The translations under genes and the position numbers were made by a program. A stretch of DNA of 64,000 bases from a virus (Duplodnaviria; Caudoviricetes), in the IMG/VR virus record IMGVR_UViG_3300036868_000046, positions 1 to 64,000 of that record. One strand, written 5' to 3'. Positions 1 to 64,000 of the stretch are shown in pieces. The notes beneath the pieces are model-generated. The model was given only the letters and a program-made list of their open reading frames with translations, searched no databases and was not told the origin of the DNA. Positions within the stretch are counted from its first letter, which is position 1. The number at the start of each line of letters is the position of its first letter.

Positions 1-1
1 G

Positions 2-376
2 CCGAAGTTCGCCATCTGGCTCCTCGTCGATGACACGTGGGGTGTCGTCCGGTTCGCGGAGGGCCGCGCCGACGTGCGCGCGGCCATCGAGCGCGTCGCC
101 GAGCTGTATCGCATCGGCGGAACGCCAAAGCAGTTTCGCGCCGCCTACGCCGCCGCCCGCGCCGCCGCCGACGACGCCTACGCCGCCGGCTGGGCCGCCT
201 ACGCCGCCGCCCGCGCCGCCGCCGCCGCCGGCTGGGCCGCCGACGCCGCCGACGCCAGGGCCAGGGCCATCGACGACGCCGCCGCCGCCGCCACTGACGC
301 TGGTCACACCGGCTGGGTGGTCGCGGCGCGCGACAAGCTCCTCGAGCTGCTCGCTGCGGCGCCGGTGGTGCCGTGA
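2..376 (+). CDS. 5'-truncated Ala-rich repeat protein (KFAIWLLVDD...RDKLLELL family)
   Basis: Open frame from base 2 into track ORF 74-376; AAAYAAAR-type repeats; first 144 bp duplicated at 46817-46960. Confidence 0.7.
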   Translation, partial: PKFAIWLLVDDTWGVVRFAEGRADVRAAIERVAELYRIGGTPKQFRAAYAAARAAADDAYAAGWAAYAAARAAAAAGWAADAADARARAIDDAAAAATDAGHTGWVVAARDKLLELLAAAPVVP

Positions 377-1146
377 GGGTCGTCATCCTGTCCCAGGGGC
401 AGCAGAGCCGGCTCGGTGATCCCAAGCTCGTGGGGTACAAGCAGCTCCTTCCTCTGCAAGCGTGCGCCGGCGCGCCGATTCTCCTCCGCACGTACCGCCA
501 GCTCATGGCGCGGCCCGATAGCTTCGACGTCGTCCTCGTGGCGTGGCCGGAGATCTTGGCAGGGCTTGCCGGTTCGCCGATGCAGCGCGATCCGTTCATC
601 GAGTACCGGAACCACCTGGTGACGCTCGCGGTCCCGGGGAACTCCTCGCTCCGCGGGATCCACCGCTACCTGCACTCTTCCATTGGGTCACGCGACCGTG
701 AGGACACGATCGTGCTCCTGGGAGATGTGGTGTACTCCTGGGCGTGCCTGGATGCGCTGTTCGCGATGGCCAAGGTGGGAGGCTTCGTGGGGACCTCTGA
801 TCTATCCGGAGATGCCGGAGAGTTGTGGGGGGTCGCCTGGCCCGGCCGGCTGTCTCAGTACATGTTCCGCGAGCTCGAGGATGCTCTCCTCTTCCACCCA
901 CCCTTCGATGAGTACCAGTGCGGCCAGATGCGCCGCTGGGTGTCCGGGTTCAGGACCGGGAGCCTGGTGGGCGAGGTGGCGCGGCGCCGCCGCGATGGCA
1001 GCTACCTCGACATCGACGACTATACCCGCGACATCGACACCCGGGCGCAGTTGGCGCTCCTTCCCGAGCTGTCGACCCGCGCCGCCGCCGATGACGAGGC
1101 CCATGGCCTCCTCTGGAGGCACCCTGGATCCCAGGAGGTCGACTGA
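373..1146 (+). CDS. Nucleotidyltransferase-like protein (MobA/NTP-transferase fold)
   Basis: N-terminal VILSQGQQSRLG...KQLLPL...ILLRT and a later VLLGDVVY motif match the sugar-nucleotidyltransferase pattern. Confidence 0.65.
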   Translation: MRVVILSQGQQSRLGDPKLVGYKQLLPLQACAGAPILLRTYRQLMARPDSFDVVLVAWPEILAGLAGSPMQRDPFIEYRNHLVTLAVPGNSSLRGIHRYLHSSIGSRDREDTIVLLGDVVYSWACLDALFAMAKVGGFVGTSDLSGDAGELWGVAWPGRLSQYMFRELEDALLFHPPFDEYQCGQMRRWVSGFRTGSLVGEVARRRRDGSYLDIDDYTRDIDTRAQLALLPELSTRAAADDEAHGLLWRHPGSQEVD

Positions 1147-2656
1147 TGGATCTGGAAGCTCTCAAGCGTGGCCGGCGCGCCTACGTGGTGGCGATGGTCG
1201 TGACCGCCGCCTCCGCGATCACCCAGAGCCGGATCTTCATGACGGCCGGCCTCGTCGCCAATGCCATCGTCTGGTGCCTGGTCGTATGGGAGAGCCAGCG
1301 CGATATCTCTCGAGCGCGACGTGAGCGTGAACGTCCGCGCGACAACTGACCCATCCACAAGGAGATTCGAGATGTTTAGCGTGGTTGCGTTATGGCTTTC
1401 TGGCCGACGTGAGGCGGCGCGATTTCGCCGCCGAATCGTGGCGATGAACAGGTCGCTCGACCTGGCAGAGCGCATGTTGAGCGACCTGTTGCAGGAACGT
1501 GCATCATGAATCGCATCGACCGCATCCTGTGGCCCGTCCTGCGGATGGGCGAGATGATGTTCATCCTGATCCTGGTGACGTTGTTCATCGGCGAGGCGCT
1601 GATCGGCTACAAGGACACCCACGGGATGCTGAGCATCGGCGGTGCCCTGGTCATGGCGATCCTGGTGTACATCGTCGAGGAGTCCTGGACCCGGCTCCGG
1701 CTCTGCCAGGACCGCGGATCGGCGTGGCTGTGGCGGTCGCGCCGCCGGACCGCGAACATGCGGGCATCCCGTCCGGATCTCTATGAAGAGGACGGCATCC
1801 CCGGATCTCTCGAGGACTACGAGGACCACGATGTTGCAAACCCGTGACGACAAGAGCGAGGGGCAGGGGCTCCGGGTGGACACGCTGACGGTCGCGCACT
1901 ACCGCGACCTCCGGGCCATCCGCGACCGGCCGAGCTTCGCGATCTCGCCCAGCCGGCGGAATCTCTTCAAGCGCCTGGGGCTCATCGTGCCAGGCGAGCC
2001 GCCGCGCCCTCCTGGCCTCAAGCTCCGCCCGCCCAAGCCGCGCGAGCACGTACTCACCGACCAGGGCAACGCGGCGCTTGATGCGTGGCTCACCGGAGGT
2101 GGCGCGTGAGCCACGAACTGCGAGGTCTGACGCTGGCGCTCGCACCGGGTGCAGGCGTGGACCCTGAGAAGGTGTGCCGGCCCTCCAAGCGCGTCAAGGG
2201 ATGGCATCTGGTCCACCGGATGGCTTTCGGGGTGGGGTATGCCATGAGCCTCAAGGCATACATCCGCAAGATGGCGTCCTATGGACCAGACGAGCACCGC
2301 GAGATCGCCAAGCGGTGGATGAAGTCGAAGGGCATGCGCCGGTGAATGGCATCTACCACAAATTCGAGGTCAACCGCACGGATGGATCCTCCAAGCCAGG
2401 CGGCAAGCACGAGCACTGCGCATACTTCGTTCTAGACCTCGAGCACGATCCGTTCTCGATGCCTGCGCTCCTGGCCTATGCCGACGCTTGCGAGGCGGTG
2501 TTTCCGGATCTCGCATCGGATCTGCGCAGGATCGTCTGGCTCGGCCGTGCCGCGGTCGGATGCGGTTGCCGTGAGGCGAACTGTCCGCATGTCCAGGAAC
2601 GATTGGGGCCGTCTGATATCGCTCAGTCCATGATGCTCACCAGGGAGCGGCCATGA
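1146..2656 (+). CDS. Run of small coupled hypothetical ORFs (1146-1349 TM, 1506-1847 TM, 1834-2109, 2106-2345, 2342-2656)
   Basis: ATGA/GTGA overlaps and GC-rich third positions. 2342-2656 has the FVLDL..DP...AL.AYA motif of a common phage hypothetical family. Confidence 0.55.
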
Positions 2657-3312
2657 TCTCAGGCCCGGTCCCGGTGAGCACCCGGGTCCCCACGCTCAAG
2701 GAGTCCCAGGGGTACGATCCCGGGGCGCGCGCGCTGTTCTCGGAGTGCGAGCGCTACCGCTACCAGCTGGAGCGCTTCATCGGTCCGCCCTTCGTGCCGA
2801 GCCCCCGGCGGTTCGTGGCGTGCGGGCTCAACCCGAGCGTGGCTGACGCTTTCAAGCTCGACCCGACATGTCGTCGCGAGATCGACTTCGCGAGGTCCGC
2901 CGGCTGCGGGCTGTACGTCAAGGTGAACGCCTACGCGTGGCGGGCGACGGTGCCGCGCGAGATGTTCTCGGCGCGAGAGCGCGGCCACCACATCGATGGT
3001 GAGCGGCTGTCCAACCGGGCGGTGGACCTCGGCAACACGAACGACGCGGTGGTTCGCTCCGCCCTGACCATGCTCAGGCGCGACGGCGGGGTCGCGGTGG
3101 CTTGCTGGGGTGAGAAGGCCGAGCCTGACCGGGTACAGCGACTCGTCGCCATCGCCCGTGAGGTGGGGGTCGAGTGGCAATGCTTCGGCGTCAACAAGGA
3201 CGGCTCGCCCAAGCACCCCCTCTACCTGCCGCGCGACACCCAGCTCACGCCGTGGTCGGAGGCAGACCAGATGCGGAACCAATCGAAGCACACCAGGAGG
3301 CGAAAGCGATGA
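2653..3312 (+). CDS. DUF1643 family protein
   Basis: Motifs YRYQLER, GLNPSVAD...DPT, VNAYAWRAT, ACWG and PKHPLYLP. Confidence 0.85.
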   Translation: MISGPVPVSTRVPTLKESQGYDPGARALFSECERYRYQLERFIGPPFVPSPRRFVACGLNPSVADAFKLDPTCRREIDFARSAGCGLYVKVNAYAWRATVPREMFSARERGHHIDGERLSNRAVDLGNTNDAVVRSALTMLRRDGGVAVACWGEKAEPDRVQRLVAIAREVGVEWQCFGVNKDGSPKHPLYLPRDTQLTPWSEADQMRNQSKHTRRRKR

Positions 3313-4082
3313 CCGCAGATGAAGCGGTGACGGACTCCCAAGGAATCGATGACCAACACCCACGACAGGACCGGGGCGCAGAGCTCCGGGGAGAAGTCGC
3401 GATGAACCATCTACCCGACGCCAACGACAGCATCGAGCAGATCGAGCTCGCACAGCTCAATGCGGCTCCCTGGATGCTCGAGTACCTGAAGCTCAATCCC
3501 AGCTACACCGAATGGGGCCCGGGCATGGACTACATGGCCACCGGCAACGATTCTGGCTGGTATGCGTCCATCACCCTCGAGAACTGGTCGAAGTTCAACT
3601 GGGAGCTCGACGACCTCAACGAGTGCGTGCACTTCTACTTCTCGGTCGTCCGCGCCGAGCAGGCGTGCAGTGCCTGCGCGCATTCTGGCCAAGGCGAGGT
3701 GTTCACCGAGCCTGCCGCGCACCTCGAGCTGACGCTCTGGATCCTGCACCCAAGGAAGGGTGCGGCTCGCGGCGTTCAGATCCAGCGCCTGACCGAGAGC
3801 GATGCGCGCGCCGCGATCGCGTGGCTCAAGCACGCCGCGGCGCGCAACGCCGAGCGGTTCAGCAAGGTGACCGCGCTGTGACCGCTGTGATCGATCAGGG
3901 TCAACCCCGTCACGCTGAAGCGCTGCGGAGCCGCGTCAGCCTGCACGTCGGCTTCACGGATCCCCTCGGCACCCGCTGTATCTGCCGCGCGACACCCAGC
4001 TCACGCCGTGGTCGGAGGCAGACCAGATGCGGAACCAGTCGAAGCACACCAGGAGGCGAAAGCGATGACCGTAGATGAAGCG
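3226..4082 (+). repeat. 101-bp direct repeat, 3226-3326 and 3982-4082 (2 mismatches)
   Basis: Contains the DUF1643 3' end, an RBS (AGGAGG) and ATGACCG; direct sequence comparison. Confidence 0.9.
3402..3881 (+). CDS. Hypothetical protein with a CxxC motif
   Basis: Start chosen after GGAGAAG; CSAC motif. Confidence 0.6.
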   Translation: MNHLPDANDSIEQIELAQLNAAPWMLEYLKLNPSYTEWGPGMDYMATGNDSGWYASITLENWSKFNWELDDLNECVHFYFSVVRAEQACSACAHSGQGEVFTEPAAHLELTLWILHPRKGAARGVQIQRLTESDARAAIAWLKHAAARNAERFSKVTAL

Positions 4083-4412
4083 ACCATTCACGAGGCCTTC
4101 GATCGCATGATCGCGGGCCGCGTCGCACTTCTTGAGCATGTCGGGTTTGGCAACAAGTGGATGAACTTTCGTATCGACGATGCGCGGAGGAGGTTCTGGA
4201 TACTGGGCCCGTCCGGCGTGACGTATTCGATGCCCGGTGACAGCGTGCTGCGGCAGGTGGTCGCACTGGTCAGCTACGGCTCGGTCGATTTTCAATCGGT
4301 CTATCGTGGATCCGTCCTGTCCATGGTGCTGACCAACGATGGTAGTGGCATGGCGGCGATGATATTTGAGACCGCCAAGGAGGTCGTGGACAGGGGCTGG
4401 GCGGCGCCGTGA
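4065..4412 (+). CDS. Hypothetical protein
   Basis: AGGAGG RBS inside the duplicated segment; open frame. Confidence 0.6.
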   Translation: MTVDEATIHEAFDRMIAGRVALLEHVGFGNKWMNFRIDDARRRFWILGPSGVTYSMPGDSVLRQVVALVSYGSVDFQSVYRGSVLSMVLTNDGSGMAAMIFETAKEVVDRGWAAP

Positions 4413-4876
4413 CGGACTCCCAGAAATTGGCCGCGGTCTACAAGTTCGAGTTCCTCGCCGCGCCAAAGGCCAGGAGCTCTACTGCGATGAATACGATCAG
4501 CGCATGGATCGGATGTGGAAAGTCTGGCTGAAGATCGACGCTCCAGAGAGGGCCGAGGTTGAGAAATGGGTCCTGGAACTTCCGGCGGAGATCGTGAACC
4601 GATGAAGCGCGATGCGCGTTGTACGTGCCGCGGAATGATCTGCGGACCATCCCGGCGGTTCACCTGCATCAGCTGTTGGCGGTCGGTGCCCTGGTGTTTC
4701 GGAGCCGCGGACGCCCATCCGAACCTCTGCGATGACTGCACCATGGGACGGCAGCGAGTTGCGCAGACGGCCGACCAGACGTGGACGTGGTTCGTCCGGC
4801 TGTGGAGCGAGCTCGGCTGGGCGATGGTTCCGCCGTGTACGTGCGGCGGCTGCTTTCGCTGCTACCTGGGGATCCG

Positions 4877-5482
4877 ATGAGCAGTTGCCCATACGGAAAC
4901 GTTGGCGATCTCCTGTGGGTCAGGGAGACGTGGCAGGCATGGACTGGCGGTGGCGGCGAGTACGATGACGACTGCGAGCCGGTCACCTGGGCCCGTCGCG
5001 GGAAGATGTCATGGGCGGAGTGGATCAACGACTATGGATATCCGACCATCGAGTACCGGGCCACCAGCAAGAGCACGGGGCCATGGACGCCGGCGATCCA
5101 CATGCCGCGCTGGGCCAGCCGCATCACGCTCGAGATCACCGAGGTCCGCGTCCAGCGCCTGCACGACATCAGCGAGGACGACGCACGCGCCGAGGGCCTG
5201 GCACTTGAACCGCTCATTCTTGATGGTCACGCTGTCGGGTGCTTCTCTCGCCTCTGGGACGAGATCAATGGTGCGCGCGCGGCCTGGGATAGCAACCCCT
5301 CGGTGTGGGCGGTCTCGTTCCTGAGGGTGCCCATCGTGGCGCAGGATGGAGCGCGTAACCTCGCCGAGATGCCGCGCCCGAATGCGCGGGGCATCCTGTT
5401 CAAAAGCGAGATGGTCCGCGCCATCCTCGCTGGCACGAAGACGCAAACACGCCGGCTGGTCCGGCAAGACAAGGCACCATGA
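4877..5482 (+). CDS. ASCH/PUA-like phage protein, circularly permuted
   Basis: CPYG..GD.LWVRETW, W.P.IHMPRWASRITLEITEVRVQRL.DISE.DA.AEG and NP.VW motifs. The ILF..EMVRAIL.G.KTQTRR motif is at the C-terminus. Confidence 0.8.
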   Translation: MSSCPYGNVGDLLWVRETWQAWTGGGGEYDDDCEPVTWARRGKMSWAEWINDYGYPTIEYRATSKSTGPWTPAIHMPRWASRITLEITEVRVQRLHDISEDDARAEGLALEPLILDGHAVGCFSRLWDEINGARAAWDSNPSVWAVSFLRVPIVAQDGARNLAEMPRPNARGILFKSEMVRAILAGTKTQTRRLVRQDKAP

Positions 5483-6642
5483 GGAAGAGAGACGAGCTGG
5501 AACTCGAGCACACGTGCATGCAGCACGCCCATCCCATGGAGATGGTGTTCGTGCTCTTGAGCCGTGATCCCGCGGCCCCGGTCGCCATCCGCGCGTGGGT
5601 GGCCGAGCGCCTGAGGATCGGCAAGAACGTGCCGAGCGACGCCAAGATCGTGGAGGCGCTATCGTGCGCGGCCACCATGGAGACGGAGGGGCGCTACTGG
5701 GTGGAGCTCGAGGCCACACCCGGGCGCAAGCCATGACCATGAAACCTTCACCATCAGAGGTCGACGTTCTGGTCGAAGCGCAGTTGGGGCGCAACCCGAA
5801 GAAGTTCTACGAGATCGAGGGGGCGCTCATCAGCCGCGAGCGCCCGGCTCTCGGTGGGAGCCGACGCGGCGATGGTATCGATTCCAGCGCCGTCGAGAGC
5901 TCTCTGCAGAGACTCAAGCGGGCCGGGCACGCGGTCTACCTGCGCGGCAAAGGGTGGGTGATGTCGACCGATGCCGAACGGAGGCGACGCCGATGAGGAC
6001 CGCGATCGAGGACTTGCGCGCGATGGCCGACCAGATCATGAAGTATGTAGCCGATCGCGGTGCGCAGTGGGAGCAACCCGGGACACCGGAACGTCTGCTC
6101 ATCGACGCCGCGAGTCTGATGACCGGGGTGGCGAACGGCCTGGAGCACGTCGGCGTCGACCTGGGGCGCGGGGAGGGCAGGCGATGAGCATGCTTATCCG
6201 GTTGACGCCCAATGCGTGAACGCATCCGCGACATCAAAGGATCCGAAGGTCGATCCGAGGTCAAGAACCCTACAGGCGGCCCTCTCACCGCGTGTGTCGC
6301 GTGTGGGCGAGTTCTGCGTGCCAGCAAGAACGGGCATCCGCGTAAGCATTCACCCGTCATTCGCGGGCGACGCACGGACTACGGGCAAGGTGTTTGCGAT
6401 GGAACGTTCATGCCCGGAGAGCCACCGTGATGGGCGTCAACCGTCGCGCGCTCCGGATCCTTGGCCGTGGCGCGATGACTGCTGGTGAGTTCGGCGACGA
6501 GATGTGGCCGGAGAGGACCGGAAAAATCACATCCAGCGGCGGCGGTGGCGACTATGCGGCGCAGATGCTCCTCGGCCGGCTACGCGCTCATGGGCTCGTC
6601 AGGACGCTCGTCGGCTACCGGGACCACGGAGGTGAGGGGTGA
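5479..6642 (+). CDS. Small coupled hypothetical ORFs (5479-5736, 5733-5996, 5993-6187, 6212-6430, 6430-6642)
   Basis: Overlapping start/stop codons. 5479-5736 has FVLLSRDPAAP.AIRAW; 6212-6430 has CxxC...H...C. Confidence 0.5.
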
Positions 6643-7157
6643 TGGGGCGCCCGGCGGCTGCGCATCGAGTCCCGGGGATGACCGCCTCGATCGCCTACCT
6701 CGCGCGACTGTGCCGCCGCTGGAGCGGCGAGCTGCTGCTCCTGCCGACGGACGAGTACGAGAGCGTCTCGCGCTCCGGATGTTGGACGACGCATCCGGAC
6801 GGCCATCACGCGATCCATGTCAGCGATCGTCTGATTGCCGCCGATCGACGCCACGTCAACCCGGGCACGGTGATCCACGAGATGGGGCACGTCTTCCTTG
6901 AGGAGGGCCGTCCATCGACGACGTATGAGCCGGACTGGATCGGCTGGGAGATCGCGCTGGCCCGTCGCGCGCGGTGCTACCGCACGTGGTCGGCGCAGAA
7001 CGCGCGCTACCTCCTCACCGTGGGGGACCTCGAGCACGTCTGGGCCGAGCTCGCTGGCGAGCGCCTGCGCCGGCTCATCGCCGAGCGCATCTCGCTCGCC
7101 CAGGCGCTCGGGATCGTGAGCCAGGACGGTGAGCCACTGTGCACGAGGGAGCCATGA
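6639..7157 (+). CDS. HExxH metallopeptidase-like protein
   Basis: VIHEMGHVF motif with a downstream Glu. Confidence 0.5.
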   Translation: MMGRPAAAHRVPGMTASIAYLARLCRRWSGELLLLPTDEYESVSRSGCWTTHPDGHHAIHVSDRLIAADRRHVNPGTVIHEMGHVFLEEGRPSTTYEPDWIGWEIALARRARCYRTWSAQNARYLLTVGDLEHVWAELAGERLRRLIAERISLAQALGIVSQDGEPLCTREP

Positions 7158-7180
7158 CCCTGTTCGCGAAGGCGAGAACC

Positions 7181-7208
7181 GTGGTACTAAATATTAATTT
7201 AGTACCAC
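7181..7208. promoter_or_regulatory. 28-bp AT-rich palindrome GTGGTACTAAA-TATTAA-TTTAGTACCAC
   Basis: Perfect arms (12 bp around ATTA, or 11-6-11) in very GC-rich DNA, just upstream of the GGAGG RBS of ORF 7222. Confidence 0.75.
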
Positions 7209-7221
7209 AACTGGAGGACAC

Positions 7222-7863
7222 ATGAGTGATTACAGGTACTTGGGATCGTGCTCTGGCCTCATCAACTCGGCCGCGTGGCTGGACAAACCGTATGGCGACG
7301 CGCCGCGCGAGGACGCGCCAGCCACGGCGGCGCTCACCGCAGCGCTCCGGGCTGGCGTCGACCCCACGGACGTCTGGCCGCGCTGGTGCGCCTGGGTGCT
7401 CGGCGAGCAAGGCCCCGCCGCCGAGGGCGAGGTGGTGGATCTCTTCCGACGGTGGGTCGAGGGCGTTCTTCCGTCTCAGACGGAGATCATGGCCGTCTAC
7501 ATCCGCCTCCTGCACCGCTACCTGGACGGGATGGGGGTGCTCGGCGAGCAAGGCCCCGCCGCCGTGGGCGAGGTGGTGGATCTCTTCCGACGGTGGGTCG
7601 AGGGCGTTCTTCCGTCTCAGACGGAGATCATGGCCGTCTACATCCGCCTCCTGCACCGCTACCTGGACGGGATGGATGCACGCCAGCTGGCCCGAGCGCA
7701 GCTGGCACCACTGAACGTGATGACGAGCCCGAGGCCGGAGTTCCGGATCAGTTTTTGGCTCTGGGACACCTCGCGCGGGGATGTCGTCTGGCGCCGGCGC
7801 GCGGCCGAAGCGTTCACGTCCATCGTCCGCAACGCCATGGAGGAGCGCCATGCGAGCAGGTAG
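7222..7863 (+). CDS. Hypothetical protein with an internal 47-aa tandem duplication
   Basis: 7394-7534 and 7535-7675 are 141-bp copies differing at one base. Confidence 0.75.
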   Translation: MSDYRYLGSCSGLINSAAWLDKPYGDAPREDAPATAALTAALRAGVDPTDVWPRWCAWVLGEQGPAAEGEVVDLFRRWVEGVLPSQTEIMAVYIRLLHRYLDGMGVLGEQGPAAVGEVVDLFRRWVEGVLPSQTEIMAVYIRLLHRYLDGMDARQLARAQLAPLNVMTSPRPEFRISFWLWDTSRGDVVWRRRAAEAFTSIVRNAMEERHASR

Positions 7864-8227
7864 CCGCGTCACGTGTCTGAGCGCGTGCCTGGCGCTCCTC
7901 GCCGCGTGCGGCTACGAGGCCGTAGGCAATGAGCTCGAGGGCCAGGTCAAGAAGGTCATCCGGCACACGCCGGTCTTCTGCGGCGACTACACGGAGACCA
8001 GCGTCTCGCTCGGCGTCTTGCGCAACGGCGTTGGCTCCGTTTCCAAGGAGGACGTGGAGCTCTACGTGGCCGACCCCAAGGCGATCTCCGTGCTGCAGGA
8101 GGCCGCGCGCACCGGCGCCCTCGTCACGATCGGCTACGACGTCCGCCGGCTCACGTGGTGCCTGCCCGACCACTGGCTCACGAGCGTTCGCGTCGAGGAG
8201 CCCCCGGCGGAACGGCGGACACCGTGA
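7850..8227 (+). CDS. Putative lipoprotein
   Basis: Signal peptide with lipobox LLAAC. Confidence 0.6.
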   Translation: MRAGSRVTCLSACLALLAACGYEAVGNELEGQVKKVIRHTPVFCGDYTETSVSLGVLRNGVGSVSKEDVELYVADPKAISVLQEAARTGALVTIGYDVRRLTWCLPDHWLTSVRVEEPPAERRTP

Positions 8228-10471
8228 TAACCCCGAAGCAAGTCGCCGATGCTGCGGCCGGGAACCCGCTGCTGCAGGTCTTAGAGATGAAGATCGACGC
8301 GGCGCTCAGGCAAGCAGCGGACGAGAACTACTGGCCGTGCACGGTCGACCTTCGCGGTTTCGATAACGTCGCCGAGCAAGTCGCGATGAAGTACCGCGCG
8401 GCCGGTTGGCACGTCAACATCTTCCACTACCGCCGTGGCGGGTACTTCTTGGAGCTGGCGGCCCGCCACGACCGCATCCCTGACCGAAAAGGAGATGGTC
8501 ATGCATGACTTCAAGTTCCTGCGCACCGCCCAAGGGGAGGCGAGCCATGCTGCATGGTGATCCGAACCTCAAGGACGGTGACCACGTCCGCTGGGTGAGC
8601 GGCATATGTCCAGCCAACACCGTTGTTGGCTGGCTGCGCGGCGACGAGATCATCGTCGAGTACGACACGTTCGCTTCACCTCATTTATTAAGGGGTAAGG
8701 CTTTCACGCTGCCCACGACGGGCAGGCTGGACCACCACCCCATCGCCAAGCTCTGCCACCGCATCGCGGCGGGGGGCGCGTACGACGGGCTGACGGCCGA
8801 GCAGTGCTTCGTGGCCTTCCAGGCGGCGCAGCAGGGTGCGTATGGGTTCGAGGGACGGCCCATGCCCGAGGATGGCCCGCGACCGGCGTCCCTCACCCCT
8901 GCGCAGCTCGCCGTCGCACGTGAGCTGTGGAGCGCGAAGCTGCGCGCCAAGATCGCAGCGGCGCGGGCATCCGAGCCGCGCGTGCTCGTCGATCTCGACC
9001 TGGATGGCCTATGACCAACAAGGAAGGTGGAGCGCCTATGAGCTGCTGCTGGGACGTCTGGTGTGTCGACTGTGCCACGAGGCTCGGAGTCAACGATGCG
9101 AACCACCGCGTCGTCGAGATGCGCATGCTCGTGAAGCATGCGAAGACGATCGAGATGCTCGGAGCCATCCAGGGCGAGATGCTCGAGAAGACGTTGAGCT
9201 ATGCGCCATTGTATGTCGAGCTCAATGGCATCACCATCGAGCCGATCTGGTTCCGTGTTCACGCCGGGCATCACCTCGTGCCGATCAACGAATACGGCGA
9301 GCTCGACAAGGGCGAGGAGAGCGGTCGGGCCGAGGACGATGAGCCATTCTGAAAAAGCGACCGTGAGACCTGGGTAAGGACATCCGCTACCACGCCTCCG
9401 TCCTGTATGGTCCACGGGAACAGCAGGAGGGATGACATTTGACCCGGTTCACGATCGAGCAGTACGACAAGGCGATCCAGCATCTGCAGGACGCCAGGAC
9501 CCAGCTCGCGCCCGACGGACACGGCTGTCACTGCTGCGGGGGCAGCGGTCACCAGGCGTTCGAGTGCGGCCACAACCCGCTCGTCGCCATGCAGATGTGC
9601 GAGATGATCACCAAGCGGGCCGTGGAGCTCCACGAGGCGCTCCACGACACCACAACAGGGATCTGTGACCTGTTCAAGCTCGCGAGACACAGCGACCAGA
9701 GCATCGAGCAGCGGAACCTGACCGTCATGGCGGCAGCCGCTGACGAAGACATGCAGGAACTACTGGTCACGCTCCACGAGTTCCTGCACTCCCTGGCGGG
9801 CATGAACATGTACATGGGCATGCAGCTCGGGCCGGCTCGGGTGGTGCTGCCGTGAGCTCCAAGCTATGGAGCGACCACCAGATCGTCCTGTTGCTGACGG
9901 TCGATGGTGAGCATTTCCGCCTCTTCATCTTCGCCCCAGACGACGAGAAGTCAGGTCCGTCCGTCGCAGTCCACCGGAAGGGGCGTGATGCGATCGGTGA
10001 CCCGTGCTGGAATGCGGTCTCTAACCAAAGGGCGCTGTCCCTGTCGCTGGTTGCGCTGGCGCGATTCGCCTTCGTGGCGTGCGTCGGAGCTCCGCATCAT
10101 CGGTGCGAGATCAAGCGCTCAGAGACCGGGCTGACGTACTACGAGCTCGACCTCGGCAACTTCTCTACCAAGGATGACATGCACGGTCATCTCCATGGCG
10201 AATGACCGTGGGTAGGAAACTTCGACCGCTTGCCGAGTGCTACGACCTGATCGAAGTCCGTGCGATTCGACTCGTCCGCTTGCACGTCGCCGGTCGTGAG
10301 CCGATGTCGAGCGCCGCCGCGAGGCGGAACCGCGAGCAACGTGACAAGGCGTTCGATCGCCTGGTCGCGGCAGTCGAGGAGCGCGACCGCGCTGCGATGG
10401 CCCATGAGGAACGGTGCGTGTTCCGGTCCAAGGCTGCGGCCACGCGTCGTCGGAACGGCGGCTCAAAGTAG
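8224..10471 (+). CDS. Small hypothetical ORFs (8224-8508, 8547-9014, 9011-9352, 9439-9855, 9852-10205, 10202-10471)
   Basis: Coupled ORFs with RBS-like motifs. 9439-9855 carries a CHCCGGSGHQAFEC zinc-knuckle-like motif. Confidence 0.55.
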
Positions 10472-10538
10472 CTCAGAGGAGTCTGAGACCTCCGGTCTTC
10501 GCAAGGCGGCGATCGGATACCGAGAAAGGAGATGTTTC

Positions 10539-12392
10539 ATGGGAAGTATCTGCGTCTACGAGTATGGCCTCATGCCGCCCAGCGAGGGAGCGGCGATAGT
10601 CGATGGCCAGATGTTCAAGGCACACCGCTACTACAACGTGCTCATCGAGATCGAGCATGCACGTCGTCTCGCAGTCCGCACCGCGATGTCCAGCCACGCC
10701 GACCTCGTCCCGCTCGAGGCCGAGCTCGAGAAGCTGGTCGCCGAGCAGGACGCGGCGAGGACGGCCATCAAGGCCGGTCGCAAGGCAACGCGATCCAAGT
10801 CGGAGAGCGCCGAGCAGCGCCAGGCCGTCCGGACCCTGGGTGAAAGGGTCAAGGAGCTCCGCCGGCTCACCAAGGCCGCCAGGACGGCCGTGCGCGAAGA
10901 CCCCGAGATCGCGGCCAAGATCGAGGCCGCCAACGAGGAGGCCAAGGTCAAGTGCAAGCAGGCCCGCGCCGCGTGCGGGGTCTACTGGGGGACCTACCTG
11001 CTCAAGGAGCAGGCCGCCGACGCCGCGCGCAAGAGCGTGACGCCGCCCAGGTTCGGGCGGTGGACGGGGGAGGCGAAGGTCTCCGTCCAGATCCAGCACG
11101 GCCTGTCGCTCGACAGGCTGTTCTCCGGGGGCAGCCAGCAGATCCAGATCGATCCTGTGCCGGAAGAGGCGTTCCTGATCCGCGGAGCTCGCCGGCGGGC
11201 GCGCGCATGCCTCACCAACCTCCGCATGCGGGTCGCGTCCGAGGACGGCAAGCCGGTGTGGGCGCACTGGCGGATCTGGCTGCATCGCCCGCTGCCCGAT
11301 GGCGCCCTGGTCAAGGTCGCCACGGTGTCGCGGCGCAACGTCCACTGCTCGCGCCAGCAGTGGGTGATGCACATGACGGTCGACACGAGCGCCTGCAAGC
11401 AAAGGGTCCGGCCCGACGGCGGGGTGCTGGCCCTGAACCTCGGCTACTGCCTCACCGAGGAGGGGTTCATCCGGTCGGGATACGCGGTCGGGGACGACAG
11501 CCACGAGCAGGAGATCCTCGTGGTCAAGAGCGACTATTACCGGACGGACCACGTCCGGCCCGATGGCATCCCGAATCCGGGTCGCGGCGTCAAGCAGAAC
11601 TACATCGTGAACGGCCTCGGCAAGAGCGCCAGCATCGAGGGGTTCAGGGACAAGAACCTGAACGAGTTCCTGGCGACGATCGGGCCGTGGCGGGAGACGA
11701 TGGCGAGCGCCGGCAAGCTGCCGGAGTGGTTCGTCGAGCGCACCAAGACGATCCACGCCTGGCGCTCTCAGCGGCGCCTCTACGCGCTCCACACGGTATG
11801 GGGCAAGCAGCGGTTTGATGGGGACCAGGCCGGGTGGGATGTGCTGGTCGCCTGGCGCGCACGCGATGCCCACCTTGACGCCTACCAGGCCGCGCTCCGC
11901 ATCTCCTCGCTCCGCGATCGCCGCGAGGGCTACCGCATCCTGGCCTCGCGGATGGCCAAACGCTACCGGACGCTCATCATCGACGACTTCGACCTGCGGA
12001 CGTTCATCCGGACGCCGGCGGCGGAGAGCGAGCGGCCAAACGTCGAGGTGTACCGGAAACAGCAGTTCACCGCGGCGTGCTCCGAGCTGCGCCAGGTGTT
12101 CGCCAACGCGTTCGGTGCCGAGAACGTCGTGAAGCTGTCGAGCAAGGACGTCTCGCGGCTCTGCCCGTGCGGCAACATCGTCGAGGTGTCCCCGGCGCGC
12201 ATCCAGGTGTGCGGGGCGTGCGGCATCTCCTGGGACCAGGACGCGAACGCCTGTCGCAACCTCCTGCGCATGCACGCCGCCCAGGGCGCCGGACCCGCGA
12301 AGGACGAGAAGAAGCCGAGCCGGTCGCAGCGGCTCCGATCGAACAAGCGCAAGGGCAAGGGCGATGCGCAGGCCAGCGAGGCGACGCAGTGA
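10539..12392 (+). CDS. Cas12m-like (type V-M / V-U1) CRISPR effector, about 617 aa, with a non-canonical RuvC
   Basis: AGGAG RBS. N-terminal YEYGL...AHRYYNVLIEIE, long coiled coil, GVYWGTY, RWTGEAKVSVQ and HRPLP. RuvC-I VLALNLGY (Asn in place of Asp), RuvC-II LIIDDFD (Asp in place of Glu), zinc finger CPCG..CGACG, RuvC-III WDQDANA. Size and motif order match my recollection of Cas12m; the cognate array is nearby. Confidence 0.8.
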   Translation: MGSICVYEYGLMPPSEGAAIVDGQMFKAHRYYNVLIEIEHARRLAVRTAMSSHADLVPLEAELEKLVAEQDAARTAIKAGRKATRSKSESAEQRQAVRTLGERVKELRRLTKAARTAVREDPEIAAKIEAANEEAKVKCKQARAACGVYWGTYLLKEQAADAARKSVTPPRFGRWTGEAKVSVQIQHGLSLDRLFSGGSQQIQIDPVPEEAFLIRGARRRARACLTNLRMRVASEDGKPVWAHWRIWLHRPLPDGALVKVATVSRRNVHCSRQQWVMHMTVDTSACKQRVRPDGGVLALNLGYCLTEEGFIRSGYAVGDDSHEQEILVVKSDYYRTDHVRPDGIPNPGRGVKQNYIVNGLGKSASIEGFRDKNLNEFLATIGPWRETMASAGKLPEWFVERTKTIHAWRSQRRLYALHTVWGKQRFDGDQAGWDVLVAWRARDAHLDAYQAALRISSLRDRREGYRILASRMAKRYRTLIIDDFDLRTFIRTPAAESERPNVEVYRKQQFTAACSELRQVFANAFGAENVVKLSSKDVSRLCPCGNIVEVSPARIQVCGACGISWDQDANACRNLLRMHAAQGAGPAKDEKKPSRSQRLRSNKRKGKGDAQASEATQ

Positions 12393-12726
12393 GCAACGGT
12401 GCGACGCCCATGCTGGACAGCCATGGGAGGGTGCTCAGCGAGTGCCCCCAGGACAAGCGCAAGAACTATCCGGTGAGTCCGGACTGTTGCGGGGCGCCCC
12501 AAGGTCTGTACTTCGCCAAGACCATCTATGATGGGGAACGCCTAGTCGCTATCGGCGGCTATATGCTGCGCTGCGCCGTCTGTCACTCCGAAATGGAGGT
12601 CGACCTCGTGACCACCATGATCGCCGGTCACTGGGTACGGGAGGTACTATGAAGTGCGTCAACTCACCCGCGAAGGACGAGAAGAAGCCGAGCCGGTCGC
12701 AGCGGCTCCGATCGAACAAGCGCAAG
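12294..12726 (+). repeat. Identical 60-bp direct repeat, 12294-12353 and 12667-12726
   Basis: A copy of the cas12-like 3' end recurs about 370 bp downstream. Confidence 0.9.
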
Positions 12727-13103
12727 TCCAGCGATCAGACCAGCGAGGCAACACCATGAGCCAGATGCCACATGATGATCCGGAATTTCCCATGCTCGAG
12801 GGGCCATTCGAGAGCCCCCGACCGAACCAGACCAGCGCGGACGACGCGCCGTGCGCCGAGCGGATGACCCGCGCCGAGCTCGCCGACCTGCTGGAGCGCG
12901 TCGCACCGCTCGTCCGATCGGGCGACTCCGCCGAGGGCCGGATCCAGTACCTGCTGCCCGACGAGGGGCCGTGGGACGATGTCATGGTCAGCGTCGCCGT
13001 GCGCTCCGGAAATCTCGGGGGCACCGGCTTCTGGCACGTGATCACGGGAGGTCAAGACATGGACAGCCTCCTCGCCGAGCTCGACAGGAAGGGGCGCCCG
13101 TGA
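12389..13103 (+). CDS. Two small hypothetical ORFs (12389-12652 Cys-containing; 12756-13103)
   Basis: Open frames; GTGA overlap with the cas12-like stop codon. Confidence 0.5.
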
Positions 13104-13327
13104 CCCGAATCGCGCTACTCCTCGTGGTCGCCGCCATGTCAGCGGCCTGCCCGGTGTCTCCGGGCCCCGATCGCTCCACGGTCGAACAGGAGCTCTCGGG
13201 GTCGGGGTCTCCCCTGGTCCGCCCGGATGACAGCTTCTGCGGCTCCCCCTGCTTCGATGACCTCGACTGCTGGGGTGACCAGTGCGTGAGGTGCCTCTCC
13301 GGTCAGTGCCGCGGCCACCCAAGGTGA
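13100..13327 (+). CDS. Small Cys-rich lipoprotein
   Basis: Lipobox MSAAC followed by CGSPCFDDLDCWGDQCVRCLSGQC. Confidence 0.65.
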   Translation: MTRIALLLVVAAMSAACPVSPGPDRSTVEQELSGSGSPLVRPDDSFCGSPCFDDLDCWGDQCVRCLSGQCRGHPR

Positions 13328-13380
13328 GGTGACCGCGAGGATCCTGGAGCTTGAACGGCTCAAGCCGTACAAACGAAGGC

Positions 13381-13928
13381 ATGAAGGTCACCGCCGAGAC
13401 AATCACGGACGAGCAGATCCTGCAGATGCAGGAGGAAACCGTTGAGCTGTTGGGAAGGTTCCCACCGTGCACAACGATCGCGCTGGCGCGGCCGGTTGGA
13501 CGCGATCGGCGTGCTCAACACAAGGTTGCACGCACACGCAAGCTCTACCTTGCTGCGCGTGAGGCATGCGCAGCCCTGTGGAACGCTCGGCACGGAGACG
13601 AGCCGTGAGCATGCACACCCGCAAGACCCTCGCCGGTCGCCTGCATCAGCTGCACTGCCTGATGTGCTTCGACGTCGTGCGCAATGTTCCCAAGGCCAAC
13701 CCGTGTCGCTGCCGCTGCCATCGGGTCACCGCCGAGACGATCACGGACGACCAGATCCGTGAGCTCTGCAACTCCTGCGAGATCTCCTTCGACCGCCTGT
13801 ATCGGGCGGTTCATCGCGAGCGGCCTGTAGGGGAGAGCCAGGCCGCGTACGATAGGCAACGGCTGTACCACAGGGGGCTCGCCGCCGCGGCCTGGAACGC
13901 CCGCCACGGAGACGAGCCTATCGAGTGA
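13381..13928 (+). CDS. Two paralogous small ORFs (13381-13608, 13605-13928) sharing VTAETITD.QI..L and A.WNARHGDEP
   Basis: Shared motifs at both DNA and protein level; a third relative lies at 49119-49340. Confidence 0.65.
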
Positions 13929-13949
13929 CCGCCATGGAGGACGAGCTCC

Positions 13950-14259
13950 GAGTGAGGACCGTGACGTAACACACTCGCGCTCTCTGCCTGCGCCTACCGC
14001 GAGGTGGTGGCGCACAACCTCATCACGCACCTGGAGGCACCGTGAAGCTCAACCCAACGTCAAAGCGAGACCGCTACATACTGACCGTCACTCTCCCGAC
14101 GGGGGAGCAGACGATCGCTCATCAGCTCTGTCAGACGCCGCAGCGAGGCAACGAAATCATGGTCATGGACCTAACAAGGCGCGATCCCTTCCAGCGCGCG
14201 AAGGAGCGTTGCCCTTGAGGCTCTCAACCGCCCTGAGTGAGGACCGTGACGTAACACAC
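13950..14259 (+). repeat. 25-bp direct repeat GAGTGAGGACCGTGACGTAACACAC (13950-13974, 14235-14259)
   Basis: Exact match seen by eye. Confidence 0.8.
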
Positions 14260-14308
14260 CGTTCCACGTAGCAAAGTGGTCCGACCTGGGGCATACGATC
14301 CGCCCCCA

Positions 14309-15745
14309 ATGACGTCACGTGGCTTTCACTTCCTGTTGGTGTTGTTGGCCGGGTGTGCGGGGCCCGCTCTGCGCGTACAGCTGGGACCCTCGGAGCTCCT
14401 CCTGGGGGCGCCAGGATGCTCCCAGGCGACGCCAGGCGATGACCTGGACGACCTGGGCGCCATCCAGGCGGCCATCAATGCCCGCTGCTGCCTGGGGCCC
14501 GGTACGTACGACGTGGATACGCCGGCCGCGCCGCCGGGCGGGCGCCGGCCGTACGCGATGCTGACCGTGCCACTGGATGCCGTGCTCTGCGGCGCCGGTC
14601 CGACCACCGTGATACGGTTCCGCGGCTCCGCCGGCGGGCAAGACTGGCGTGGCATCCAGCTCGCCGGCGGGGGCATCCATGACGTCCTGCTGGACACCTC
14701 CCAGCTCGTGGGGACCTCGGAGCAGACGCACGCCATCCACGTGCGAGGCCCGGCGACCGGCCTCATCGATCGGGTGAGCATCCACCACCCCGAGCGGATC
14801 GCCGGCGGGGTGACGCTGCCGGGCGGCGACTGCATCGACGTGGTGGGGTACGCGCCGGCCGAGCTGGTGGTGGGGCTCGTCATCCGGGACAGCCAGTTCC
14901 TGGCGTGCGACCGCGGAGGCATCCAGGTGCACGGCGGGACCCTGAACCTCACGGTGACCGGCAACGAGTTCCACCGGACCGGCAACCTCGACCTCAACAG
15001 CGAGGGATCGGGCGGATCCAGCCACTGGATCATCGCCGGCAACAGGTTCCGGGCCTCCGACGGCAACCACAGCGAGTACGCCATCGCGCTCGACCTGGTG
15101 GACACCGTGTCGGTGGTCGACAACCAGATCGAGCGCGGCGTGTACCTGTACAGCTGCACGCACTGCTCGCTGGTCAAGAACGCCATCACGATGACCGGGG
15201 GCAGCGCGGTCGAGACGGGGACCATCGAGGCCATCAAGGGCTCGAACGATCTGGTGATCGAGGAGAACGTCATCCGCCGGCCGGCGACGCAGGACTTCGG
15301 CCCCCTCCTCCACGTTGGTCCGCATGGCACCGCGCAGAGCGTCGGCGTTCGCGTCATTCACAACGAGCTCATCCAGGAGACCACGTCGGACATGATCTAC
15401 GCCGAGGGCGTCGCCGACCTGGCCATCGTCGACAACGCGCTCGAATACCGGGCCGCGGCGACCGGCGCCGCCGGGGTGCGTCTTCTGGGCAGCGCCACCT
15501 ATGGAACGTCGAAGGTGGCGCTGGTCGGCAACACCTTCGCAGGACCGCTCCGCTCGGCCGTCATGACCGGCGGCTCGGGGGAAAGGCAGGGGATCGGCTC
15601 GCTCTTGTCCGCCTGGAACATCGCGGAGGCGCCGGGGCTGGCGTGCGTCAACACGTCCGGCATCCAGGGGCCGCTCCTCCTCATCTACAACAGCTGGCCG
15701 GCGGCGATCTGTGGGTCACCGCCCATCCCGCTGATGCTTCCGTAG
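14309..15745 (+). CDS. Lipoprotein with a right-handed beta-helix (pectate lyase 3 / depolymerase-like)
   Basis: Lipobox LLAGC, DDLGAIQAAINA...PGTY, and repeated V.I.DN.F beta-helix rungs. Confidence 0.75.
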   Translation: MTSRGFHFLLVLLAGCAGPALRVQLGPSELLLGAPGCSQATPGDDLDDLGAIQAAINARCCLGPGTYDVDTPAAPPGGRRPYAMLTVPLDAVLCGAGPTTVIRFRGSAGGQDWRGIQLAGGGIHDVLLDTSQLVGTSEQTHAIHVRGPATGLIDRVSIHHPERIAGGVTLPGGDCIDVVGYAPAELVVGLVIRDSQFLACDRGGIQVHGGTLNLTVTGNEFHRTGNLDLNSEGSGGSSHWIIAGNRFRASDGNHSEYAIALDLVDTVSVVDNQIERGVYLYSCTHCSLVKNAITMTGGSAVETGTIEAIKGSNDLVIEENVIRRPATQDFGPLLHVGPHGTAQSVGVRVIHNELIQETTSDMIYAEGVADLAIVDNALEYRAAATGAAGVRLLGSATYGTSKVALVGNTFAGPLRSAVMTGGSGERQGIGSLLSAWNIAEAPGLACVNTSGIQGPLLLIYNSWPAAICGSPPIPLMLP

Positions 15746-15756
15746 ATTCCGCTCGC

Positions 15757-15868
15757 GTCTCAGGCGTTCGCCTGAGCGTGTCCCCATTGGTCGGTTCGTG
15801 GGTCTCAGACCGATGTCTGAGCGCTTCACCCTCGTGGGTCTCAGGCAGACACCTGAGCATTTCCTGAC
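15757..15868 (-). repeat. Mini-array A: 3 minimal CRISPR-repeat hairpins GTCTCA-N-TGAGC
   Basis: Units at 15757, 15802 and 15838, each with a different paired inner stem; spacers of 24 and 15 nt; intergenic. Confidence 0.75.
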
Positions 15869-15898
15869 TGTGGACATGTCCGCGCATGATAGTTTCAT

Positions 15899-16300
15899 GT
15901 GGACATGGCGTTCACAGGCACCCCCGTCATCCAGCAGCTGAACGATCGCACGGTGCGCATCACCGGCGTGTCCCTCGCGCTCTCCACCGCCGGGACCATC
16001 GGCCTGACGGGGGCGACGGGCACACCGCCCGACATCACCCTCCCTGCCAACTTCCGCGCGGCCGTGTACAGCTACAACGGCTCCTCGGTGCCGCTGCAGG
16101 CGAGCATCCAGTGCTGGGTCGAGCCGGTGACGATCGCCGGGGTCACCAACCTCCCGCCATCCGTCGGCAAGACTGGGACCGCCGTGACGGACTTCCGCAT
16201 CACCATCACGAACACCAACACCGGGCTCGCAACGCAGGACCTCGAGATCCTCGTCATCTCCCACATGCCCTACGTCGGCGCGCCCGCGCAGATCGCCTGA
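15899..16300 (+). CDS. Beta-rich putative virion protein (paralog of 19119-19475)
   Basis: MAF.GT.V..Q..DR.VRITGV.L.....GTI.LTG.TGT.PDITLP is shared with 19119-19475. Confidence 0.7.
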   Translation: MDMAFTGTPVIQQLNDRTVRITGVSLALSTAGTIGLTGATGTPPDITLPANFRAAVYSYNGSSVPLQASIQCWVEPVTIAGVTNLPPSVGKTGTAVTDFRITITNTNTGLATQDLEILVISHMPYVGAPAQIA

Positions 16301-16308
16301 GGTCCACC

Positions 16309-16944
16309 ATGTCATCGGACAAGCTGTTCGTCATCCTCGACTTCACCGGGGTCGTCATCGGCGGCACGCAGACGCTGAGCCACGGGCTCAAGATCAACGG
16401 CCAGCCACTGGCGCCGGACATGGTGTGGCTCCAGTACCCCGACCTCTTCGAGGTCACCGCGGCGACGACCACGAGCATCACCGTTCACAACGTGAGCGCG
16501 AGCGGCGGCGCCACGCTGGCGCTGTGCCAGGTCATCCATCCGATCATGCGCTCGTTCGGTTCGCCGCCTGATGACGGCTCGCTGATACAGCACATGACGC
16601 CCCAGCCGTTCGTAGTCGGCTCGCCGAACGCGACGCCGACTCCGACCCCGACGGGACTGACCGTGACGGCGGTGCAGACAGCAAACGTCGTCCTGACCTC
16701 GAGCTCGAACGTCGTCCGGGTGAACCCGACCGGCGGGGCTTTCAGCGTCACGCTGCCGGCTGCCTCCACGGTCGGTGGCCAGTCGACCATCGTCAAGAAC
16801 GTCTCGTCCTCGGGCAACCTCATCACCGTGCTGCCTGGAGGGGGCGACACCATCGACGGTCTGGCACAGGCAACCCTCTCCGGGGATCACTTCAAGTGGT
16901 GGGTCATCAGCGATGGGGCCTCCGGCTGGATGATTGTCGGCTGA
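16309..16944 (+). CDS. Putative spike/fibre-associated protein
   Basis: C-terminal V.LP.A......Q...VKN...SGN.ITV.PGGGDTIDG motif typical of phage fibre domains. Confidence 0.55.
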   Translation: MSSDKLFVILDFTGVVIGGTQTLSHGLKINGQPLAPDMVWLQYPDLFEVTAATTTSITVHNVSASGGATLALCQVIHPIMRSFGSPPDDGSLIQHMTPQPFVVGSPNATPTPTPTGLTVTAVQTANVVLTSSSNVVRVNPTGGAFSVTLPAASTVGGQSTIVKNVSSSGNLITVLPGGGDTIDGLAQATLSGDHFKWWVISDGASGWMIVG

Positions 16945-16965
16945 CGCATGACGACAGAGACAGGG

Positions 16966-18470
16966 GTCTCAAGGCGATTCCCTGAGCTTCCTTGCCGTTG
17001 GTGCAGGTGTCTCAAGGCATGGAGCCCTGAGCGTTTCTTGCGACGACAGTCTCGGGTCGGGTCTCAAGCACGTCTCAAGGCATGGAGCCTTGAGCATTTC
17101 TTGCTACCGGATCGCACCTTCGCCGCGCGCGTCCTCGGGTGGCAGGTCTCAAGGCGTTTGAGCCCTGAGCATCCCTTGCGGTGACGAGCTCGCGGTAGAT
17201 GAGCCTCCAAGTCTCAAGGCGAGGGCCCTGAGCATCCCTTGTGACAAGTACGGCCTCGCGTGCCTGGTCTCAAGGCGCGGTGCCCTGAGCATCTCTTGCG
17301 ACGTCAACGGTAGAGCGCGCATGCTGCACGTCTCAAGGCATGGAGACTTGAGCATTTCTTTGCGACGACAGCCACCGACGCGTCTCAAGGCATGGAGCCT
17401 TGAGCATTTCTTGCTACCGGATCGCACGGAGTTCCCGTCTCAAGACGGGAGCCTTGAGCACTTCCAGAGGGTCCATGGCTGCAGGTCTCAAGGCGAGGGC
17501 CCTGAGCATCCCTTGTGACAAGGACGGCCTCGCGTGCCTACCGACGGAAAGCGTCTCAGGGCGAGAGCTCTGAGCATCCCGTATCCCGGGGCTGTCAGTC
17601 TCAAGGCGAGGGCCCTGAGCATCCCTTTCCCTGCCCACACATCGCCCGTCGGGTCTCAAAAGACACGGAGCCTTGAGCATCCCTTGTTGCGTCATTGCTG
17701 GGTCTCAGGGCGTCGGCCCTGAGCATCCCTTTGCAACCCACATCACCGCCGGTGCCGATCTCGCGTCTGGAATTCGATCCGTCCGATCTGCGTCTCAAGG
17801 CATGGAGCCTTGAGCGTTTCCAGCGCGTGCTCGAATCTCAAGGTGATGAGCCCTTGAGCATCCTCCTTTGCGACCGGACCGCGCGGTAGTCGTCGACGAC
17901 GGCGCCCCGTTCGACGCTCTCGGTATCTGGATTGGGGTCTCAAGGCATGGCGCCTTGAGCATCCCTTGCGACACTTCCGGACCGTGTCTCGACATTACGG
18001 GAGTTGGAGTCTCAAGGCATGGAGCCTTGAGCATCCCTTGCGACATCTCATGGGCGCCGCCGCCGACAACCACCAACGAGTCTCAAGGCATGGAGCCTTG
18101 AGCATCCCTTGCGACATGTCGGCGGCGACGGCGTATCCGTCGCGCTGCATCTCGTCTCAAGGCATGGAGCCTTGAGCATCCCTTGCGACCCGTGCCTCGT
18201 TGTTGCGCCAGAGCAGCGCTTGTTCGTCTCAAGGCATGGAGCCTTGAGCATCCCTTGCGACATCTCATGGGCGCCGACAACCACCAACGAGTCTCAAGGC
18301 ATGGAGCCTTGAGCATCCCTTGCGACGTCCCCGACCGCGTATCCCGACCGGATGAACCCCTGTCTCAAGGCATGGAGCCTTGAGCATCCCTTGCGACACA
18401 ATGTCCGCGCCGCGTGCATCGCCTGCAACCTGGAGTCTCAAGGCATGGAGCCTTGAGCATCCCTTGCGAC
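16966..18470 (-). CRISPR. CRISPR array, about 24 repeat units; 36-nt consensus (minus strand) GTCGCAAGGGATGCTCAAGGCTCCATGCCTTGAGAC
   Basis: 7 perfect repeats at 18009, 18080, 18154, 18226, 18291, 18362 and 18435, plus a 1-mismatch copy at 17937, with 29-38-nt spacers. About 16 degenerate units run 16966-17874. The minus orientation puts the 8-bp hairpin plus AC next to the spacer, and a recurrent variant gives a G-U pair only on the minus strand. Confidence 0.95.
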
Positions 18471-18646
18471 CCTTCGTTCCAACTATTCAGTTATCACCAG
18501 GACTTGGATACCTGGTTTCGAGCGGTGGGATCTTCCACGCGAAGTGAGTCACGCTCGTTATTGAGCGTGACGAGAATCCCCAACGTCTCCAGACAGTTGA
18601 TACACGCGAGCGGCCTCCTTGGCAAGCGCGTCACCTCTCCGCTCGC
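18471..18646 (-). promoter_or_regulatory. Putative CRISPR leader
   Basis: Lower GC, adjacent to the most conserved repeat; contains inverted repeat GTCACGCTC/GAGCGTGAC. Confidence 0.6.
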
Positions 18647-19078
18647 GTGATGGTCATCTACCTGGAACTTTCGCTTGACAGGCGATCTCGGATCGCTAGG
18701 GTGACAACGAGGTGCTTCGAGATGCTGACCACAGAACGACTCCATGCGCTCCGGAGGCGCGCGTCCTCGGTCTACGATGATGAGACCATGCAGCGCTCAA
18801 GAAGCGCTGCCCGAGCGCTTCTCCCAGCGATTCACGCACTTGCGCGATCCAAGGGGCAGACGGCGATGCACGCGATCGCCGCCGAGCTGGTAGGGGTCGA
18901 TCCGTCCCTCTGGGACCGGCACGGCTCGCTGGGACGGCTGGCGGCGCGCCTGGCCATCAGCGCGGGGGTCGAGCACGTCCGGGGAGCGCTGGCGTTCTGG
19001 GCGACGGAGCATGATCCCCAGGTGTGGCGGATGATGCTGACCTCGGCCGAGCGACTTCCGGCTGGCTGGACTACGTGA
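18647..19078 (+). CDS. Hypothetical protein (true start may be downstream)
   Basis: Open frame. Confidence 0.5.
   Translation: MMVIYLELSLDRRSRIARVTTRCFEMLTTERLHALRRRASSVYDDETMQRSRSAARALLPAIHALARSKGQTAMHAIAAELVGVDPSLWDRHGSLGRLAARLAISAGVEHVRGALAFWATEHDPQVWRMMLTSAERLPAGWTT
18675..18702 (+). promoter_or_regulatory. Possible sigma70 promoter TTGACA-N16-TAGGGT with a palindrome GCGATC/GATCGC in the spacer
   Basis: Consensus -35 and TAnnnT -10; motif match only. Confidence 0.35.
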
Positions 19079-19118
19079 GACTTCCCTTACCTGGGATGGT
19101 TCGGGTATCTTCCGGGAC

Positions 19119-19475
19119 ATGGCATTCAACGGAACCGCAGTGCTTCACCAGGTCTCGGATCGAGAGGTCCGCATCACCGGCGTGCTTCTGACGACCGGGG
19201 CGTCCGGGACGATCGCCCTGACGGGCCATACCGGGACGACGCCCGACATCACGCTGCCGGCGGCGTTCAAGCCGGCGCCGTACGACTACAGCACGGCGAC
19301 CGTCTCGCTGATCGACTCGATCCAGTGCACGCTGCGGTACATCGACGGAACCGGCGTGGTGACGAACTGCGTGATCGCCAAGACGGGGACCACCAACGCG
19401 GACTTCCGCATCACGGTGACCAACCCGAGCGGCTCGTCCACCTCCGCGATGGAGATGTACGTCGAGTACCACTGA
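19119..19475 (+). CDS. Beta-rich putative virion protein (paralog of 15899-16300)
   Basis: See 15899-16300. Confidence 0.7.
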   Translation: MAFNGTAVLHQVSDREVRITGVLLTTGASGTIALTGHTGTTPDITLPAAFKPAPYDYSTATVSLIDSIQCTLRYIDGTGVVTNCVIAKTGTTNADFRITVTNPSGSSTSAMEMYVEYH

Positions 19476-19477
19476 AG

Positions 19478-20188
19478 CTACGGCTTCTCCTGGACCTGGA
19501 GACGGATTCCGGGCGTGCGGGCGACGCCGGCCAGATCCTCCCAGCCGTACGCGTGGCGACCGTAGTGGAGTAGGCGAATGGTGGTGTCGGCCATGATGGC
19601 GACCTGGCATGTCCGGGCTCGCTTCGAGAACGCGAAATCCTCGCCCAGGTAGGCCACTGGGCGGCTGCCCGGGTCAATCATGGCGATGGTGGTCGTGTCA
19701 ATCATGGGCAGGAAGTACGGCCGCATGACTCGCCCGTGGTACCCGACGCAGTCTGGGATTGGGGACTCGTCATCGAGCCGATGGAAGACCTCGGCCCGGA
19801 CGAGCGTGAACCCCATGGCGGCGTACTGGATCTCGATCAGGCCGCCGCCCTCGCCGAGGGTGAGCTCGGTGGTGTCGGGCAGGAGGCGACAGGCGAGCTC
19901 CGGTACCCCCTTCTTCGTGTAGATGCCGCACACGAAGGGGAGGTTGTGGCCGAGCAACCGATCGACGTCGTCCGGCTCGAACCCGATGTCCGCGTCGATC
20001 CACATGAGCTCGGAGAACCCGTCGGCCAGCGCCTCGGTCGCCATGAGGCACCGTATCTGATCGATGCAGGCGGATCCGCGCAGGACGCGGACCTTGTAGC
20101 CACGTCGCGACAGCTCGGCGAGGCTCCGCTCGCACTCGGGCTCGAGGGCGCCGAGCGAGGGGACCAGGATGCAGGTGGCGGCGGTCAT
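19478..20188 (-). CDS. Glycosyltransferase family 2-like protein
   Basis: GSACIDQIR, LMWIDADIGF (DxD) and LGEDFAFSKRAR..G..I..D..I.L.H.G motifs. Confidence 0.8.
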   Translation of the reverse strand: MTAATCILVPSLGALEPECERSLAELSRRGYKVRVLRGSACIDQIRCLMATEALADGFSELMWIDADIGFEPDDVDRLLGHNLPFVCGIYTKKGVPELACRLLPDTTELTLGEGGGLIEIQYAAMGFTLVRAEVFHRLDDESPIPDCVGYHGRVMRPYFLPMIDTTTIAMIDPGSRPVAYLGEDFAFSKRARTCQVAIMADTTIRLLHYGRHAYGWEDLAGVARTPGIRLQVQEKP

Positions 20189-20753
20189 TCCGGCCCCGGG
20201 ATCGGCATGATGGCGTACCACTCCGAGGTCCACAGGGTCGCCTCGACCATGCATGACCTCAGTGCCTCCAGATGTCGGGCGACGGCGGCGACAGCGGCAT
20301 CGTACGTCTCGGTCACCTCGACCGGACGCTGGAGCTGTCTGGTAGCATCGCACTTCATGACGACGAACTTGATGCTCACTTGGCCTGCCTCAGCTTCTCG
20401 TCGATCACCGCGCGATCGATGAGCCGGTCGATGGCGCCGGCGTCGTCATCTTCCTCGAGTCCATCGAGCTCGTCGTCCGCATGGACGTCGGCCGGGCGGG
20501 TCTCGTTGGCCAGGGCGACCCGGCCGATGTTCTCGATGGGTGGCGCTTTTTTGGGGGCGACGACGCTCATCGGCTCGACGCGCGCGGTCTTGGACAGCCG
20601 GTTGCCGACCACGTACTCCTTGAGCTTGTGGGCGGCGTCCCAGGACAGGCCCTCCCCCCAGAGCTTCACCCAGTCCTTGTCGCGGACGCGGTAGAGCATC
20701 CCCTCCTGCGGCACGAGCTTGACGATCTTCTGCGGCTTGTGGTGCGGTCTCAT
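20185..20753 (-). CDS. Two small hypothetical ORFs (20185-20379, 20376-20753)
   Basis: Coupled open frames. Confidence 0.5.
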
Positions 20754-20811
20754 CGCCGTGAGCCTATCACCACGTGACACGGACCTGAACGGTTCAACGT
20801 GGGGCATCGAG

Positions 20812-20926
20812 GTCTCAGTCGTCGACTGAGCGCGTCCGGCCAAGAGTCTCAGGCTTGAGCCTGAGCGTTCTCGGGCTGGCGCCTGAAGCGGCCACATTCC
20901 TTCGTCTCAGTCTCAGGTGACTGAGC
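20812..20926 (-). repeat. Mini-array B: 3 minimal repeat hairpins
   Basis: Units at 20812, 20846 and 20904, all GTCTCAG-stem-loop-CTGAGC; spacers of 14 and 37 nt. Confidence 0.75.
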
Positions 20927-21872
20927 TATCCGATGCGGCGGCGCCCTTCTTGAAGATGGTCTTCCAGATTGCGGCGCTCACCGGGATGAGCAGCGTCGCG
21001 GCGATCTGCAGCCACTTCTGCAGTTCGGCATGCTGGAGCGTGAGGACGCCGGCTCTGAGCTGGTTGATCACGTCCGCTTCCCACTGCGTGTAGGGGAGCG
21101 TCGGATCGGAGAGCGTGTTCTGCCCAGGGTCGTCGGCGGCGCCGAGCGAGCCGAGGGGGCCCAGCGTACGACGCGGGATCGCCAGTCCGAAGCTCGTCGA
21201 CACCCCCGAGAGCGCCCTTGGCCGTCTGTGTGCCTTGCGGTAGTACATGGGAGCCCTTCAGTTGGGGACGTTCGGCGACAGCGAGCCGTAGTCGTCATCG
21301 CCGATGATGTCCGACAGGTCGGAGAGGTCGTCGGTCGCGGATGTGGGAGGCGCTGCGGTGGGGGGACGGGGAGAGGGGGTGCTCATGCGCCCCGCGTCGT
21401 AGGCATCGTTGTAGGTGTACTCGTTGGGGTCGTCGGCCACCGGCCGCAGCGCCCGCATCTGGAGATGCGGAAGCCCGAGGTCGGCGTTCGGGTCCGCGGC
21501 CGGCAGCTGGGCGTTCGGGTCCGCGAGCATCCAGCCGAGGGACGGCACGTAGAGCTGGATGAGGTTCTGGATGGCGGCGATCGCGGCGCCGACCACGATC
21601 GGGGTGTGGTACTTCTCGAGCCACTTCCACTTGTGGGCGAGCAGCCACGCGGATAGGAACGCTCCGACGGCCGCAGCCGCGCCCGCGTGCTTGCCGATCG
21701 ACGGTGCCCGTTTCGCCACCTGCTCGGTCGCGACCTTGGTGATGAACCGGGTCAGCGCGAACCCGGCGAAGCCGGGCCCGATGAACTCGGCCAGGTCGGT
21801 CATGAGCGGGGGGTTATGTCGTGGCGCAGCCGCGGCCCTGCCGTATCTGCGCTTGAGCCTGGTTCGAGCCAT
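20913..21872 (-). CDS. Two putative virion membrane proteins (20913-21248, 21258-21872)
   Basis: Basic N-termini (MYYRKAHRRPRALSG; MARTRLKRRYGR...HNPP) and hydrophobic helices. Confidence 0.6.
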
Positions 21873-21918
21873 CCCCCCTATCGTACCCCCAGGACGCCAG
21901 GAGGCACAAGGTCGTCGG

Positions 21919-22272
21919 GTCTCAGCGGAGGGCCGCTGAGCAGCCCCAGGGCAGTTCCGCTTGCGGTCTCAGGCTCCATCACGAGCTCTTGCTAGTCTCA
22001 GGCACACCTGAGCGGGTCCCTACGACGCTATGGTCTCAATCGAGGTTGAGCGTATCCGAATATCACCCGTCTCAGCACCCGTTCGTGGCCTGAGCTCGTG
22101 CATGTCTCAGGGTGCTCGGCTACGGTGTGTCTCAACCAAGCGTTGAGCAGCCACGATACCTGATGTCTCATGGTAATCACCTGAGCAGTCCCAGCCACGG
22201 ATGACGACTATTACCTATTCGATTGTCACGACCGCTCCTCTCATGTCTCTGACTATGGGCAGAGCGCATCCC
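21919..22272 (-). repeat. Mini-array C: about 9 minimal repeat hairpins
   Basis: GTCTC starts at 21919, 21966, 21995, 22033, 22069, 22104, 22129, 22165 and 22245. Most close with TGAGC; the last has a compensatory CTCTG/CAGAG stem followed by GCATCCCT. Confidence 0.75.
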
Positions 22273-22322
22273 TACGGGCCCAGAGATACCAGCGCGCGCG
22301 CCACCTGACAAGCACGATCCGG

Positions 22323-24812
22323 TCAGCCGCCCAGGAGAATGACCTTACCCGGATTGCCGGCGGATCCAGCCACGGATATGCCGCCGCCCGCAGCACCACC
22401 TGCACCTCCGGTCACATCCGTGGTCGGGAACGTCGTGCCGGTGGTCATCGAGATGACCACGTAGCCGCCACCACCACCGCCGCCACCACCGGAGTTGATC
22501 GTCGCGTTGCCCGCGCCGCCGGCGCCGCCTTTGGCGGACACCGTGATGTTCGTCGGGTTCGTGATCTGGCCGGTGATGAGGACGACGTAGCCACCGCCCG
22601 ACCCGCCGCCACCGCCCGACCCACCGACCGCACCGCCGCCGGAGGCGCCGCCGGTGCCGCCGCAGACCGCGGTGGAGGTTGAAAGGCGCAACCGGGCGGC
22701 GGTGGCGCGCACGAAGTTGTTGAGCGAGCCGTTGGTGTCGGGGGAGAGGGTGGGCGCCGTCGATCCGACGCCGCCGGTGAACCCCGTGCCTGCGCCGCCA
22801 GAGCCACCGAGCCCCGCCTGAAACGACGTGGGCCACTCGCCGGAGACCGGCGCCTGCCCGGTCTGCCCGTTGGATGCAGCAGGCGCGGAGACGCCGGCGC
22901 CCGACGCGGTGACCAGCGTGCCGTTGCCGGTGAACGCCGCACCACCCGCCGCGCTACCGCCGGCGCCGTTGCCGGCCGTGCCGGGCAGCCCGATCATCTG
23001 GATGGTGAGCGTGCCGGAGCTCGGGCCGGCGAGCGTCTTGGCGTAGATCACGAAGCCGCCGGTGTTGATCACCGCCGAGGTCGTCGCGGAGGCGACCGAC
23101 CAGTACATGTCGCGGGTCAGGGTGACGGTTCCCGAGAACGTGGTGGCGCCGTCGCTGCCGTCGCCGGCCAGGAGAACCGTGGATGGGGCCGAGGTCACGT
23201 TGGCGCTCGCGGTGACGGTGGAGCCGTTGAGCCCGAACGAGACGCCGTTCGAGTTCGAGAACACCACCGTGCCCGCTCCCACGGATGCCGTGCCGGCGCT
23301 GATCGCGACCCCGCCGCCCGGGACCGTGTAGCTGCCGGTGACCGTCGAGCCGTTGAGCCCGAACGAGAGACCGTTGGAGTTCGAGAACACCACCGTGCCC
23401 GCGCCCACCGACGCGGTCCCCGCGCTGATGGCCGCCGGCGCCGTCGACTGCGTGTAGCTCGCGGTGACGGTGGAGCCGTTGAGGCCGAACGAGACGCCGT
23501 TCGAGTTCGAGAACACCACCGTGCCTGCACCGACGGATGCGGCGCCGGCGCTGATCGCCGCCGGTGCGGTGGGCACGGTGTAGCTGCCGGTGACCGTCGA
23601 GCCGTTGAGGCCGAAGGCGAGGCCGTTGGAGTTCGAGAACACGACGGTCCCGGCGCCGACGGATGCGGCGCCGGCGCTGATGGCGGCTGGGGCGGTCGAC
23701 TGCGTGTAGCTCGCCGTGATGCGCGTCGAGCCGCTCAGGCCGAACGACACGCCGTTGGAGTTCGAGAACACGATGGTCCCGCTCGTCGCCGTCTGCGTGC
23801 CGGCGGCGATCGCCCCGGGCGCGGTCGACTGCGAGTAGCTCGCCGTGACCGTGGAGCTCGACAGGCCGAACGTGACACCGTTCGAGTTCGAGAACACCAC
23901 GACCCCGCTCGTCGCCGTCTGCGTGCCTGCGGCGAGGCCGACGCCCGACGCCGTACCACCGGCGGTCTGCACCGAGGCGGTCACCGTGCCGTTGGAGAGG
24001 CCGAACGAGACGCCGTTCGAGTTCGAGAACACGACGGTCCCCGCGCTCCGGCTCTGCGTGCCGGCGCTCACCACGAGCGGTGAGTAGCTCGCCGTCACCG
24101 TCGAGTTGCTCATCCCGAACGAGATGCCGTTCGAGTTCGAGAAGTCGACGACGCCGCTCGTCGCCGACTGGGTTCCCGCGCTGACCGCCACGCCCGCGCT
24201 CGTGATGTCCTCGCTGAGCGCCGCGAAGCCGATGTTGACGACGGGGCTTCCGGGGTTGATGGGAGGGACGCCGCTGCGCCGGACCCGCATCCAGGCGGCG
24301 GCGATCACGCCGGACTGGCCGCCCGGCCCCTGCGAGAACACGAACGGCTGCGCCCAGTCGGTCGTGCCGTCGACCGACACCTCGACGATGAGCGTCCCGC
24401 CGAACGCGCCGCCGACCTGCACCGTCTTGAACAGGCCCAGCACCGCCGTGACGTCCACCGCGGCGCCCGCCCCCGTGCCGGCCGGCACCGGCAACGAGAC
24501 GAACGACACGCCCGAGGCCGTGCCGCCGATGTTCACCTGCGACGTGCCACCGAAGGTCGCGTTGAACCCGGACGACCGCACGCGCATCCAGCGCGCCGCG
24601 ACCTGGACCGTCGTGGATCCGGAGTTCTGGATGCTCGCGACCGACTGCCACGAGCCGCCCTGCGCGGCGTCGTTGTTGTATTCGATGTTGATGGTCCGCT
24701 GTGCGGTGCCGACCACCACGATGGTCTTGGTCGCACCGAACGCAGAGACGTCCACGGATGCGCCGACGCCGTTGGCCACCGGGACGGGGAGCGAAACGAA
24801 CAGGTTGCTCAC
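22323..24812 (-). CDS. Long Gly/Ser-rich fibre or spike protein with eight ~38-aa FSNSNG repeats
   Basis: GTG start after GGAGG; 8 copies of (S/A)AG....(A/S)G.VVFSNSNG.SFGL...TVT.SY; Gly-rich C-terminal domain. Confidence 0.8.
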   Translation of the reverse strand: MSNLFVSLPVPVANGVGASVDVSAFGATKTIVVVGTAQRTINIEYNNDAAQGGSWQSVASIQNSGSTTVQVAARWMRVRSSGFNATFGGTSQVNIGGTASGVSFVSLPVPAGTGAGAAVDVTAVLGLFKTVQVGGAFGGTLIVEVSVDGTTDWAQPFVFSQGPGGQSGVIAAAWMRVRRSGVPPINPGSPVVNIGFAALSEDITSAGVAVSAGTQSATSGVVDFSNSNGISFGMSNSTVTASYSPLVVSAGTQSRSAGTVVFSNSNGVSFGLSNGTVTASVQTAGGTASGVGLAAGTQTATSGVVVFSNSNGVTFGLSSSTVTASYSQSTAPGAIAAGTQTATSGTIVFSNSNGVSFGLSGSTRITASYTQSTAPAAISAGAASVGAGTVVFSNSNGLAFGLNGSTVTGSYTVPTAPAAISAGAASVGAGTVVFSNSNGVSFGLNGSTVTASYTQSTAPAAISAGTASVGAGTVVFSNSNGLSFGLNGSTVTGSYTVPGGGVAISAGTASVGAGTVVFSNSNGVSFGLNGSTVTASANVTSAPSTVLLAGDGSDGATTFSGTVTLTRDMYWSVASATTSAVINTGGFVIYAKTLAGPSSGTLTIQMIGLPGTAGNGAGGSAAGGAAFTGNGTLVTASGAGVSAPAASNGQTGQAPVSGEWPTSFQAGLGGSGGAGTGFTGGVGSTAPTLSPDTNGSLNNFVRATAARLRLSTSTAVCGGTGGASGGGAVGGSGGGGGSGGGYVVLITGQITNPTNITVSAKGGAGGAGNATINSGGGGGGGGGYVVISMTTGTTFPTTDVTGGAGGAAGGGISVAGSAGNPGKVILLGG

Positions 24813-24844
24813 GGATATACCTCCACTTGGGCTTTCGGGGCCGT

Positions 24845-26341
24845 CTACCGCCACACGGGGCGGCCGAGCTGCTCGCCCGGCTCGTCGATGAAGTGGAGGC
24901 TTCCGAACGCGTCCTGGATCTCGGAGAGCTCGACCTCGTCCGGGTCCATGTCATCCACGAGGTCGGCGCGCGACAGGTTGAGGAGCTGCTCGCGGTTCGC
25001 GACGAGGAGCTGCTTCTTGAAGTCTTCCAGCGACAGGCCCTGGTAGCCCGGCATGCCTCGGAGCGCGCGCCAGACCGCAGCGATGAACACCTTGTCGCTG
25101 CCGTAGCGACCCATCGCCCGGCCGCTCGGACCCTTCCGCTCTCGCACCGAGGGCAAGACCGACAGCACTGCCTGCGCCAGATCCCCGATCGAATGGGGGG
25201 ACGCCGTGGCGACGATCGTGCGCGGCACTGGCGGTGGCGATGGCGGCGCAACCGGCGTGTCCACGACGAAGTGATACGTCGCGATGTCGTCGTAGGTCTC
25301 CGACTCGGCGACCTCGTTCGGGTTCATCGCCGCCACGAGATCCGCGCGCGCCAGCACGAGCTGCCGAGCGCGGTGCGCCTTGGTGAGCTCGTGTTTGAAC
25401 TCCGGGAAAGCCATCCCGCCCATCCGCGGATCGTTCGCCAGGACGCGCCAGATCGCGCTGATGAACACCTTGCGATCGCCGAACCGGCCGCGCCAGCGTC
25501 CATCTGGATCGGTCTCGGCGCGGATGGTCGGCATCACGGAGCGAACGATCGCGGCCAGCGCGGCTGGATCGGGTCGCGCGCGCCGGACCGGAGCTGGAGC
25601 TGGAGCCGGCGAGGGCGACAGGACCGCTTCGCGAAACGCCTGGATGCCGGCCGGCTTGGCCAGAAACCTGGCGTTCTCATCCTTCGCGTCCTCGTTGCCG
25701 GTGAAGAACAGGAACCTGTCGACGTACTGCGGGTAGTTGTCGCGCACGTAGTGGAAGAAGTCGATGCCGCTCTTGTCGCCGATCACGTCGACGTCCGAGA
25801 CGATCAGCACCGGCTCGAGGAACCGCAGGTTGCCGATCATGCCGTCGACGTTGTCCGAGACGACGACATGCGCCCCCGGGATGATCTTCTTGATCATCCG
25901 GGTCGTCGACTTCTGCAGCGCCGGCTCGTCCTCGAGCAAGAGGACCGTGGCCTCCCCCGCGTTGCGCTTGACGGGGTTTGGATGGATGCCACCCCGCGGC
26001 TCCGCGCCACCCTCCCATCCGACCTCGATGTCGTCGCCCCGGCGTTCGACCTCGACGGTGAACGTCGGGACCGAGATGTCGGCCCGCGCCGCGGCGTCGA
26101 CGTAGGAGTCCGGCGCTTCGCCGATCGCGAGCTGGACCAGGCACTCCCCAATGTCCACGCCGCCACCGGCGCGCCGCAGCCGGTGCGCGACGTCGAGCAC
26201 GCCCTCGTGGTTGGCGAGCTCGTAGAGGTCGGCCAGCTCTCCAGCCGCCTCCACGATGGCCTTGGGCGCCCGACCGACGCCTCCGATCTGGTCACGCCAG
26301 ATCGCGGCGGCCATCTCCAGGATGAGTGCCTGTCGCGTCAT
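24845..26341 (-). CDS. Receiver (REC) domain protein with two C-terminal GRFG.xKVFI..RADLV repeats
   Basis: VLLLEDE...LIVSDVD...FFTG...FLAKP supplies all receiver catalytic positions; the C-terminal domain is duplicated. Confidence 0.8.
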   Translation of the reverse strand: MTRQALILEMAAAIWRDQIGGVGRAPKAIVEAAGELADLYELANHEGVLDVAHRLRRAGGGVDIGECLVQLAIGEAPDSYVDAAARADISVPTFTVEVERRGDDIEVGWEGGAEPRGGIHPNPVKRNAGEATVLLLEDEPALQKSTTRMIKKIIPGAHVVVSDNVDGMIGNLRFLEPVLIVSDVDVIGDKSGIDFFHYVRDNYPQYVDRFLFFTGNEDAKDENARFLAKPAGIQAFREAVLSPSPAPAPAPVRRARPDPAALAAIVRSVMPTIRAETDPDGRWRGRFGDRKVFISAIWRVLANDPRMGGMAFPEFKHELTKAHRARQLVLARADLVAAMNPNEVAESETYDDIATYHFVVDTPVAPPSPPPVPRTIVATASPHSIGDLAQAVLSVLPSVRERKGPSGRAMGRYGSDKVFIAAVWRALRGMPGYQGLSLEDFKKQLLVANREQLLNLSRADLVDDMDPDEVELSEIQDAFGSLHFIDEPGEQLGRPVWR

Positions 26342-26344
26342 GCC

Positions 26345-26845
26345 TCAGGCATCCCGGGCGCGGTTGTCCTCGATGACGAGCCGCTTCTTGCAGAGCGTGG
26401 CGCCGGTGTGCACCTGGCCCTGCACGTGCGCGGCGCGCCCCGCCTCCCAGGTGCACTGGAACGGCTCGATCGAGATCCGCCCGATGGAGGCGATCTCGAC
26501 CAGCTCGCGCGCGCCCGCGACCGCAATGCGCTGGCGCATCGGGTTGAGCGCATGCGGCGCGAAGTCGATCGCCTTGCGGTCTCCCCGGACGGTCAGAAGC
26601 TTCTGGCAGCCGGGGCAGACCAGGTGGACCTTGAGCGGTTCACCCGGGATCGCGTAGACGTCGAGCGTCAGGAACGTGTCCTTGTAGACGACCACGACCT
26701 CCTGCTTGCTCGAGGGCCCGGCCGCGCCCAGAAGCCCAGGGTGACCTTCCGGGCCCGGGGCATCGCCGGCCAGCTGCACGCACTGCCGGCTCGTCCCGAG
26801 CAGCGACTGCACCTGGGGGTCCTGTAGGTCGATGGTGACTGTCAC
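26345..26845 (-). CDS. Hypothetical zinc-binding protein
   Basis: CPGC and CTW...C motifs; GTG start overlaps the upstream stop. Confidence 0.6.
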   Translation of the reverse strand: MTVTIDLQDPQVQSLLGTSRQCVQLAGDAPGPEGHPGLLGAAGPSSKQEVVVVYKDTFLTLDVYAIPGEPLKVHLVCPGCQKLLTVRGDRKAIDFAPHALNPMRQRIAVAGARELVEIASIGRISIEPFQCTWEAGRAAHVQGQVHTGATLCKKRLVIEDNRARDA

Positions 26846-29800
26846 GACGCCGGCTTTCTGCGCAGGAGGATGAACGCGATGGCGGCCACCGCGGCGCCAC
26901 CGATGACCAGGGTGCTCGTGCTGATGCCCTGGGCATTCAGCGCCGTCTGGAGGTCCCGGTTGGCCTGGTCGGCGGCGCCCGCCTGGCGCTGGCCCGAGCC
27001 GTAGAACCGCAGGACGGATCCGACGCCCCCCAGAATGTCGTCCCAGGTGCTGCCGAAGCCGGAGTAGCCGGCCCGGCTGATGAGGGTGTCCTTGACGTAC
27101 GGCATGGAGATCACCTCCGCGTGAGGAGCACGACGAGCAGCACGGCGCCGCCGGCGAGCGCGATCTTGGTGGTCGTCGACATGCCCGGCGCGGCGACCGG
27201 CGGCGCCGTGGGCGCCGGCGGCGACAGGATGGCGCCGATCGCCGAGCCGAGCCGATCCCAGGTCGATGGGCAGCGACCTGCGCCGTTCGGGTCACCGTAC
27301 GTCGATCCGTCCGCGTTGAACGTCACGTAGCCGCCGTCGGTGGTCGCGCAGTAGTTGCCGGGCTGCCGGTACGAGTCACAGGCCGGGATCGAGGCGCACG
27401 GCGTCTCGTCGGTGAACGTGGTGCCGAGGCCCAGGAGCGCGGGGCGCCTGTACTTGTTGTAATACGCCATCTTATCGACCCTTCTTCGTGAGCAGATAAT
27501 ACGCCAGTCCGCCGCCGGCCACGAGCAGAAGCAGCGATCCGGCGCCGCCGGACTCGGTCGGCGGGGTGGTCGAGGTCGACGTCGAGCTCGAGTCCGGGAA
27601 GAACAGATCCCGGAGCTCGTTGAACCAGGGTTGGTCGTCCGGCGGCGCGCAGACCTGCCCCGGGCGCCGCCAGGGCGAATCGGCCGGCAGCTCCGAGCAG
27701 TCGACGCGGTTCGGCCCCGTCGACCCGACGATCGTGCTTCCGCCGTCGTCGAACGTGCCATCGTCCTGACCTGGGTGGGTGACCGGGCCATCGCCCATCG
27801 GGCGGATGTAGCTCATGACGTCCTCCGCAAGAGCAAGTAGCCCACGACGGCCGCCCCGCCGAGGAGGAGCACGGTCTGCAGGGGGAACCCGCTGTCCCCC
27901 GATCCGTCGGGCAGATCCACCGGGGGCGGTGGTGGCCCGGAGGCCACGGTCGGCGGGCGCTGGACCGGCGCCGATCCGCCACCGCCCCCTCCACCGCCAC
28001 CCGAGGACGTGGCCGGCGGCGTGCTGGCCGGCGGTGGTGGCGTGGTCGCCGGTGGCGTGGTCGCCGGCGGAGCTTGCGCCGCGATGGACTGGGCGAGCTG
28101 GCCGCTCAAGTTCCGCGCCGCGCCCCAGATGCCGCCGCTCAGGCGGCGATCGGGGCCCGGCCGAACCGGCACAGGCGTCGGGGCCGGCGTGGACCCGGGG
28201 CGCGTCGGAACCCGCGCGGGCGTGGACCCGGGGCGCATCGGTACGGACGCGCCGCCCGGTAGCCGAACCTGCGACCAGAGTCCCAGCGCTCTGTGCTTGA
28301 CGTACGACATCAGCGCCGCCCGCGGTGGCCTCCACCGCCGTGGTGGTGCCGCCCCCCGCCTCCGCCCCCGCGCCAGTTCGGGCGGAAGCCAGAGCCCCAG
28401 CCGGGTTGCCAGAACTCGACCGGGCCGTAATCGACCACGTCCGGCTCGTCGAGCTCCGGCGCCGCTGCCTGGGCGGTCAGCGGCTGCATGACCGGACCAC
28501 CGCTCTGGTTCACCGTCGAGGCGCCGCTCGATTGCCCGGTCGACGCATCGTCCTTCTTCCGGATGAAGAAGTACCAGACGGCGATGCCGCCGCCGATCCA
28601 CAGAAGGGTCGAGTTCTTCATTTGGCCGCCTGTCCTTTCGCGATCTCGTAGCCGATCCACATCGGCAGCCCGATAGCGACCGCGATGATCGTGGGTAGCA
28701 CCCAGACGTGCTCTTGAGAGTACACGTAGGCGCGGAGCGCCGGCACCGCGCGGCGAAGGCCGATGCCGCCCGTCTGGCTCGGATCGTCGGGCGTCTCGTT
28801 GCAAGCCGCCGGGGTCTCGCCGCGGTCGATCGACTTGAGCTGGCCGACGCGGCACACGACCTCGTTGAGGTACGGATCGGCCAGGATGTCGGAGGCGGCG
28901 CCGATGACGCCGCCGATGTCACCCATGCCTGCCCGGATCGGGCGACGGCGGCGAGTCCTGCCATACGACATCAGGCGCGTCCCTTCTTCGTCCAGCTGTG
29001 GACGAGTTCCTTACCGCCGGCCTCGCGCCAGAAGAACCAGGCCAAGAACGTCAGGCCGCCGACCTTGAGCCAGAACCCATAGTCCGTGCAGGCCCCCGCT
29101 TCGATGCACGCCTTTTCCTCGCGGTCCTTGGCCACGTCGGCAGCCGTGCCGATCGCCGTGGTGATGACGAGCAAGAGGCCGCCGACGATGAGCACTGGCC
29201 AGGACAGCCAGGGCGTGCCGCCTGCGAACATCCCGCCCGTCGCTGTCGGGCCCGACACCGCCGCGGTCGACCCGTAGATCGCCAGCTGCGCGAGCTGCAC
29301 CGCGCCCTGGGGGTTGAGCGACAGGTCCGCTTCCGGCAGCGTCTGGCCCTGCATCACGACCGAGAGCAGCGCTGAGAGCTTGTTCGCCAGGTCCTGCTCG
29401 ATCGCTGGACTCCGCGCGCCCACGACCACCTGCTGCGCGTACGCCGTGGGCTTGCGCGTCTGCAGCGTGCCGGCCAGCACCTGGTCGTTGATGCTCCGGT
29501 ACTTGAGCCAGGACGTGAGCGATCGCCGCATCTTGTCGAGCTCGACCTGGGCCTTCTGGACCTCGGCCGTCGTGATGGTCGTCGTCATTGGCTCACCGGC
29601 CCTTTCTTGAAGGGTTCAAGACCAGCCAGGCCGCGACGAGGCCCACGCCGATGACCCAGATCGGGACACCGCCCGCATCCCCGCCCGCTGGTGGGAGACC
29701 CAGCGAGTCGGCGAACGCACCGATGGTCTGGGTCACATCGGCGAGGCGCATCGTCACGAAGTCGACCGGCGAAGCGAACCCGGCGTTGGCTGCCACGATC

Positions 29801-30066
29801 GCCGCCGCGGATCCTGCGTCGTGGAACTGGTTGTAGGAGTCGGTCGCCCGGCGCAGGTAGATCGTGATCGCGACCGTCGCCAGGTCGAGCGGCACGGTGC
29901 CGCTCGCCAGGAACGGCGTCGTGACGTACTGGTATCCGCTCGGCGCGGACGTGCCGAAGCGGTTCACCTGGCTCGACAGGATCGCGACCGGATCCGTCGG
30001 CGCAGGCGCAGCGTCGCCCAGGCCACAACAGCCCAGCGACCCGTGCGCTGTGCTCAGGTACCCCAT
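26842..30066 (-). CDS. Cluster of small virion membrane proteins (26842-27108, 27111-27470, 27472-27816, 27813-28310, 28310-28621, 28618-28971, 28971-29588, 29593-30066)
   Basis: Tightly coupled ORFs. Most begin M-x-Y...[LMF]G and end in a TM helix plus a basic tail (e.g. LLRRK, LTKKGR). Confidence 0.75.
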
Positions 30067-30692
30067 CACATGTTGACGATGCGGTATCCGATGAGGTCGA
30101 CGTGGAGGATCCCCTGCGTCGGCGGCGTCGGCGACCCGTTGAACGTGATCGCGTTGTAGATCGGCACGAACTGGATCGCCGCGTTCGGCGACCAGAGTGT
30201 CGGCACGGGACACGGCACGATGTTGTCGGGCCGCGACAGCACGGGGCCCCGGGGGTTGTTCTGCATGAACCGCTGGGAGCCCGCGTCGTTGAGCTCGTAC
30301 ATGATGTCGATGATGTCCGTGTCGACGACCTGATCGGGGAGCGGGAAGGTCGACACCGGGCGCCACCGACCGAGGTTGGTGGCGGTGGACGGCAAGGACG
30401 GACGCCAGAGCGCCATCGGGTAGTGCGTCATGACGAACGGTCCGTCCTGCGACACCTGGATGATGATGGGCGTCCCGCGCTGCCCGGAATCGTCGGTCGT
30501 GAACGTGATCTCGCCCGACAGGATCATGTCGATCCGCCGACCGGGCGTGGCGTCGAGCTGCTCCTGGACCGATTGGGGCCGCTGCTGCAGCTGGTTGAAC
30601 GCGTCGGTGAGATCGTTGAGCTGCTTCTGCAGGTTGCGGATCACGCCGGCGTGCTGGCGAAGTGCGGCTTGCTCGTTAGCGCCCATGAACAC
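30066..30692 (-). CDS. Candidate second capsid protein (single jelly roll-like) with an N-terminal coiled coil
   Basis: Beta-rich, about 200 aa, ends LHVDLIGYRI, immediately after the candidate MCP; the fold is inferred. Confidence 0.45.
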   Translation of the reverse strand: MFMGANEQAALRQHAGVIRNLQKQLNDLTDAFNQLQQRPQSVQEQLDATPGRRIDMILSGEITFTTDDSGQRGTPIIIQVSQDGPFVMTHYPMALWRPSLPSTATNLGRWRPVSTFPLPDQVVDTDIIDIMYELNDAGSQRFMQNNPRGPVLSRPDNIVPCPVPTLWSPNAAIQFVPIYNAITFNGSPTPPTQGILHVDLIGYRIVNM

Positions 30693-30784
30693 GGACTCCC
30701 ATCGAAGAAAGGGGTTTCCTGGCTCTCGCCAGGACCGTTCGCGGCGCCCCGCGGGGCAGCGCCGGTGGTGAGATCACCTCGGGA

Positions 30785-31360
30785 CTACTGGACGTCGCGG
30801 GTCTGGAGGCCGTCCAGCATGAAGCCGATGACCTTGATGTCGTCGGTCGCGCCGGAGTTGAGGCCGTCGAGAGCCGACACCGAGCCGATCGGCGTGAAGT
30901 CAGCGCTCGCCGCGAAGTTCTGGCGGACCGGGACGACGATCGGGCGGGCCAGCTTCAGGATCGCCGGCTGCTCCGGCGTACCGTTGTTGAAGATGGAGAC
31001 CGTCGAGTCGAAGCCCCAGACGCCACCGCCCTGGGGGAAGTACCAGGCCGGGGCCTGGAACATCGGCTTGTTGCCGACGGTCAGCGTCCAGAACAGCTGG
31101 CTGGTCACGTTCATGTAGTTCTGGCGGCGGTTCGTGCCGTCGAAGAACATGAGGCACCGCAGCGCCAGGATGACGTAGGTCTGATCGGAGGCGAGCTGAC
31201 CTGCGGTCTGCAGGTTGGTCAGCGCCGTGTTGCCGATGTTCGCGTTGCCGAACAGCTTGGTGCTGTTCTGGATCGCGGGAGATGGGTCACCCGACGTACG
31301 AACGAGGGTATCCCAGAACGGCTGATGGAGCCGCTCCTTGTAGCCGTGAAGACGAGGCAT
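30785..31360 (-). CDS. Candidate major capsid protein (single jelly roll-like), 191 aa
   Basis: QPFWDT...LFGNAN.GN..LTNLQTAGQL...PIVVPVRQNF...FMLDG. It has its own RBS and intergenic space, sits at the centre of the virion block, and has paralogs at 56386 and 57044. Confidence 0.55.
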   Translation of the reverse strand: MPRLHGYKERLHQPFWDTLVRTSGDPSPAIQNSTKLFGNANIGNTALTNLQTAGQLASDQTYVILALRCLMFFDGTNRRQNYMNVTSQLFWTLTVGNKPMFQAPAWYFPQGGGVWGFDSTVSIFNNGTPEQPAILKLARPIVVPVRQNFAASADFTPIGSVSALDGLNSGATDDIKVIGFMLDGLQTRDVQ

Positions 31361-31469
31361 GGTCGAGATCCTTCTGATGCAATCGTTTTGGTTCGGCGCG
31401 CTGGGGACCATTCCGCCAACGCAACCAGGCTGGGGCCTCCAGCCACATCTCGGATCTCGGGGTCAGCGA

Positions 31470-32933
31470 CTACCGGCTGAAGATGCCGGTGTAGAGCTGG
31501 TTGGGGTTGTCGAACGCCGTGCCCGCGCCCGGAACGGCCTTGGTGAACGAGCGCGCGGGGACCGGGGTGAGGAAGTTCTGCGTCGGGACGCGCTTGACGA
31601 GCGCGCCGGTCGACATGCCGCCCAGCAGGTCGTTGCCGAGCTCCTCCTCGATGCCGAGTTCCTCCTCGAGCCCGAGCTCCTCCTGCACCCCGTCGCTGCC
31701 GACGGCCAGGTAGTCGGAGAGCGTCATGCTGTCATTGATGGGCGGCACCGCGCCGACCGCCAGGTAGTCGCCCATCTGGACGTAGTCGCTCATGCCGACG
31801 AGCGACTTGACGCTCGCGGGCGCGAACGCCGACACCAGGGAGTCGAGCGCCGACAGCGCCGCGCCGATGAGCAGCTCGTTCTTGTGCTTGGCGATGATCG
31901 ACACCTTCCCGGACAGGAAGTTGAGCCCCAGCATGGTGCCGACCGCGAGCACGGGAGAGGTCAGCGACCCCAGCGCGGACACGCCCGGGATCATCGGACC
32001 GATCTTGCTCGCGACCAGCCGCGTGCCGTACATGCCGGCGAGCACCGGCACGGCCCGCTTGGCCAGATCGAGGATCATGTTGCCGGGGTTCCGGCGGTAG
32101 TGCCGGCGGCGCGGGTTCCGGCGATAACGCCGACGCGGGTTCCGGCGGTAGTGCCGGCGCGGGTTCCGACGATAGCGCCGACGCGGGTTCCGACGGTAGC
32201 GCCGGCGCCGCCCCGGATTCATGCGGATCGTGCGCGCGCCCGCTGAGGTCAGCATCACGACCGTCTTGGCGGTCTTGCTCTTGCGAGGACGCGCCTTGCG
32301 GGGACGCGCCTTGCGGGGACGCCCACGCTTGCCCTTGCCCCTCGCCTTGCGGGGACGCCCACGCTTGCCCTTGCCCCTCGCCTTGCGACTGCGCGCACCG
32401 CGCCGCATTTGCGCATGGCGCCTGGTGCGGCCCATGCGACCGAACTTGCCGGACGCCCGACGCGCGCGCCAGCGCGCCTTGGCCTTGCGCGACAGCTTCG
32501 CGCGGGTCTTGGCGCTCATGCGCCGCTTCTTCGCCATGCTGGATTTCCTTCCGGCCTTCCGGCCCTTGCGTGTTCTGCGGCGAGCTGACGCCTCGGCCGC
32601 GAGGATCAGACGGTCTCGTTTCCGCTGCCGGTGCATCGGATGCTTGCGCGGCGCCGGACGCGCCACGCCACGCCGCGACGGTCCGAGGTCATCCCAGATC
32701 CGAACAACCCGACGCTTCTTGCTTCGGTGCTTGGCGGCATGCCTGTTGATGCTCGCCGCCTTCTTCCGCACGCGCTCAAGGATGCCCCCGGTCGCCTTGC
32801 GCATCCTTTTCCGATGTGAGAGCAGCGCGGCACCCGCGAGCGGGCGCCGCCGCTTCTTGGCCGGATTGCGGATCACGGCACGGCCGGAAACCCGCATCCC
32901 GCGCCGGCGACCGTTGACGTAGAGGATGGGCAC
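31470..32933 (-). CDS. Arg/Lys-rich protamine-like core protein with a C-terminal membrane-associated region
   Basis: About 280 aa of extremely basic sequence including 6 RRR(H)YRRNP repeats, followed by hydrophobic helices and an acidic tail. Confidence 0.75.
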   Translation of the reverse strand: MPILYVNGRRRGMRVSGRAVIRNPAKKRRRPLAGAALLSHRKRMRKATGGILERVRKKAASINRHAAKHRSKKRRVVRIWDDLGPSRRGVARPAPRKHPMHRQRKRDRLILAAEASARRRTRKGRKAGRKSSMAKKRRMSAKTRAKLSRKAKARWRARRASGKFGRMGRTRRHAQMRRGARSRKARGKGKRGRPRKARGKGKRGRPRKARPRKARPRKSKTAKTVVMLTSAGARTIRMNPGRRRRYRRNPRRRYRRNPRRHYRRNPRRRYRRNPRRRHYRRNPGNMILDLAKRAVPVLAGMYGTRLVASKIGPMIPGVSALGSLTSPVLAVGTMLGLNFLSGKVSIIAKHKNELLIGAALSALDSLVSAFAPASVKSLVGMSDYVQMGDYLAVGAVPPINDSMTLSDYLAVGSDGVQEELGLEEELGIEEELGNDLLGGMSTGALVKRVPTQNFLTPVPARSFTKAVPGAGTAFDNPNQLYTGIFSR

Positions 32934-33165
32934 GAGATCAACACAAGAGGCACGAGATCACTTAAGTCAACCCCCCATCGTCGGTCGGCGGTCGTTTTTC
33001 GCAGGGCTTGACGCTCTCATCGGCGTCGATCAGCGCGTTCAGGCGCTCCGCCTTCGCTCGGAGGTCAATGTACGAATGCAGTGCGCGTACGCACGCGGCC
33101 TCGGTACAACTGCCGCGTCCTGACCCACTCCCATCAGCGATGCGTCTCGGTTTCATAAGCAAAAC

Positions 33166-34132
33166 TCAACCCTTTCCGTGTGGCGGCCGTCGAGTGGACG
33201 CCAGGCGGTCGTAGAACCGTTCCAGAACCGTGCCAATCTTCTCGTTCGCGTCGGCAGCCGTGCGGCTGATGAACTCCATGTTGGCCGTGTACTCGCGCCG
33301 CGCCGTGTTCTCGTTCTCGCGCGCCGCCTCGAAGATCTCGCGGATCGTCGTGATGTGGTCCTGCAGCGCCTGGCGGTGCTTGGCCTCGAACTCGAGCCGC
33401 AGCTCGTTCGCGATCTCCTCGCGCGAGCCCGAGAGCTGCGCGCGATCGACCGCCCACTGCGCGCGCTCCTTCGCGACCTCGGCGTCGTGCTTCTGCCGGT
33501 CAGTGTCGAGCTCCGCAATCCGGTTCGTGAAGTGGCGAAACAGGTAGGCGATCACCCCCGCCAGGGCCGTGATTGCAAAGAGCAGCGCGGCGACGAGGTT
33601 GTTCGGGATCCCATCCGCGGATGGGGGTTCAACCATCGATACCTCGACCGAACACACCGAGCCCACCGCCCCAGATCATCGCGAGCACCTGCTTGCGCGA
33701 CTGGATGATCAGCAGGCACTTCCCGTCGGGGGTCGTGTACAGATCTGGATAGGGCTCACGCGACTCCGCTACGACCTTCTTCCCATCGACGTCCTCGAAC
33801 GCGAATCCAAGGCTCTGCCCCAGCCGGGTCAACGCCGGCACGTCCCGGAACCGGGCCGGGACTTCGACGCGCGGACCGTCTCCATCCGCCGTGTAGCAGA
33901 CGACCCCCGCATCGTGCTCGTGGATGTAGTCGACCGGCCGCTTTGGCTTGCGCAGCGTCGCCGGATCCACCTTGCCGGAGCGATAGGTCACATGGAGGTT
34001 GCGGCCGGCGCGGTTCAGGTGCGTGGGGATCCGGAACGACGCGGGGAACTCGCCGATGCGGCGCGGCTCGTAGCGATGGAACTCGACGTACTTGTCGACG
34101 GCCTCCTCGGCCTCTTCGGGGATGCGCTTCAC
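33166..34132 (-). CDS. TM plus coiled-coil protein (33166-~33640) and a hypothetical protein (33629-34132)
   Basis: Open frames in the operon direction. Confidence 0.6.
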
Positions 34133-34136
34133 CGCC

Positions 34137-36828
34137 TCATCCTTTCGGCTTCAGAAACTTGAACGCGATGAGCGCGCCGATCGCCGCCAGACCGACCCAC
34201 TTGTACTTGTCGTACAGCTCGGGCAGCGACGCCGCCACCTTCAGAACGTCCTCGCCCACGAGCAGCGCCGTCGCGCCGATCGCCTTCACCGCGGTCCAGG
34301 CGACCTCGAACCCGCTCTGAAACGCCGACAGTGCGCTCAACCACCAGGGATTCAGGCATGCCGCCACCGAGGCGGTCTGCATCGCGTCGGCGCCAGTCTG
34401 CAGCGAGGTGATGACCCATTGCTTGAACCCCGGCGCGTTGACGAGTCGGATCCCAGATTGCTGGGCCTGCTGCGCGGCGTGCGTGTAGTCGAGCGACCGC
34501 TGCCCCACGGCGAAGAGGCTATCCGCCGCGGCGTGCAGATCATCGCCGGCGGTCGTGAGATCGGCGAGCACCTGGTCGATGGTCCCCTGCGCCTTGACCA
34601 CCGCCGCCATCACCGTGGTGACCCCCGACAAGAGCTCGTCGGGCGTATAGAACCCGGTCGTGTTCCAGTTGTTCGACAGGTCGTCGATCTTGTCGCGCAG
34701 CGGCGCGAGCGTGGCCGTCGCCTGCTGCTGGCACTGCTGGCGCTCCCAGTACTGCGGATCCATCCAGTTCCCGTCGGGCACGTCCGCCATCGATCCACGC
34801 TTCATGTAGGTCATCGCAGCACCTTCCAGGCGACCAGCGCGATCGCTCCGTAGAGCAGCAGGCTACTCGGATCCGAGAACAGGTCCGCGCCATCCAGGCT
34901 GGCGATGCGACCCTGGGGGAGCTCGCCGCTCCCCACCTTCTTGGCCCCCAGCGGCAGCTTCCAGGCAGCACGCGTCGGCGGCGCCCCCTGCGGACGCCCG
35001 TCATCGCCGAGCACCTCGCGCGGACGCGGCGGAGATCCGGCGTGCGTGCCACCCGGCCCAGGTCCGTCGTAGTAGTCGTAGACCCGGCGCGTGTAGTCGT
35101 ATACGGAGTACCGACCCATCACCGCCGCTTCTTTTTGAACAGGAACTTCCAGGCGAGGAACGCCCCGACCCCGAGCGTCACGTAGCCCCCGGGCACCGAG
35201 TCCGCGATGTCCGACAGCGCCGCCGACGCCGACCCCGTCTGACAACCGCACGTGCCCGAGCACGAGCAGTTCGCCCCCAGACCGGACATCGCCGCGCGCG
35301 TGACGCCGATCGGCTCGGGCGCCCCCGGCCGCGGCAAGAGCGAGCTGCCCTCGAGCGTGGAGCCCTGGAGGCTCGTGCCCGAGAGCGTGCCGCCTGACAG
35401 GGATCCGAGCGCCACCGTATCGGCCGCGCGTGATTGGTGGGGGACGTTGCGCTGCCAGCTGAGCAGCGGCGCCCCACCCCGTTGATAGGCGAACTTCATG
35501 GACATTGCCTCTTCTGGCCGAAGCCTTGGGCCACCGAGATCGGGACCGCGACCACCGGCACGAGCCGCCCCGCCAGGCCGTAGAACATCGCCCAGAGGAT
35601 GGAGCCCGTCCGGCGATAGCCGTGGAACGTGAGCGCGATCGCCGATGCCGTCTTCACGCTCGGCGACGTCGCGATGTCATGAAGGTTGAAAGACGACGTG
35701 GTGGTCGTCCCATCCCCCAGCTGCTGGCGGGTGTACATCACTTCCTCTTCTTGCTCTTGCGGAGCACCAAGTAGCCGATCGTCCCTGCCACCCCCAGAAT
35801 TGCCAGCTTCTCGACCGGGCCCAGGGTGGCGAACGCGCCGATCGCGCCGGCGTCCGGCGAGGCCACCGTCTTGCCGCTCTTGGTCACGATGGTGGGCACC
35901 GTGATCGCCAGCGGGCCCGACACCTCGGCCGGGGCCCCTAGCGAGTTGGCCAGCGCCATCACCTGCGCCGCCAGCACGTCGACGTCCGGCGCCACCCCCA
36001 TGCAGCTCGAGGTGTCGCCCATGACCGAGCCGCTCGCGATGCCCTGCACCTGGTGAAGGAGCGCCAGCGTCTTGGGCCCCACCGCGCCGTCCGTCACGAT
36101 CTTGCCCCACCCGCGAACCTGCGCCACCCGGTTGAGCTGCCCCTGGAACGCGCGCACGGCGTTGAGCGCGGGGAAGTTCTTCGCCTTGCACACCCCGCCG
36201 ATGCTCGAGAAATCGTCCGCGGACGTCGTGGTGCCGCTCGCGGTCTGGTTCACCGCGTCATCGGGCTCTGCGTCCTCGGGCGCCAGGATGCCCATCCCGA
36301 AGTAGTCGAGAACCGATGCCCACCACGGTTGCCCATCGTCGCCGAGCGACTGGTAGACCACCGGAGTCCTCGTGTAGGTCATGGCTTGGTCTTCTTCCAG
36401 AAGTGGTAGGCCACGATGCCGGCAATGGCGTAGGTCAAGAGACCACCCGGAACGTCGGGCAGGAACCCCAGGCCGCTGGTCGCCATCGGCGCCGAGTCAT
36501 CTGGTACGCCCGAGGACAGCCGACGTCCCTGATCGCGCGCCGCCAGGACCGCCACGATGTTGTCTGCCCACGACATGCGCTCCCAGTCCGGTCCGACGAT
36601 CTGCCGCAACGCAGATGCCGTAGGCGGGTCCAGGTGGCCGCTGTTGGGCACGCTGGTCGCGCCCATCCGGTAGAGCTCGCGCTGCAGCTGTCGCACGAGC
36701 AGGATGATCTGCGCCGACTTCGGATCCGTCGTCGCGGGAGCGATCATCATGTACGGGATGATCATCGTCGCGCTAAAATCGCCGATGCCGAGCGACGTCA
36801 GAAGGTTGCGTGATGTGACCTCGCTCAT
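34137..36828 (-). CDS. Cluster of virion membrane proteins (34137-34814, 34811-35119, 35119-35505, 35496-35738, 35738-36382, 36379-36828)
   Basis: C-terminal TM plus basic tails. 35738-36382 (DGAVGPKT) and 36379-36828 (SGHLDPPT) carry peptidoglycan-binding-like motifs. Confidence 0.7.
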
Positions 36829-38567
36829 GGCTCCGACCTCTTCCGCGAAGAGAGCAGGATCGCGACCGCCGCGACGGCGCCCCCTGCGATGAGTAGGGTC
36901 GTCGTCAAGGACGACGACGAGGGCGGCGGGACCGGCGCCGGCGGGCGCTGACCGCACGCCTGTTGCGCGAGCGCTGCCCCCGCCGCGCCCACCTGAGGGG
37001 GCGCGCCCGCGGCAGTCGCCGCCGCGGCCGACGCGGCCTGTCCTTGCTGACCACTCAGCGTGCTGTTCAGGACGTCGCACGCGAGGTCGGCCAGGTCCCG
37101 CACCGTGTCCACCACGGCATTGCGCACCGGCATCACCACCGTCGCCGGGATCTGGACCAGCGTGTTCCAGATCGACCCCAAGACGCCCGGATCCGGGATC
37201 CTCGACAGCCAGACCTTCAACGCCAGCGGATTGGTCGCCGAGCCGACCTGGTACGGGTCGATCGGGTCGAGCATGACGTGCATGACCAGGTCTTCGTTCG
37301 TCGTCGGATGCTTGGTGCGAACGAGCGGATCGATGCCGGTCAGGAGGTACCACAGGGTGTGCTGCCGGACCGGCGTGTCCATCGTGATGCCCATCGCGTC
37401 GAACCAGTTCCCCCAGTCCGGCGACGAGCCCTTGCCCTCCTGCGCGATCATGTGCGGATACGTGGTGCCGACGTCCGTCTTCCCAGCAGCGTCGTGGGCC
37501 TCGACGAGCCGGTCGTGAAGCCATCCAAGGACGTCCGCATCGACCGGCCGCATGACGACATTCGCCGAGGTCGTCGTTGGCCGCCAGTTCGGATCGGGCG
37601 ATGGATACATGAGGTCTGGGGTGCGGCCAGGGCCCGCCGAGCTCGTGGACCCACCGAACGCCCAGACCCGGTTCTGGAGCCGGTCATCGAACTGGAACGG
37701 CCCGACGTAGAACGCGCCGGTCGGGCGGTTGTCCCGCACCTCGGTCTGCGACGGGTCGACCGTCGCGGCGCCGGGTGGCGCCCCGCTCGCGCAGAACGGC
37801 ACGTCCTGCGCGCCTGCCATGGTCCGGGTCCAGTGACCCGGAATTCCCGCGGAACCGTAGACCCAGGAGAACCCGGGGCTCGATTGGCAATCCGCGGTAT
37901 CTCCCAGAACTGCCATGCAGCCATAGCACCCCAGGCCCAGGAGAGATTTTGCCTGGGGTGCCGCGCGTCGCAGACCCGTGTTGATGACCTCGGCCGCAAG
38001 CCCCGTCGACATCGCGCGGCTGATCGCGAGCGGCATGGCCTGGCCGGGGTTCATGCCCTGCGCGATGTACCGCTTCCAGATGTCCTGCGTCCTCGTCCAG
38101 AGGGAGCGGTCGATCTTGTCCATGATCTGCTTGAGCGCATCCTGCCGCTTCTTGGGCGGGACGCTCTTGACCCTGGACAGGATGATCTGCGCCGCGCGCT
38201 GGCCGTAGTCCTCGTAGGGCGCCGGCAGCTCCGCGTCGCCGAACGCCGAGAGCATCGTGATCTCCCGACCGCCGCCCGGCATCCGCGCCGAGCGCACCAC
38301 CTGCGGATGCTGGTTGAGCCAGTGCGGGATGCGCGGCCCGGCGTACGTCCCACCGGGCGCCCACTTCGTGGTGTAGGTCCCCTGGCCGTAGCCTTCGTCC
38401 ATCACGTATTGCGGCACCACGTAGCCGCCCGTCCCGACGTCGGGGTCGTCGTAGGTGCCCCGGGGCACCTGCTTGGTCACGAACGCCCGGCGCTCGAGGC
38501 CCTCCTCGTCGACGTTGCCCGGAAGGCAGTACCCTGGGTCCCAGGGCTTTGGCAGGTTGTAGGCCAT
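36825..38567 (-). CDS. Large tail-anchored virion protein
   Basis: Start MAYNLPKPW; internal LLGLGC..C..VLGD; C-terminal TM plus RKR. Confidence 0.65.
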   Translation of the reverse strand: MAYNLPKPWDPGYCLPGNVDEEGLERRAFVTKQVPRGTYDDPDVGTGGYVVPQYVMDEGYGQGTYTTKWAPGGTYAGPRIPHWLNQHPQVVRSARMPGGGREITMLSAFGDAELPAPYEDYGQRAAQIILSRVKSVPPKKRQDALKQIMDKIDRSLWTRTQDIWKRYIAQGMNPGQAMPLAISRAMSTGLAAEVINTGLRRAAPQAKSLLGLGCYGCMAVLGDTADCQSSPGFSWVYGSAGIPGHWTRTMAGAQDVPFCASGAPPGAATVDPSQTEVRDNRPTGAFYVGPFQFDDRLQNRVWAFGGSTSSAGPGRTPDLMYPSPDPNWRPTTTSANVVMRPVDADVLGWLHDRLVEAHDAAGKTDVGTTYPHMIAQEGKGSSPDWGNWFDAMGITMDTPVRQHTLWYLLTGIDPLVRTKHPTTNEDLVMHVMLDPIDPYQVGSATNPLALKVWLSRIPDPGVLGSIWNTLVQIPATVVMPVRNAVVDTVRDLADLACDVLNSTLSGQQGQAASAAAATAAGAPPQVGAAGAALAQQACGQRPPAPVPPPSSSSLTTTLLIAGGAVAAVAILLSSRKRSEP

Positions 38568-38578
38568 GTAGGTTCCCT

Positions 38579-39193
38579 TCAGGCTGCGATGGGCCAGGAG
38601 GACGAGTTCTTGATACGAGACAGCATCTGCGAGGTCTTCTCCGCGGCCACCGGATCGAGCACGATCATGCAGCGCGTGCGCGGCTCCATCGCACGCGTAA
38701 ATACGTGCGAATACTGGACTTGGCCGTTGTAGACCATGTTTTGAAAGGCGCAAGTCACAAACTCCGCCCGTCCACCCACCGCCGTCACCGCCGCCGCCAG
38801 CCAGGTCGCCATGTCATCGCAGTCGAGCGATGGGCGGTGACCGGCGAGGATCTGCTGGCTGATGATGTAGGGCGCTCGCACGAGCTCCGTACGACGCGGG
38901 TCGCGCATGTACCGCGTGCGCTGCAGGAGGAAGTGGTAGAGCGCCTGGTACTCGCTCATGTAGTCCTTCGAGTCGAGCCACTCGCACACGCTCTCGGCGA
39001 GCTGCCGCGTCGCGAAGCTGTTCGCGTCGTCGAGCACCGCCTTGCGCATCACCGCGATGGTCTGCGGCGCCCCGTTGTAGCCGACCCGGCTCGTCGGCAC
39101 CTGGTCGGGGGTCCAGAACATCCGCGCCCGCCCGTACCCCATGCCGGAGAGCGGGGGAATCGGAGAGCGGGCGGGGTGTCGATGGCGGATCAC
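38579..39193 (-). CDS. Transglutaminase-like cysteine protease (candidate maturation protease)
   Basis: LDCDD (Cys), YSHVF (His) and VLDP (Asp) triad, plus Y.RDP..TELV. Confidence 0.8.
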   Translation of the reverse strand: MIRHRHPARSPIPPLSGMGYGRARMFWTPDQVPTSRVGYNGAPQTIAVMRKAVLDDANSFATRQLAESVCEWLDSKDYMSEYQALYHFLLQRTRYMRDPRRTELVRAPYIISQQILAGHRPSLDCDDMATWLAAAVTAVGGRAEFVTCAFQNMVYNGQVQYSHVFTRAMEPRTRCMIVLDPVAAEKTSQMLSRIKNSSSWPIAA

Positions 39194-39244
39194 GAGACGA
39201 CTGTCCTTGGCTGGACGACATCTCGGACCTCGTTCACCGACCCG

Positions 39245-40966
39245 TCATCCGGTGCCGGTGAGCACCTCTCCCACCTTGCGAAGCCAGTTCTTGCCAGCCT
39301 GCGACATGAGGGGTGAGGTACCAGGCAATTTTGCCACCTTGCTCATGAACAAGTCAATGCCGTGCTCCTGAACCCACCCCATGACCTCCACCGGCATGTG
39401 TGGCCTGGCGCTCTGGGCCACGATCTCCGGCTCCATCCGGTTGGAGAACGCGTTCTCCAGCAGCGACAGCATGGTCTTGATGGTGTCCGGTTCGATGGCG
39501 GGCACCTCGATCTGTGCCCCCTCGCTGGTCGTGACGATCTTGGGCTTGCGCCGCGCCGGCACGACCTGGTTGCCCACCTGGATGAACTTCTGCCCGCTCT
39601 GGTCCTGCACGACCCGCGGACGCATCGTCGCGGGGTTCTGCATCATGCCCTCGGGCATGCCCGGCTGGCCGCCGCCCACGCCGGGAATGCGGCTGATGAT
39701 CTTGCCGATGCCCTCGACGGCCGTGGGGCTCGTGAACGCCTCGACCACCTTGTCGATGCCGGACTTCTCGCCATCGCTCGACCCGATCAGGTCCTTGAGC
39801 TTCTCGACCTCCTCGATCGAGTCGATGATCGATTTCTCCTTCTTCTCGCGGAGCTCCTTCACGTCCTGCCTGAGCTCCGTGTTGTCGCGGGTCAGCCGAT
39901 CGATCTCGGCCTTGAGCGTGTGCGCCTGGACCTCCGCCGTCGTCTTCGCGGCGCTGAACGCTGTCTCGTGCGACAGCCGCATCGCCGCGATCTCGCGCTC
40001 GTAGCTCATCTTGATCGACGCCGCGGCGTCATCGTGCGAGCGCCGCATGGCCTCGATCGTTCGGTCGTGGCGATCCTCGATGCGCTTGATGTCCTGCGTG
40101 AAGCCTTCCCGGAGCTGGCGGAGCTCGGATTCGTGCTGCGCGCGGAGCGCCGTCAGGCGGGCGCTGTCGCCCGTCATGAGCGTGTCCAGCATCTTGTCCC
40201 GGAACGGGTCGTCCGGCGGCTTCTGGTTGCGCAGCGCCGCGTTCTCGGTCTGGACCGCGTCGAGCTGACGTCGCAGCGCGGCCATCGCCTCGCGGTTCTG
40301 CTCGAACATCATCCGGATCGCGGGATCGATCTCCCGATCTGGCGGGCGCTCGTTCTTGATCTTGAGCTGCTCGGCCATCAAGTTGAACGCCGCCTTGGCG
40401 ATGGTCGGTTCCTCATGGCTCATCGTCGGCGCGACGGTGGTCGGCTCGGCGGTCAGCGGAAGATGGTCGAGCCGCGGGTCCCCGGCGATGGTCAGGTGGC
40501 GATGGTTGACGAACTTCCACGAGCCGCGCTCGTTCTGGCGCATCACCTTGATGTGGTACTTGCCGCCGCCGAATTCCCTCTGGATCTGATCCTCGTCGGG
40601 AAACTCGTCGTAGCTGCGCAGGTGACCCTCGGTCGAGACGTCCTGCCCCGTCTTGGGGTTGCGCAGGTGCTTTGGCTCGGTCCGTCGCAACGCCACGCGA
40701 AAGACGCCGCCATCCGCGCTGAGGACCTGCAGCCAGTCACGCAGACCGGACTCCTCCTCGTCGCGAATGCGCTTCATGTTCGGCGACAGCTTCTCGCGGG
40801 CCGGCTCCTTGGCCGTCGGCGGAGCCGCCGGCGGAGGCGTCGTCTCCGCCGGCGCGTCCGGCACCGACTCGAGCGCGGTCTCCGAGTCAGGGACGGAGCT
40901 CGGCTCCGGCTCGTCGTCTGGCGGCTCGACGGGCTGCTCGACCTGCTTGACGGTGGCGCGCTTCAC
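39245..40966 (-). CDS. Large coiled-coil protein
   Basis: Long heptad-rich central region. Confidence 0.7.
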   Translation of the reverse strand: MKRATVKQVEQPVEPPDDEPEPSSVPDSETALESVPDAPAETTPPPAAPPTAKEPAREKLSPNMKRIRDEEESGLRDWLQVLSADGGVFRVALRRTEPKHLRNPKTGQDVSTEGHLRSYDEFPDEDQIQREFGGGKYHIKVMRQNERGSWKFVNHRHLTIAGDPRLDHLPLTAEPTTVAPTMSHEEPTIAKAAFNLMAEQLKIKNERPPDREIDPAIRMMFEQNREAMAALRRQLDAVQTENAALRNQKPPDDPFRDKMLDTLMTGDSARLTALRAQHESELRQLREGFTQDIKRIEDRHDRTIEAMRRSHDDAAASIKMSYEREIAAMRLSHETAFSAAKTTAEVQAHTLKAEIDRLTRDNTELRQDVKELREKKEKSIIDSIEEVEKLKDLIGSSDGEKSGIDKVVEAFTSPTAVEGIGKIISRIPGVGGGQPGMPEGMMQNPATMRPRVVQDQSGQKFIQVGNQVVPARRKPKIVTTSEGAQIEVPAIEPDTIKTMLSLLENAFSNRMEPEIVAQSARPHMPVEVMGWVQEHGIDLFMSKVAKLPGTSPLMSQAGKNWLRKVGEVLTGTG

Positions 40967-41903
40967 GGTCCCTCGTCTTCGTCGTCCTCGGGATCTTCTT
41001 CGTCGTCCTCTTGGGGCTCCTCTTCCTCTTCGGACTCCGCCCCCTCTTCGGGCTCATCGAGCGTGATGTCCTCGAGCAGAGACTCGGCCTTGGACGCCAG
41101 GTCCATCCAGACGCCCACCGCGGCGACCGCCTGGGGGTCGTGCGCCACGCGTTTCTTGAGGTCGAGCATGAGCGCCCGGCCGGACACGATGAGCGCGGCG
41201 AACACGGCCGCACTGTCCGCGTGCAACACGTCCTCGCTGCCCTCGGCGAGCGCCGCGATCGTCGCGTCGATGTCGTCGATCTCTTCGAGCATCGACCCCA
41301 CGAAGGGGAGAAGCTCGTCGGCAAGGAACTGCCGGACGTCCGAGGCGGGCACGAGCGGCCCATTGGGTAGCCGCGCGACCACGGCTGCGAAATCGGTCTT
41401 GAGTTGGTCAATCATGGGGTCTCCTTGGGGGTCAGTGTCTCTTGAACGGAGCGATCGAACTCATCCGCCTCCGCACGAAGCTCGGCGTAGGCCCTGTCCC
41501 ATGCTTGAACGAGCGCGGTATGGGACCTGAACTGCTTGGGGTCGGCGCACTCGTAGCGGTTGCACCGAAGGACCGGCGTGGATCCCAGCGGGATCTCGAT
41601 GCCCGGCGTGGGGTAGCAGTAGTGGTGATGCTCCTCGTGGAACACCGGCAGCGCCGTCACCACGGTCCCATCCGGCGTCACACGCGCGAACCGCGACGCC
41701 GGCAGTCCATGGACCGGGAGGAGCACGCCGCTCGGCGTCGCAGCGTCTGCCTGGATGATGAAGTGATGGTAGTGCGAGCACCCGGCGGTGCAGAGCGACG
41801 GCCGCGGCCGGATCACGTCGCTCGACGAGGCGGTTGGTTGATGGTCTGGCGGCAGGTCGTCATCGTCATGGAGGTCTAACCTTGGCACCCTCCCATCATG
41901 CAC
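40963..41903 (-). CDS. Two hypothetical ORFs (40963-41415 with an acidic tail; 41412-41903 Cys/His-rich)
   Basis: Coupled open frames. Confidence 0.55.
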
Positions 41904-42020
41904 ACCTCAGTGGGAACTGCGTGGCGATTGCATGGGGATTCGATGGGAATTTCATGGGGGATCTGCGCACCTCCCTTGGCCATGGGGCTGCCTTCCATGG
42001 CCAGCACCCCACAGGTAGAC

Positions 42021-42315
42021 GGCCTAACGGTGACACCAGCGGACGTGAGGCGCCTCATTTTCGCCCCGTTAGGGGCCTCACGGAGCCACCGTTAGGCGCC
42101 TCACGATGAGGTAATTCTACCGTTAGGGCGCCTCACGGTCGCCCAGGGCAGGCTAACCGCCCCACAGGGGCCAGGAGGGGCCAGGAGAGGCCCCCCAGCG
42201 CCGCCAGGCCCGCGCCGGGCCAGTCCCCCGGACTCGCGCCGGGGCCAACCCCAAGGCTCGCCCTGGCGACCTGGGCACCGTTAGGCGCCTCACGGTGAGG
42301 AATTCCTACGCGTAG
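42021..42315. repeat. Iteron/operator-like repeats CCGTTAG(G)GCGCCTCACG
   Basis: Direct copies near 42066, 42089, 42120 and 42278; partial inverted copy at 42021; palindrome TGAGGCGCCTCA near 42047; located at the divergent strand switch. Confidence 0.75.
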
Positions 42316-42514
42316 AACGCGACGCGGCTCAAGTACGCGAACTCCCACGAGGTGCCACCCGGACTTCCCAGTGAGACTCCCCTACGCGTAGGGACGGACC
42401 CGGTTTCATAGTGAGGTCAGGCTGCAAACGCTTGAAAGCTTCAAGGCTGGATCTGGCAAGCTCGATGCAATACCGTTCTTCGACCGGGCGAGGTTGCCCC
42501 GGGAAGGAGACGAG

Positions 42515-43298
42515 ATGCTGAATCTGGTGAGCTTCGAATCGTGGGACGACGTCCTCGCCGCCGCTCGGCGCGGCGATCGACTCTGGTACCACGCGCCACT
42601 CGACACCGCACCCCGGGCCATCGTGGTGCAGACGGTGTTCGAGAACGGCAAGATCCGCATCGATCCGATGTCCGCATCCGCAGACAACTTCACCGCGGAC
42701 TGCGGCCATTTGCCCCGCTTCCGGCGCATGGGGTAACCCTCCGCCCCCCCCGGTCGTGAGGGTTCGGCGAGCGCCCGACACACGTCGGGATCTCGCCAAG
42801 GTCTCACGGTCTCTCTGACAACCGAATAGCCCGAGACTCACGCCAGAGCAGCATTCCCCGGTGTCGCGCATGCCATGCGCGCACCGGGCGCAGTCGAAAC
42901 GCCGGACCACTCCCTTACCCGGAGCGCCGTGCTGCCGCGGACGTGGTCGTGAACGGGCAAGCAAGTTGTGACTTGCGAGAGCGGCGCGCGCCGATGCGCG
43001 CCCCTCATGGAGGTTACAAATGAGAGTGCGCTTTCCGAGCATCGCCGATGTCGCGCAGAACTTGCGCGACATCAATGCCAACGTCGAGGGGGAGTGCGAC
43101 GTTCGGCTGTGCGTCTGGACAGATGGCACGTGGTGCGTGCGCTGGGGAGATGTGCAGTTCGATCCCAGCAGCGCCCCGTACTGTGGGGCCAGCGGTGTTC
43201 CCGGTGTCGTCGGCGGCAAGGTGCAGCGGTTCGACGCGCGCGCGATCGCGCGCGATCTGCTGGACCAGTGCGCAGAAATGCGCGCCCAGGACGAGTAG
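42515..43298 (+). CDS. Small early ORFs (42515-42736, 43020-43298)
   Basis: GGAG RBS motifs; open frames. Confidence 0.6.
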
Positions 43299-43360
43299 GC
43301 GAAACCGCGCCGAGCGCGGTCTGCAGGCCACCCCAAACCCTGCACTGACGAGCCTGGGGA
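43296..43360 (+). ncRNA. Type II hammerhead ribozyme HHR1 (predicted cleavage after 43321)
   Basis: TAGGC-GAAA-CCGCGC/GCGCGG-TC-TGCAGG/CCTGCA-CTGACGA-GCCTG; loop I CCCC can pair with the 3' GGGG. Confidence 0.9.
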
Positions 43361-43435
43361 GAACCTCGCAATGTCCACAAAAGACTACAACCTCGATCAA
43401 TCCCAACTACGGGCCAACACAGTGAGATCGCGCTT

Positions 43436-43687
43436 ATGATGGAGCTTCTATGGTCTGAGGGATGGTCCGATGGTGTGACGTCCGCCGTAGTGTACCAGGC
43501 CAAATCCTGGCACGGTGCGTACCGAATCGTCCGCGCGGAGGGCGGATGCCGTGCGTGGTATACGCAATGGCGGGGGGCGTTACCGCTGCAGACTATCAAG
43601 CTCGGCGATGCCCCGGACATGGGTCGCGCGCGAGCGCTATGCCAGTCTCATGCTCATGCCGTCAGATACGGATCTGACCCAAGGTAG
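43436..43687 (+). CDS. Small hypothetical protein
   Basis: Its stop codon is the TAG of the partial hammerhead copy at 43685. Confidence 0.55.
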   Translation: MMELLWSEGWSDGVTSAVVYQAKSWHGAYRIVRAEGGCRAWYTQWRGALPLQTIKLGDAPDMGRARALCQSHAHAVRYGSDPR

Positions 43688-43720
43688 GCGAAACCGCGCC
43701 GAGAGCGCGGTCTGCAGGTC
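43685..43720 (+). ncRNA. Truncated hammerhead 5' half (duplicate of HHR2)
   Basis: GGC-GAAA-stem III-GTC-TGCAGG is present, but its own stem I 3' strand and CTGATGA are missing. Confidence 0.6.
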
Positions 43721-43725
43721 AGGAG

Positions 43726-43793
43726 TAGGCGAAACCGCGCCGAGAGCGCGGTCTGCGGGGGGGCACCCCTACCCCGCACTGATGAGCCAGGGG
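43726..43793 (+). ncRNA. Type II hammerhead ribozyme HHR2 (cleavage after 43753)
   Basis: Stem I TGCGGGG/CCCCGCA, core CTGATGA, stem II GCC/GGC, pseudoknot CCCCT/AGGGG. Confidence 0.9.
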
Positions 43794-43818
43794 ACAGGCC
43801 GACACCAGGAGAATCGCA

Positions 43819-44103
43819 ATGTTCGTCATTGTCTACGCCAATGAGGGCCCCGAACAGGGTACCGTATACCTGAAGTGGGAGCTTCGTGATAACGAGCCAA
43901 TGGAGGCGCGCAAGTTCGCCGACCGAGTAGCCGGTTTTTTGGGGACAGAGGTGGTGGAGCCTTCGGGATACATCCCGAACTGCTGTGGTGATATCAGGGT
44001 GGAGTTCACCGAGCACGAGCCTACGGTGGATGCCGATGGGCGCTACCTGGGATCCGTCTGCATATGGAGCGGCGAGAGCTACTACTTCTCGCGGGATGCA
44101 TGA
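43819..44103 (+). CDS. Small hypothetical protein
   Basis: AGGAG RBS downstream of HHR2. Confidence 0.65.
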   Translation: MFVIVYANEGPEQGTVYLKWELRDNEPMEARKFADRVAGFLGTEVVEPSGYIPNCCGDIRVEFTEHEPTVDADGRYLGSVCIWSGESYYFSRDA

Positions 44104-44154
44104 AAGCTTACGATGACGGAGGCGGAGTACCACGGGGGCACGGGGCACGTGGAC

Positions 44155-44223
44155 TAGGCGAAACCGCGCAGTGAGCGCGGTCTGCAGGTGATGACGCCCT
44201 ACCCTGCACTGATGAGCATGGGC
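44155..44223 (+). ncRNA. Type II hammerhead ribozyme HHR3 (cleavage after 44182)
   Basis: Core intact; stem I TGCAGG/CCTGCA; short stem II (GC/GC); pseudoknot GCCC/GGGC. Confidence 0.8.
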
Positions 44224-44240
44224 TAAAGAGGAAGTCAACG

Positions 44241-46120
44241 ATGACACCGAAACACAAGCTCTGTGAGGCCATGTCCGAGTACGGCCTCACGATGGACTGG
44301 ACGTTCATCCCATTCCGGGGGGACCGCAAGGAGCGGCGCCTGCAGTGGGATATCACGCTGTATCACAGGAGTGCGCCCAGGATCGGGGATGACACCCTCC
44401 CAAACGACGTCATCGTAACGAGATACGAGGCAGGGATCGGTCACTGTCCCAGCTACCCCGCCTATGGCGGGGTACCCACCGTCGCACAAGATTCCGCCAT
44501 CGATTTCGAGGTGACCACAGGGTACCAGGCCCGCCCGCCACATGGCGGTGGTGCGGGTGACCGATTCGAGCGCGGAGCTCGGATCGATCCAGATGTCGCC
44601 GAAGTGATGCACAGCCTACTCCTGGATGCGGAGGCGATCGATCACGCCTCGTTCGAGGCGTGGGCGGAGGAGTTCGGCTACAACACCGACAGCCGGGCTG
44701 CAGAGCGCACCTACAAAGCGTGCCTCCGGATCGGGCTGGCCATTCGCGCCGCGGTGGGCGATGAGGCGTTGCGGGCCCTACGCTCCGCGGCGGAGGGCAT
44801 GTGAGACCCGCGAAAAGGTACGAGGTGGTTTGCCTCACATCGTTCGACCACGTCACCCCGGCACAGGAGGTCGAGATATGTGGTCGAACCAAGGTCATGC
44901 CCGAGCAGACCTTCCATTACGAGAATGGCCAGCGGATTGACCTCGGCAGTGCGCGGCGGCGCAAGGAGTTCATGGCGTACCATGCCGGGCGTTTTGCCAT
45001 CGCGGACTAGGGCCGTTGTGCCCATCGACACCATCACCCCAGCGGTGGTGGATCGACCGACACAACATCCACAGGACATGACATGACGAACAAGATCTAC
45101 AGCATCGTCCACAGCAACGGCATCACCGAGCGGCTGCCAGAGGGCAGCACGTACGCGGACGCGCTCGCCGCCGTCCGCGAGACGTACACCGACCCCGAGA
45201 TCGGTCACGACGGTGACATCGCGGATGGCGGCGATACTACTCTGGTGTGGCGAGACGAGGCGTCCGCCAGGGATGACGACGGCTGCTTTGCCGTTTGCTC
45301 GATCCGCGTGTCGCACCCCGAGCCGCCAGGCCGAGACGATCAGTCCGACATGCCAGAATTCATGCCCGTCCATGGACAGGGCTACGTGCGGCGAGCCTAG
45401 GCGGACCAGCCGACCATGCGGCGCGAACAATTGGACTCGTGGGTCCTGGCCCTGTGCAGCGAGGCGATGGCCGTCGACCCGATCGCCACCGAGTGCGTGA
45501 TCCGCGCACTGACCGGCGGCCACGAATCGTTTTGCCCGCAACCACATCCCTCCGAGCGCCTCCATCGTGCCGCCGCTGCATTTCTGAGGATCGCCCGCCT
45601 CTGACTCGGCGGCACGCCATCGCGGACTAGGGCCGTTGTGCCCATCGACACCATCACCCAACGGTGGTGGGTCGACCGACACAACAGCGGATCAAACAAC
45701 ATGACTAGCCATCGCGACCTCTATTTCCGGGGCAAGGCGGTACTCCCTCCGACGCAGCCCTCGGCGCCCGCCCCGGCATCCCTGCGCCGCGCTCCCGCGC
45801 ACGAGCGCCACCCCCGAACGGTTCCGACACATCCCGCACGGCAGATGTCCCCACTGTGGGCGCCGAGTCCACAATCCGCCGAGGTCCGCCTGGCCGACCT
45901 CGAGACTGCCCGGGTGGTGGTCCGACGCGCCAGCCTCGCCTACGCCATCCCGCCCATCGCGCCGGAGGCGCCGGTGTCGCACCCGGCGTATGTCCACGGA
46001 GAGGACCTCACCGCGCGAGATCACCGTGAGCCTTTCACGCTCGTGCGCGCGATGGGGTACGTTCTCGCTGTGGGCGCCCCTGGCGCCGGGCTGCTCTGGA
46101 TGCTGATCCACCGCCTATAG
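44241..46120 (+). CDS. Small early ORFs (44241-44804, 44801-45010, 45083-45400, ~45416-45604, 45701-46120 with a C-terminal TM)
   Basis: Open frames between HHR3 and HHR4; 45083-45400 is a paralog of 47220-47495. Confidence 0.6.
44996..45700 (+). repeat. Twice-repeated ~75-bp intergenic hairpin element (about 44996-45068 and 45616-45686)
   Basis: GCCATCGCGGACTAGGGCC-GTTGTG-CCCA-TCGAC-ACCATCACC-loop-GGTGGTGG..TCGA-CCGA-CACAAC in both copies. Confidence 0.8.
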
Positions 46121-46184
46121 GCGAAACCGCGCGGGCGAGCGCGGTCTGTGGGGGCTACCCCTACCCACACTGATGAGCCAGGGG
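46118..46184 (+). ncRNA. Type II hammerhead ribozyme HHR4 (cleavage after 46146)
   Basis: Stem I TGTGGG/CCCACA (compensatory), CTGATGA, GCC/GGC, pseudoknot CCCCT/AGGGG; the next RBS AGGAG follows. Confidence 0.9.
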
Positions 46185-46198
46185 ATTCAGGAGATCAC

Positions 46199-46848
46199 AT
46201 GCTCAAGGTCACGCAACGCATGATCAATGCCGTCGCCATCGCGACGGATGAGGCGAATCGCAAGATCGCCGCGGAACTGAACACATGGACCACGGGCCCC
46301 CGTGCCGGGTCCCAACAGGCCAAGGTCGGCACGCACCGCAGCGTGAAACACTATCGGCGCACGCTCGTCTCTCGTCACCCCGAGGTCACGGACGCGGCCA
46401 GGGTGAAGCTGTGAAGGTCACCACCCGTGAACAGTTCATCGCTTTGTTCGGCCGCGGGCGGCCGGAGGCGATGGAGTTCGAGAACTCCGTCATTCAGGCC
46501 ATCGAGCGCGAGCATTTGCCGGACGACGCGCTTGCTGTGGTAGATGGTGGCGATGGTTCCGCGGCGTATTGGGACTGGCTCGCGAGCCAGGTCGAGCCGC
46601 AGTGCACGTGTGAATGCGGTAAATGGTCTGGGACGCGGTGCCGTTGGGGAGGACAGCGGTCCGACACGGTCATCGTGGAGTTCATGCCGGAGGCCCTCCG
46701 GGCGAGCCACGTCGCCGCTGGAAACAGCGGCACGTACCCCCACAACGGGGCGGAGCGTATCCGCGTGTCGCGCGACTGCGCGCAGTGGATGCGCGAGGAG
46801 GACCCGGAGTGGTGCTCCGAAGTTCGCCATCTGGCTCCTCGTCGATGA
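46199..46848 (+). CDS. Two small ORFs (46199-46414, 46411-46848)
   Basis: AGGAG RBS and GTGA coupling. Confidence 0.6.
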
Positions 46849-47170
46849 CACGTGGGGTGTCGTCCGGTTCGCGGATGGCCGCGCCGACGTGCGCGCCGCC
46901 GTCGAGCGCGTCGCCGAGCTGTATCGCATCGGCGGAACGCCAGAGCAGTTTCGCGCCGCCGCCGCCGACGACGCCAGGGCCGCCGACGACGCCAGGGCCG
47001 CCGACGACGCCAGGGCCGCCGACGACGCCAGGGCCGCCGACGACGCCAGGGCCGCCGACGACGCCGTCGCCAGGGCCGTCGACGCCGCCAGTTTCGCCTG
47101 GAACTGGGACGCCGCCTGGGTAGTGGCAGCGCGTGACAAGCTCCTTGAACTGCTCGGGGATTGCCCATGA
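46817..47170 (+). pseudogene. Start-less fragment of the Ala-rich gene at the window start, with a 5.8-copy 18-bp tandem repeat GCCGCCGACGACGCCAGG (46961-47065)
   Basis: 144 bp with 4 mismatches to 2-145; fused out of frame to the end of ORF 46411-46848. Confidence 0.65.
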
Positions 47171-47219
47171 CCACCCGCCCGCCCGGCCAAAGCGGACCAA
47201 CGCCCGAGCTACAATAGGA

Positions 47220-47495
47220 CGCATGAAAAACTACCGAATCATCCATAGCCACGGGCCAGTCGAGGTGCTGCCGGCGGGCAGCACGTACCAGGATGCACTC
47301 GACAGAGTTCGCATGGCCTATACGCGTGCCGTCGTTGGTCACGATGGCGATATCTCGCAAGGCGGGCAGGTGACGCTCGCGTGGCGAGACGAGGAGACCG
47401 CCGCGGCGGACGACGGTAGCCGCGCAGTGTGCATGATCACGCTGCATACCGTAGACGTGCCCGCGGTGATCGCCCTCTGGATGTTCTCGTTCTAG
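47220..47495 (+). CDS. Small hypothetical protein, paralog of 45083-45400
   Basis: Shares Y.I.HS.G..E.LP.GSTY.DAL..VR..Y....GHDGDI..GG..TL.WRDE. Confidence 0.7.
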   Translation, partial: RMKNYRIIHSHGPVEVLPAGSTYQDALDRVRMAYTRAVVGHDGDISQGGQVTLAWRDEETAAADDGSRAVCMITLHTVDVPAVIALWMFSF

Positions 47496-47560
47496 GCGAA
47501 ACCACGCGATTCTTGCGTGGTCTGCGGGGCATGCCCTACCCGCACTGAAGATGCCAGGGC
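47493..47560 (+). ncRNA. Type II hammerhead ribozyme HHR5 (cleavage after 47522)
   Basis: Stem III CCACGC/GCGTGG (compensatory), stem I TGCGGG/CCCGCA, core CTGAAGA plus an extra T, pseudoknot GCCCT/AGGGC. Confidence 0.8.
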
Positions 47561-47579
47561 CAAAAAGGAAGAGAAGAAC

Positions 47580-50500
47580 ATGACCCTCACAAGACGGGAT
47601 TGCGCAGCGGACTTACCGGAGGGGACGGACCCCCTCATCGTCGATCTGCACCTGACGGCCACGGCCGCCGACCGTGTTCGATCGCGATGCCAGACCGTGA
47701 GCAGCCACGCGCGCGCGTGGCTCCAGCTGGAGCCGGACGACGATGGCGCGGAGGCGCGGAGGCGGCTCCGCGCGCTGCTGGCCATCGAGCTGGGCGGCAC
47801 CGGCGGCCCCATGGGATTTGGGGTCGACGGTGGCAATCGCACCGCGCGGATGTCGTGGGCGGCGCGACTCGGCAAGGGCCGCCGCCACGCCTCCGATGGC
47901 CCAGCGTGGGACGATGCGGTCCGCCGCGTGGCCACCTCCCTCGGGGAGGGCGAGGTCACCCCTGCCGATGTCGGTGAGATCGCCGGGCGATGTGGCCCGG
48001 ATGACCTCGAGTGGCCGCTCGCCTACGCGCTGCGCCGCGCGCATGCCTGCCGCCTGGATGTGGACCAGGCGGCGCTGTGGGCGACATGCGCGCGGGTGTC
48101 CGCGACGCTCGCCGAGCCGGACTCCGGCGCTGGCCGCCTCGCCGCGCGCTACTCTCTGCGTACCAAGCCCCGGCTGCGTACGGCTTCCCTGTCACTTCGG
48201 TACCAGGATCCGGATCGGGCAGCTGATGCCGAACCAGGCCTCAGCTCGCTGAGTGGGGCGAACTCCCTCATCGATGAGCTCGTCGAGGACTTCACGGGGG
48301 ATCCTGCCCCCGATTTCCTCGAGCTCGAGGAAAAGCGCGTCCAGACGTGGGTCACGTCCTCGCCCGACTGTGGCGAGGCACAGCTGCGCATCACCTGCGA
48401 CGCGCCCATGAATCAGTACACGGTGGAGCTGCAAAGCCGGGCAGCGCTGCACCCGGCAGCGCTGCGCCTCATCGAAGCCGCATGGATCCTCCGTCACGCG
48501 GGTGATGAGATCTGGACCACGGACGTCATCGTGGCCCACGAGGCCATGACCGAGATGCACCCGGATATGCTGCGCGCCGAGCGCGCGGCGTGGGATATCG
48601 CCGCCGATGCGGTCTGATACCCCCCGCTGCGAGCTCCCCATCAGGTTCCGCAGGGTCAGTGCCGGGGTGTACTGCTCGTACATGGAGGTCGGTGGGACGC
48701 CGGTGTTCACCATCGTGTCGGCATCGGTCAGGGAACGATGCTGGCTCACGACGCACGCGTCGCTGCGCACGCTGGCCCCGTGCGACTCCCTGGAGGACGC
48801 TTGTCGCCAGGTCAACGCGCTGGTCGCCGACGCGCTGGTGAATGCTTTCCGGGTCGTCGCCGCGTGGTCGCACGAGGCGTTCATCGCCTCCGAGCTCGCC
48901 GCCGCGCGGCGGGAGAGGCGCGCCCTCCTCGTGGAGCACGTCATGGACGTGCTACCTCAATCGTCCATGCCTGACGCGCCCGACCATCTGCGACCGGAGG
49001 TCGTGCGCGCGCTCGCCGAGCGCGTGGTCGACGCCATCGCACCGGCGCTCTGCCCTCGCTGACCTCCCAAGGAGATACCAATGACCCATGCTTATCCGGT
49101 CGACACCCAAGGAGCGGAATGCTTACCGCTAAGTCTATCACTGACGACCAGATCCGCGAGTTGCGCGCGACGCTACTCCGTGAATCGGGCAATCAACTCA
49201 CCTCGGAAACGGATGCGACCGGCATGGCTCTCTGTGATCTCGATAAGTACCCTCCCCACCTACGGGAGGATGCCCAGATCATCAAGGACATCGCTCGAGA
49301 GCGCTGCGTCGAAATCATCAATGATCGAAGTGGCCGTTAACCGGATAGGCATGCAATGACCGCTTACATCGTTGCCTTCGCGCTGATCAGCGCCACCGCC
49401 TGCGCCTCCCAGGAGGCCCCGCTCGTGGGGGAGGTCCCAACGTGCTCCGGTCGCGTAGGTCGGAGCTCCGGCACCCTTCGGGTACACGGCGAGGTCGAGT
49501 GTCTGGACACGCAAGTCCTCACGCTGACGGTCGTCTCGTTCTCCGATGTGGGTGCCCCGTCACCCCTGGTGACGCAGACCTTCCAGACCGGATGCCCAGG
49601 CACCATCGACCTCGTCATCGCGGTGGCCGACACCGGCACGATCGTCACGGGCATGACCATGACGCCGGAGTCCGGCGGCATGGTGACGACGTGTCCGCTC
49701 ACGGCTCCGTGAGCCGATAGCGAGGCGCCACGCAACTTGAACCTTTCAGGTGTACAAAAGGGCATGGCCTGGTCCGATTCACAAGGTCGGTAGGTCTGCG
49801 CTCCGAATTCGGAGAGGAGTCACTGTGACTACTACGACCGGCATACCCAGCATCCAGACACTGGTCATTGATGTTCTGCGGGATATGTGGCCCGTGGAAT
49901 GGTCCACGGCCGGGCGGATCGCGAACGCGATCGTCAACCGTCCATCGCCCGAGCCAGGGGACCTCGACATCAGCGAGAAGTACATCGCCGCCACATGTCG
50001 CCGAATGGTGCGCGATGGCCGCCTGCTGTCCGGCATGCACGGTTTCGCCTTGCCCCTGGAACGCTATGCCGTTCGCCCGGACGGGATGCTGTACGAGTTG
50101 GTGCGCATCGATCCGGGGTCCGATATCGTCATCATCATCGGACGGATGAGCCACGAAGAGGCGCTCGTATGCTCGACCTCGCTCAATGAGCACGATCGCA
50201 AGGTACGCGCCCTCCGCCAGGGCGGCAATCCGTGAGACCGGAACGGCCATTCACTCACACCGACGTGGTGCGCCTGGCGCGGCGTGCCTTGGCTCGCGCC
50301 CACGGTGATGCTGACAAGGCAGGTCGGTACGCGGCCGATATGGCCGACCGATATGAGTCGGCCAAGTGGGAGGCCATCATGCACTACATCCGCGACGGCC
50401 ACATCTAACCCCGGAGGAGTTTTCTCGATGATAGAGATGAGTCTACCTATCAACAACCAGTTCACGATCGAGGTCAAGTTGTGCGACCAGCGTCTGCATG

Positions 50501-50793
50501 ACGTCCTGACCTCGGGCATCGAGGGCGGCTGCGCCTATTGGGCGAGCATCGATTGCGGAGCTCATCAGCCGGGGTGGAGCAACTACTTCACGGCCACGTT
50601 CTTCCCCCACGGGGACACCGCCATCCCTCGAGTGGGGCACACGCTATCCCTCGAGAAGCTGCGCTGCGGTCTGGCCATCATGGCGAACAAGTACCCGTTT
50701 CACTTCCGTGACGTGATGATGGAGACCGATGACGCCACGACGGGCGACGTGCTCGTGCAGTGCGCCCTGTTCGGCGAAATCGTCTACTGCTGA
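47580..50793 (+). CDS. Hypothetical ORFs (47580-48617, ~48607-49062, 49119-49340, 49356-49712 lipoprotein, ~49800-50235, 50438-50793)
   Basis: Open frames; lipobox ATAC in 49356; D.L.Q.ALFGEIVY motif in 50438. Confidence 0.55.
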
Positions 50794-50812
50794 CTCAAGA
50801 AGGAGCATCCAG

Positions 50813-51820
50813 ATGTATCTGAAGTCCATCAGCGCGCGGACCGCGTTCCGCATCATTCTCGTCTCTCTCCCCCTGCTGGGGCTCGTCGGAGCGTGGGTCA
50901 CCCACATGGCCGTCGCGCAGCAGGAGGACGAGATCCTGCAGCGCGGCCGGGCCCTCGCGCTGTCCGGCGCCGCCGGATACGCGGCGGTCCTGCAGAAGGG
51001 GCTCGACTCCAAGGCGCTCACCTGGGATGACCTCGTCCACCCCTCCTACACGGAGATCCACTTCACCGTGCCGGTCGCGGAGCCGCGCTACCACGCGAGC
51101 TTCGACTGGTACACGGACGCTTCGGGCATCCAGTCCTTCGAGGATGCCATGACGAGCTCCGACTCGATGCTCCTCTACGCCGTGGGGAACGACCTCACGG
51201 GGTACATCCCGACCACGCTCAAGGGCTTCTCCGCGGAGCCCACCGGAGACCCGGTGAAGGACGCGGTGAACGCCCGCAGCAAGCGGCGCTTCGAGTCGCC
51301 GATGCACAAGGCAGCCGCGGCGTGGGTCGGCAATGAACCGCTCATCCAGGAGTACCATCGCGACACCGGCCACGTTGCCTGGGATGTCGCGGCGCCGATC
51401 TGGATCCGCAACAGCTTCAACAAGGAGCTGTTCCACTGGGGATCCTTCCGGGTCGGCATGCGGCAAGAGCGCATCGCAGAGGTTCGCAACGCGGTCATCC
51501 TCCGGCTCGGCGTCGTGTTCGCGGCGTTCGAGCTGCTCCTCGCGAGCATCATGTACTTCGCCGTGCGGCGGCAGATGCGCCCGCTGCATCGCCTCGCGGG
51601 GGAGGCGGTCGCGGTGAGCCTGGGGGAGCGCGAGGACAAGGTCGCGGCGCGCCCAGGGGATGCCGCCGAGATCCGCGAGATGGCATCGGCGGTCGGCCGG
51701 CTCCAGGTCTCCCTGCGAGAAGCGATGCGCCGGTTGGATACGACCGGGTCCAAGGCAATTCCGGCCGCCGTGGACCCGGCCGCCACCCACCCTTACAAGA
51801 TGATGGAGGTCGTCCGGTAG
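50813..51820 (+). CDS. Membrane protein with a chemoreceptor-type sensor domain and HAMP but no signalling domain
   Basis: TM; D..GY.PT...PTGD..KD...RSKR.F...Q.YHRDTG..WDVAAPI...HWGSFRVG; second TM; MRPLHRLA...GD.AEIREMA.AV HAMP; then stop. Confidence 0.75.
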   Translation: MYLKSISARTAFRIILVSLPLLGLVGAWVTHMAVAQQEDEILQRGRALALSGAAGYAAVLQKGLDSKALTWDDLVHPSYTEIHFTVPVAEPRYHASFDWYTDASGIQSFEDAMTSSDSMLLYAVGNDLTGYIPTTLKGFSAEPTGDPVKDAVNARSKRRFESPMHKAAAAWVGNEPLIQEYHRDTGHVAWDVAAPIWIRNSFNKELFHWGSFRVGMRQERIAEVRNAVILRLGVVFAAFELLLASIMYFAVRRQMRPLHRLAGEAVAVSLGEREDKVAARPGDAAEIREMASAVGRLQVSLREAMRRLDTTGSKAIPAAVDPAATHPYKMMEVVR

Positions 51821-52055
51821 ACGACACGCCGGCAGAGAGCCCGGCGTTCCTGGAGGCCCTCTGGTATCGCTCGGAGGGCATCGGCCTCGTGCCCTACGAG
51901 GTGCTCTCCAAGTTGACGGAGGCGGAGTGGAAGCGTGTCCAGGGCATCGACGGAGCGCTCGCCACCGAGATCCTCACCCTGCCCCGCACGATCACGCCTA
52001 CGATGGACGAGCACGAGCTCGAGATACAGATCGCGATCTCGAAGGACGGAGAGCC

Positions 52056-52812
52056 ATGACCCGAACCCTGACACTGACCCTGACCATCGCCCTGTCCGCC
52101 TGCGCCTCGCGGCCCCCGGTCATGCTCGACCGCGTGACCGCCTGCGAGGCGCAGGCGAGCGCCTGGTGCCCCAAGTCCGGCATGGACAGCCCCGGGTGCC
52201 CCATCGTCTACCTGCAGCTGTTCTGTGCCCACGTCGACCTCGATCGGGGCATCCCGGACGACATGCAGGACGCCTGTCTCACCGCCATCGCCGATACGCC
52301 CGCCCCCATGCCGGTACCCGCAGCCTGCATGGCGACCTGGGCCATGACCCCGGAGACTCCATGACCGACATACGAGATCGTCTCAAGCAGCAGATCGCGC
52401 ACCTGGACCGCGAGCAGCGCCGCCTGACGCGCCTGCTCCAGTACCTGGCGATCCATCAGGCCGCGTCCTCATCCACCCCGGAACACGCCCTGGCGATCGC
52501 GTTCCGGCGCAAGACCCCGGTGGACGTGTGACCCCGCCCTGGATACAGGCACGGATCGCTCGCGCCGAGCGCATCCGTTCGGCGGCCATCCACCTGCTCG
52601 ACCTCGCTGCTTCCAATCGTCCGTTTACATTGGCCGAGATCTCCAGGATGGCGGGCATCATGGCGCCAAACGGCAAGCCCGCCTTCGAACTGGCCCGGGA
52701 GACCTACCGGCGAATTTACTGGGTCGGCACCAATGCCGAGTGCTACGCGGAGGCTGCCGGCCTGCTCCGTGACGGCTGGATACCCGGAGAACAGATCCTG
52801 CTCAGGTGTTGA
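52056..52812 (+). CDS. Cys-rich lipoprotein (52056-52364) and two small ORFs (52361-52531, 52528-52812)
   Basis: Lipobox LSAC followed by several Cys; coupled ORFs. Confidence 0.55.
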
Positions 52813-53025
52813 CCGGCACCTGATACCCCTTGCAACTTGCAAGTTGGATGGGGCAGCATCCCCATCCATGGAGAGTCACCCAATTCTGTCGGGGCGCGCG
52901 AGCTCCCCGGCGCGGCGATGGCGGTAGCCCGCGAGGTCGGTCCCCGACTCTCCCCTCCGACTGTACGCGAAGGGCTTCGGGACCCCTCATCCCCCGGAGC
53001 CCCCGCCTCCGCAAGGAGATCCAAG

Positions 53026-54378
53026 ATGACGATGATGACGCAAGATCCCGAACTGATGGTTGTCGACGACAGCTACGACATGCCCAACGCATCGGACGAT
53101 GACCCGATCGACGAGGATGCTCCAGACGATAGCCTCGAGGACGAGGAGGACGAGGAGGACGAGGAGGACGAGTCGGTCCTTCCATTCCGCACCCCCAATG
53201 AGGGTGCGGAGGACGACGACGACGATGATGATGATAATGTCGAGGTCGTGCCCGACGAGGATGACGAGGACGATGACGACAACAAGGACACGATCCCGGA
53301 CCCGCCCCGGATCGGGGTGGGGCGCGCCAGCGATGCGGTCGGCGAGCGCTGGGTCCGCTTCGGCGACCTGACGCTCGAGGCCAAGCACTGGACGAATCCC
53401 CGATCCGTGACGGGCCTCGACGACGCCAGCCTCAAGGTGCTGGCGGACAGCATCAAGTCGGAGACTGTCACCGACGAGACAGGTCGGGTCTTCGTCGGAC
53501 TCATCGAGCGGATGAAGGTCATCCGACTCCGGGGACCGAACGCGACCATCACCGAGCTCGTGGTGGACGGGCAGCGCCGGCACCGGGCGATCGAGCTCGC
53601 CGGGTTCGACGAGGATGCCATGGTTCCCGTTCTGGACCTGGAGGGTCAGCCGGTCGACTGGACGCGTGAGCTCGCGACCCAGTACCTGTTCTCCGCGATC
53701 GAGAGCGTCGGCACCCGGGCTGGGCTCTCGACCTACGAGCTCGCGGATAATGCCGTCCGCCTCCGCGCCTCGGACGACCCGGACACCGGCGCCCAGTACA
53801 CCCAGGGCAAGATCGCGCGCGCGATCGGGCGGAGTGAGTCCTGGGTGAGCAAGATGCTCAAGGCTCGCGAGCACGCGAGCCCCAAGCTCCTCCACCAGTG
53901 GAAGATGGGCGAGATCACGGACGAGCAGTTCCGGGACCTTGCCTCCTCCAAGGAGGAGGAGCAGGAGAAGAAGGGCCAGGAGGTCGCCGAGGCCAGGGCG
54001 TCCGCCGGCCGGAGCGCCGCGCGTACGCTGGCGCGAGAGACCAAGGCAAAGGCGGTGCGCGCTGCCAAGGCGCCCCCGGAAGCCAAGCCGAGCAGGGCGA
54101 AGGGCCAGGGGCCGGCGGTGCGCGGGCCGCAACAGGAGATGCCGGCGGCTCCGCCGGTGCGCAAGCCGCCGCCGGCGGTCGTCGATGACATGCTCGCGAC
54201 GGGCGAGAAGTACCCGCCCACCTCCGACTACGTCAAAGGCATCATGGACGGGGTCAGGTGGGCCACCGGGGGGCTCGACCCCGCGAAGTTCGGCAAGGCG
54301 TGGAAGACGTACATCGATCGGACCTCCGGCCAGATTGCCGAGAAGTCCAAGAAGACGTCGGCCCGCGCCAAGAAGTAG
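53026..54378 (+). CDS. ParB-like (CTPase/Srx domain plus HTH) protein with a highly acidic N-terminus
   Basis: NPR...L.VLADSI...VVDGQRRHRA; HTH TQGKIARAIGRSESWVSKML; AGGAG RBS. Confidence 0.8.
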   Translation: MTMMTQDPELMVVDDSYDMPNASDDDPIDEDAPDDSLEDEEDEEDEEDESVLPFRTPNEGAEDDDDDDDDNVEVVPDEDDEDDDDNKDTIPDPPRIGVGRASDAVGERWVRFGDLTLEAKHWTNPRSVTGLDDASLKVLADSIKSETVTDETGRVFVGLIERMKVIRLRGPNATITELVVDGQRRHRAIELAGFDEDAMVPVLDLEGQPVDWTRELATQYLFSAIESVGTRAGLSTYELADNAVRLRASDDPDTGAQYTQGKIARAIGRSESWVSKMLKAREHASPKLLHQWKMGEITDEQFRDLASSKEEEQEKKGQEVAEARASAGRSAARTLARETKAKAVRAAKAPPEAKPSRAKGQGPAVRGPQQEMPAAPPVRKPPPAVVDDMLATGEKYPPTSDYVKGIMDGVRWATGGLDPAKFGKAWKTYIDRTSGQIAEKSKKTSARAKK

Positions 54379-54450
54379 GCGTTACCATCCGGTTGGCGCG
54401 GTTCACGAAGGGTTGGCTGTAGTCACTCATCCGGGTGATACTCCTTCGCC

Positions 54451-55404
54451 ATGGGAGCCATCAAGGATCTGCTCGAGTCGGAACGTGGTCTCATCGCGCT
54501 GGCGCTCATCATCGGCGGCACGGTGTTGTGCGCAACGCGCGTCATGACCGTGGACCAATGGAAGGACTTCACGACGTGGGTGTTCGGCGCCTACGTGGCC
54601 GGCAAGACCGTGACCGGCGCTGTGCAGATCATCAAGGGGCCGGCGCCGAACGCCGCGCCGCCGCAAGGAGAGTCGAAGTGATCAGGATTCGCAAGTCACC
54701 CGTTCTGCTCATGCTCATGTGGGTGTCGTCCCTGGCGCTGTTCGGCGCCATGCTCACGACCGCCTGCACCAAGAACCAGCGCATCGAGACGCTGGGGGCC
54801 AGCCTCATCGCGGTCAACTCGGCCCGCGAGGCGCTTGGGGTCTGGGACCTCGCGCATCAGGAGGACATGGTCAAGCGCGCCTCGACGCGGGAGGAGGCCG
54901 AGCGTGCCGTCGCCGACTACCGCGCGAAACGACAGCGCGTCGTCGACACCTTCGTCGAGGTCTATCGCGGCCTCGCCGCCGCAGCGCTCGACCCGAGCGA
55001 CTCGAAGGTCGACGCGGCCATGAAGGCCGTCGATGGCCTTCTGGAAGCTGTCAAGAAGTTCACGGAGGGCACCTGACATGTCGACAGAACAGCTCCAGCG
55101 TACATTCGTCTCCTCTGCCGTCACCGCGCTCGACGCCGTCATGGACGTCGCCCGGCGCGAGTTCGCCGATGGGACCGGGCCGGGCATGCAGCGCGCGCTC
55201 ATCGACAGCAGGCCCATCGAGATCATCGAGAGCATCCTCGGCGCGGTGGTCGCGATCGCCGAGGAGATCAAGAAGGGGCTGGGCGGACAGGTGTCGGCCG
55301 AGTCCGTGGAGGACGCGATCGCCGCGATCGCCGATCGGATGCGGAGCAACGATGCCGTCGTCGACGCCGCGATCGACACCAAGTTCCCCGATGGCTCGCC
55401 CTAA
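54451..55404 (+). CDS. Holin-like 2-TM protein (54451-54681), coiled-coil lipoprotein (54678-55076) and a helical protein (55078-55404)
   Basis: Hydrophobicity pattern and lipobox LTTAC; holin/spanin roles are inferred. Confidence 0.45.
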
Positions 55405-55903
55405 GACCAAGGAACCCCGCTGCTCCTACAAGGAGGGGGCCCGGCGATGCTCCTTCGCCGGGGTCGGCGATCCCCCGCTCTGCCGCCCCCACCAGCTGGC
55501 CGTCGCCGAGGCGGCTCGCCCCAAGTCCCCGGGCGAGGTCGTCTGGACGTCGCTCATCGATGCGATCAATGGCGAACAGGTCGACCCGCGGGCGTTCGCC
55601 AACGCGTTCGCCAGCGTCTTCGACGAGTTCACGCGGATGCGGAGGCCGCCCGGCGGCTGGTACCCACCGCCTGGAGACCATCGACGCGCCCCCACACATG
55701 ACGAGAACCTGCAGCAGCTCCGCGCGGCGGCGCGTGGCGTCATGGGGTTCGCCCCCCGTGAGCCCTTGACCGAGAAGAAGATCAAGGACCGCAAGCGGAT
55801 GCTCGCCATGCAGCATCACCCCGATCGCGGCGGGACGCCGCAGCGCATGGCCGCCATCAACGACGCTGCTGACGTTCTGCTCGAAGAGTTGGGAGGAAGG
55901 TGA
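55391..55903 (+). CDS. J-domain (DnaJ-like) protein with an N-terminal C..C..LC..H zinc finger
   Basis: KRMLAMQHHPDRGG..Q.MAAINDA..VL carries the HPD motif. Confidence 0.85.
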   Translation: MARPKTKEPRCSYKEGARRCSFAGVGDPPLCRPHQLAVAEAARPKSPGEVVWTSLIDAINGEQVDPRAFANAFASVFDEFTRMRRPPGGWYPPPGDHRRAPTHDENLQQLRAAARGVMGFAPREPLTEKKIKDRKRMLAMQHHPDRGGTPQRMAAINDAADVLLEELGGR

Positions 55904-56284
55904 CCATTGGGGGCTTACGACACCATCAAGACGCATCCCTTCGATACCCGCTTCTATTGCAGCGAAGGGCATCACATGCCCGGGCTGCAGAGCAAGGACT
56001 TCGGCGAGACGCTCGGTCGCGTGGTGGTGGTCTACGGCCACGACTGCGACCTCCTGATGTTCCAACCAGGCAATGGCTCGGAGCCGGGATACGTCTCCCC
56101 CGATGCCTTCGGATGCCACGGCTACTGTCACCGTTGCCCATCCTTCACAACGTTCGCCGGCACGGAGCTCAAGCCGTGGGTGGAGTTCAAGGTCGAGCGG
56201 CTGTTCGCGCGCCTGGCCGTCCGGCGGATCTCGAGTGACTACGCCACGTGGCTCGCCCAGATGCGAGCCAACGAACAGTTCTGA
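55900..56284 (+). CDS. Hypothetical protein with Cys/His motifs
   Basis: G.YDTI...C..GH...LQSKD and CHGYCHRC. Confidence 0.6.
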
Positions 56285-56385
56285 CCCGTCCGGGGCCATG
56301 TTACGCAGGGAGATCCTGCGGAACCGAGGACAGTCGCGGCATGAAACAGCCCTGAGCGGGTCACCTATCTGGTAGCGTTCTCGGG

Positions 56386-57030
56386 ATGCCCAATCTCATC
56401 AGCTATACCGAGACCACCAATGCCGAGTGCTGGGACGCGTTCTCGCCGCGAGACTTCTCCGACGACATGGAGGTCGAGCTGTTCGGCAGCCGGAACGTCG
56501 GACAACCTCACCTGTGCAATCTTCAAGTCGCGCATGCACTACCTCGGCCGGACGCAGCCTTCATCGTCGACAGCTGGTGGGCAAGCACCAATGTACCTGC
56601 GAACTTCCAAATCTTGGCGTGGATGAGGTCGGCGACCGTCACCCTGTATATGGGCTGCATGCCCGTCCTCGTCCGCAAACTCGATGACCTGTACGACCAA
56701 GGCGCGCTGGGGCGATGCCTCGGCAACGACCGCCGGTGCCGCGGGCTGGCCGAAATCCTCGCGGACGTGTGCGGCGAGGCGTCGGATTGGGACGAGGCCA
56801 AGGCGGAGAAGTGGACCCGACGAGTGAAACAGGTCCGCGATCGACTGATTGGCGTGACGCCAGGGCTGACTGTCCCGATCGTGATTCCATGTCGCCAAAC
56901 CTTCCGTGTTCGCGTGCAGTCCGAGCGACGCTCGCTGGGCGCCATGCTCGAGGTATTGCCAGCAAATATCGCACCCCAGGCGCTGTTCTGGATCCATCTC
57001 GGCGGGGTCACGGAAATGACGGTGGTGTGA
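56386..57030 (+). CDS. Divergent paralog of the candidate capsid protein
   Basis: LFGSRNVGQPHLCNLQVAHAL versus LFGNANIGNTALTNLQTAGQL; PIVIPCRQTF versus PIVVPVRQNF. Confidence 0.7.
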   Translation: MPNLISYTETTNAECWDAFSPRDFSDDMEVELFGSRNVGQPHLCNLQVAHALPRPDAAFIVDSWWASTNVPANFQILAWMRSATVTLYMGCMPVLVRKLDDLYDQGALGRCLGNDRRCRGLAEILADVCGEASDWDEAKAEKWTRRVKQVRDRLIGVTPGLTVPIVIPCRQTFRVRVQSERRSLGAMLEVLPANIAPQALFWIHLGGVTEMTVV

Positions 57031-57043
57031 TAGCGTTCTCGGG

Positions 57044-57604
57044 ATGGCAACCTTCCACTCCTACGAAATCAGCCCGTGCCATTTTTGGGACGGGTTCTCG
57101 CCCCGAGACTTGCTCGGTCGTCAAGGCCGCCCCCTGGAGCTATTCATCACCGTGGATGAATCGTTCCGGACGAATACGTGGTCGCTCAAGACCATCGAGC
57201 GTCTCGCCGTGCTCCACTGGCATGCGCGCTCCAATCTGGAGCTCGATCAACTGGCACCGGCGGCACGCAAGGCGATGTTCGCGTGGACCTCGGCCACCAC
57301 GGTGGCGATGGGCAATGGCATCGTCCGTCACGACCGGCCACTGTCCAGCCTCTTATCAAACGGGATGGGGCCAAGCGCGAACGAGATCCGGGGATCCGGA
57401 CCCAAGCGCGCCCCGCGCCCCTTCCTCGTGCAGAGCCTTGACGAGCTCCACTGCAGCATCCGGACAGACCCGCGGGCGCTCACGGCCATGCTCGAGATGG
57501 TCCCTGGCGACGTAGCGCCGGAGATGATGTTCTGGATCCACGTCGACGGCGACCACCGGATCCCCATCAGACATTACCGCGACCTCCCCATCGATCAGGG
57601 ATGA
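57044..57604 (+). CDS. Tandem, more divergent paralog of 56386-57030
   Basis: WD.FSPRD and R.L.AMLE..P...AP...FWIH..G are shared; identical upstream TAGCGTTCTCGGGATG. Confidence 0.7.
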   Translation: MATFHSYEISPCHFWDGFSPRDLLGRQGRPLELFITVDESFRTNTWSLKTIERLAVLHWHARSNLELDQLAPAARKAMFAWTSATTVAMGNGIVRHDRPLSSLLSNGMGPSANEIRGSGPKRAPRPFLVQSLDELHCSIRTDPRALTAMLEMVPGDVAPEMMFWIHVDGDHRIPIRHYRDLPIDQG

Positions 57605-57641
57605 ATGGCGCCGACCAGGCGTTCTGCGGTACGCTCCCGGC

Positions 57642-58373
57642 ATGGCGGATGCCAACTTCGATGCCGCGGTCGCCCAGGCCAGCGCGGTCTACGACCAGCT
57701 GGGCGAATGGATCGACCGCTACCACGGCGGCATTCCCCCGGGGTTCATCGCCGCGGCCATTACCCACGAGAGCGGCGGCGACTTCAACGCGCCAGGTGAC
57801 CCCGTGCTGGGCGAGGTCGGCTACCTCCAGGTCGCGGCCTACGTGCCGCCCCTCTTCGGGTACCCGGCCGAGGCCCGGATGGACCCGGAGAGCAACATCG
57901 CGATCGGGGTTCTCGAATACGAGATGGAGGCGGCCTACTGGGCCGCCCGTTACCCCGAGGTGATGCTCGGGACCGCCGACAGCTGGAAGCTTGCACGTCT
58001 GGCCTTCGCTATCGGCCGCGCTGGCGCCTACCAGCTGGCGGACATGGCCCGGGCCAGCCAGGGCGGTCTGACGTCTGGTGACGTCTACCACGACATCGTC
58101 CGGGCCACCTCCGCGGCGGGCGGCGTGGCCCTGGGCAGCCAGAGCGCCGCCAAAGTGCTGTCCCGGGTGGTCGACATCGACCGGCAGTGGGCGATCGGCC
58201 AGGCGGTGAATGGCGCCCCGCCGGGGCCTCCGCTCTACATCCCGGACCCGCCGGCCGGCCCCTACACCATCCCGGAGGACGCCGCCCCCTATTTCTCCCA
58301 GCAGATTCCGGTTACCATCGTGCTGGCGATCGGCCTGGGGTTGGTGGCGTGGCTGCTCTACAAAGGCTACTGA
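57642..58373 (+). CDS. Lytic transglycosylase (SLT/GH23) with a C-terminal TM anchor
   Basis: ITHESGG (catalytic Glu), GYLQV and DPESNIAIG. Confidence 0.85.
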   Translation: MADANFDAAVAQASAVYDQLGEWIDRYHGGIPPGFIAAAITHESGGDFNAPGDPVLGEVGYLQVAAYVPPLFGYPAEARMDPESNIAIGVLEYEMEAAYWAARYPEVMLGTADSWKLARLAFAIGRAGAYQLADMARASQGGLTSGDVYHDIVRATSAAGGVALGSQSAAKVLSRVVDIDRQWAIGQAVNGAPPGPPLYIPDPPAGPYTIPEDAAPYFSQQIPVTIVLAIGLGLVAWLLYKGY

Positions 58374-58374
58374 C

Positions 58375-59976
58375 ATGAAGCCCATCATCAAGGCGCCGGA
58401 TCCACGGCACAACAAGATCGGCCCGGTCTCGACCGACCGGAACATCGCGCAGGTGGCATCGCCGGCGGCGACGACCGGCCAGTCGCAGATGCGCATCAAG
58501 GCCAGCACCTATTTCACGGTGCCCGGAGATGCGCAAATTCTCTACGATGGGTCCCGCATCTGGGTGCGGGTCACGATCACGCTCCGCACGGCGGGCCCGG
58601 TCGTGGTGGGCGAGACGGCGCAGATCGTGCCGGTGACCTCCGGCCAGGGGATCCTCCTGGTCACGAACCAGCCGGTCGTGTTCGATCTGGCCAAGAGCAA
58701 CAAGCTATTCATCGCCGCCAACGGTCTCAATCGCGTCGAATACCTCGTCCAGCCTTTGCCGTGGCTCGAGGAGATCACCGGCACGCTGAGCACCGCGGCC
58801 GGAACGGTGAGGTAGGTCATGTCGTATCCACAGCCAATCGCCGATACGGCGGGCCGAACCCAGGCCGACTTCTTCCGCATCACCACGCCGCTCTCGTCGC
58901 CCGGCGACATCTACGAGTCGACGATGAGCAGCCTCGCGTTCGGCGTGGGGCCCGAGTCCGACATCGCCAACGTCCAGCTCTGCTACTTCGACGCCACGAA
59001 GAACACGGCAGCCAACCACACGTTCATGTCGTTCGCCACGGTGTCGCCGACGCGGACGTTCGTCGGGCGGCTCGACGCGAACCAGTCGCAGAACTACACG
59101 CCGGCCGACCGCAAGGGCCGGATCTTCTTCTGGTCGGACAACATCTACGACCCGAACTACCGGCCGAGCGGGTTCAACCCGGCGATCAACACCATCGAGT
59201 TCGTCGCGCCGGTGCTCGACGTCATCCAGTATTTCCAGCCAGCACAGAGCCTCCAGTCCGCTCGGCTCGACAAGCAGTTCCAGTTCCTGGTGTTCCGCAG
59301 CACGTTCCTGGTCGTGCCGTACTACGGCCGCAAGTACTGCTACGTCGACTTCACGAACCGCAACGCGACCGACTCGGTGCCATTCAGTATCCTGGGGGTC
59401 AACTACGTCATCACTCAGGACAACATCGCATCGCCGCCGCCGTACCACCAGGAGACCACCATCCTGCCGACCACCACGATCGCGCCGGGCGCCTCGCACA
59501 CGACGATCATCACGGCAACGGGCACGGGGATGTTCGATGCCCTGGTATTCGGCACGACCGTCGGCGGCCCCACGCCGCTCCGGATTGTCGTGTCCGATGA
59601 CATGGCGTGATGAAAGGGTAATGACATGGCCACCGCAACCACGCTCGCTCAGGCCGCCGGCCAGTGCGCCGACAACATGGGCGTCTGGTGGAACATCAGC
59701 CAGCTGAAGGTCCGCCTCCAGGCGTTCGCTGGACCGCTGTTCGACTTCTTCCCCGACACGGATGCCAACGCGCGGCCAGTCGCCGACTGGCTGACCGTGC
59801 TGGTCTGCGCGGTCGATCCGATGCCCAACAACCTGACCATCACGCAGTACACGGACACGACCCAGATCATGTACCGCCTCTTGTGGATGGCGAGCTTTCT
59901 CCAGACGAGCAGCCTCATCACCAGCTCCCAGGCGGCGCAGGTGTTGGGCTCCTACAACGCCAATATCGGGTTCTAG
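58375..59976 (+). CDS. Three putative virion proteins (58375-58815, 58819-59610, 59626-59976)
   Basis: Beta-rich composition; adjacent to the SLT gene. Confidence 0.5.
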
Positions 59977-60554
59977 GTCCAGCGCTCGGACTTGCGGCCC
60001 GATCCCACGATGTGGTGGAGGAGCGCCACGAAGTTCGGGTTGTAGAGCGCGCGGGGATCCCGCTTGTCGCGGATGAGCGCGATGATCTCGTCCGCGCTCT
60101 TGGTGGTCAGCTGCGCGATGGCGAGCGCCGCGACGAGCGCCGACCTGTTGAGGCCCATGGCGCAGGTGATGAGCACGCGCTTGCCGCCTGCCAGGAACGT
60201 CACGACCATCCTGGAGGTCGCGGAGACGCGCGCGAGCATGGACTGGTCGACCGTGCCATCGACGATGGGGCAGCGGATCACGACGCCGTGAAACCCGGTC
60301 CGCTCCGGCTGGATCTCCTTCGCGCAGAGGACCAGCGCATCGAACCCGGGGATGTCTCGATCGAATGGTGGCTCGCCGCCGACCCAGAGGCGGTTCGAGA
60401 TGGCCGACGCGTTGAGCTCCATGCTGGCCACCAGCCTACGCTTGGCGGCTGACACCCAACCTCCGCGGCGCGCCGCCGGCGCCTGCTCATGCGCGCGGCA
60501 GAACAGGCTCCCGGGCTCCTGGGGCGCCGAGCAGCGCGGCGCGATGCAGGTCAT
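59973..60554 (-). CDS. Dual-specificity protein phosphatase with an N-terminal zinc finger
   Basis: CX5R loop LITCAMGLNRSA, CPIVDG general-acid loop and LYNPNF; N-terminal CIAPRC...LFCRAH. Confidence 0.85.
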   Translation of the reverse strand: MTCIAPRCSAPQEPGSLFCRAHEQAPAARRGGWVSAAKRRLVASMELNASAISNRLWVGGEPPFDRDIPGFDALVLCAKEIQPERTGFHGVVIRCPIVDGTVDQSMLARVSATSRMVVTFLAGGKRVLITCAMGLNRSALVAALAIAQLTTKSADEIIALIRDKRDPRALYNPNFVALLHHIVGSGRKSERWT

Positions 60555-61390
60555 ACCTCCCAGGCGAGCGCCGCGAACGTCTTGGGGCCCAGGACCCCAT
60601 CCGGCACGAGCCCATGCTCCGCCTGGTACTGCTTCAGCGCGCCCACCGTCTCCACGCCGAACGCCCGGGTGACCGTCACATTCAGCTGTTCCTGCACCCA
60701 CCGGACGCGATCCCCGAACTCGCCAAGGCGCATCACGTTGAACCGCGACAGGTCCACCGTGTTCGTGAACCCCGGGCACGGATACGCGTCGCCCTGGTAC
60801 TGGTGCATCCACCAGTTACCGGGGTCGCCCCACACGCTCGGCACCTTCGGGCGGTAGGTCGGCTCGTCGAGGGTCAGGTGGGCCGGCGTGCGTGGCTGCC
60901 AGGGCCAGGGCTTGGCGAGCCAGAGCGGTGACCGTTTCAAGGCGCCGGGCGGCAGATTGCCCAGGACTTCTCTGACAACCCGGTCCGAGAAGTACACGAT
61001 CGGCGTGACCTGGTACTGGCTTGCCATCTCGTTCCAGGCCGCATGCAGGATGTTCATCACCTCGGTGGCGGGGACACCGGCCTCCTCCACGTCGACGATG
61101 GGCGGGAAGTTCTTGCCCGCGCCCAGGCGGCCGACGTTGTCCGCGAACCTCCGCACCTGATCGGTCGGCGACTGGGTCATGCGCAGGAAGAGATACGCGC
61201 CCGTGATGAGCCCCGCTGCCTGCGCGCTGTTCATGTCGCGCGCGATCGTCGAATCGAGCATCGTGCCGTAGGCGCCGCGGAAGATCGCGAACCCGAGGCT
61301 GTTGCCGGCGCGCGTGCAGGCGTTCTTGAGCGCGCCCCAGTCCGGCGGCAGGTTGCCGTCGACGGAGGCGTAGTCGACACCGATGATCAT
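60551..61390 (-). CDS. GH25 muramidase endolysin with a C-terminal peptidoglycan-binding domain
   Basis: IIGVDYAS, GAYLF, PPIVDVEE, WWMHQY, VDLSRF; C-terminal YQAEHGL.PDGVLGPKT. Confidence 0.9.
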   Translation of the reverse strand: MIIGVDYASVDGNLPPDWGALKNACTRAGNSLGFAIFRGAYGTMLDSTIARDMNSAQAAGLITGAYLFLRMTQSPTDQVRRFADNVGRLGAGKNFPPIVDVEEAGVPATEVMNILHAAWNEMASQYQVTPIVYFSDRVVREVLGNLPPGALKRSPLWLAKPWPWQPRTPAHLTLDEPTYRPKVPSVWGDPGNWWMHQYQGDAYPCPGFTNTVDLSRFNVMRLGEFGDRVRWVQEQLNVTVTRAFGVETVGALKQYQAEHGLVPDGVLGPKTFAALAWEV

Positions 61391-61692
61391 CGCCGCCTCA
61401 GCGTGCCGCCCACTGGAAAGGGAAGCGTGCCGGTCACCTTGAGCTCGGCCATCCGACGCACGCCGCGCTCGAACATCTCGCGGAAGGACTGCGTCAGGCT
61501 CTCGGGGATGAACGATGTCCTGCAGTCCTTGCCGTCCCGCTCGAACTCGCGAAACACCGCGACGGTCAACTGACCATCGAAGGACCGCTGGCTGATCACC
61601 GCCACGATCCCGTCGGTGTTCTTGAGGCGGTCGACATCTTGGAACCCACGACCCGAGGTCGGCTCCCCACCCCCATTCTTTGGCGAAGGCAT
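61387..61692 (-). CDS. Hypothetical protein
   Basis: Coupled to the endolysin start. Confidence 0.5.
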   Translation of the reverse strand: MPSPKNGGGEPTSGRGFQDVDRLKNTDGIVAVISQRSFDGQLTVAVFREFERDGKDCRTSFIPESLTQSFREMFERGVRRMAELKVTGTLPFPVGGTLRRR

Positions 61693-61857
61693 CACAGATC
61701 TTTGCGGTGGCATCCCCTGCATGGTAGGGCATCCTCACCTCCCGGTCCACCACCTCTAGCGTGGTGGACCATGTGGGACACCTAGGGGTAGCGGCGGGGA
61801 GTTTCGGTTGATAGGTTCACGCCGCCACCACTACAGTGGTCGGCAGAGGAGATTCGA

Positions 61858-62558
61858 GATGAGCAATGACAAGATGGAGCGCATCGTCGGCGACGCCGCG
61901 CTGCGCGCTCGACACGCGGCCAGATACGAATGCGCGGTGTGCACAGGTATCGGCTGCGCCGCCGGGGCGGTTCTGTTCGCCGCGACGTACTTCATGGGCT
62001 TCTCCGGGATCGTGATCGCGCTGGCTACCTACTGGGGTGGCGGCGCGGTGACGGTCGCGGCCATCCGGTATCGCGCCGGACGCCAGCCGCCCGAGGTCCG
62101 GCAGTTCACCGACTCCTTCTGGCGAGGCTTCCGCGACGGCCTCGCCCTGGGGCCGGTGCGCCGCTGGTGGAGGTCCCGATGATGCGCCGCGCACCGGCGA
62201 ACTCGCTCTCGGAGGCGTGGGTCATGCTCCAAGACCTGGCGACCCGCCACCCTGGGGCCACGATGGTCGTCCTGATCGACGAGGTCCTGGGCGTGGCCGT
62301 ACCGAACATCACCTACACCATGAAGCTCCGGCTTCTCCAGCGGGTCATCGATCGACTCTCGCTGCAGGTGGACGAGCAGGGGACTGGGACGGTGGCGACG
62401 TGACGGAGCGGATCTGGGGACATGCCAGTGGCTGGTATCTGGCCTACCAGCTGCTGGGCGGGGCCGTGGCGCTCGGGATCGCCATCTGCGATGTCCTCTC
62501 CACGGTCATGTTCGCGATCTCCGACCAGATGGCGAACGACGATCTGCGCCTGAACTGA
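61858..62558 (+). CDS. Small membrane and hypothetical ORFs (61858-62182, 62179-62403, 62400-62558)
   Basis: Coupled ORFs with TM segments. Confidence 0.5.
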
Positions 62559-63405
62559 CCAGGCCCGAGGCCAGGTCCTGGCCGATGCGGTCGAGGTCTG
62601 CCTGCGAGACGGCGTCGACGTAGCGCGCCGCGGTCGTCATCGACTCCCACCCCATGAACTTCTGCAGCTTCACGATGGCGTTCGGATCGCCAGCGAGGCG
62701 GTCGAGGTAGCGCGTCGCGAACGTGTGGCGGAAGCGGTGCGGGTTCATCTCGTCGATGCCCACCTTCTTGGCCATCCGGCGCGACGCGCGCCAGATCGCC
62801 TTCGATGCCACCTTGGGGTTCTCCGACGTCGTCACCAGCTCGGCGACACGCGTCCACCCAGGGTACGAGTAGAGGACCCGGAGCGGCTCCAGGATGGGCG
62901 TGGCGTCGAACTCGAGGCGCTTCCTGCCCTTGCCCTCGTAGGTCAGCTTGCCCGTCGAGAGCGCGCGCTCCACCTCGCTCCGCCTCATCCGCAAGATGTC
63001 GCCGGACCTAAGGCCGCGCAGGGCCATGATGAGCACCACCTGGCGCTTGGGCTCGGTGTTGACCTTGCTCTCGTCGGTCTGCACCTGGTGCAGCACGCGA
63101 CGCAGGTCGTCGATCGGAAGCGGCGCCTTGTCGCGCAGCCGGCGCGCGGGCGGAAGGCGCAGGTCCGCGAGTCGCTGCCGGAGCTCCTCGTCCTTGCTGT
63201 AGAGTGCCCAGGACCGCAGCGCGGCGAGGTTCGTGCGGAGGCTGTTGGGCGCCAGCGCGCCGGCGATCAGCCGGTGCGTGATGCCCTTGGCGTCGGACGC
63301 GCACATGCGGAGGTTCGAGACGTAGAGCGCGGCCGTCCCAGAAGACCGCCCTCGCTCCATGAGCCAGGTCGTGAAGCGTTCCAGGTTCTGCTCCGTGATC
63401 TTCAC
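62506..63405 (-). CDS. Tyrosine recombinase/integrase
   Basis: GLRSGDI (R), GKGRK (K), PHRFRHTF (HxxR), MGWES (W) and TAARY (Y); GTG start after AGGA. Confidence 0.92.
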   Translation of the reverse strand: MKITEQNLERFTTWLMERGRSSGTAALYVSNLRMCASDAKGITHRLIAGALAPNSLRTNLAALRSWALYSKDEELRQRLADLRLPPARRLRDKAPLPIDDLRRVLHQVQTDESKVNTEPKRQVVLIMALRGLRSGDILRMRRSEVERALSTGKLTYEGKGRKRLEFDATPILEPLRVLYSYPGWTRVAELVTTSENPKVASKAIWRASRRMAKKVGIDEMNPHRFRHTFATRYLDRLAGDPNAIVKLQKFMGWESMTTAARYVDAVSQADLDRIGQDLASGLVSSGADRRSPSGRRSRT

Positions 63406-63427
63406 GTCCTGTCCTACAATACCACGC

Positions 63428-64000
63428 ATGACCCACGTGCTGACCTCGAACCCCCCTTGGGCCACCAGGGTGCTGACCGAGTCATGGATGACCATGCGCG
63501 AGTACGTCAGGCCCGCGTGGCTCCCCATCATCGAAGCCGTCGAGTACACCCAGCCTGGGCTGGTCGTCGGCGAGATCCATGAATACGGGTGCGGCGCCTA
63601 CGGGTGCGTGTTCCCAACGCACGACCCCAAGGTCGTCCTGAAGATCACCGCCGACGACACCGAGGCCGAGTTCGCGGCGATGCTCGCGCCGTCCATCGCA
63701 GCACCGATCTGCACGGACTACTACACCGTGCTGAAGCTCGGGAAGAAGTTCAAGGATAGCCACAAGGGCACGGAGAAGACCGAGCTCTACCTCCTCTGGC
63801 GGGAGGCGGCGTCGCATGTGGGCGACGCCGAACGCCTGGGCAAGGCGGCCCGCCGCCTCATCCTCGAACAGCACGGGCGTGCCCAGGCGGCCTACCACGC
63901 GATCTTTCACCATCAAGATGACCAGGTGATCGCTGGTGACGTCCGCGCGTGGCTCGCGGCGCTCGACCGCATGGCGGAGGATCCGACCGTCGGCGCGCTC
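63428..64000 (+). CDS. Protein kinase-like protein, 3'-truncated (absent from the ORF track)
   Basis: My translation: ...EYGCGAYGCVFPTHDPKVVLKITADDTEAEF... gives the Gly-rich loop, the VxLK lysine and the alphaC Glu. Confidence 0.75.
   Translation, partial: MTHVLTSNPPWATRVLTESWMTMREYVRPAWLPIIEAVEYTQPGLVVGEIHEYGCGAYGCVFPTHDPKVVLKITADDTEAEFAAMLAPSIAAPICTDYYTVLKLGKKFKDSHKGTEKTELYLLWREAASHVGDAERLGKAARRLILEQHGRAQAAYHAIFHHQDDQVIAGDVRAWLAALDRMAEDPTVGAL

Follow-up and report, generated by a model that had tools for sequence, protein, structure and literature searches.

What use does a virus make of a CRISPR effector that is accompanied by an array but by no adaptation genes? The question is raised by a stretch of viral DNA of 64,000 nt (hereafter the window), which holds a cas12m-like gene and a CRISPR array. 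Cas12m is a natural 'dead' Cas12 that is being developed as a tool for base and epigenome editing and for CRISPR interference; to our knowledge, what is known of its biology comes from a small number of copies in bacteria and on plasmids. The original prediction held that the virus uses programmable DNA binding to repress competing mobile elements or host genes, and borrows the host Cas1–Cas2 for new spacers. That interpretation was borne out in part: the identity of Cas12m, the cognate type of the array and the lack of adaptation genes held, whereas no support was obtained for the targeting of competitors or host or for the borrowing of Cas1–Cas2. We consider it probable that the locus is an intact type V-M module, long established at a syntenic position in a family of temperate viruses of ~80 kb, with an N-D-D Cas12m that would silence by binding.

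The Cas12m protein and its viral carrier

The ORF at 10539..12392 (plus strand), preceded by a Shine–Dalgarno-like site at 10526–10531, encodes a type V-M effector whose RuvC site places it in the N-D-D subclass. As expected from the earlier description of a ~617-residue protein with an Asn-Asp-Asp RuvC site and a zinc finger, the 617-aa product contained the triad Asn300 (RuvC-I), Asp482 (RuvC-II) and Asp568 (RuvC-III) and a Cys4 zinc ribbon formed by Cys544/546 and Cys558/561. It matched the Cas12m of PDB entry 23vw over its full length (E 1.3e-63), the Cas12m entries 23vu (E 1.4e-14) and 8hhl (E 6.7e-10) more weakly, and the PADLOC Cas12u1 model with an E-value of 1.6e-77. The AF2 model (pLDDT 90.6) gave 8hhl (TM 0.74/0.77) and 8pm4 (TM 0.77/0.78), that is, Cas12m2 and GoCas12m, as the top Foldseek hits, with Cas12f at ~0.33–0.35 and TnpB at ~0.35–0.38. 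Judged by sequence comparison and predicted fold, the ORF was thus confirmed as a genuine full-length Cas12m (type V-M, formerly V-U1), with the fold of that family, made up of WED, a REC domain bearing a long helical insertion, RuvC and a zinc ribbon. The N-D-D triad, one of several described in Cas12m (DED, NED, HDD, NDD and others), was present in 66 of 105 aligned sequences, and 45 columns, including the triad and three zinc cysteines, were invariant across 35 clade members and all intact in this protein. The gene is under purifying selection, with a dN/dS of 0.34 against a 72%-identical orthologue. On the basis of published N-D-D orthologues, rather than of this protein, the non-canonical RuvC site is expected not to cut.

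These comparisons bear on the reading that the protein is a transposon TnpB with a 3′ omega RNA, unrelated to the array. Pfam gave a weak match to the zinc-ribbon domain of Cas12f/TnpB, and TnpB structures did appear in the fold search, far down the list. However, the Cas12m matches were better than the TnpB-like PDB match (E 0.02) by tens of orders of magnitude, the TM-scores were 0.74–0.78 to Cas12m versus 0.38 to TnpB, no Y1 transposase (TnpA) was found among the 108 predicted proteins of the genome, the gene keeps a fixed syntenic position in diverged viruses, and a cognate repeat family is present. Both profile and structure comparison, which had been proposed as the check, therefore favoured Cas12m, and the TnpB reading was rejected as effectively refuted. 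We also observed an exact 61-nt duplication (12293..12353 and 12666–12726, plus strand), and the segment inserted between the two copies holds an 80-aa Cys-rich ORF (12410–12652).

The genome from which the window derives is complete (78,782 bp, direct terminal repeats, 100% estimated completeness) and encodes an endolysin as well as an integrase; structural genes recognisable as those of a tailed phage were not found. The absence of cas1, cas2 and cas4, first noted for the window, extended to all 108 predicted proteins (PADLOC) and to six-frame searches of the whole genome. An identical contig, array included, was assembled from a second sample, and no strain variation of the array was seen, the only other assemblies being 100% identical. 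A search of MAGs with a Cas12m profile returned only 26–36% homologues from several phyla, none of which was this virus. Among viruses, relatives are encoded by 29 IMG/VR loci. The syntenic position of cas12m is shared by G000, G001/L004, L009/10, L011, L012 and L032, and L030 has the neighbouring genes in common in a rearranged order. Thus cas12m is a stable, conserved gene of an ~80-kb virus family and not a passenger.

The CRISPR array and its targets

The canonical part of the array (17937..18470, minus strand) consists of eight identical or near-identical 36-nt repeats with seven spacers of 29–38 nt: S1 (18398–18434), S2 (18327–18361), S3 (18262–18290), S4 (18190–18225), S5 (18116–18153), S6 (18045–18079) and S7 (17973–18008), all on the minus strand. 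The near end of the array lies 4.6 kb from the end of cas12m and the minus-strand repeat closes with AC after a hairpin, both as originally described; the hairpin has 7 bp, and the orientation is that of the cas12m-adjacent arrays of relatives. The minus-strand repeat aligned without gaps with eight repeats from cas12m-adjacent arrays elsewhere (mean identity 72%), with the hairpin 98% paired, compensatory changes in four of six pairs and a covariation score of 0.465 versus 0.222 in shuffles. The pseudoknot register of the family was partly kept. The family covariance model scored the canonical repeats at 35.6–36.2 bits on the minus strand only, showing that the array is inverted. Repeat comparison thus supports the array as being of the type cognate to Cas12m. 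Across the genome the hairpin motif occurred 43 times, versus 0.96 expected. Rfam held no family for the repeat, its only matches being two hammerheads, and no anti-repeat of at least 14 nt was found, the longest repeat-complementary stretch outside the array being 13 nt with one mismatch. The intergenic region 18471..18646 (minus strand; 56% GC versus 66% for the genome) is a putative leader or promoter, in which a promoter scan found no sigma-70 consensus.

Distal to the canonical part lie ~15 degenerate units (16966..17874, minus strand), in which the base of the hairpin is kept and the 5′ halves have decayed. Their scores fell from 30.5 to 12 bits, their spacers ranged from 9 to 38 nt and several blocks were duplicated. 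Degeneration thus affects ~15 of the ~24 units of the array, the guides of which are too short to be functional. In relatives, an array lies directly downstream of cas12m in L005, L006, L007, L011, L012, L016–L018, L022–L024, L037, L040 and L053. The closest relatives, L009/L010 (72% identity), showed no array in the 3.5–5.5 kb available downstream and L030 showed minimal hairpins only, suggesting that the effector may not need a canonical array.

The leader-end spacers had been called new-looking, but S3 and S6 at that end are a duplicated pair, which indicates recombination or slippage as well, rather than growth by acquisition alone. When the repeat hairpin was used to look for the host, no exact match was obtained in 185,579 GTDB genomes or in JGI metagenome contigs; hence no compatible host array is known, and the supposed borrowing of host Cas1–Cas2 was left unsupported.

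We then compared the spacers with possible targets. Spacer 2 was identical to a protospacer in cas12m itself, just past the RuvC-I motif (11461..11495, plus strand; 35/35 nt, E 5e-15 by blastn-short), with sequence and frame checked. The spacer-2 crRNA would pair with the template strand of cas12m. The 5′ flank of the protospacer on the non-target strand is GAGG and thus purine-rich, whereas the characterised Cas12m PAMs are all T- or C-rich. The closest relatives mismatch the protospacer at 7 and 13 positions, and none of the relatives examined carried a spacer against its own cas12m. The 14 spacers examined, compared as nucleotides and as six-frame peptides with the genome and the viral loci under comparison, gave only the spacer-2 self-match. 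S1, S4, S5 and S7 had no match in exact 22-nt searches of IMG/VR, exact matching being insensitive, and S3 and S6 had none in IMG/VR or JGI metagenome contigs with a gapped pattern. Likewise, the canonical part of the array had no significant match in two whole related IMG/VR virus records, the arrays of relatives showed no cross-targeting of the viral loci compared, and one L012 spacer had no match either. The only identifiable spacer target is therefore the virus's own cas12m. The search of viral databases returned no external target, S1 and S3–S7 being matchless in the large public collections searched, and lent no support to the proposed repression of competing elements or host genes. As one guide is an exact copy of cas12m sequence, the system may partly act on its own viral genes.

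These features could also be those of a decaying, unused relic, in which the self-matching and duplicated spacers are neutral recombination debris and Cas12m is kept for another reason or is on its way out. Consistent with this are the ~15 degenerate units with truncated spacers and duplicated blocks, the displacement and inversion of the array relative to those of relatives, the absence or reduction to minimal units of arrays in L009/10, L030 and G001, and the lack of targets. Nevertheless, the eight leader-proximal repeats are (near-)identical with spacers of normal length (29–38 nt), Cas12m is under purifying selection with every family-invariant residue intact, and the 35-nt match, being perfect, implies that it arose recently or is under selection. 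We therefore regard a relic as very unlikely.

Repeat hairpins outside the array

A motif scan revealed a minimal repeat-like hairpin ending in GAGAC (10471..10489, plus strand), which scored weakly with the family model (16.2 bits, E 0.056). This hairpin begins at the stop codon of the ORF upstream, and 49 nt separate its end from the start codon of cas12m. L009/L010 have a hairpin at the matching place with compensatory changes in the inner stem, solitary units also precede cas12m in L030 and L040, and repeated stretches lie just upstream of it in L041, L048 and L017. The sequence following the solitary unit had no second site of at least 11 nt in the genome. A 14-nt palindrome near the G001 mini-array was considered as a guide target and set aside, being a separate multi-copy, operator-like motif that is absent from the window.

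Further minimal units form three satellite clusters on the minus strand. Three units lie at 15757..15858, antisense to the flanking genes; four lie at 20747..20926, in sense orientation between genes of the virion operon on the minus strand and syntenic with near-full repeat copies in L012; and six, whose syntenic counterpart in L011 is a cluster of repeat-like units, lie at 21919..22186 in an intergenic gap of 519 nt. Such clusters resemble each virus's own repeat, with which the minimal hairpins co-vary.

Could control of the virus's own expression then be the main job of Cas12m? In this reading the effector has been co-opted: spacer 2 would set a roadblock within cas12m against the approaching polymerase and thereby repress this gene together with the plus-strand genes that follow it as far as 16944 (fibre- or tailspike-like), and the hairpins in the cas12m 5′ UTR and in the gaps of the virion operon would be sites where Cas12m binds or cuts mRNA. 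The exact 35/35 self-match, with its PAM-proximal side towards RNA polymerase, is consistent with such a role, as is its specificity to this virus, the relatives being off at 7–13 positions. So are the conserved hairpin between the upstream stop codon and cas12m in L009/10, with its compensatory changes, the units and repeated stretches before cas12m in L030, L040, L041, L048 and L017, and the clusters at syntenic intergenic positions. There is also precedent, as other subtypes offer established cases of autorepression by CreR and of repeat units in front of cas12a (bioRxiv 10.1101/2023.03.10.532045; PMC10120712), and a roadblock in a coding sequence is among the designs tested for MmCas12m (bioRxiv 10.64898/2026.10.26.761838). 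On the other hand, the GAGG flank is unlike any known Cas12m PAM, no examined relative has a comparable spacer, no second genomic target was found for the sequences after the solitary units, the 5′ half of the repeat (the part that forms the pseudoknot in solved Cas12m crRNAs) is missing from the minimal units, and the cluster at 15757–15858 is antisense to its flanking genes. Weighing these points, we consider self-regulation as the main job a rather unlikely alternative.

We give slightly less credence still to the broader idea that Cas12m has become, in the ~80-kb family as a whole, a programmable regulator of the viral genome that is no longer mainly a weapon. If this were true, spacer 2 would provide negative feedback on cas12m together with polar repression of the downstream fibre genes, and the minimal hairpins would be docking or cutting sites for Cas12m on viral mRNAs at conserved intergenic spots, including the cas12m 5′ UTR.

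Role of the module and comparison with known systems

In the reading that we prefer, that of an intact silencing module, a leader of its own would drive minus-strand transcription of the array towards the cas12m operon, and Cas12m itself would cut the transcript into crRNAs with a ~34-nt repeat handle and a ~17–20-nt guide, with no tracrRNA needed. The Cas12m–crRNA complex would bind PAM-flanked dsDNA without cutting it and so block transcription or replication. We infer self-processing, binding without cleavage and the silencing outcome from published orthologues. The likeliest use is that a resident virus silences incoming DNA, close kin included. Spacer 2 would derive from the virus itself or from kin and be able to persist because the effector is expected not to cut, and it may throttle cas12m and the genes downstream, which hinges on the PAM.

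Several observations weigh against this preferred reading. No external spacer target was found; the array lies 4.6 kb off and inverted, with no consensus promoter; about two thirds of its units are degenerate; the protospacer flank is purine-rich; and L009/L010 are arrayless in the available downstream sequence.

Virus-borne Cas12m has been published. New here are the exact match between spacer 2 and cas12m, the family-wide synteny of the gene, and the minimal hairpins before cas12m and in intergenic gaps, in relatives too. A virus of this kind can thus carry a perfect guide against its own effector gene, and hairpins derived from the repeat sit at conserved positions that look regulatory. If the flank of the protospacer, rich in purines, is a working PAM, the PAM range of compact DNA binders would be wider, and this would be a natural case of a CRISPR effector whose autoregulation relies on an ordinary array spacer; should the flank not be a PAM, the locus would illustrate how self-derived spacers can build up with effectors that do not cut.

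N-D-D Cas12m is a published nuclease-dead, PAM-dependent DNA-binding class, represented by PpCas12m (PMC11013384) and by PmCas12m, which has a 5′-YTN PAM and a solved N-D-D site (bioRxiv 10.64898/2026.03.26.714355). [quoted passage not shown] The present protein has the family, fold, size (~600 aa) and zinc ribbon of PpCas12m, PmCas12m and the HDD-type MmCas12m2 and GoCas12m, and the Asn-Asp-Asp triad of the first two. The 36-nt repeat with its 3′ hairpin and pseudoknot register, the lack of a tracrRNA and the lack of adaptation genes are likewise those of type V-M. In contrast with known type V-M systems, the effector here is virus-encoded as a syntenic lineage gene, has only ~20–35% identity to the solved members, and is accompanied by an inverted array 4.6 kb off with a long degenerate tail, in which one spacer matches the gene of the effector; the single flank known so far is rich in purines rather than TTN or YTN.

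Virus-borne effectors described before include MvCas12m of the myxophage MV-1, whose array adjoins the gene (bioRxiv 10.64898/2026.09.14.751636), and the IMG/VR-derived UnCas12m (PMC11013384). MV-1, like this virus, has a CRISPR array and no cas1, cas2 or cas4, and no protospacers were found for it. Both proteins have a D-E-D triad, whereas ours is N-D-D and its carrier lacks recognisable tailed-phage structural genes. With relatives in 29 IMG/VR loci, a claim of 'first in a phage' understates how common such genes are.

The mini-CRISPR arrays that viruses carry and that act in conflict between viruses (Medvedeva et al. 2019, as cited in PMC10120712) resemble the present array in lacking adaptation genes and in having a spacer that matches the virus's own genome or that of kin. 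In that account, however, they come with no viral effector and use that of the host, and it is related viruses that their spacers match. The present array, by contrast, comes with a viral effector, and its spacer fits the virus itself exactly but the relatives compared only poorly.

Designs tested with MmCas12m included the targeting of coding sequence as a transcription roadblock (bioRxiv 10.64898/2026.10.26.761838), and autorepression has been established for degenerate mini-arrays (CreR) in other subtypes, where repeat units preceding cas12a are established as well (bioRxiv 10.1101/2023.03.10.532045; PMC10120712). A standalone repeat-derived unit immediately upstream of the effector gene, recurring across loci, is common to CreR and the present family, and by analogy effector autoregulation is likely the logic that they share. 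The differences are that the subtype here is V-M, in viruses; that the upstream unit is a minimal 3′ hairpin only, whose 'pseudo-spacer' showed no separate promoter target among genomic sites of at least 11 nt; and that the guide proposed for autoregulation is an array spacer of full length, which matches completely and is directed at coding sequence.

Identity of the effector and its RuvC domain

The cas12m gene (10539–12392, plus strand), with a Shine–Dalgarno-like site 7 nt 5′ of its ATG, encodes 617 aa, and this start was favoured over the 593-aa database call because homology to solved Cas12m proteins begins at residue 7 (phmmer). As originally predicted, the protein carries RuvC Asn, Asp and Asp residues (Asn300, Asp482 and Asp568) followed by a zinc finger, a Cys4 ribbon. 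Searching PDB sequences with phmmer, we obtained a full-length match to Cas12m 23vw (E 1.3e-63) and values of 1e-14 to 6e-10 for the remaining Cas12m entries, whereas a TnpB-like protein reached E 0.02 at best. The PADLOC model for Cas12u1, the former name of V-M, matched at 1.6e-77. An AlphaFold2 model with an input of 35 homologues (pLDDT 90.6) had Cas12m2 (8hhl) and GoCas12m (8pm4) as its top Foldseek matches, with TM values of 0.74–0.78 compared with ~0.33 for Cas12f and 0.38 for TnpB. Sequence and structure thus both place the protein with Cas12m, and its reading as a transposon TnpB is poorly supported and extremely improbable.

In an alignment of the protein with 104 relatives, the Asn-Asp-Asp (N-D-D) triad was present in 66 of the 105 sequences, including all those with more than ~37% identity. 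The triad is no new lesion and matches the published N-D-D subclass, in which PpCas12m (PMC11013384) and PmCas12m (bioRxiv 10.64898/2026.03.26.714355) are nuclease-dead, PAM-dependent DNA binders. Pre-crRNA processing in the Cas12m family has been reported to be RuvC-independent (PMC10442227, PMC11013384). Measured against a 72%-identical orthologue, cas12m had a dN/dS of 0.34.

The carrier virus and the lineage of cas12m

The whole record, of which the window covers the first 64 kb, is 78,782 bp with a direct terminal repeat of 125 bp and a completeness estimate of 100%. PADLOC on predicted proteins and six-frame searches detected no Cas1, Cas2 or Cas4 in the complete genome, so the absence noted for the window holds throughout. 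The accompanying proposal that host Cas1–Cas2 is borrowed found no support, as the repeat was absent from 185,579 GTDB genomes and from metagenome contigs by exact hairpin match. The virus encodes a tyrosine integrase, a GH25 endolysin with a peptidoglycan-binding domain, a ParB-like protein, DUF5131 and DUF1643 proteins, a beta-helix tailspike-like protein and sugar-modifying enzymes; no capsid, portal or terminase of tailed-phage type could be recognised in its genome. Other features are a 141-bp unit in tandem duplicate with 99% identity within a coding region (7394–7675), tandem repeats with a period of 126/381 bp and ~80% identity within an 843-aa minus-strand gene (23205–23900), and two type II hammerhead ribozymes that exceed the Rfam gathering threshold, both in a plus-strand small-gene region (43727–43796 and 44156–44228).

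The cas12m locus is flanked on one side by the plus-strand early genes and on the other by the end of the minus-strand virion operon, a position common to the genomes or loci G000, G001/L004 (86 kb, complete), L009/10, L011 (82 kb), L012 (79 kb) and L032; L030 (86 kb) has neighbouring genes in common with these, but their order is rearranged. Identity across this syntenic set and L030 ranged from 36% to 72%, at least eight N-D-D homologues were found on contigs of 77–84 kb, and relatives are encoded by 29 IMG/VR loci. Taken together, the synteny and homologues indicate that Cas12m has long been inherited within this virus lineage and is common on viral contigs.

At cas12m itself, an exact 61-nt duplication of its 3′ end (12293–12353 and 12666–12726) flanks a 373-bp insert encoding an 80-aa Cys-rich ORF (12410–12652). 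When translated, the second copy still gives an alternative C-terminus for Cas12m, and the stop codon of this version overlaps the next gene's start, which suggests that the Cys-rich gene was inserted into a once-coupled gene pair.

The inverted array and its spacers

The canonical part of the array (17937–18470, minus strand) contains eight 36-nt repeats, and a degenerate part of about 15 units extends on the same strand back to 16966; the genome contains 43 occurrences of the repeat hairpin motif, compared with 0.96 expected. In 14 other loci an array adjoins cas12m downstream, and in loci where the repeat was read it shares the strand of cas12m and has a hairpin plus AC at its end. In the family alignment, pairing of the hairpin is 98% and four of its six pairs show compensatory changes, and the overall covariation score (0.465, compared with 0.222 in shuffles) was equalled by none of 500 shuffles; the window repeat partly retains the family pseudoknot register (3/5 pairs). 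Because this repeat fits eight such repeats gap-free (mean identity 72%), and the covariance model from the family alignment matches the array, from the minus strand only, the array is by these comparisons cognate to Cas12m, although it is inverted and lies 4.6 kb from cas12m. This agrees with the predicted 36-nt array whose minus-strand repeat ends in hairpin-AC.

The array is convergent with a plus-strand operon ending at 16944, and the intergenic stretch 18471–18646 (minus strand; 56% GC compared with 66% for the genome) is its likely leader. No anti-repeat of at least 14 nt was found in the genome, and therefore no tracrRNA is expected. Although the leader-distal two thirds are degenerate, with cut-down spacers of 9–38 nt and duplicated blocks, the reading of the array as decayed is poorly supported and we regard it as improbable. 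On the plus strand, two variant repeats (17074–17094 and 17384–17404) score as hairpins of terminator type with a T-rich tract after them, and could stop the convergent operon. In the clean part, spacers 3 (18262–18290) and 6 (18045–18079), counted from the leader end, are near-duplicates differing by a 6-nt triplet-repeat (GGC-type) indel; their reverse complement resembles a gene start, with ATG followed by Gly/Ala codons, and a gapped-pattern search of IMG/VR and JGI metagenome contigs gave no target.

Spacer 2 (18327–18361) matches a stretch of the virus's own cas12m (11461–11495, just past the RuvC-I motif) at 35/35 nt (E 5e-15). Since this site has 7 and 13 differences in the closest relatives, position 2 among them, the sequence match is to self or near-identical kin; no spacer against its own cas12m was found in the relatives examined. 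The predicted crRNA would pair with the template strand of cas12m, with its PAM side towards the oncoming polymerase, which in dCas12a interference is the elongation-blocking orientation. The 5′ flank of the protospacer is, however, GAGG, whereas characterised Cas12m proteins have TTN, YTN or C-rich PAMs (YTN: PmCas12m, bioRxiv 10.64898/2026.03.26.714355; also bioRxiv 10.64898/2026.10.26.761838).

The original spacer proposal thus yielded an exact self-target for spacer 2 and no viral target for the others searched. Spacers 1 and 3–7 had no match in IMG/VR, 14 array spacers had none in the viral loci compared (nucleotide and six-frame peptide) beyond the self-match, the canonical part had no significant match in two whole related virus records, and the relatives' arrays showed no cross-targeting among the loci compared; these negatives are weak because the searches were mostly exact-match. 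We consider this probably a functional V-M module carried by a temperate virus, in which the array would be transcribed from the minus strand into crRNAs, Cas12m–crRNA would silence DNA by binding without cutting, and a self- or kin-derived spacer 2 would persist because nothing is cut.

Repeat-derived hairpins and known systems

Minimal units, comprising the base and GAGAC end of the repeat hairpin without the repeat's 5′ half, also occur outside the array. One ending in GAGAC (10471–10489, plus strand) runs from the upstream ORF's stop codon to 49 nt 5′ of the cas12m ATG. A matching unit with compensatory inner-stem changes occupies the same spot in the closest relatives (L009/L010), and in the related locus L040 a full-length repeat-like unit ends 35 nt 5′ of cas12m. 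L030 has two minimal units upstream of cas12m (L030:7913–7964), a cluster of five units identical to an upstream one, in reverse orientation and 6 kb downstream (L030:16136–16617), and no canonical array. Four clusters in the carrier genome are all intergenic, three of them in sense orientation: 20747–20926 and 21919–22186 (minus strand, sense) in gaps of the virion operon, 70967–71107 of the genome, beyond the window, and 15757–15858 (minus strand), antisense to its flanking genes. The two virion-operon clusters have syntenic counterparts in L012 and L011, repeat-like units similar to the repeat of the virus concerned. Sequences 3′ of the minimal units had no second target in the genome.

These hairpins and spacer 2 could also be read as a V-M system turned inward, with spacer-2 feedback on cas12m, polar repression of downstream fibre-like genes and the hairpins acting as Cas12m sites on viral mRNAs. 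CreR and solitary repeat units located 5′ of cas12a (bioRxiv 10.1101/2023.03.10.532045; PMC10120712) offer analogues, and we hold this reading to be possible but rather unlikely, preferring the module that silences DNA by binding. Separately, the related complete virus G001 (L025–L029) has nine copies of a 14-nt palindrome that resembles the operator of a DNA-binding regulator; one copy lies just past the cas12m mini-array of that virus, and the window has none.

Neither type V-M nor its N-D-D subclass is new (PMC11013384; bioRxiv 10.64898/2026.03.26.714355). The virus-borne, IMG/VR-derived UnCas12m was in experimental use in 2024 (PMC11013384), and a preprint of September 2026 (bioRxiv 10.64898/2026.09.14.751636) presented MvCas12m of myxophage MV-1 as 'first in a bacteriophage'. 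Particular to the present locus are a spacer targeting its own effector gene, an array inverted and remote from cas12m, and the conservation and synteny of cas12m throughout the virus family.

Follow-up and report, generated by a model that had tools for sequence, protein, structure and literature searches.

The 64,000-nt window, which is the whole stretch of DNA analysed here, belongs to a 79-kb virus genome that encodes its own non-cutting CRISPR protein, Cas12m, and carries about 20 stripped-down handle hairpins between its own genes. The cas12m gene (10539-12392, plus strand) specifies a 617-aa product with a non-canonical N-D-D RuvC triad and a WED His-Arg pair that is also conserved in the Cas12m proteins of relatives. 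This product matches Cas12m in PDB entry 23vw (E=1.3e-63) and Cas12m2 in 8hio (E=6e-10), and its Pfam Cas12f1-like TNB score is 21.9 bits, under the 26.3-bit cut-off. Homology, the TNB zinc finger and the RuvC triad identify it as a type V-M effector; the 23vw match, the triad and the His-Arg pair bear out an earlier note on this DNA, which had described a nuclease-poor Cas12m-like protein. For the neighbouring genes, the sole Pfam and PHROGs assignments were a tail-spike-like beta-helix protein (14276-15745) and a single family without known function, and a search for near-identical phage records of the genome found none.

Cas12m proteins silence by binding DNA and process their own pre-crRNA. 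In the crRNA of Cas12m2, the G(-23):A(-2) pair and C(-1) are read base-specifically, with WED residues His269/Arg270 as the readers of C(-1), and the stem is held via its backbone (PMC10442227). The N-D-D type of RuvC triad has been characterised, and in GoCas12m the 5′ part of the repeat contributes to a triplex/pseudoknot, with pre-crRNA processing falling within the repeat (PMC11013384).

The virus carries a canonical type V-M array on the minus strand (17937-18470), comprising eight 36-nt repeats with a hairpin followed by AC at the 3′ end and spacers of 29-38 nt. It is accompanied by a less G+C-rich, leader-like stretch (18471-18646) and by a degenerate half (16966-17859, minus strand), in which 16 repeats show variable inner stems and loops, spacers range from 7 to 55 nt and segmental duplications are present. 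This degenerate half represents an intermediate form between the canonical repeats and the dispersed mini units described below. The exact repeat hairpin had no match in IMG/VR or in 185,579 species genomes, and an exact search of IMG/VR with one array spacer returned none.

Outside the array lie three clusters of minimal hairpins, at the places where the earlier note had reported about 15 units; they hold 13 well-formed and two partial units. The well-formed units share the form G-CUCA-stem-loop-stem-UGAG-AC. Cluster A (15757-15858, minus strand) contains units at 15838-15858, 15802-15822 and 15757-15777, separated by spacers of 15 and 24 nt. Because these minus-strand units sit between the plus-strand genes 14276-15745 and 15899-16300, they are antisense to both neighbours. 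Cluster B (20812-20926, minus strand) comprises units at 20910-20926, 20846-20866 and 20812-20831; the first shares bases with the TGA stop codon that ends gene 20913-21248, and the last stops 4 nt short of the next gene's ATG at 20807. Cluster C (21919-22265, minus strand), located between a fibre-like gene (stop at 22323) and an ATG at 21872, has well-formed units at 22245, 22165, 22129, 22069, 22033, 21995 and 21919 and partial units at 22104-22124 and 21966-21986. Spacers in the three clusters are mostly 8-24 nt, as noted earlier, with outliers of 43 and 58 nt, and many spacers in this virus and its relatives measure just 4-14 nt. With varying stems and loops, irregular spacers and positions between cistrons, these clusters do not constitute CRISPR arrays.

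Two further sites extend the set beyond these three clusters. Unit E (10471-10489, plus strand) is a lone G-CTCAGA-GGAG-TCTGAG-AC hairpin with a 6-bp stem (dG -7.9) in the cas12m leader; it begins on the TAG stop codon of the upstream ORF 10202-10471 and lies about 49-50 nt ahead of the cas12m ATG. Cluster D, with four plus-strand units, is located outside the window at genome positions 70967-71107.

The motif is strongly enriched. The window contains 40 occurrences of GTCTCA-N-TGAGC, where shuffles predict 1.2 and give at most 5; 24 of the 40 matches are repeats of the array at 16966-18470. A looser pattern finds 20 paired units outside the array genome-wide, about three of them likely chance matches inside genes; dinucleotide shuffles average 4.0 and reach no more than 8. 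Counts of hairpin families were keyed on the outer stem; a generic count of G...AC-flanked hairpins is too noisy to discriminate.

Known classes of hairpin element were also considered. REP/BIME elements were rejected: the genome has no match to PF01797 (Y1 transposase), and the units inside any one cluster are all in direct orientation. Intrinsic terminators were likewise rejected: a promoter and terminator scan of 10000-23000, uninformative overall with total counts at shuffle level, placed no terminator-like site at any dispersed unit. Rfam gave no match at the clusters in the window and none at all in two relatives, G001 and G004.

The units retain the determinants of a Cas12m handle. All 18 of the well-formed units examined carry G-stem-AC, that is, the G:A closing pair, the helix and the terminal C(-1). 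The invariant G, CUC...GAG and AC correspond to the determinants read by Cas12m2, so the link to the Cas12m system is well supported. The units do not include the full 5′ repeat part that completes the ~30-nt folded handle: the hairpin base and the G...AC flanks are kept and the 12-nt GTCGCAAGGGAT is absent, in agreement with the earlier description of a retained spacer-proximal end and loss of most of the other 12 nt. A weak GGGAY or GGAY remnant of this part is found upstream of about half of the units.

Within the stem, pairs 1-3 are invariant and the inner pairs covary. Pairs 4, 5 and 6 are formed in 100%, 90% and 74% of units, compared with 75%, 59% and 42% after permutation of the 3′ arms, and the observed pairing was reached in 0, 0 and 3 of 2000 permutations, respectively. 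Up to five pair types occur at one inner position, and every stem pair listed previously is present, so that the covariation claimed from those pairs holds under this test. The units of relative G009 covary too (0 of 2000 permutations for pairs 5 and 6).

This pattern bears on the possibility that the units have no function with Cas12m, being either decaying pieces of the array that recombination has scattered through a virus lacking cas1/cas2, or intercistronic hairpins of a generic kind such as factor-independent terminators, RNase III-type sites or mRNA 3′ stabilisers. The trailer half of the array, with its continuum of degenerate repeats, short spacers and segmental duplications, is consistent with decay, as are half-unit remnants in the spacers. 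Decay, however, would not keep compensatory pairing, nor would it hold G...AC invariant in more than 50 units, and the genome shows no Y1 transposase/RAYT that could disperse REP-like elements. Many units come immediately after a stop codon, as would be expected of stabilisers or terminators, yet no U-tract follows them. Given also the comparison with relatives below, we regard an origin unconnected with Cas12m function as improbable.

Five genomes of the virus lineage carry Cas12m (this virus, or G000, together with G001, G008, G009 and L018), each with its own G-stem-AC family. The outer stems are CTCA in G000, CCAGCG in G001 and G008, CTCG in G009 and CTCGG in L018, and family counts in Cas12m carriers exceed those in shuffles (20 vs 4.0, 7 vs 0.4 and 55 vs 2.5). 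In both array-bearing genomes, G000 and L018, the hairpin family is that of the genome's own CRISPR repeat. G001 and G008 possess Cas12m and hairpins without an array, and the syntenic array site of G009 holds only nine mini units with spacers of 12-36 nt and no canonical array. About 55 units were counted in G009; six lie in the cas12m 5′ UTR, the last ending 31 nt before the ATG, parallel to unit E; the cas12m leaders of G001, G008 and L018 contain no unit.

Unit positions are also shared. Units are found at the B position in G000, G001 and L018, and at the C position in G000, G009 and L018. G009 also has the orthologous counterpart of the last unit of cluster C, which differs in its inner stem and is followed by the same CCGACGACC. 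Of the 22 clusters or lone units in these genomes, about 20 are oriented with their flanking genes. Relatives lacking Cas12m (G004, G006 and G007) have no hairpin family and show only 0-3 background matches; at the B position, G004 keeps a single bulged hairpin that ends in CTGGAC. Among more distant Cas12m loci whose arrays are ordinary (L002-L005, L020, L021, L026 and others), no clear dispersed family was apparent in the DNA examined. Five scattered CTCG...CGAG-AC hairpins were seen at a further locus, L031.

This co-occurrence with Cas12m, across eight genomes that are not independent, provides the strongest evidence in the analysis. That Cas12m-bearing relatives have the hairpins and Cas12m-less relatives do not suggests that the protein acts on the virus's own mRNAs. 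Generic hairpins would not be expected to switch class with the Cas12m ortholog, nor to vanish in the Cas12m-less relatives, although the G004 hairpin, which persists without Cas12m, fits such an origin.

The same comparison weighs on a decoy role, in which the units would act as RNA sponges like Racrs, soaking up Cas12m of the host, of a rival plasmid or virus, or of the virus itself into guide-less, inert complexes. Solitary units mimicking CRISPR repeats have been proven to act as RNA anti-CRISPRs (PMC10651486), tandem hairpins with very short spacers are the expected appearance of a sponge, and V-M systems, typically found on plasmids and in some prophages, serve conflict between elements. 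Against this, the hairpin class is that of the virus's own repeat in every genome with an array, and it varies among Cas12m orthologs without following any known host repeat. Cas12m-less relatives would need decoys equally and are nevertheless without them, and no identical repeat occurs in the 185,579 species genomes or in IMG/VR. A decoy role, which the earlier note had also raised, is doubtful in our assessment, if a little less so than an absence of function.

Whether the sequences next to the hairpins act as guides was addressed by target searches. Anchored k-mer and blastn-short searches for self-targeting by mini or array spacers in G000, G001, G004, G009, L018 and other loci yielded only chance-level matches of 9-13 nt or matches of duplicated spacers, and there was no genome-wide excess of matches beyond what duplicated spacers account for. 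No CreR-type PAM-proximal match of at least 7 nt was found within ~2 kb of cas12m in G000 or G009. The earlier proposal of non-canonical guides is unsupported: no spacer match exceeded chance in the virus, its relatives, IMG/VR or the genome collection. The search for partial matches that it had suggested, covering the virus and its relatives, gave no excess either.

These results temper the view that the units are short-guide regulators of the CreR/crlRNA type, in which the hairpin and 10-24 nt downstream are matured to a small RNA. This has some appeal, as Cas12m silences via DNA binding, some spacers measure 14-24 nt and the last unit of each cluster is followed by open-ended downstream sequence. 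Upstream of cas12a, repeat-like elements occur commonly and work as CreR autorepressors; unit E and the six G009 units lie upstream of cas12m. An 8-nt spacer, ATGCACGA, also recurs in G000 and G009. However, no anchored match beyond chance was seen in G000, G001, L018 or G009, and none near the cas12m promoters, while the many spacers of 4-14 nt contrast with the 17-bp heteroduplex of Cas12m2 (PMC10442227). We consider small-RNA maturation unlikely, and likewise the idea that such an RNA guides the DNA-binding, non-cutting Cas12m to promoters with a partial match, whether these belong to the host, to rival elements or to the virus itself.

The explanation we favour, at a confidence approaching but not reaching an even chance, is that the units are cis-acting Cas12m-binding hairpins in viral mRNAs, serving processing, stability, translation control or autoregulation. 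The unit architecture, covariation, orientation bias and co-occurrence with Cas12m across relatives are established features of these genomes; binding of the units by Cas12m is what we infer from them. The units would be minimal copies of the crRNA handle of the virus's Cas12m, with the closing G:A, three fixed outer pairs and the terminal C, written into viral transcripts in mRNA sense between cistrons and in 5′ leaders. Cas12m may bind them as it does a CRISPR repeat. With downstream sequence that is either too short or simply the leader of the following gene, the complex would act in cis on RNA and not as a DNA-targeting guide. Likely effects would be the separation or stabilisation of late-operon cistrons, control of translation starts 4-50 nt downstream of units and, via the hairpin in the cas12m leader, feedback on that gene.

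Cleavage at the units, and the direction of any regulatory effect, are speculative. Most of the 12-nt 5′ repeat part, where Cas12m cuts, is missing from the units, so binding may be weak and cleavage absent. Several units, moreover, overlap the stop codon of the preceding ORF, which would be truncated by cleavage on the upstream side of the hairpin. As many as 15 units were also observed in tandem, an arrangement that a simple processing site does not need. The earlier suggestion of Cas12m sites in the late transcript is best supported in its general form, the units being intercistronic, oriented with transcription and shared at the B and C positions, but it does not extend to the antisense cluster A. 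This cluster, the lack of a leader unit in G001, G008 and L018, and the G004 hairpin without Cas12m are observations that run counter to a cis-site role.

More tentatively, the Cas12m of this lineage may have been taken over as a hairpin-specific RNA-binding factor for its own polycistronic transcripts, with the minimal handle acting in cis on processing, stability or the timing of translation and mediating feedback on cas12m. If so, the array-less G001 and G008 and the mini-unit-only G009 would show that the cis role, not guide-directed DNA silencing, is under selection, and a natural class 2 CRISPR effector would serve as the post-transcriptional regulator of a viral regulon. Binding of the units would amount to a second, guide-independent role of CRISPR effectors in viral gene expression and would explain why a binding-only Cas12m is kept by viruses without adaptation genes. 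It would also define a minimal RNA element for Cas12m, useful for compact RNA-tagging or regulatory tools, for which the three natural hairpin classes and their cognate proteins offer a ready-made specificity-swap series.

Repeat-like RNAs outside arrays have two known roles, as decoys against host CRISPR and as guides tuning cas promoters, and the literature searched contained no description of a natural regulon in which a virus's own Cas12 effector reads viral sites. In the present virus the effector is encoded together with dozens of minimal handle copies inside viral operons, and some relatives keep both, having lost the array. Compared with the type V-M crRNA scaffold (MmCas12m2, PMC10442227; GoCas12m and MsCas12m, PMC11013384), the units have the same order of G, stem, loop, stem, A and C with the guide position next. 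They differ in being 17-29 nt long instead of 36 nt, in lacking most of the 5′ repeat part, in their variable inner stems and loops, and in being followed by 4-24-nt spacers or a gene leader, inside operons and not in a leader-driven array.

With Racrs (PMC10651486) and viral mini-arrays (PMC6858448) the units have in common that repeat-derived hairpins lie in a viral genome outside a normal array. Those elements mimic the host repeat and exploit or block host Cas proteins, whereas here the virus's own repeat is mimicked, cas12m and an array reside on the same genome, and the units are mostly in sense orientation between the virus's own genes (cluster A being antisense). A closer likeness in placement is seen with CreR/crlRNAs, which are degenerate mini-CRISPR regulators (bioRxiv 10.1101/2023.03.10.532045; 10.1101/2023.03.03.530964): autoregulatory, degenerate repeat-like elements lie by or upstream of the effector in about half of V-A loci, the place taken here by unit E and the six G009 units. 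CreR, however, relies on a spacer with a partial match to the cas promoter beside a PAM, for which no counterpart was found here; most of the present units lie far from cas12m in structural-gene operons, and V-M is not among the described cases.

The nearest parallels for a cis role are DREDGE and the processing sites of phage T7. DREDGE is an engineered use of a Cas RNase on direct repeats placed in mRNAs (bioRxiv 10.1101/2025.03.17.643761). It likewise makes a repeat hairpin in an mRNA the substrate of a repeat-binding Cas protein, the difference being that DREDGE is man-made. In phage T7, intercistronic hairpins are cut by a hairpin-specific RNase at RNase III sites. Those sites depend on a host enzyme, whereas the reader proposed for the units described here would be the virus's own effector.

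The window covers the first 64 kb of a virus record of 78,782 bp, which has a G+C content of 66% and a direct terminal repeat of 125 bp. Within the window, 40 matches to the pattern GTCTCA-N-TGAGC were counted where 1.2 are expected, and 24 of them are repeats of a CRISPR array (16966-18470). The right-hand, canonical part of the array (17937-18470) holds eight 36-nt repeats with 29-38-nt spacers and adjoins a less G+C-rich, leader-like stretch. The left-hand part (16966-17859) is degenerate: its 16 repeats differ in their inner stems, the shortest spacers measure 7 nt, and segments are duplicated. Two features point to the minus strand as the crRNA sense: the canonical repeats are those beside the leader-like stretch, and the minus-strand repeat carries its hairpin at its 3′ end. 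In this sense the repeat reads ...GGGAU-G-CUCAAGGC-UCCAU-GCCUUGAG-AC. Arrays at three other Cas12m loci (L003 11921-13347, L037 1211-3014 and L039 647-1850) likewise have uneven repeat spacing, with periods of 46-60 nt as well as about 72 nt, and hairpin loops that vary, so short-spacer units may be common within V-M arrays.

The three minus-strand clusters of short hairpin units described earlier (A, 15757-15858; B, 20812-20926; C, 21919-22265) were found as reported and comprise 13 well-formed and two partial units. Five further plus-strand units lie beyond them: unit E (10471-10489), whose start overlaps the stop codon of the preceding ORF and which precedes the cas12m start by 49 nt, and four units at genome positions 70967-71107 (cluster D), beyond the window. 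Every well-formed unit follows the order G, stem, loop, stem, A, C. The outer three stem pairs are invariant, pair 4 is mostly A-U with one flip to U-A, and as many as five pair types are seen at pairs 5 and 6. Positions 4-6 are paired more often than in permuted controls, the observed values being reached in 0, 0 and 3 of 2000 permutations, which upholds the earlier note's view that the inner stems covary rather than decay. Most of the 12-nt 5′ repeat part is absent, with a GGGAY or GGAY remnant in about half of the units. Units frequently begin at the upstream gene's stop codon or immediately behind it, and the next start codon lies 4-50 nt past the last unit of a cluster.

Several other repeats were observed in the window. 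At 15866-15910, beside cluster A and immediately 5′ of gene 15899-16300, there are two copies of the 10-nt word TGTGGACATG, spaced by 28 nt, a possible operator or promoter element. The 843-aa minus-strand ORF 22323-24854 carries 126-nt (42-aa) tandem repeats at 23205-23900 and an unusual codon-position G+C; its product looks like a fibre protein. Its homolog in the relative G001 lies at a different genomic place (48.1-50.1 kb), and cluster C sits at this synteny break. A 141-nt unit is present in two tandem copies of 99% identity at 7394-7675.

The presumptive partner of these hairpins is encoded at 10539-12392, an ORF that matches solved Cas12m structures (23vw, E=1.3e-63; Cas12m2 8hio, E=6e-10). 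Its RuvC triad is N-D-D, and the Cas12m orthologs tested, N-D-D ones included, bind DNA without cutting it as a common property (PMC11013384). In the Cas12m2 structure, a non-canonical G(-23):A(-2) pair closes the handle helix, and C(-1) comes next; a His-Arg pair in the WED domain reads the G:A pair and C(-1) base-specifically, the protein grips the helix by its backbone, and no order is seen in the first seven nucleotides of the repeat (PMC10442227). The viral protein conserves the counterpart of this His-Arg pair, which is His269/Arg270 in Cas12m2. The mini units combine fixed outer pairs and flanks with a variable but paired inner stem; therefore the parts that Cas12m would read are fixed, and those merely held are free provided they pair. 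This is a pattern that decay does not produce. In GoCas12m the 5′ repeat part helps to form a triplex/pseudoknot, and the processing site lies inside the repeat (PMC11013384); as this part is mostly missing here, any binding by Cas12m may be weak and cleavage may be absent. An exact 61-nt duplication of the cas12m 3′ end, encoding the basic C-terminal tail, is also present (12293-12353 and 12666-12726, 373 nt downstream), the downstream copy having a diverged 45-nt continuation and lying at the start of ORF 12654-13103.

Relatives recovered by Cas12m-based and gene-based searches share the structural genes and the cluster B/C operon at roughly 50-80% protein identity. The virus studied here (78.8 kb) has about 18-20 dispersed units of the CTCA class besides its array of eight canonical and 16 degenerate repeats. 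G001 (86.4 kb; Cas12m 36% identical to that of the virus studied here) and G008 (81.1 kb; 43%) have no array; G001 carries six (T)AG-CCAGCG-loop-CGCTGG-AC hairpins and G008 six of the same CCAGCG class, several of them orthologous to those of G001. The 45-kb metagenome contig L018 (40%) has a three-repeat mini array after cas12m and about ten dispersed G-CTCGG...CCGAG-AC units, and G009 (86.3 kb; 45%), with no canonical array, has about 55 G-CTCG...CGAG-AC units. The complete genomes G004, G006 and G007 (75.6-82.6 kb) lack both Cas12m and the hairpin family, with 0-3 background hits. Family counts exceed dinucleotide shuffles in the virus outside its array (20 vs 4.0), in G001 (7 vs 0.4) and in G009 (55 vs 2.5).

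Positions are also shared. One G001 hairpin directly follows the homolog of gene 20913-21248, the cluster B position, and the dispersed L018 units fill intergenic gaps of the syntenic minus-strand operon, B and C positions among them. In G009, the C position holds four units and a later stretch of that operon another fifteen; six occupy the cas12m 5′UTR (the last ending 31 nt ahead of the ATG), and nine with 12-36-nt spacers lie behind an A+T-richer leader where the virus studied here has its CRISPR array. For the last cluster C unit, G009 has an ortholog with a different inner stem and identical downstream CCGACGACC. The hairpin class thus varies with the Cas12m ortholog, is that of the genome's own repeat wherever there is an array, and is gone where Cas12m is missing, a co-occurrence that is suggestive across eight genomes, some of them close kin. 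Immediately behind its homolog of gene 20913-21248, G004 retains one bulged hairpin with CTGGAC at its end (locus L014, 37845-37877); this hairpin resembles the G001 class and may have been left behind by a Cas12m system since lost. A palindrome of 13-15 nt, (C)TTGCCA[C/G]TGGCAA(G), recurs about ten times in G001 (loci L006-L010; for example 5527, 15411, 28208, 62988 and 76644), is absent from the virus studied here and single-copy in G009, and may be a lineage-specific operator or terminator.

These observations bear on what the hairpins do. Neutral remnants or generic terminators are contradicted by the covariation, the invariant flanks, the lack of U-tracts and the co-occurrence pattern; non-functional or Cas12m-independent hairpins are the least probable reading. 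The viral genome has no RAYT-type transposase. Decoys against a host system, proposed earlier, are a bad fit and only slightly less improbable, since the hairpins correspond to the repeat of the virus itself, and relatives without Cas12m lack them. Short-guide regulators, also proposed, are unlikely: many spacers measure 4-14 nt, against a 17-bp heteroduplex in Cas12m2 (PMC10442227), and searches of the virus, its relatives, IMG/VR and the surroundings of the cas12m promoters gave no convincing match to any mini or canonical spacer.

With gene strands assigned by GC3 frame analysis, unit E and clusters B, C and D are co-directional with flanking genes, as are all dispersed L018 units, four of five intergenic G001 units and six of seven G009 clusters, the seventh being the array homolog with its own leader. 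Cluster A is the only clear antisense case, and about 20 of 22 clusters and lone units are co-directional in total. Of the earlier suggestions, that of Cas12-dependent sites in the late transcript is partly supported, in a broader form of co-directional units at cistron borders; its cleavage component is speculative. One reading accommodates all observations, and we favor it tentatively: the handles would be bound by Cas12m in cis, on the virus's own mRNAs. We infer this binding from structure-based logic. Bound Cas12m might cut or protect transcripts at cistron borders or occlude nearby translation starts, and the hairpin in the cas12m leader could provide feedback on cas12m; the direction of regulation is likewise speculative. 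Separately, two type II hammerhead ribozymes are predicted on the plus strand (43727-43796 and 44156-44228; 44.8 and 40.5 bits, above the Rfam gathering score) between genes of another operon, so predicted self-cleaving RNAs also lie at cistron borders in this genome; Rfam searches found none in G001 or G004.

V-M systems are enriched on plasmids and encoded by some prophages, and a virus-encoded Cas12m with an array has one prior report, a 2026 preprint. Our literature search found no published account of cognate handle hairpins across the operons of a Cas12m-carrying virus, or of array-less Cas12m viruses retaining them. Related uses of repeats are established: solitary repeat units act as RNA anti-CRISPRs (PMC10651486), CreR/crlRNAs are encoded by degenerate mini-CRISPRs that precede cas genes, as they do in about half of V-A loci (bioRxiv 10.1101/2023.03.10.532045; 10.1101/2023.03.03.530964), and mRNAs with engineered repeats become substrates of Cas RNases (bioRxiv 10.1101/2025.03.17.643761).

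Follow-up and report, generated by a model that had tools for sequence, protein, structure and literature searches.

The purpose of the self-cleaving ribozymes found between phage genes has been debated since 2011, and the locus considered here poses the question in a compact form, namely why five type II hammerhead motifs should lie within 4.3 kb of one viral genome, all on the + strand and bounding blocks of one to five genes. It offers a test bed rather than an answer. Our reading is that five active or recently active type II hammerheads probably cut a rightward polycistronic RNA into shorter units; that the motifs would act as hammerheads in the sense strand is supported by family membership, covariation, the strand of the surrounding genes and published precedent.

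The source is an uncultivated temperate bacterial virus, the genome of which is 78,782 bp long, has direct terminal repeats and is 100% complete (CheckV; IMG/VR record), and carries phage genes including a GH25 endolysin with a PG-binding domain and a tyrosine integrase. The window analysed is positions 1 to 64,000 of the IMG/VR record IMGVR_UViG_3300036868_000046. The virus is present in the JGI samples 3300036866, 3300036869, 3300036870 and 3300036995. The host can be placed no more narrowly than as a bacterium with peptidoglycan. Among GenBank phages, the 5-kb array region found no match by megablast and the ParB-like protein none by tblastn, while the sole GenBank protein match of the endolysin was that of a Thermoanaerobacterium phage, at 28% identity (tblastn). 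A search of IMG/VR for related loci with G3, G12 and the ParB-like protein also found none.

Identification of the hammerheads

An earlier note on this DNA had claimed five complete hammerheads and a half copy. RF02276 (Hammerhead_II) matches exactly the five claimed loci and none elsewhere in the complete genome (Table 1). Two of these matches, HHR2 (44.8 bits, 43727-43796) and HHR3 (40.5 bits, 44156-44228), exceed the Rfam gathering score of 37 bits, and three fall just below it, HHR1 (32.0 bits, 43297-43359), HHR4 (32.0 bits, 46119-46187) and HHR5 (29.9 bits, 47494-47565), with E-values of 0.014-0.05 when the entire 64-kb window is searched on both strands. The latter three are paralogues of HHR2 and HHR3, and a purpose-made model, which does not include the pseudoknot, scores them at 73 (HHR1), 76.2 (HHR4) and 65.4 bits (HHR5). 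The half copy was likewise recovered, at 14.8 bits with RF02276 (43686-43723, whole-genome search) and 25.5 bits with the purpose-made model.

A regular expression for the core run on both strands gave no further well-formed copy, a permissive unfiltered search of 41.9-52.9 kb with the purpose-made model gave no further relics, and no Rfam family other than RF02276 matched the 64-kb window at E<=1. The sequence TAGGCGGACC after the G5 stop was considered as a ribozyme scar and ruled out, TAGGCG occurring 17 times on the + strand. Short-pattern scans were dominated by chance, with five of six matches to a 5'-half DNA pattern in bacterial genomes being chance half-matches and not ribozymes, and 14 of the 15 contigs from a 17-mer scan for the U-variant described below being chance matches; the fifteenth was a relative of this virus, G006.

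Table 1. Coordinates of the ribozymes, genes and associated elements of the array (window positions)
Feature	Position	Strand	Remarks
Divergent intergenic region	41904-42514		Between leftward gene 41412-41903 and first rightward gene
G0	43020-43298	+	92 aa, ORFan; TAG stop is first three bases of HHR1
HHR1	43296-43362	+	Predicted cleavage after C43321; N7 = C; pseudoknot CCCCA/UGGGG
Unit 1 coding	43371-43687	+	22-codon ORF 43371-43439; ATGA overlap with 83-aa G1b 43436-43687
Half hammerhead	43685-43725	+	TAGGC, GAAA, stem III, GUC, UGCAGG, then directly TCAGGAG
HHR2	43726-43795	+	Predicted cleavage after C43753; 7-bp stem I; pseudoknot CCCCU/AGGGG
G2	43819-44103	+	94 aa
HHR3	44155-44225	+	Predicted cleavage after C44182; stem II GGC/GCA, one mismatch; pseudoknot GCCC/GGGC
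G3	44241-44804	+	187 aa; phrog_4273, function unknown
G4	44801-45010	+	69 aa
Second motif, copy A	45005-45085	+	TAG-GGCC, GUUGUG, CCCA, UCGA, variable distal hairpin, UCGA, CCGA, CACAAC
G5	45083-45400	+	105 aa; paralogue of G11
G6	45416-45604	+	62 aa
Second motif, copy B	45625-45703	+	Followed by ATG of G7; its TAG stops no gene
G7	45701-46120	+	Start 45701, or 45845 by JGI call; TAG stop is HHR4 start
HHR4	46118-46186	+	Predicted cleavage after C46146; stem I UGUGGG/CCCACA; pseudoknot CCCCU/AGGGG
G8	46199-46414	+	
G9	46411-46848	+	
G10	about 46889-47170	+	18-nt repeat coding ADDARA
G11	47223-47495	+	TAG stop is HHR5 start
HHR5	47493-47562	+	Predicted cleavage after C47522; stem III CCACGC/GCGUGG; N7 = A; pseudoknot GCCCU/AGGGC
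G12	47580-48617	+	345 aa, ORFan

Catalytic core and covariation

When parsed copy by copy, all five share the layout TAGGC, GAAA, stem III, GUC, stem I, CUGANGA and GCC, as had been claimed. The type II permutation is present, with loops closing stems I and III and stem II open, and each copy has the expected C3 U4 G5 A6 N7 G8 A9, G12 A13 A14, the A15.1-U16.1 pair closing stem III, and H17 at the cleavage site, so that CUGANGA, GAAA and GUC are invariant. Stem III is of 6 bp, all of them paired in every copy, and stem I of 6-7 bp, while the 3' strand of stem II is GCC except in HHR3, where it is GCA. The loops diverge freely among the five, against a constant core and constant stem pairing. 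The formula given in the earlier note hides one detail, an extra U between A9 and G10.1 in HHR5 (CUGAAGA-U-GCC). This is a recurrent variant, HHR5 and nine relatives having one extra nucleotide at this point (two in one copy), and such an insertion is tolerated in hammerheads, U being the best of the four (PMC3705267).

The compensatory changes that had been proposed are real in stem I (UGCAGG/CCUGCA, UGCGGG/CCCGCA, UGUGGG/CCCACA), in stem III (CCGCGC/GCGCGG versus CCACGC/GCGUGG) and in the pseudoknot of loop I with the 3' tail, which pairs CCCC(A/U) with (U/A)GGGG in three copies and GCCC(U) with (A)GGGC in two. The pseudoknot comprises 4-5 Watson-Crick pairs in all five copies and begins 0-1 nt after stem II. 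In an alignment of nine sequences 95.8% of cells are paired and six pairs change on both sides, a result reached by none of 500 shuffles; with 26 sequences the paired share is 95.9%, and changes on both sides are seen at 17 of the 21 pairs, which include every one of the five in the pseudoknot. By helix, and across the two sets, pairing is 100% in stem III, 96-98% in stem I and 85-97% in stem II.

In the half hammerhead, the first 31 nt of which are identical to HHR2, loop I, CUGANGA and the 3' strands of stems I and II are missing. A split hammerhead, in which HHR1 would supply the absent 3' half in trans, was considered and rejected although the sequences allow the pairing; the local stem I hairpin of HHR1 would compete with equal pairing and no entropic cost, and for this reason the half copy is treated as a scar.

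Placement between stop codons and ribosome-binding sites

The direction of the genes on the + strand, and the strand switch at the divergent intergenic region, are agreed upon by GC3 and the independent JGI gene calls. Every complete copy begins with TAG and has a ribosome-binding site after it, as the earlier note had it, and this TAG is the stop codon of G0, G7 and G11 for complete copies, of G1b for the half copy and of a 14-codon ORF for HHR3. The ribosome-binding site is AGGAG, GGAG or GAGGAAG, with its ATG, 11-22 nt past each complete copy. The same placement extends to hammerheads on unrelated contigs from the sub-lineage to which these copies belong, where an open frame ends 1-10 nt upstream in 12 of 12 cases and a Shine-Dalgarno-led start lies 11-35 nt downstream in 10 of the 12.

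Comparison of the cassette proteins with Pfam, PHROGs and the ESM Atlas assigned no function; G3 matches phrog_4273, the function of which is itself unknown. G1b is weakly supported (GC3 0.67; absent from the JGI gene calls), and the possibility that unit 1 is instead a structured non-coding RNA was rejected on a folding z of -0.31, which is not unusual.

The divergent intergenic region contains four or five copies of an operator-like repeat, CCGTTAGG(C/G)GCCTCACGG, at about 42024-42300, and is presumed to be the promoter and operator region of the rightward transcript. No sigma-70 consensus promoter was recognised within it, and the promoter is for that reason one that we infer. No terminator-like sites were found within 41.5-50.5 kb. 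The description of the array genes as 'early' is positional, the array beginning about 0.8 kb downstream of this region.

Proposed processing of the transcript

On the reading that we prefer, a rightward polycistronic RNA would start from the divergent regulatory region near 42 kb, and each motif of roughly 65 nt would fold on leaving the polymerase into the stem III and stem I hairpins, the 3-bp stem II and the 4-5-bp pseudoknot, and then cut after GUC. As the products would be joined only by the 3-bp stem II, they would be expected to separate. The upstream message would then extend 23-27 nt beyond its TAG and close with a hairpin (-12 to -14 kcal/mol) that bears a 2',3'-cyclic phosphate, and the downstream message would open with the stem I hairpin, its 5' end a hydroxyl, and have a fixed 49-65-nt leader with an exposed Shine-Dalgarno sequence. 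Without host RNases, the operon could in this way be divided into units of 432, 429, 1964 and 1376 nt and a distal remainder, the stability and translation of which may be freed from their upstream context. These predicted lengths, and the predicted new 5' ends at 43322, 43754, 44183, 46147 and 47523, coincide with those put forward earlier. The predicted cleavage products carry terminal hairpins, and their stabilisation by these together with the 5'-OH and 2',3'-cyclic-phosphate ends is plausible. Counted against this reading are the scores of three of the five copies below the Rfam gathering score, the mismatch in the 3-bp stem II of HHR3, the core-adjacent insertion of HHR5, the unrecognised promoter, an operon without a ribozyme in a more distant relative, L023, and the selective benefit of ribozyme punctuation, which the literature has yet to prove (PMC6765202).

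A different fate for the units was also considered, their end-to-end joining into circles through host RtcB or a reversal of hammerhead cleavage, the circles being translated or serving as stable non-coding RNAs. RtcB joins 5'-OH to 2',3'-cyclic-phosphate ends, which are those left by hammerhead cleavage, and it is common in bacteria, as the control genomes indicate; moreover, since stems I and III are self-contained hairpins, a circle of any unit would restore a complete, chimeric hammerhead. However, RtcB is absent from the virus-encoded proteins, the short stem II, of 3 bp, is all that holds the two halves together and so favours release of the products, and unit 1 has no unusual RNA structure. 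Perreault et al. searched arrays of this kind for spliced and circular RNAs and saw neither (PMC3088659). Circularisation receives no support here, and we consider circles of either origin highly improbable.

A second intercistronic RNA motif

Stop-to-start slots of the kind occupied by the hammerheads are also occupied in this array by a second motif, with the outline GGGC, GUUGUG, CCCA, a covarying hairpin, CCGA and CACAAC. Its two copies flank the G5-G6 pair, and in copy A about 20 nt separate CACAAC from the ATG of G5. The repeat spans the last four codons of G4, which are duplicated at copy B. The motif matches no Rfam family, and a scan with a 14-mer from it returned chance matches only. 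It is possible, though unlikely, that the motif represents a new class of self-cleaving ribozyme or a site recognised specifically by some RNA-processing enzyme. Earlier ribozyme classes were discovered through just such an association with hammerheads, and if this were true, two kinds of RNA cutter would serve interchangeably as punctuation within a single operon of this virus lineage.

Relatives, cassette shuffling and the role of the repeats

The most informative relative is G006, a complete genome of 86 kb, in which the flanking genes common to both viruses have 33-76% amino-acid identity and which has five hammerheads of its own in the same region, between the strand switch and the ParB-like gene. 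The comparison of cassette content suggested in the earlier note shows that gene order differs between the two and that the genes are largely different. Those that are shared (G8, G2, G-2, 52056-52364, G12 and 49119-49340) are reordered, with hammerheads between most of them. The G2 orthologue (57% identity) is followed by a hammerhead, as here, and upstream of the G12 orthologue (38% identity) the second hairpin motif takes the slot that HHR5 fills in this virus. Elsewhere, a G9 homologue adjoins a hammerhead on contig L158, and in L023 the G3 homologue sits in a tightly packed operon without a ribozyme, which indicates that punctuation is not needed for these genes as such.

Given this shuffling, the suggestion that the repeats act as joints for cassette exchange deserves consideration, in its strong form that the hammerheads act mainly at the DNA level, as portable recombination joints of about 65 bp, with RNA cleavage secondary. 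It is consistent with the half copy, which resembles a deletion scar, with the paralogy of G5 and G11, with the second repeat, which has taken four G4 codons to a second site and leaves direct repeats around G5-G6, and with the altered gene order of G006 and the position of the G9 homologue on L158. The coincidence of breakpoints with ribozymes is nevertheless not discriminating, because the array has a ribozyme for every one to five genes, and breakpoints would land beside one by chance. Pure DNA repeats, furthermore, would not preserve a catalytic core, nor the pairing of three helices and a pseudoknot through compensatory substitutions, and the arrangement is identical in eight contigs of this virus, which come from several samples. 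A mainly DNA-level role is therefore, in our judgement, quite unlikely.

The relatives also bear on whether the copies could be neutral or decaying passengers, selfish repeats that spread between phage genes with weak cleavage or none and without benefit to the virus. The half copy in this array is dead, the G006 copy at 80936 is missing three core nucleotides (CUGAUG-CC), three of the five copies here are under the Rfam cut-off, and the role of bacterial hammerheads is in general undefined (PMC6765202). Against this, the core is invariant and the stems fully paired in all five copies despite freely diverging loops, the array persists in a relative across the protein divergence given above, and every copy, in sense orientation, occupies the interval between a stop codon and a ribosome-binding site. 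We think it very unlikely that the copies are mere passengers, and the cutting of a polycistronic RNA remains our preferred reading.

Comparison with known systems

Clustered prophage hammerheads flanking variable genes were described by Perreault et al., in 2011 (PLoS Comput Biol; PMC3088659), including a triple array around ardA in Agrobacterium tumefaciens; self-cleavage of the prophage triple arrays was demonstrated both in vitro and in E. coli, and fast cleavage was shown to depend on the type II pseudoknot. The array described here resembles these in grouping several hammerheads over a few kb, in sense orientation to small phage genes that vary between genomes, in its type II topology with a pseudoknot of loop I with the tail 3' of stem II, and in the proposed role, i.e. 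the processing of a long phage transcript into operon- or gene-length mRNAs. It differs in having five copies and a half copy, compared to the three tested there, in that all five begin on TAG, and in belonging to a virus very distant from GenBank phages. Since such clusters were already described in 2011, the locus is a clean further example of a known layout and not a new kind of system. What is new is the five-ribozyme array of G006 in the same position with shuffled cassettes, which permits a direct array-to-array comparison, the recurrence of the HHR5 type of insertion, and an unclassified conserved hairpin RNA that occupies hammerhead slots and replaces HHR5 in G006.

Type II hammerheads in phage-like contexts also cleave in vivo, as was shown for three in Desulfovibrio vulgaris (PMC8782182). 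The present copies share the core, helices, pseudoknot and phage-like neighbourhood of RF02276 members, that trio included, but HHR1, HHR4 and HHR5 differ in scoring 30-32 bits, under the gathering score, and HHR5 and its nine relatives in the extra nucleotides between A9 and G10.1, which the model penalises. The conserved insertion-bearing sub-lineage consequently sits under the Rfam cut-off, where routine annotation would miss it, and is under-annotated.

As a test bed, the locus combines a compact and uniform array, a stop codon inside the ribozyme, a hairpin-capped tail and leader of predictable length, a complete relative with a differently ordered array at the same position, and a second RNA element that can substitute for a hammerhead upstream of the same gene.

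Two further systems are comparable in function. The early polycistronic mRNA of phage T7 is cut by RNase III at structured intercistronic sites, giving messages that end in hairpins, and there as here structured elements between cistrons would yield defined phage messages, which is a functional analogy and not family kinship; T7 relies on a host protein enzyme that leaves 5'-phosphate and 3'-OH ends, whereas the RNA here is predicted to cut itself, leaving 5'-OH and 2',3'-cyclic-phosphate ends. Synthetic insulators of the RiboJ type, derived from a satellite-RNA hammerhead, are sited between a promoter or upstream gene and a ribosome-binding site; they give a uniform short structured leader and free expression from its upstream context, as is proposed for the elements described here, although the latter are natural, of type II, and overlap the upstream stop codon.

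The hammerheads and their fold

The earlier note had proposed that five pseudoknotted type II hammerheads, with compensatory changes in their stems, and one half copy lie in this region, and the Rfam model search that it called for agrees. Matches to RF02276 (Hammerhead_II) at E ≤ 1 in the window are confined to the five claimed loci (HHR1–HHR5), with scores of 44.8 (HHR2), 40.5 (HHR3), 32.0 (HHR1), 32.0 (HHR4) and 29.9 bits (HHR5), the first two above the cut-off of 37 bits and the other three below it. Across the whole virus genome this search gave no further hammerhead beyond these and the half copy (14.8 bits); no other well-formed copy was found by a regular expression for the core, and no additional relics in 41.9–52.9 kb by an unfiltered search with our own covariance model. 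All five full copies comprise TAGGC, GAAA, a 6-bp stem III, a UC cleavage site, a 6–7-bp stem I, CUGANGA, GCC or GCA and a tail, and loop I pairs with the 3′ tail over 4–5 positions in each. Among nine sequences (the five copies and four relatives), 95.8% of pair cells hold standard pairs and six pairs have changed on both sides, which none of 500 column shuffles equalled, while slid controls all dropped to 26–51%. In 26 sequences aligned to a model lacking the pseudoknot, 83.8% of the pseudoknot cells are paired and both-side changes occur in 5/5 pairs. For the 5′ ends created by cleavage and the sizes of the resulting units, our parse predicts the same values as the note.

HHR5 carries an extra U (CUGANGA-U-GCC), which is a conserved variant and not damage. 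Contigs L155 and L158 each have two hammerheads of the same form, and a complete relative, G006, has three, with different pseudoknot and stem III sequences and a different variable base N7; in a fourth G006 copy two nucleotides (UA) are inserted there. The CChMVd hammerhead tolerates an additional base at this position, the fastest variant being U (PMC3705267). One G006 hammerhead reads CUGAUG-CC, with three nucleotides of the core or stem II missing, and has probably lost activity. CCGANGA replaces CUGANGA in two hammerheads of unrelated contigs, with stems and pseudoknot otherwise intact; this U4-to-C change is a recurrent core variant. The 1.9-kb metagenome contig L149 holds four type II hammerheads spaced 0.2–0.8 kb apart, without a pseudoknot and with very short stem I loops.

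Positions of features (window coordinates unless a contig or relative is named)
Feature	Position	Remark
TNB-domain protein	10260–12392	710 aa
Second paralogous pair	13351–13608; 49119–49340	
Leftward genes, up to	41412–41903	
Operator-like repeats	42024–42300	some inverted
Rightward genes, from	~42515	
HHR1; HHR2; HHR3	43296; 43726; 44155	+
Half copy	43685–43725	
Second RNA, copies A; B	45005–45085; 45625–45703	
G5; G11	45083–45400; 47223–47495	paralogues
HHR4; HHR5	46118; 47493	+
G10	46845–47170	
Tandem repeats in G10	46966–47057	18 nt, exact
Second RNA, G006	L160:6565–6648	
Second RNA, L155	85–172	minus
CUGAUG-CC hammerhead, G006	80936–80999	L160:5916–5979
CCGANGA hammerheads	L008:2407–2471; L152:114–179	
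Four-hammerhead contig	L149:3–1929	

Gene context

GC3 analysis separates leftward from rightward genes, the latter called likewise and independently by the JGI gene caller. The 600-nt gap between the blocks contains four or five CCGTTAGG(C/G)GCCTCACGG repeats, likely the operator sites of a lysis–lysogeny switch; the strand switch and this operator-like gap therefore place the start of the array ~0.8 kb inside a rightward operon. Neither terminator-like sites nor a consensus promoter were found in 41.5–50.5 kb.

That every copy starts on a stop codon and that a ribosome-binding site follows each complete copy were both confirmed: the opening TAG is the true stop of genes G0, G7 and G11, of G1b at the half copy and of a 14-codon ORF at HHR3, and a Shine–Dalgarno sequence and ATG lie downstream of all five, with leaders of 49–65 nt. 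TAG makes up only 22% of stops genome-wide, and the stop codon belongs to the repeated ribozyme unit. This layout is general within the hammerhead sub-lineage. An open frame stops 1–10 nt ahead of the ribozyme's first A in 12/12 members taken from unrelated contigs, the overlap often being TAGGC, TAAGGC or TGAGGC, and in 10/12 a Shine–Dalgarno-led start follows 11–35 nt downstream.

The cassette proteins are all ORFans except G3 (phrog_4273, function unknown). G10 contains five or six tandem repeats coding ADDARA, and its best-GC3 frame lacks a canonical start from the G9 stop (46848) up to a GTG at 46889, which a frameshift, an unusual start or fusion with G9 may explain.

The half copy retains the stem II 5′ strand, GAAA, stem III, GUC and the stem I 5′ strand, followed by TCAGGAG and the next ribozyme; it cannot cleave by itself, and we read it as a scar left by an internal deletion or by unequal exchange. 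Together with the paralogy of G5 and G11, one of two paralogous small-gene pairs in the virus and the one within the array, and a duplication by which the second copy of another hairpin motif acquired four G4 codons, it gives mild evidence of turnover.

A second structured RNA

This hairpin motif, which matches no Rfam family, lies within hammerhead arrays, where it fills the slot from a stop codon to the following Shine–Dalgarno/ATG, twice in this virus. Four copies are known (three independent sequences). GGGC, GUUGUG/CACAAC and the internal loop CCCA/CCGA are unchanged in the G006 and L155 copies, and the distal stem varies in sequence with pairing kept; overall 98.7% of cells are paired, three pairs have changed on both sides, and the G-U pairs would mispair on the opposite strand. 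The G006 copy lies directly upstream of the G12 orthologue, the slot held by HHR5 in this virus. On three independent sequences, the RNA may cut itself, be cut by an RNase or merely stabilise the message.

The virus and its relatives

The virus record (78,782 bp, ~66% G+C; the window is its first 64 kb) is complete with direct terminal repeats, and at least four JGI samples as well as two SRA runs yielded assemblies of the same virus; no close relative was found among GenBank phages. It encodes a tyrosine integrase, a protein weakly matching a Cas12f1-like TNB domain (E 2e-4) and a GH25 lysozyme that has a peptidoglycan-binding domain, and is therefore a temperate virus of a bacterium. In L023, a more distant relative, a 591-aa homologue of the TNB-domain protein adjoins a ParB-like gene; its G3 homologue has no ribozyme.

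G006 (IMGVR_UViG_3300009148_000001; 86,334 bp, direct terminal repeats) shows identities of 66–76% for structural proteins, 29–69% for late genes, 45% for the ParB-like protein and 33–39% (tblastn) for the three genes left of the switch, and is a true relative. All five of its hammerheads lie between switch and ParB-like gene. Shared early genes run G-2, G2, G8, G12, 49119–49340, 52056–52364 in this virus; in G006 the order is G8, G2, ribozyme, G-2, ribozyme, 52056-homologue, ribozyme, G12, ribozyme, 49119-homologue, ribozyme. The array, retained in position while the shared genes were shuffled, is therefore older than its contents.

Proposed role and comparison with known systems

The hammerheads could be neutral passengers, which is unlikely because the stems are perfect in all five copies and the array is kept in a diverged relative. 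We consider it probable instead that they cut themselves co-transcriptionally, turning the operon into messages that would be separately stable and separately translated, with hairpin-protected, non-canonical ends: the upstream product is predicted to carry, one base short of its 3′ end, a hairpin of −12 to −14 kcal/mol, and the downstream product to start on the stem I hairpin. The suggestion that ribozyme-bounded units are circularised by an RtcB-type ligase fared poorly, being unlikely because the virus has no RtcB, the cleavage products are joined by just 3 bp and no circles were detected in a 2011 study (PMC3088659). Use of the repeats as recombination joints may well be true in addition to RNA cleavage, but leaves the conserved catalytic core unexplained.

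Type II hammerheads with a loop I–3′ tail pseudoknot were described by Perreault et al. (2011), who proposed that they process long phage transcripts, demonstrated cleavage of triple arrays both in vitro and in E. coli, and detected neither spliced nor circular products (PMC3088659). Desulfovibrio type II hammerheads adjoining phage-like genes cleave in vivo (PMC8782182), and a 2019 review still termed their purpose undefined (PMC6765202). The present array is therefore a further case of a described system, to which it adds a general layout, the extra-U variant, a relative with its own array and a second structured RNA.
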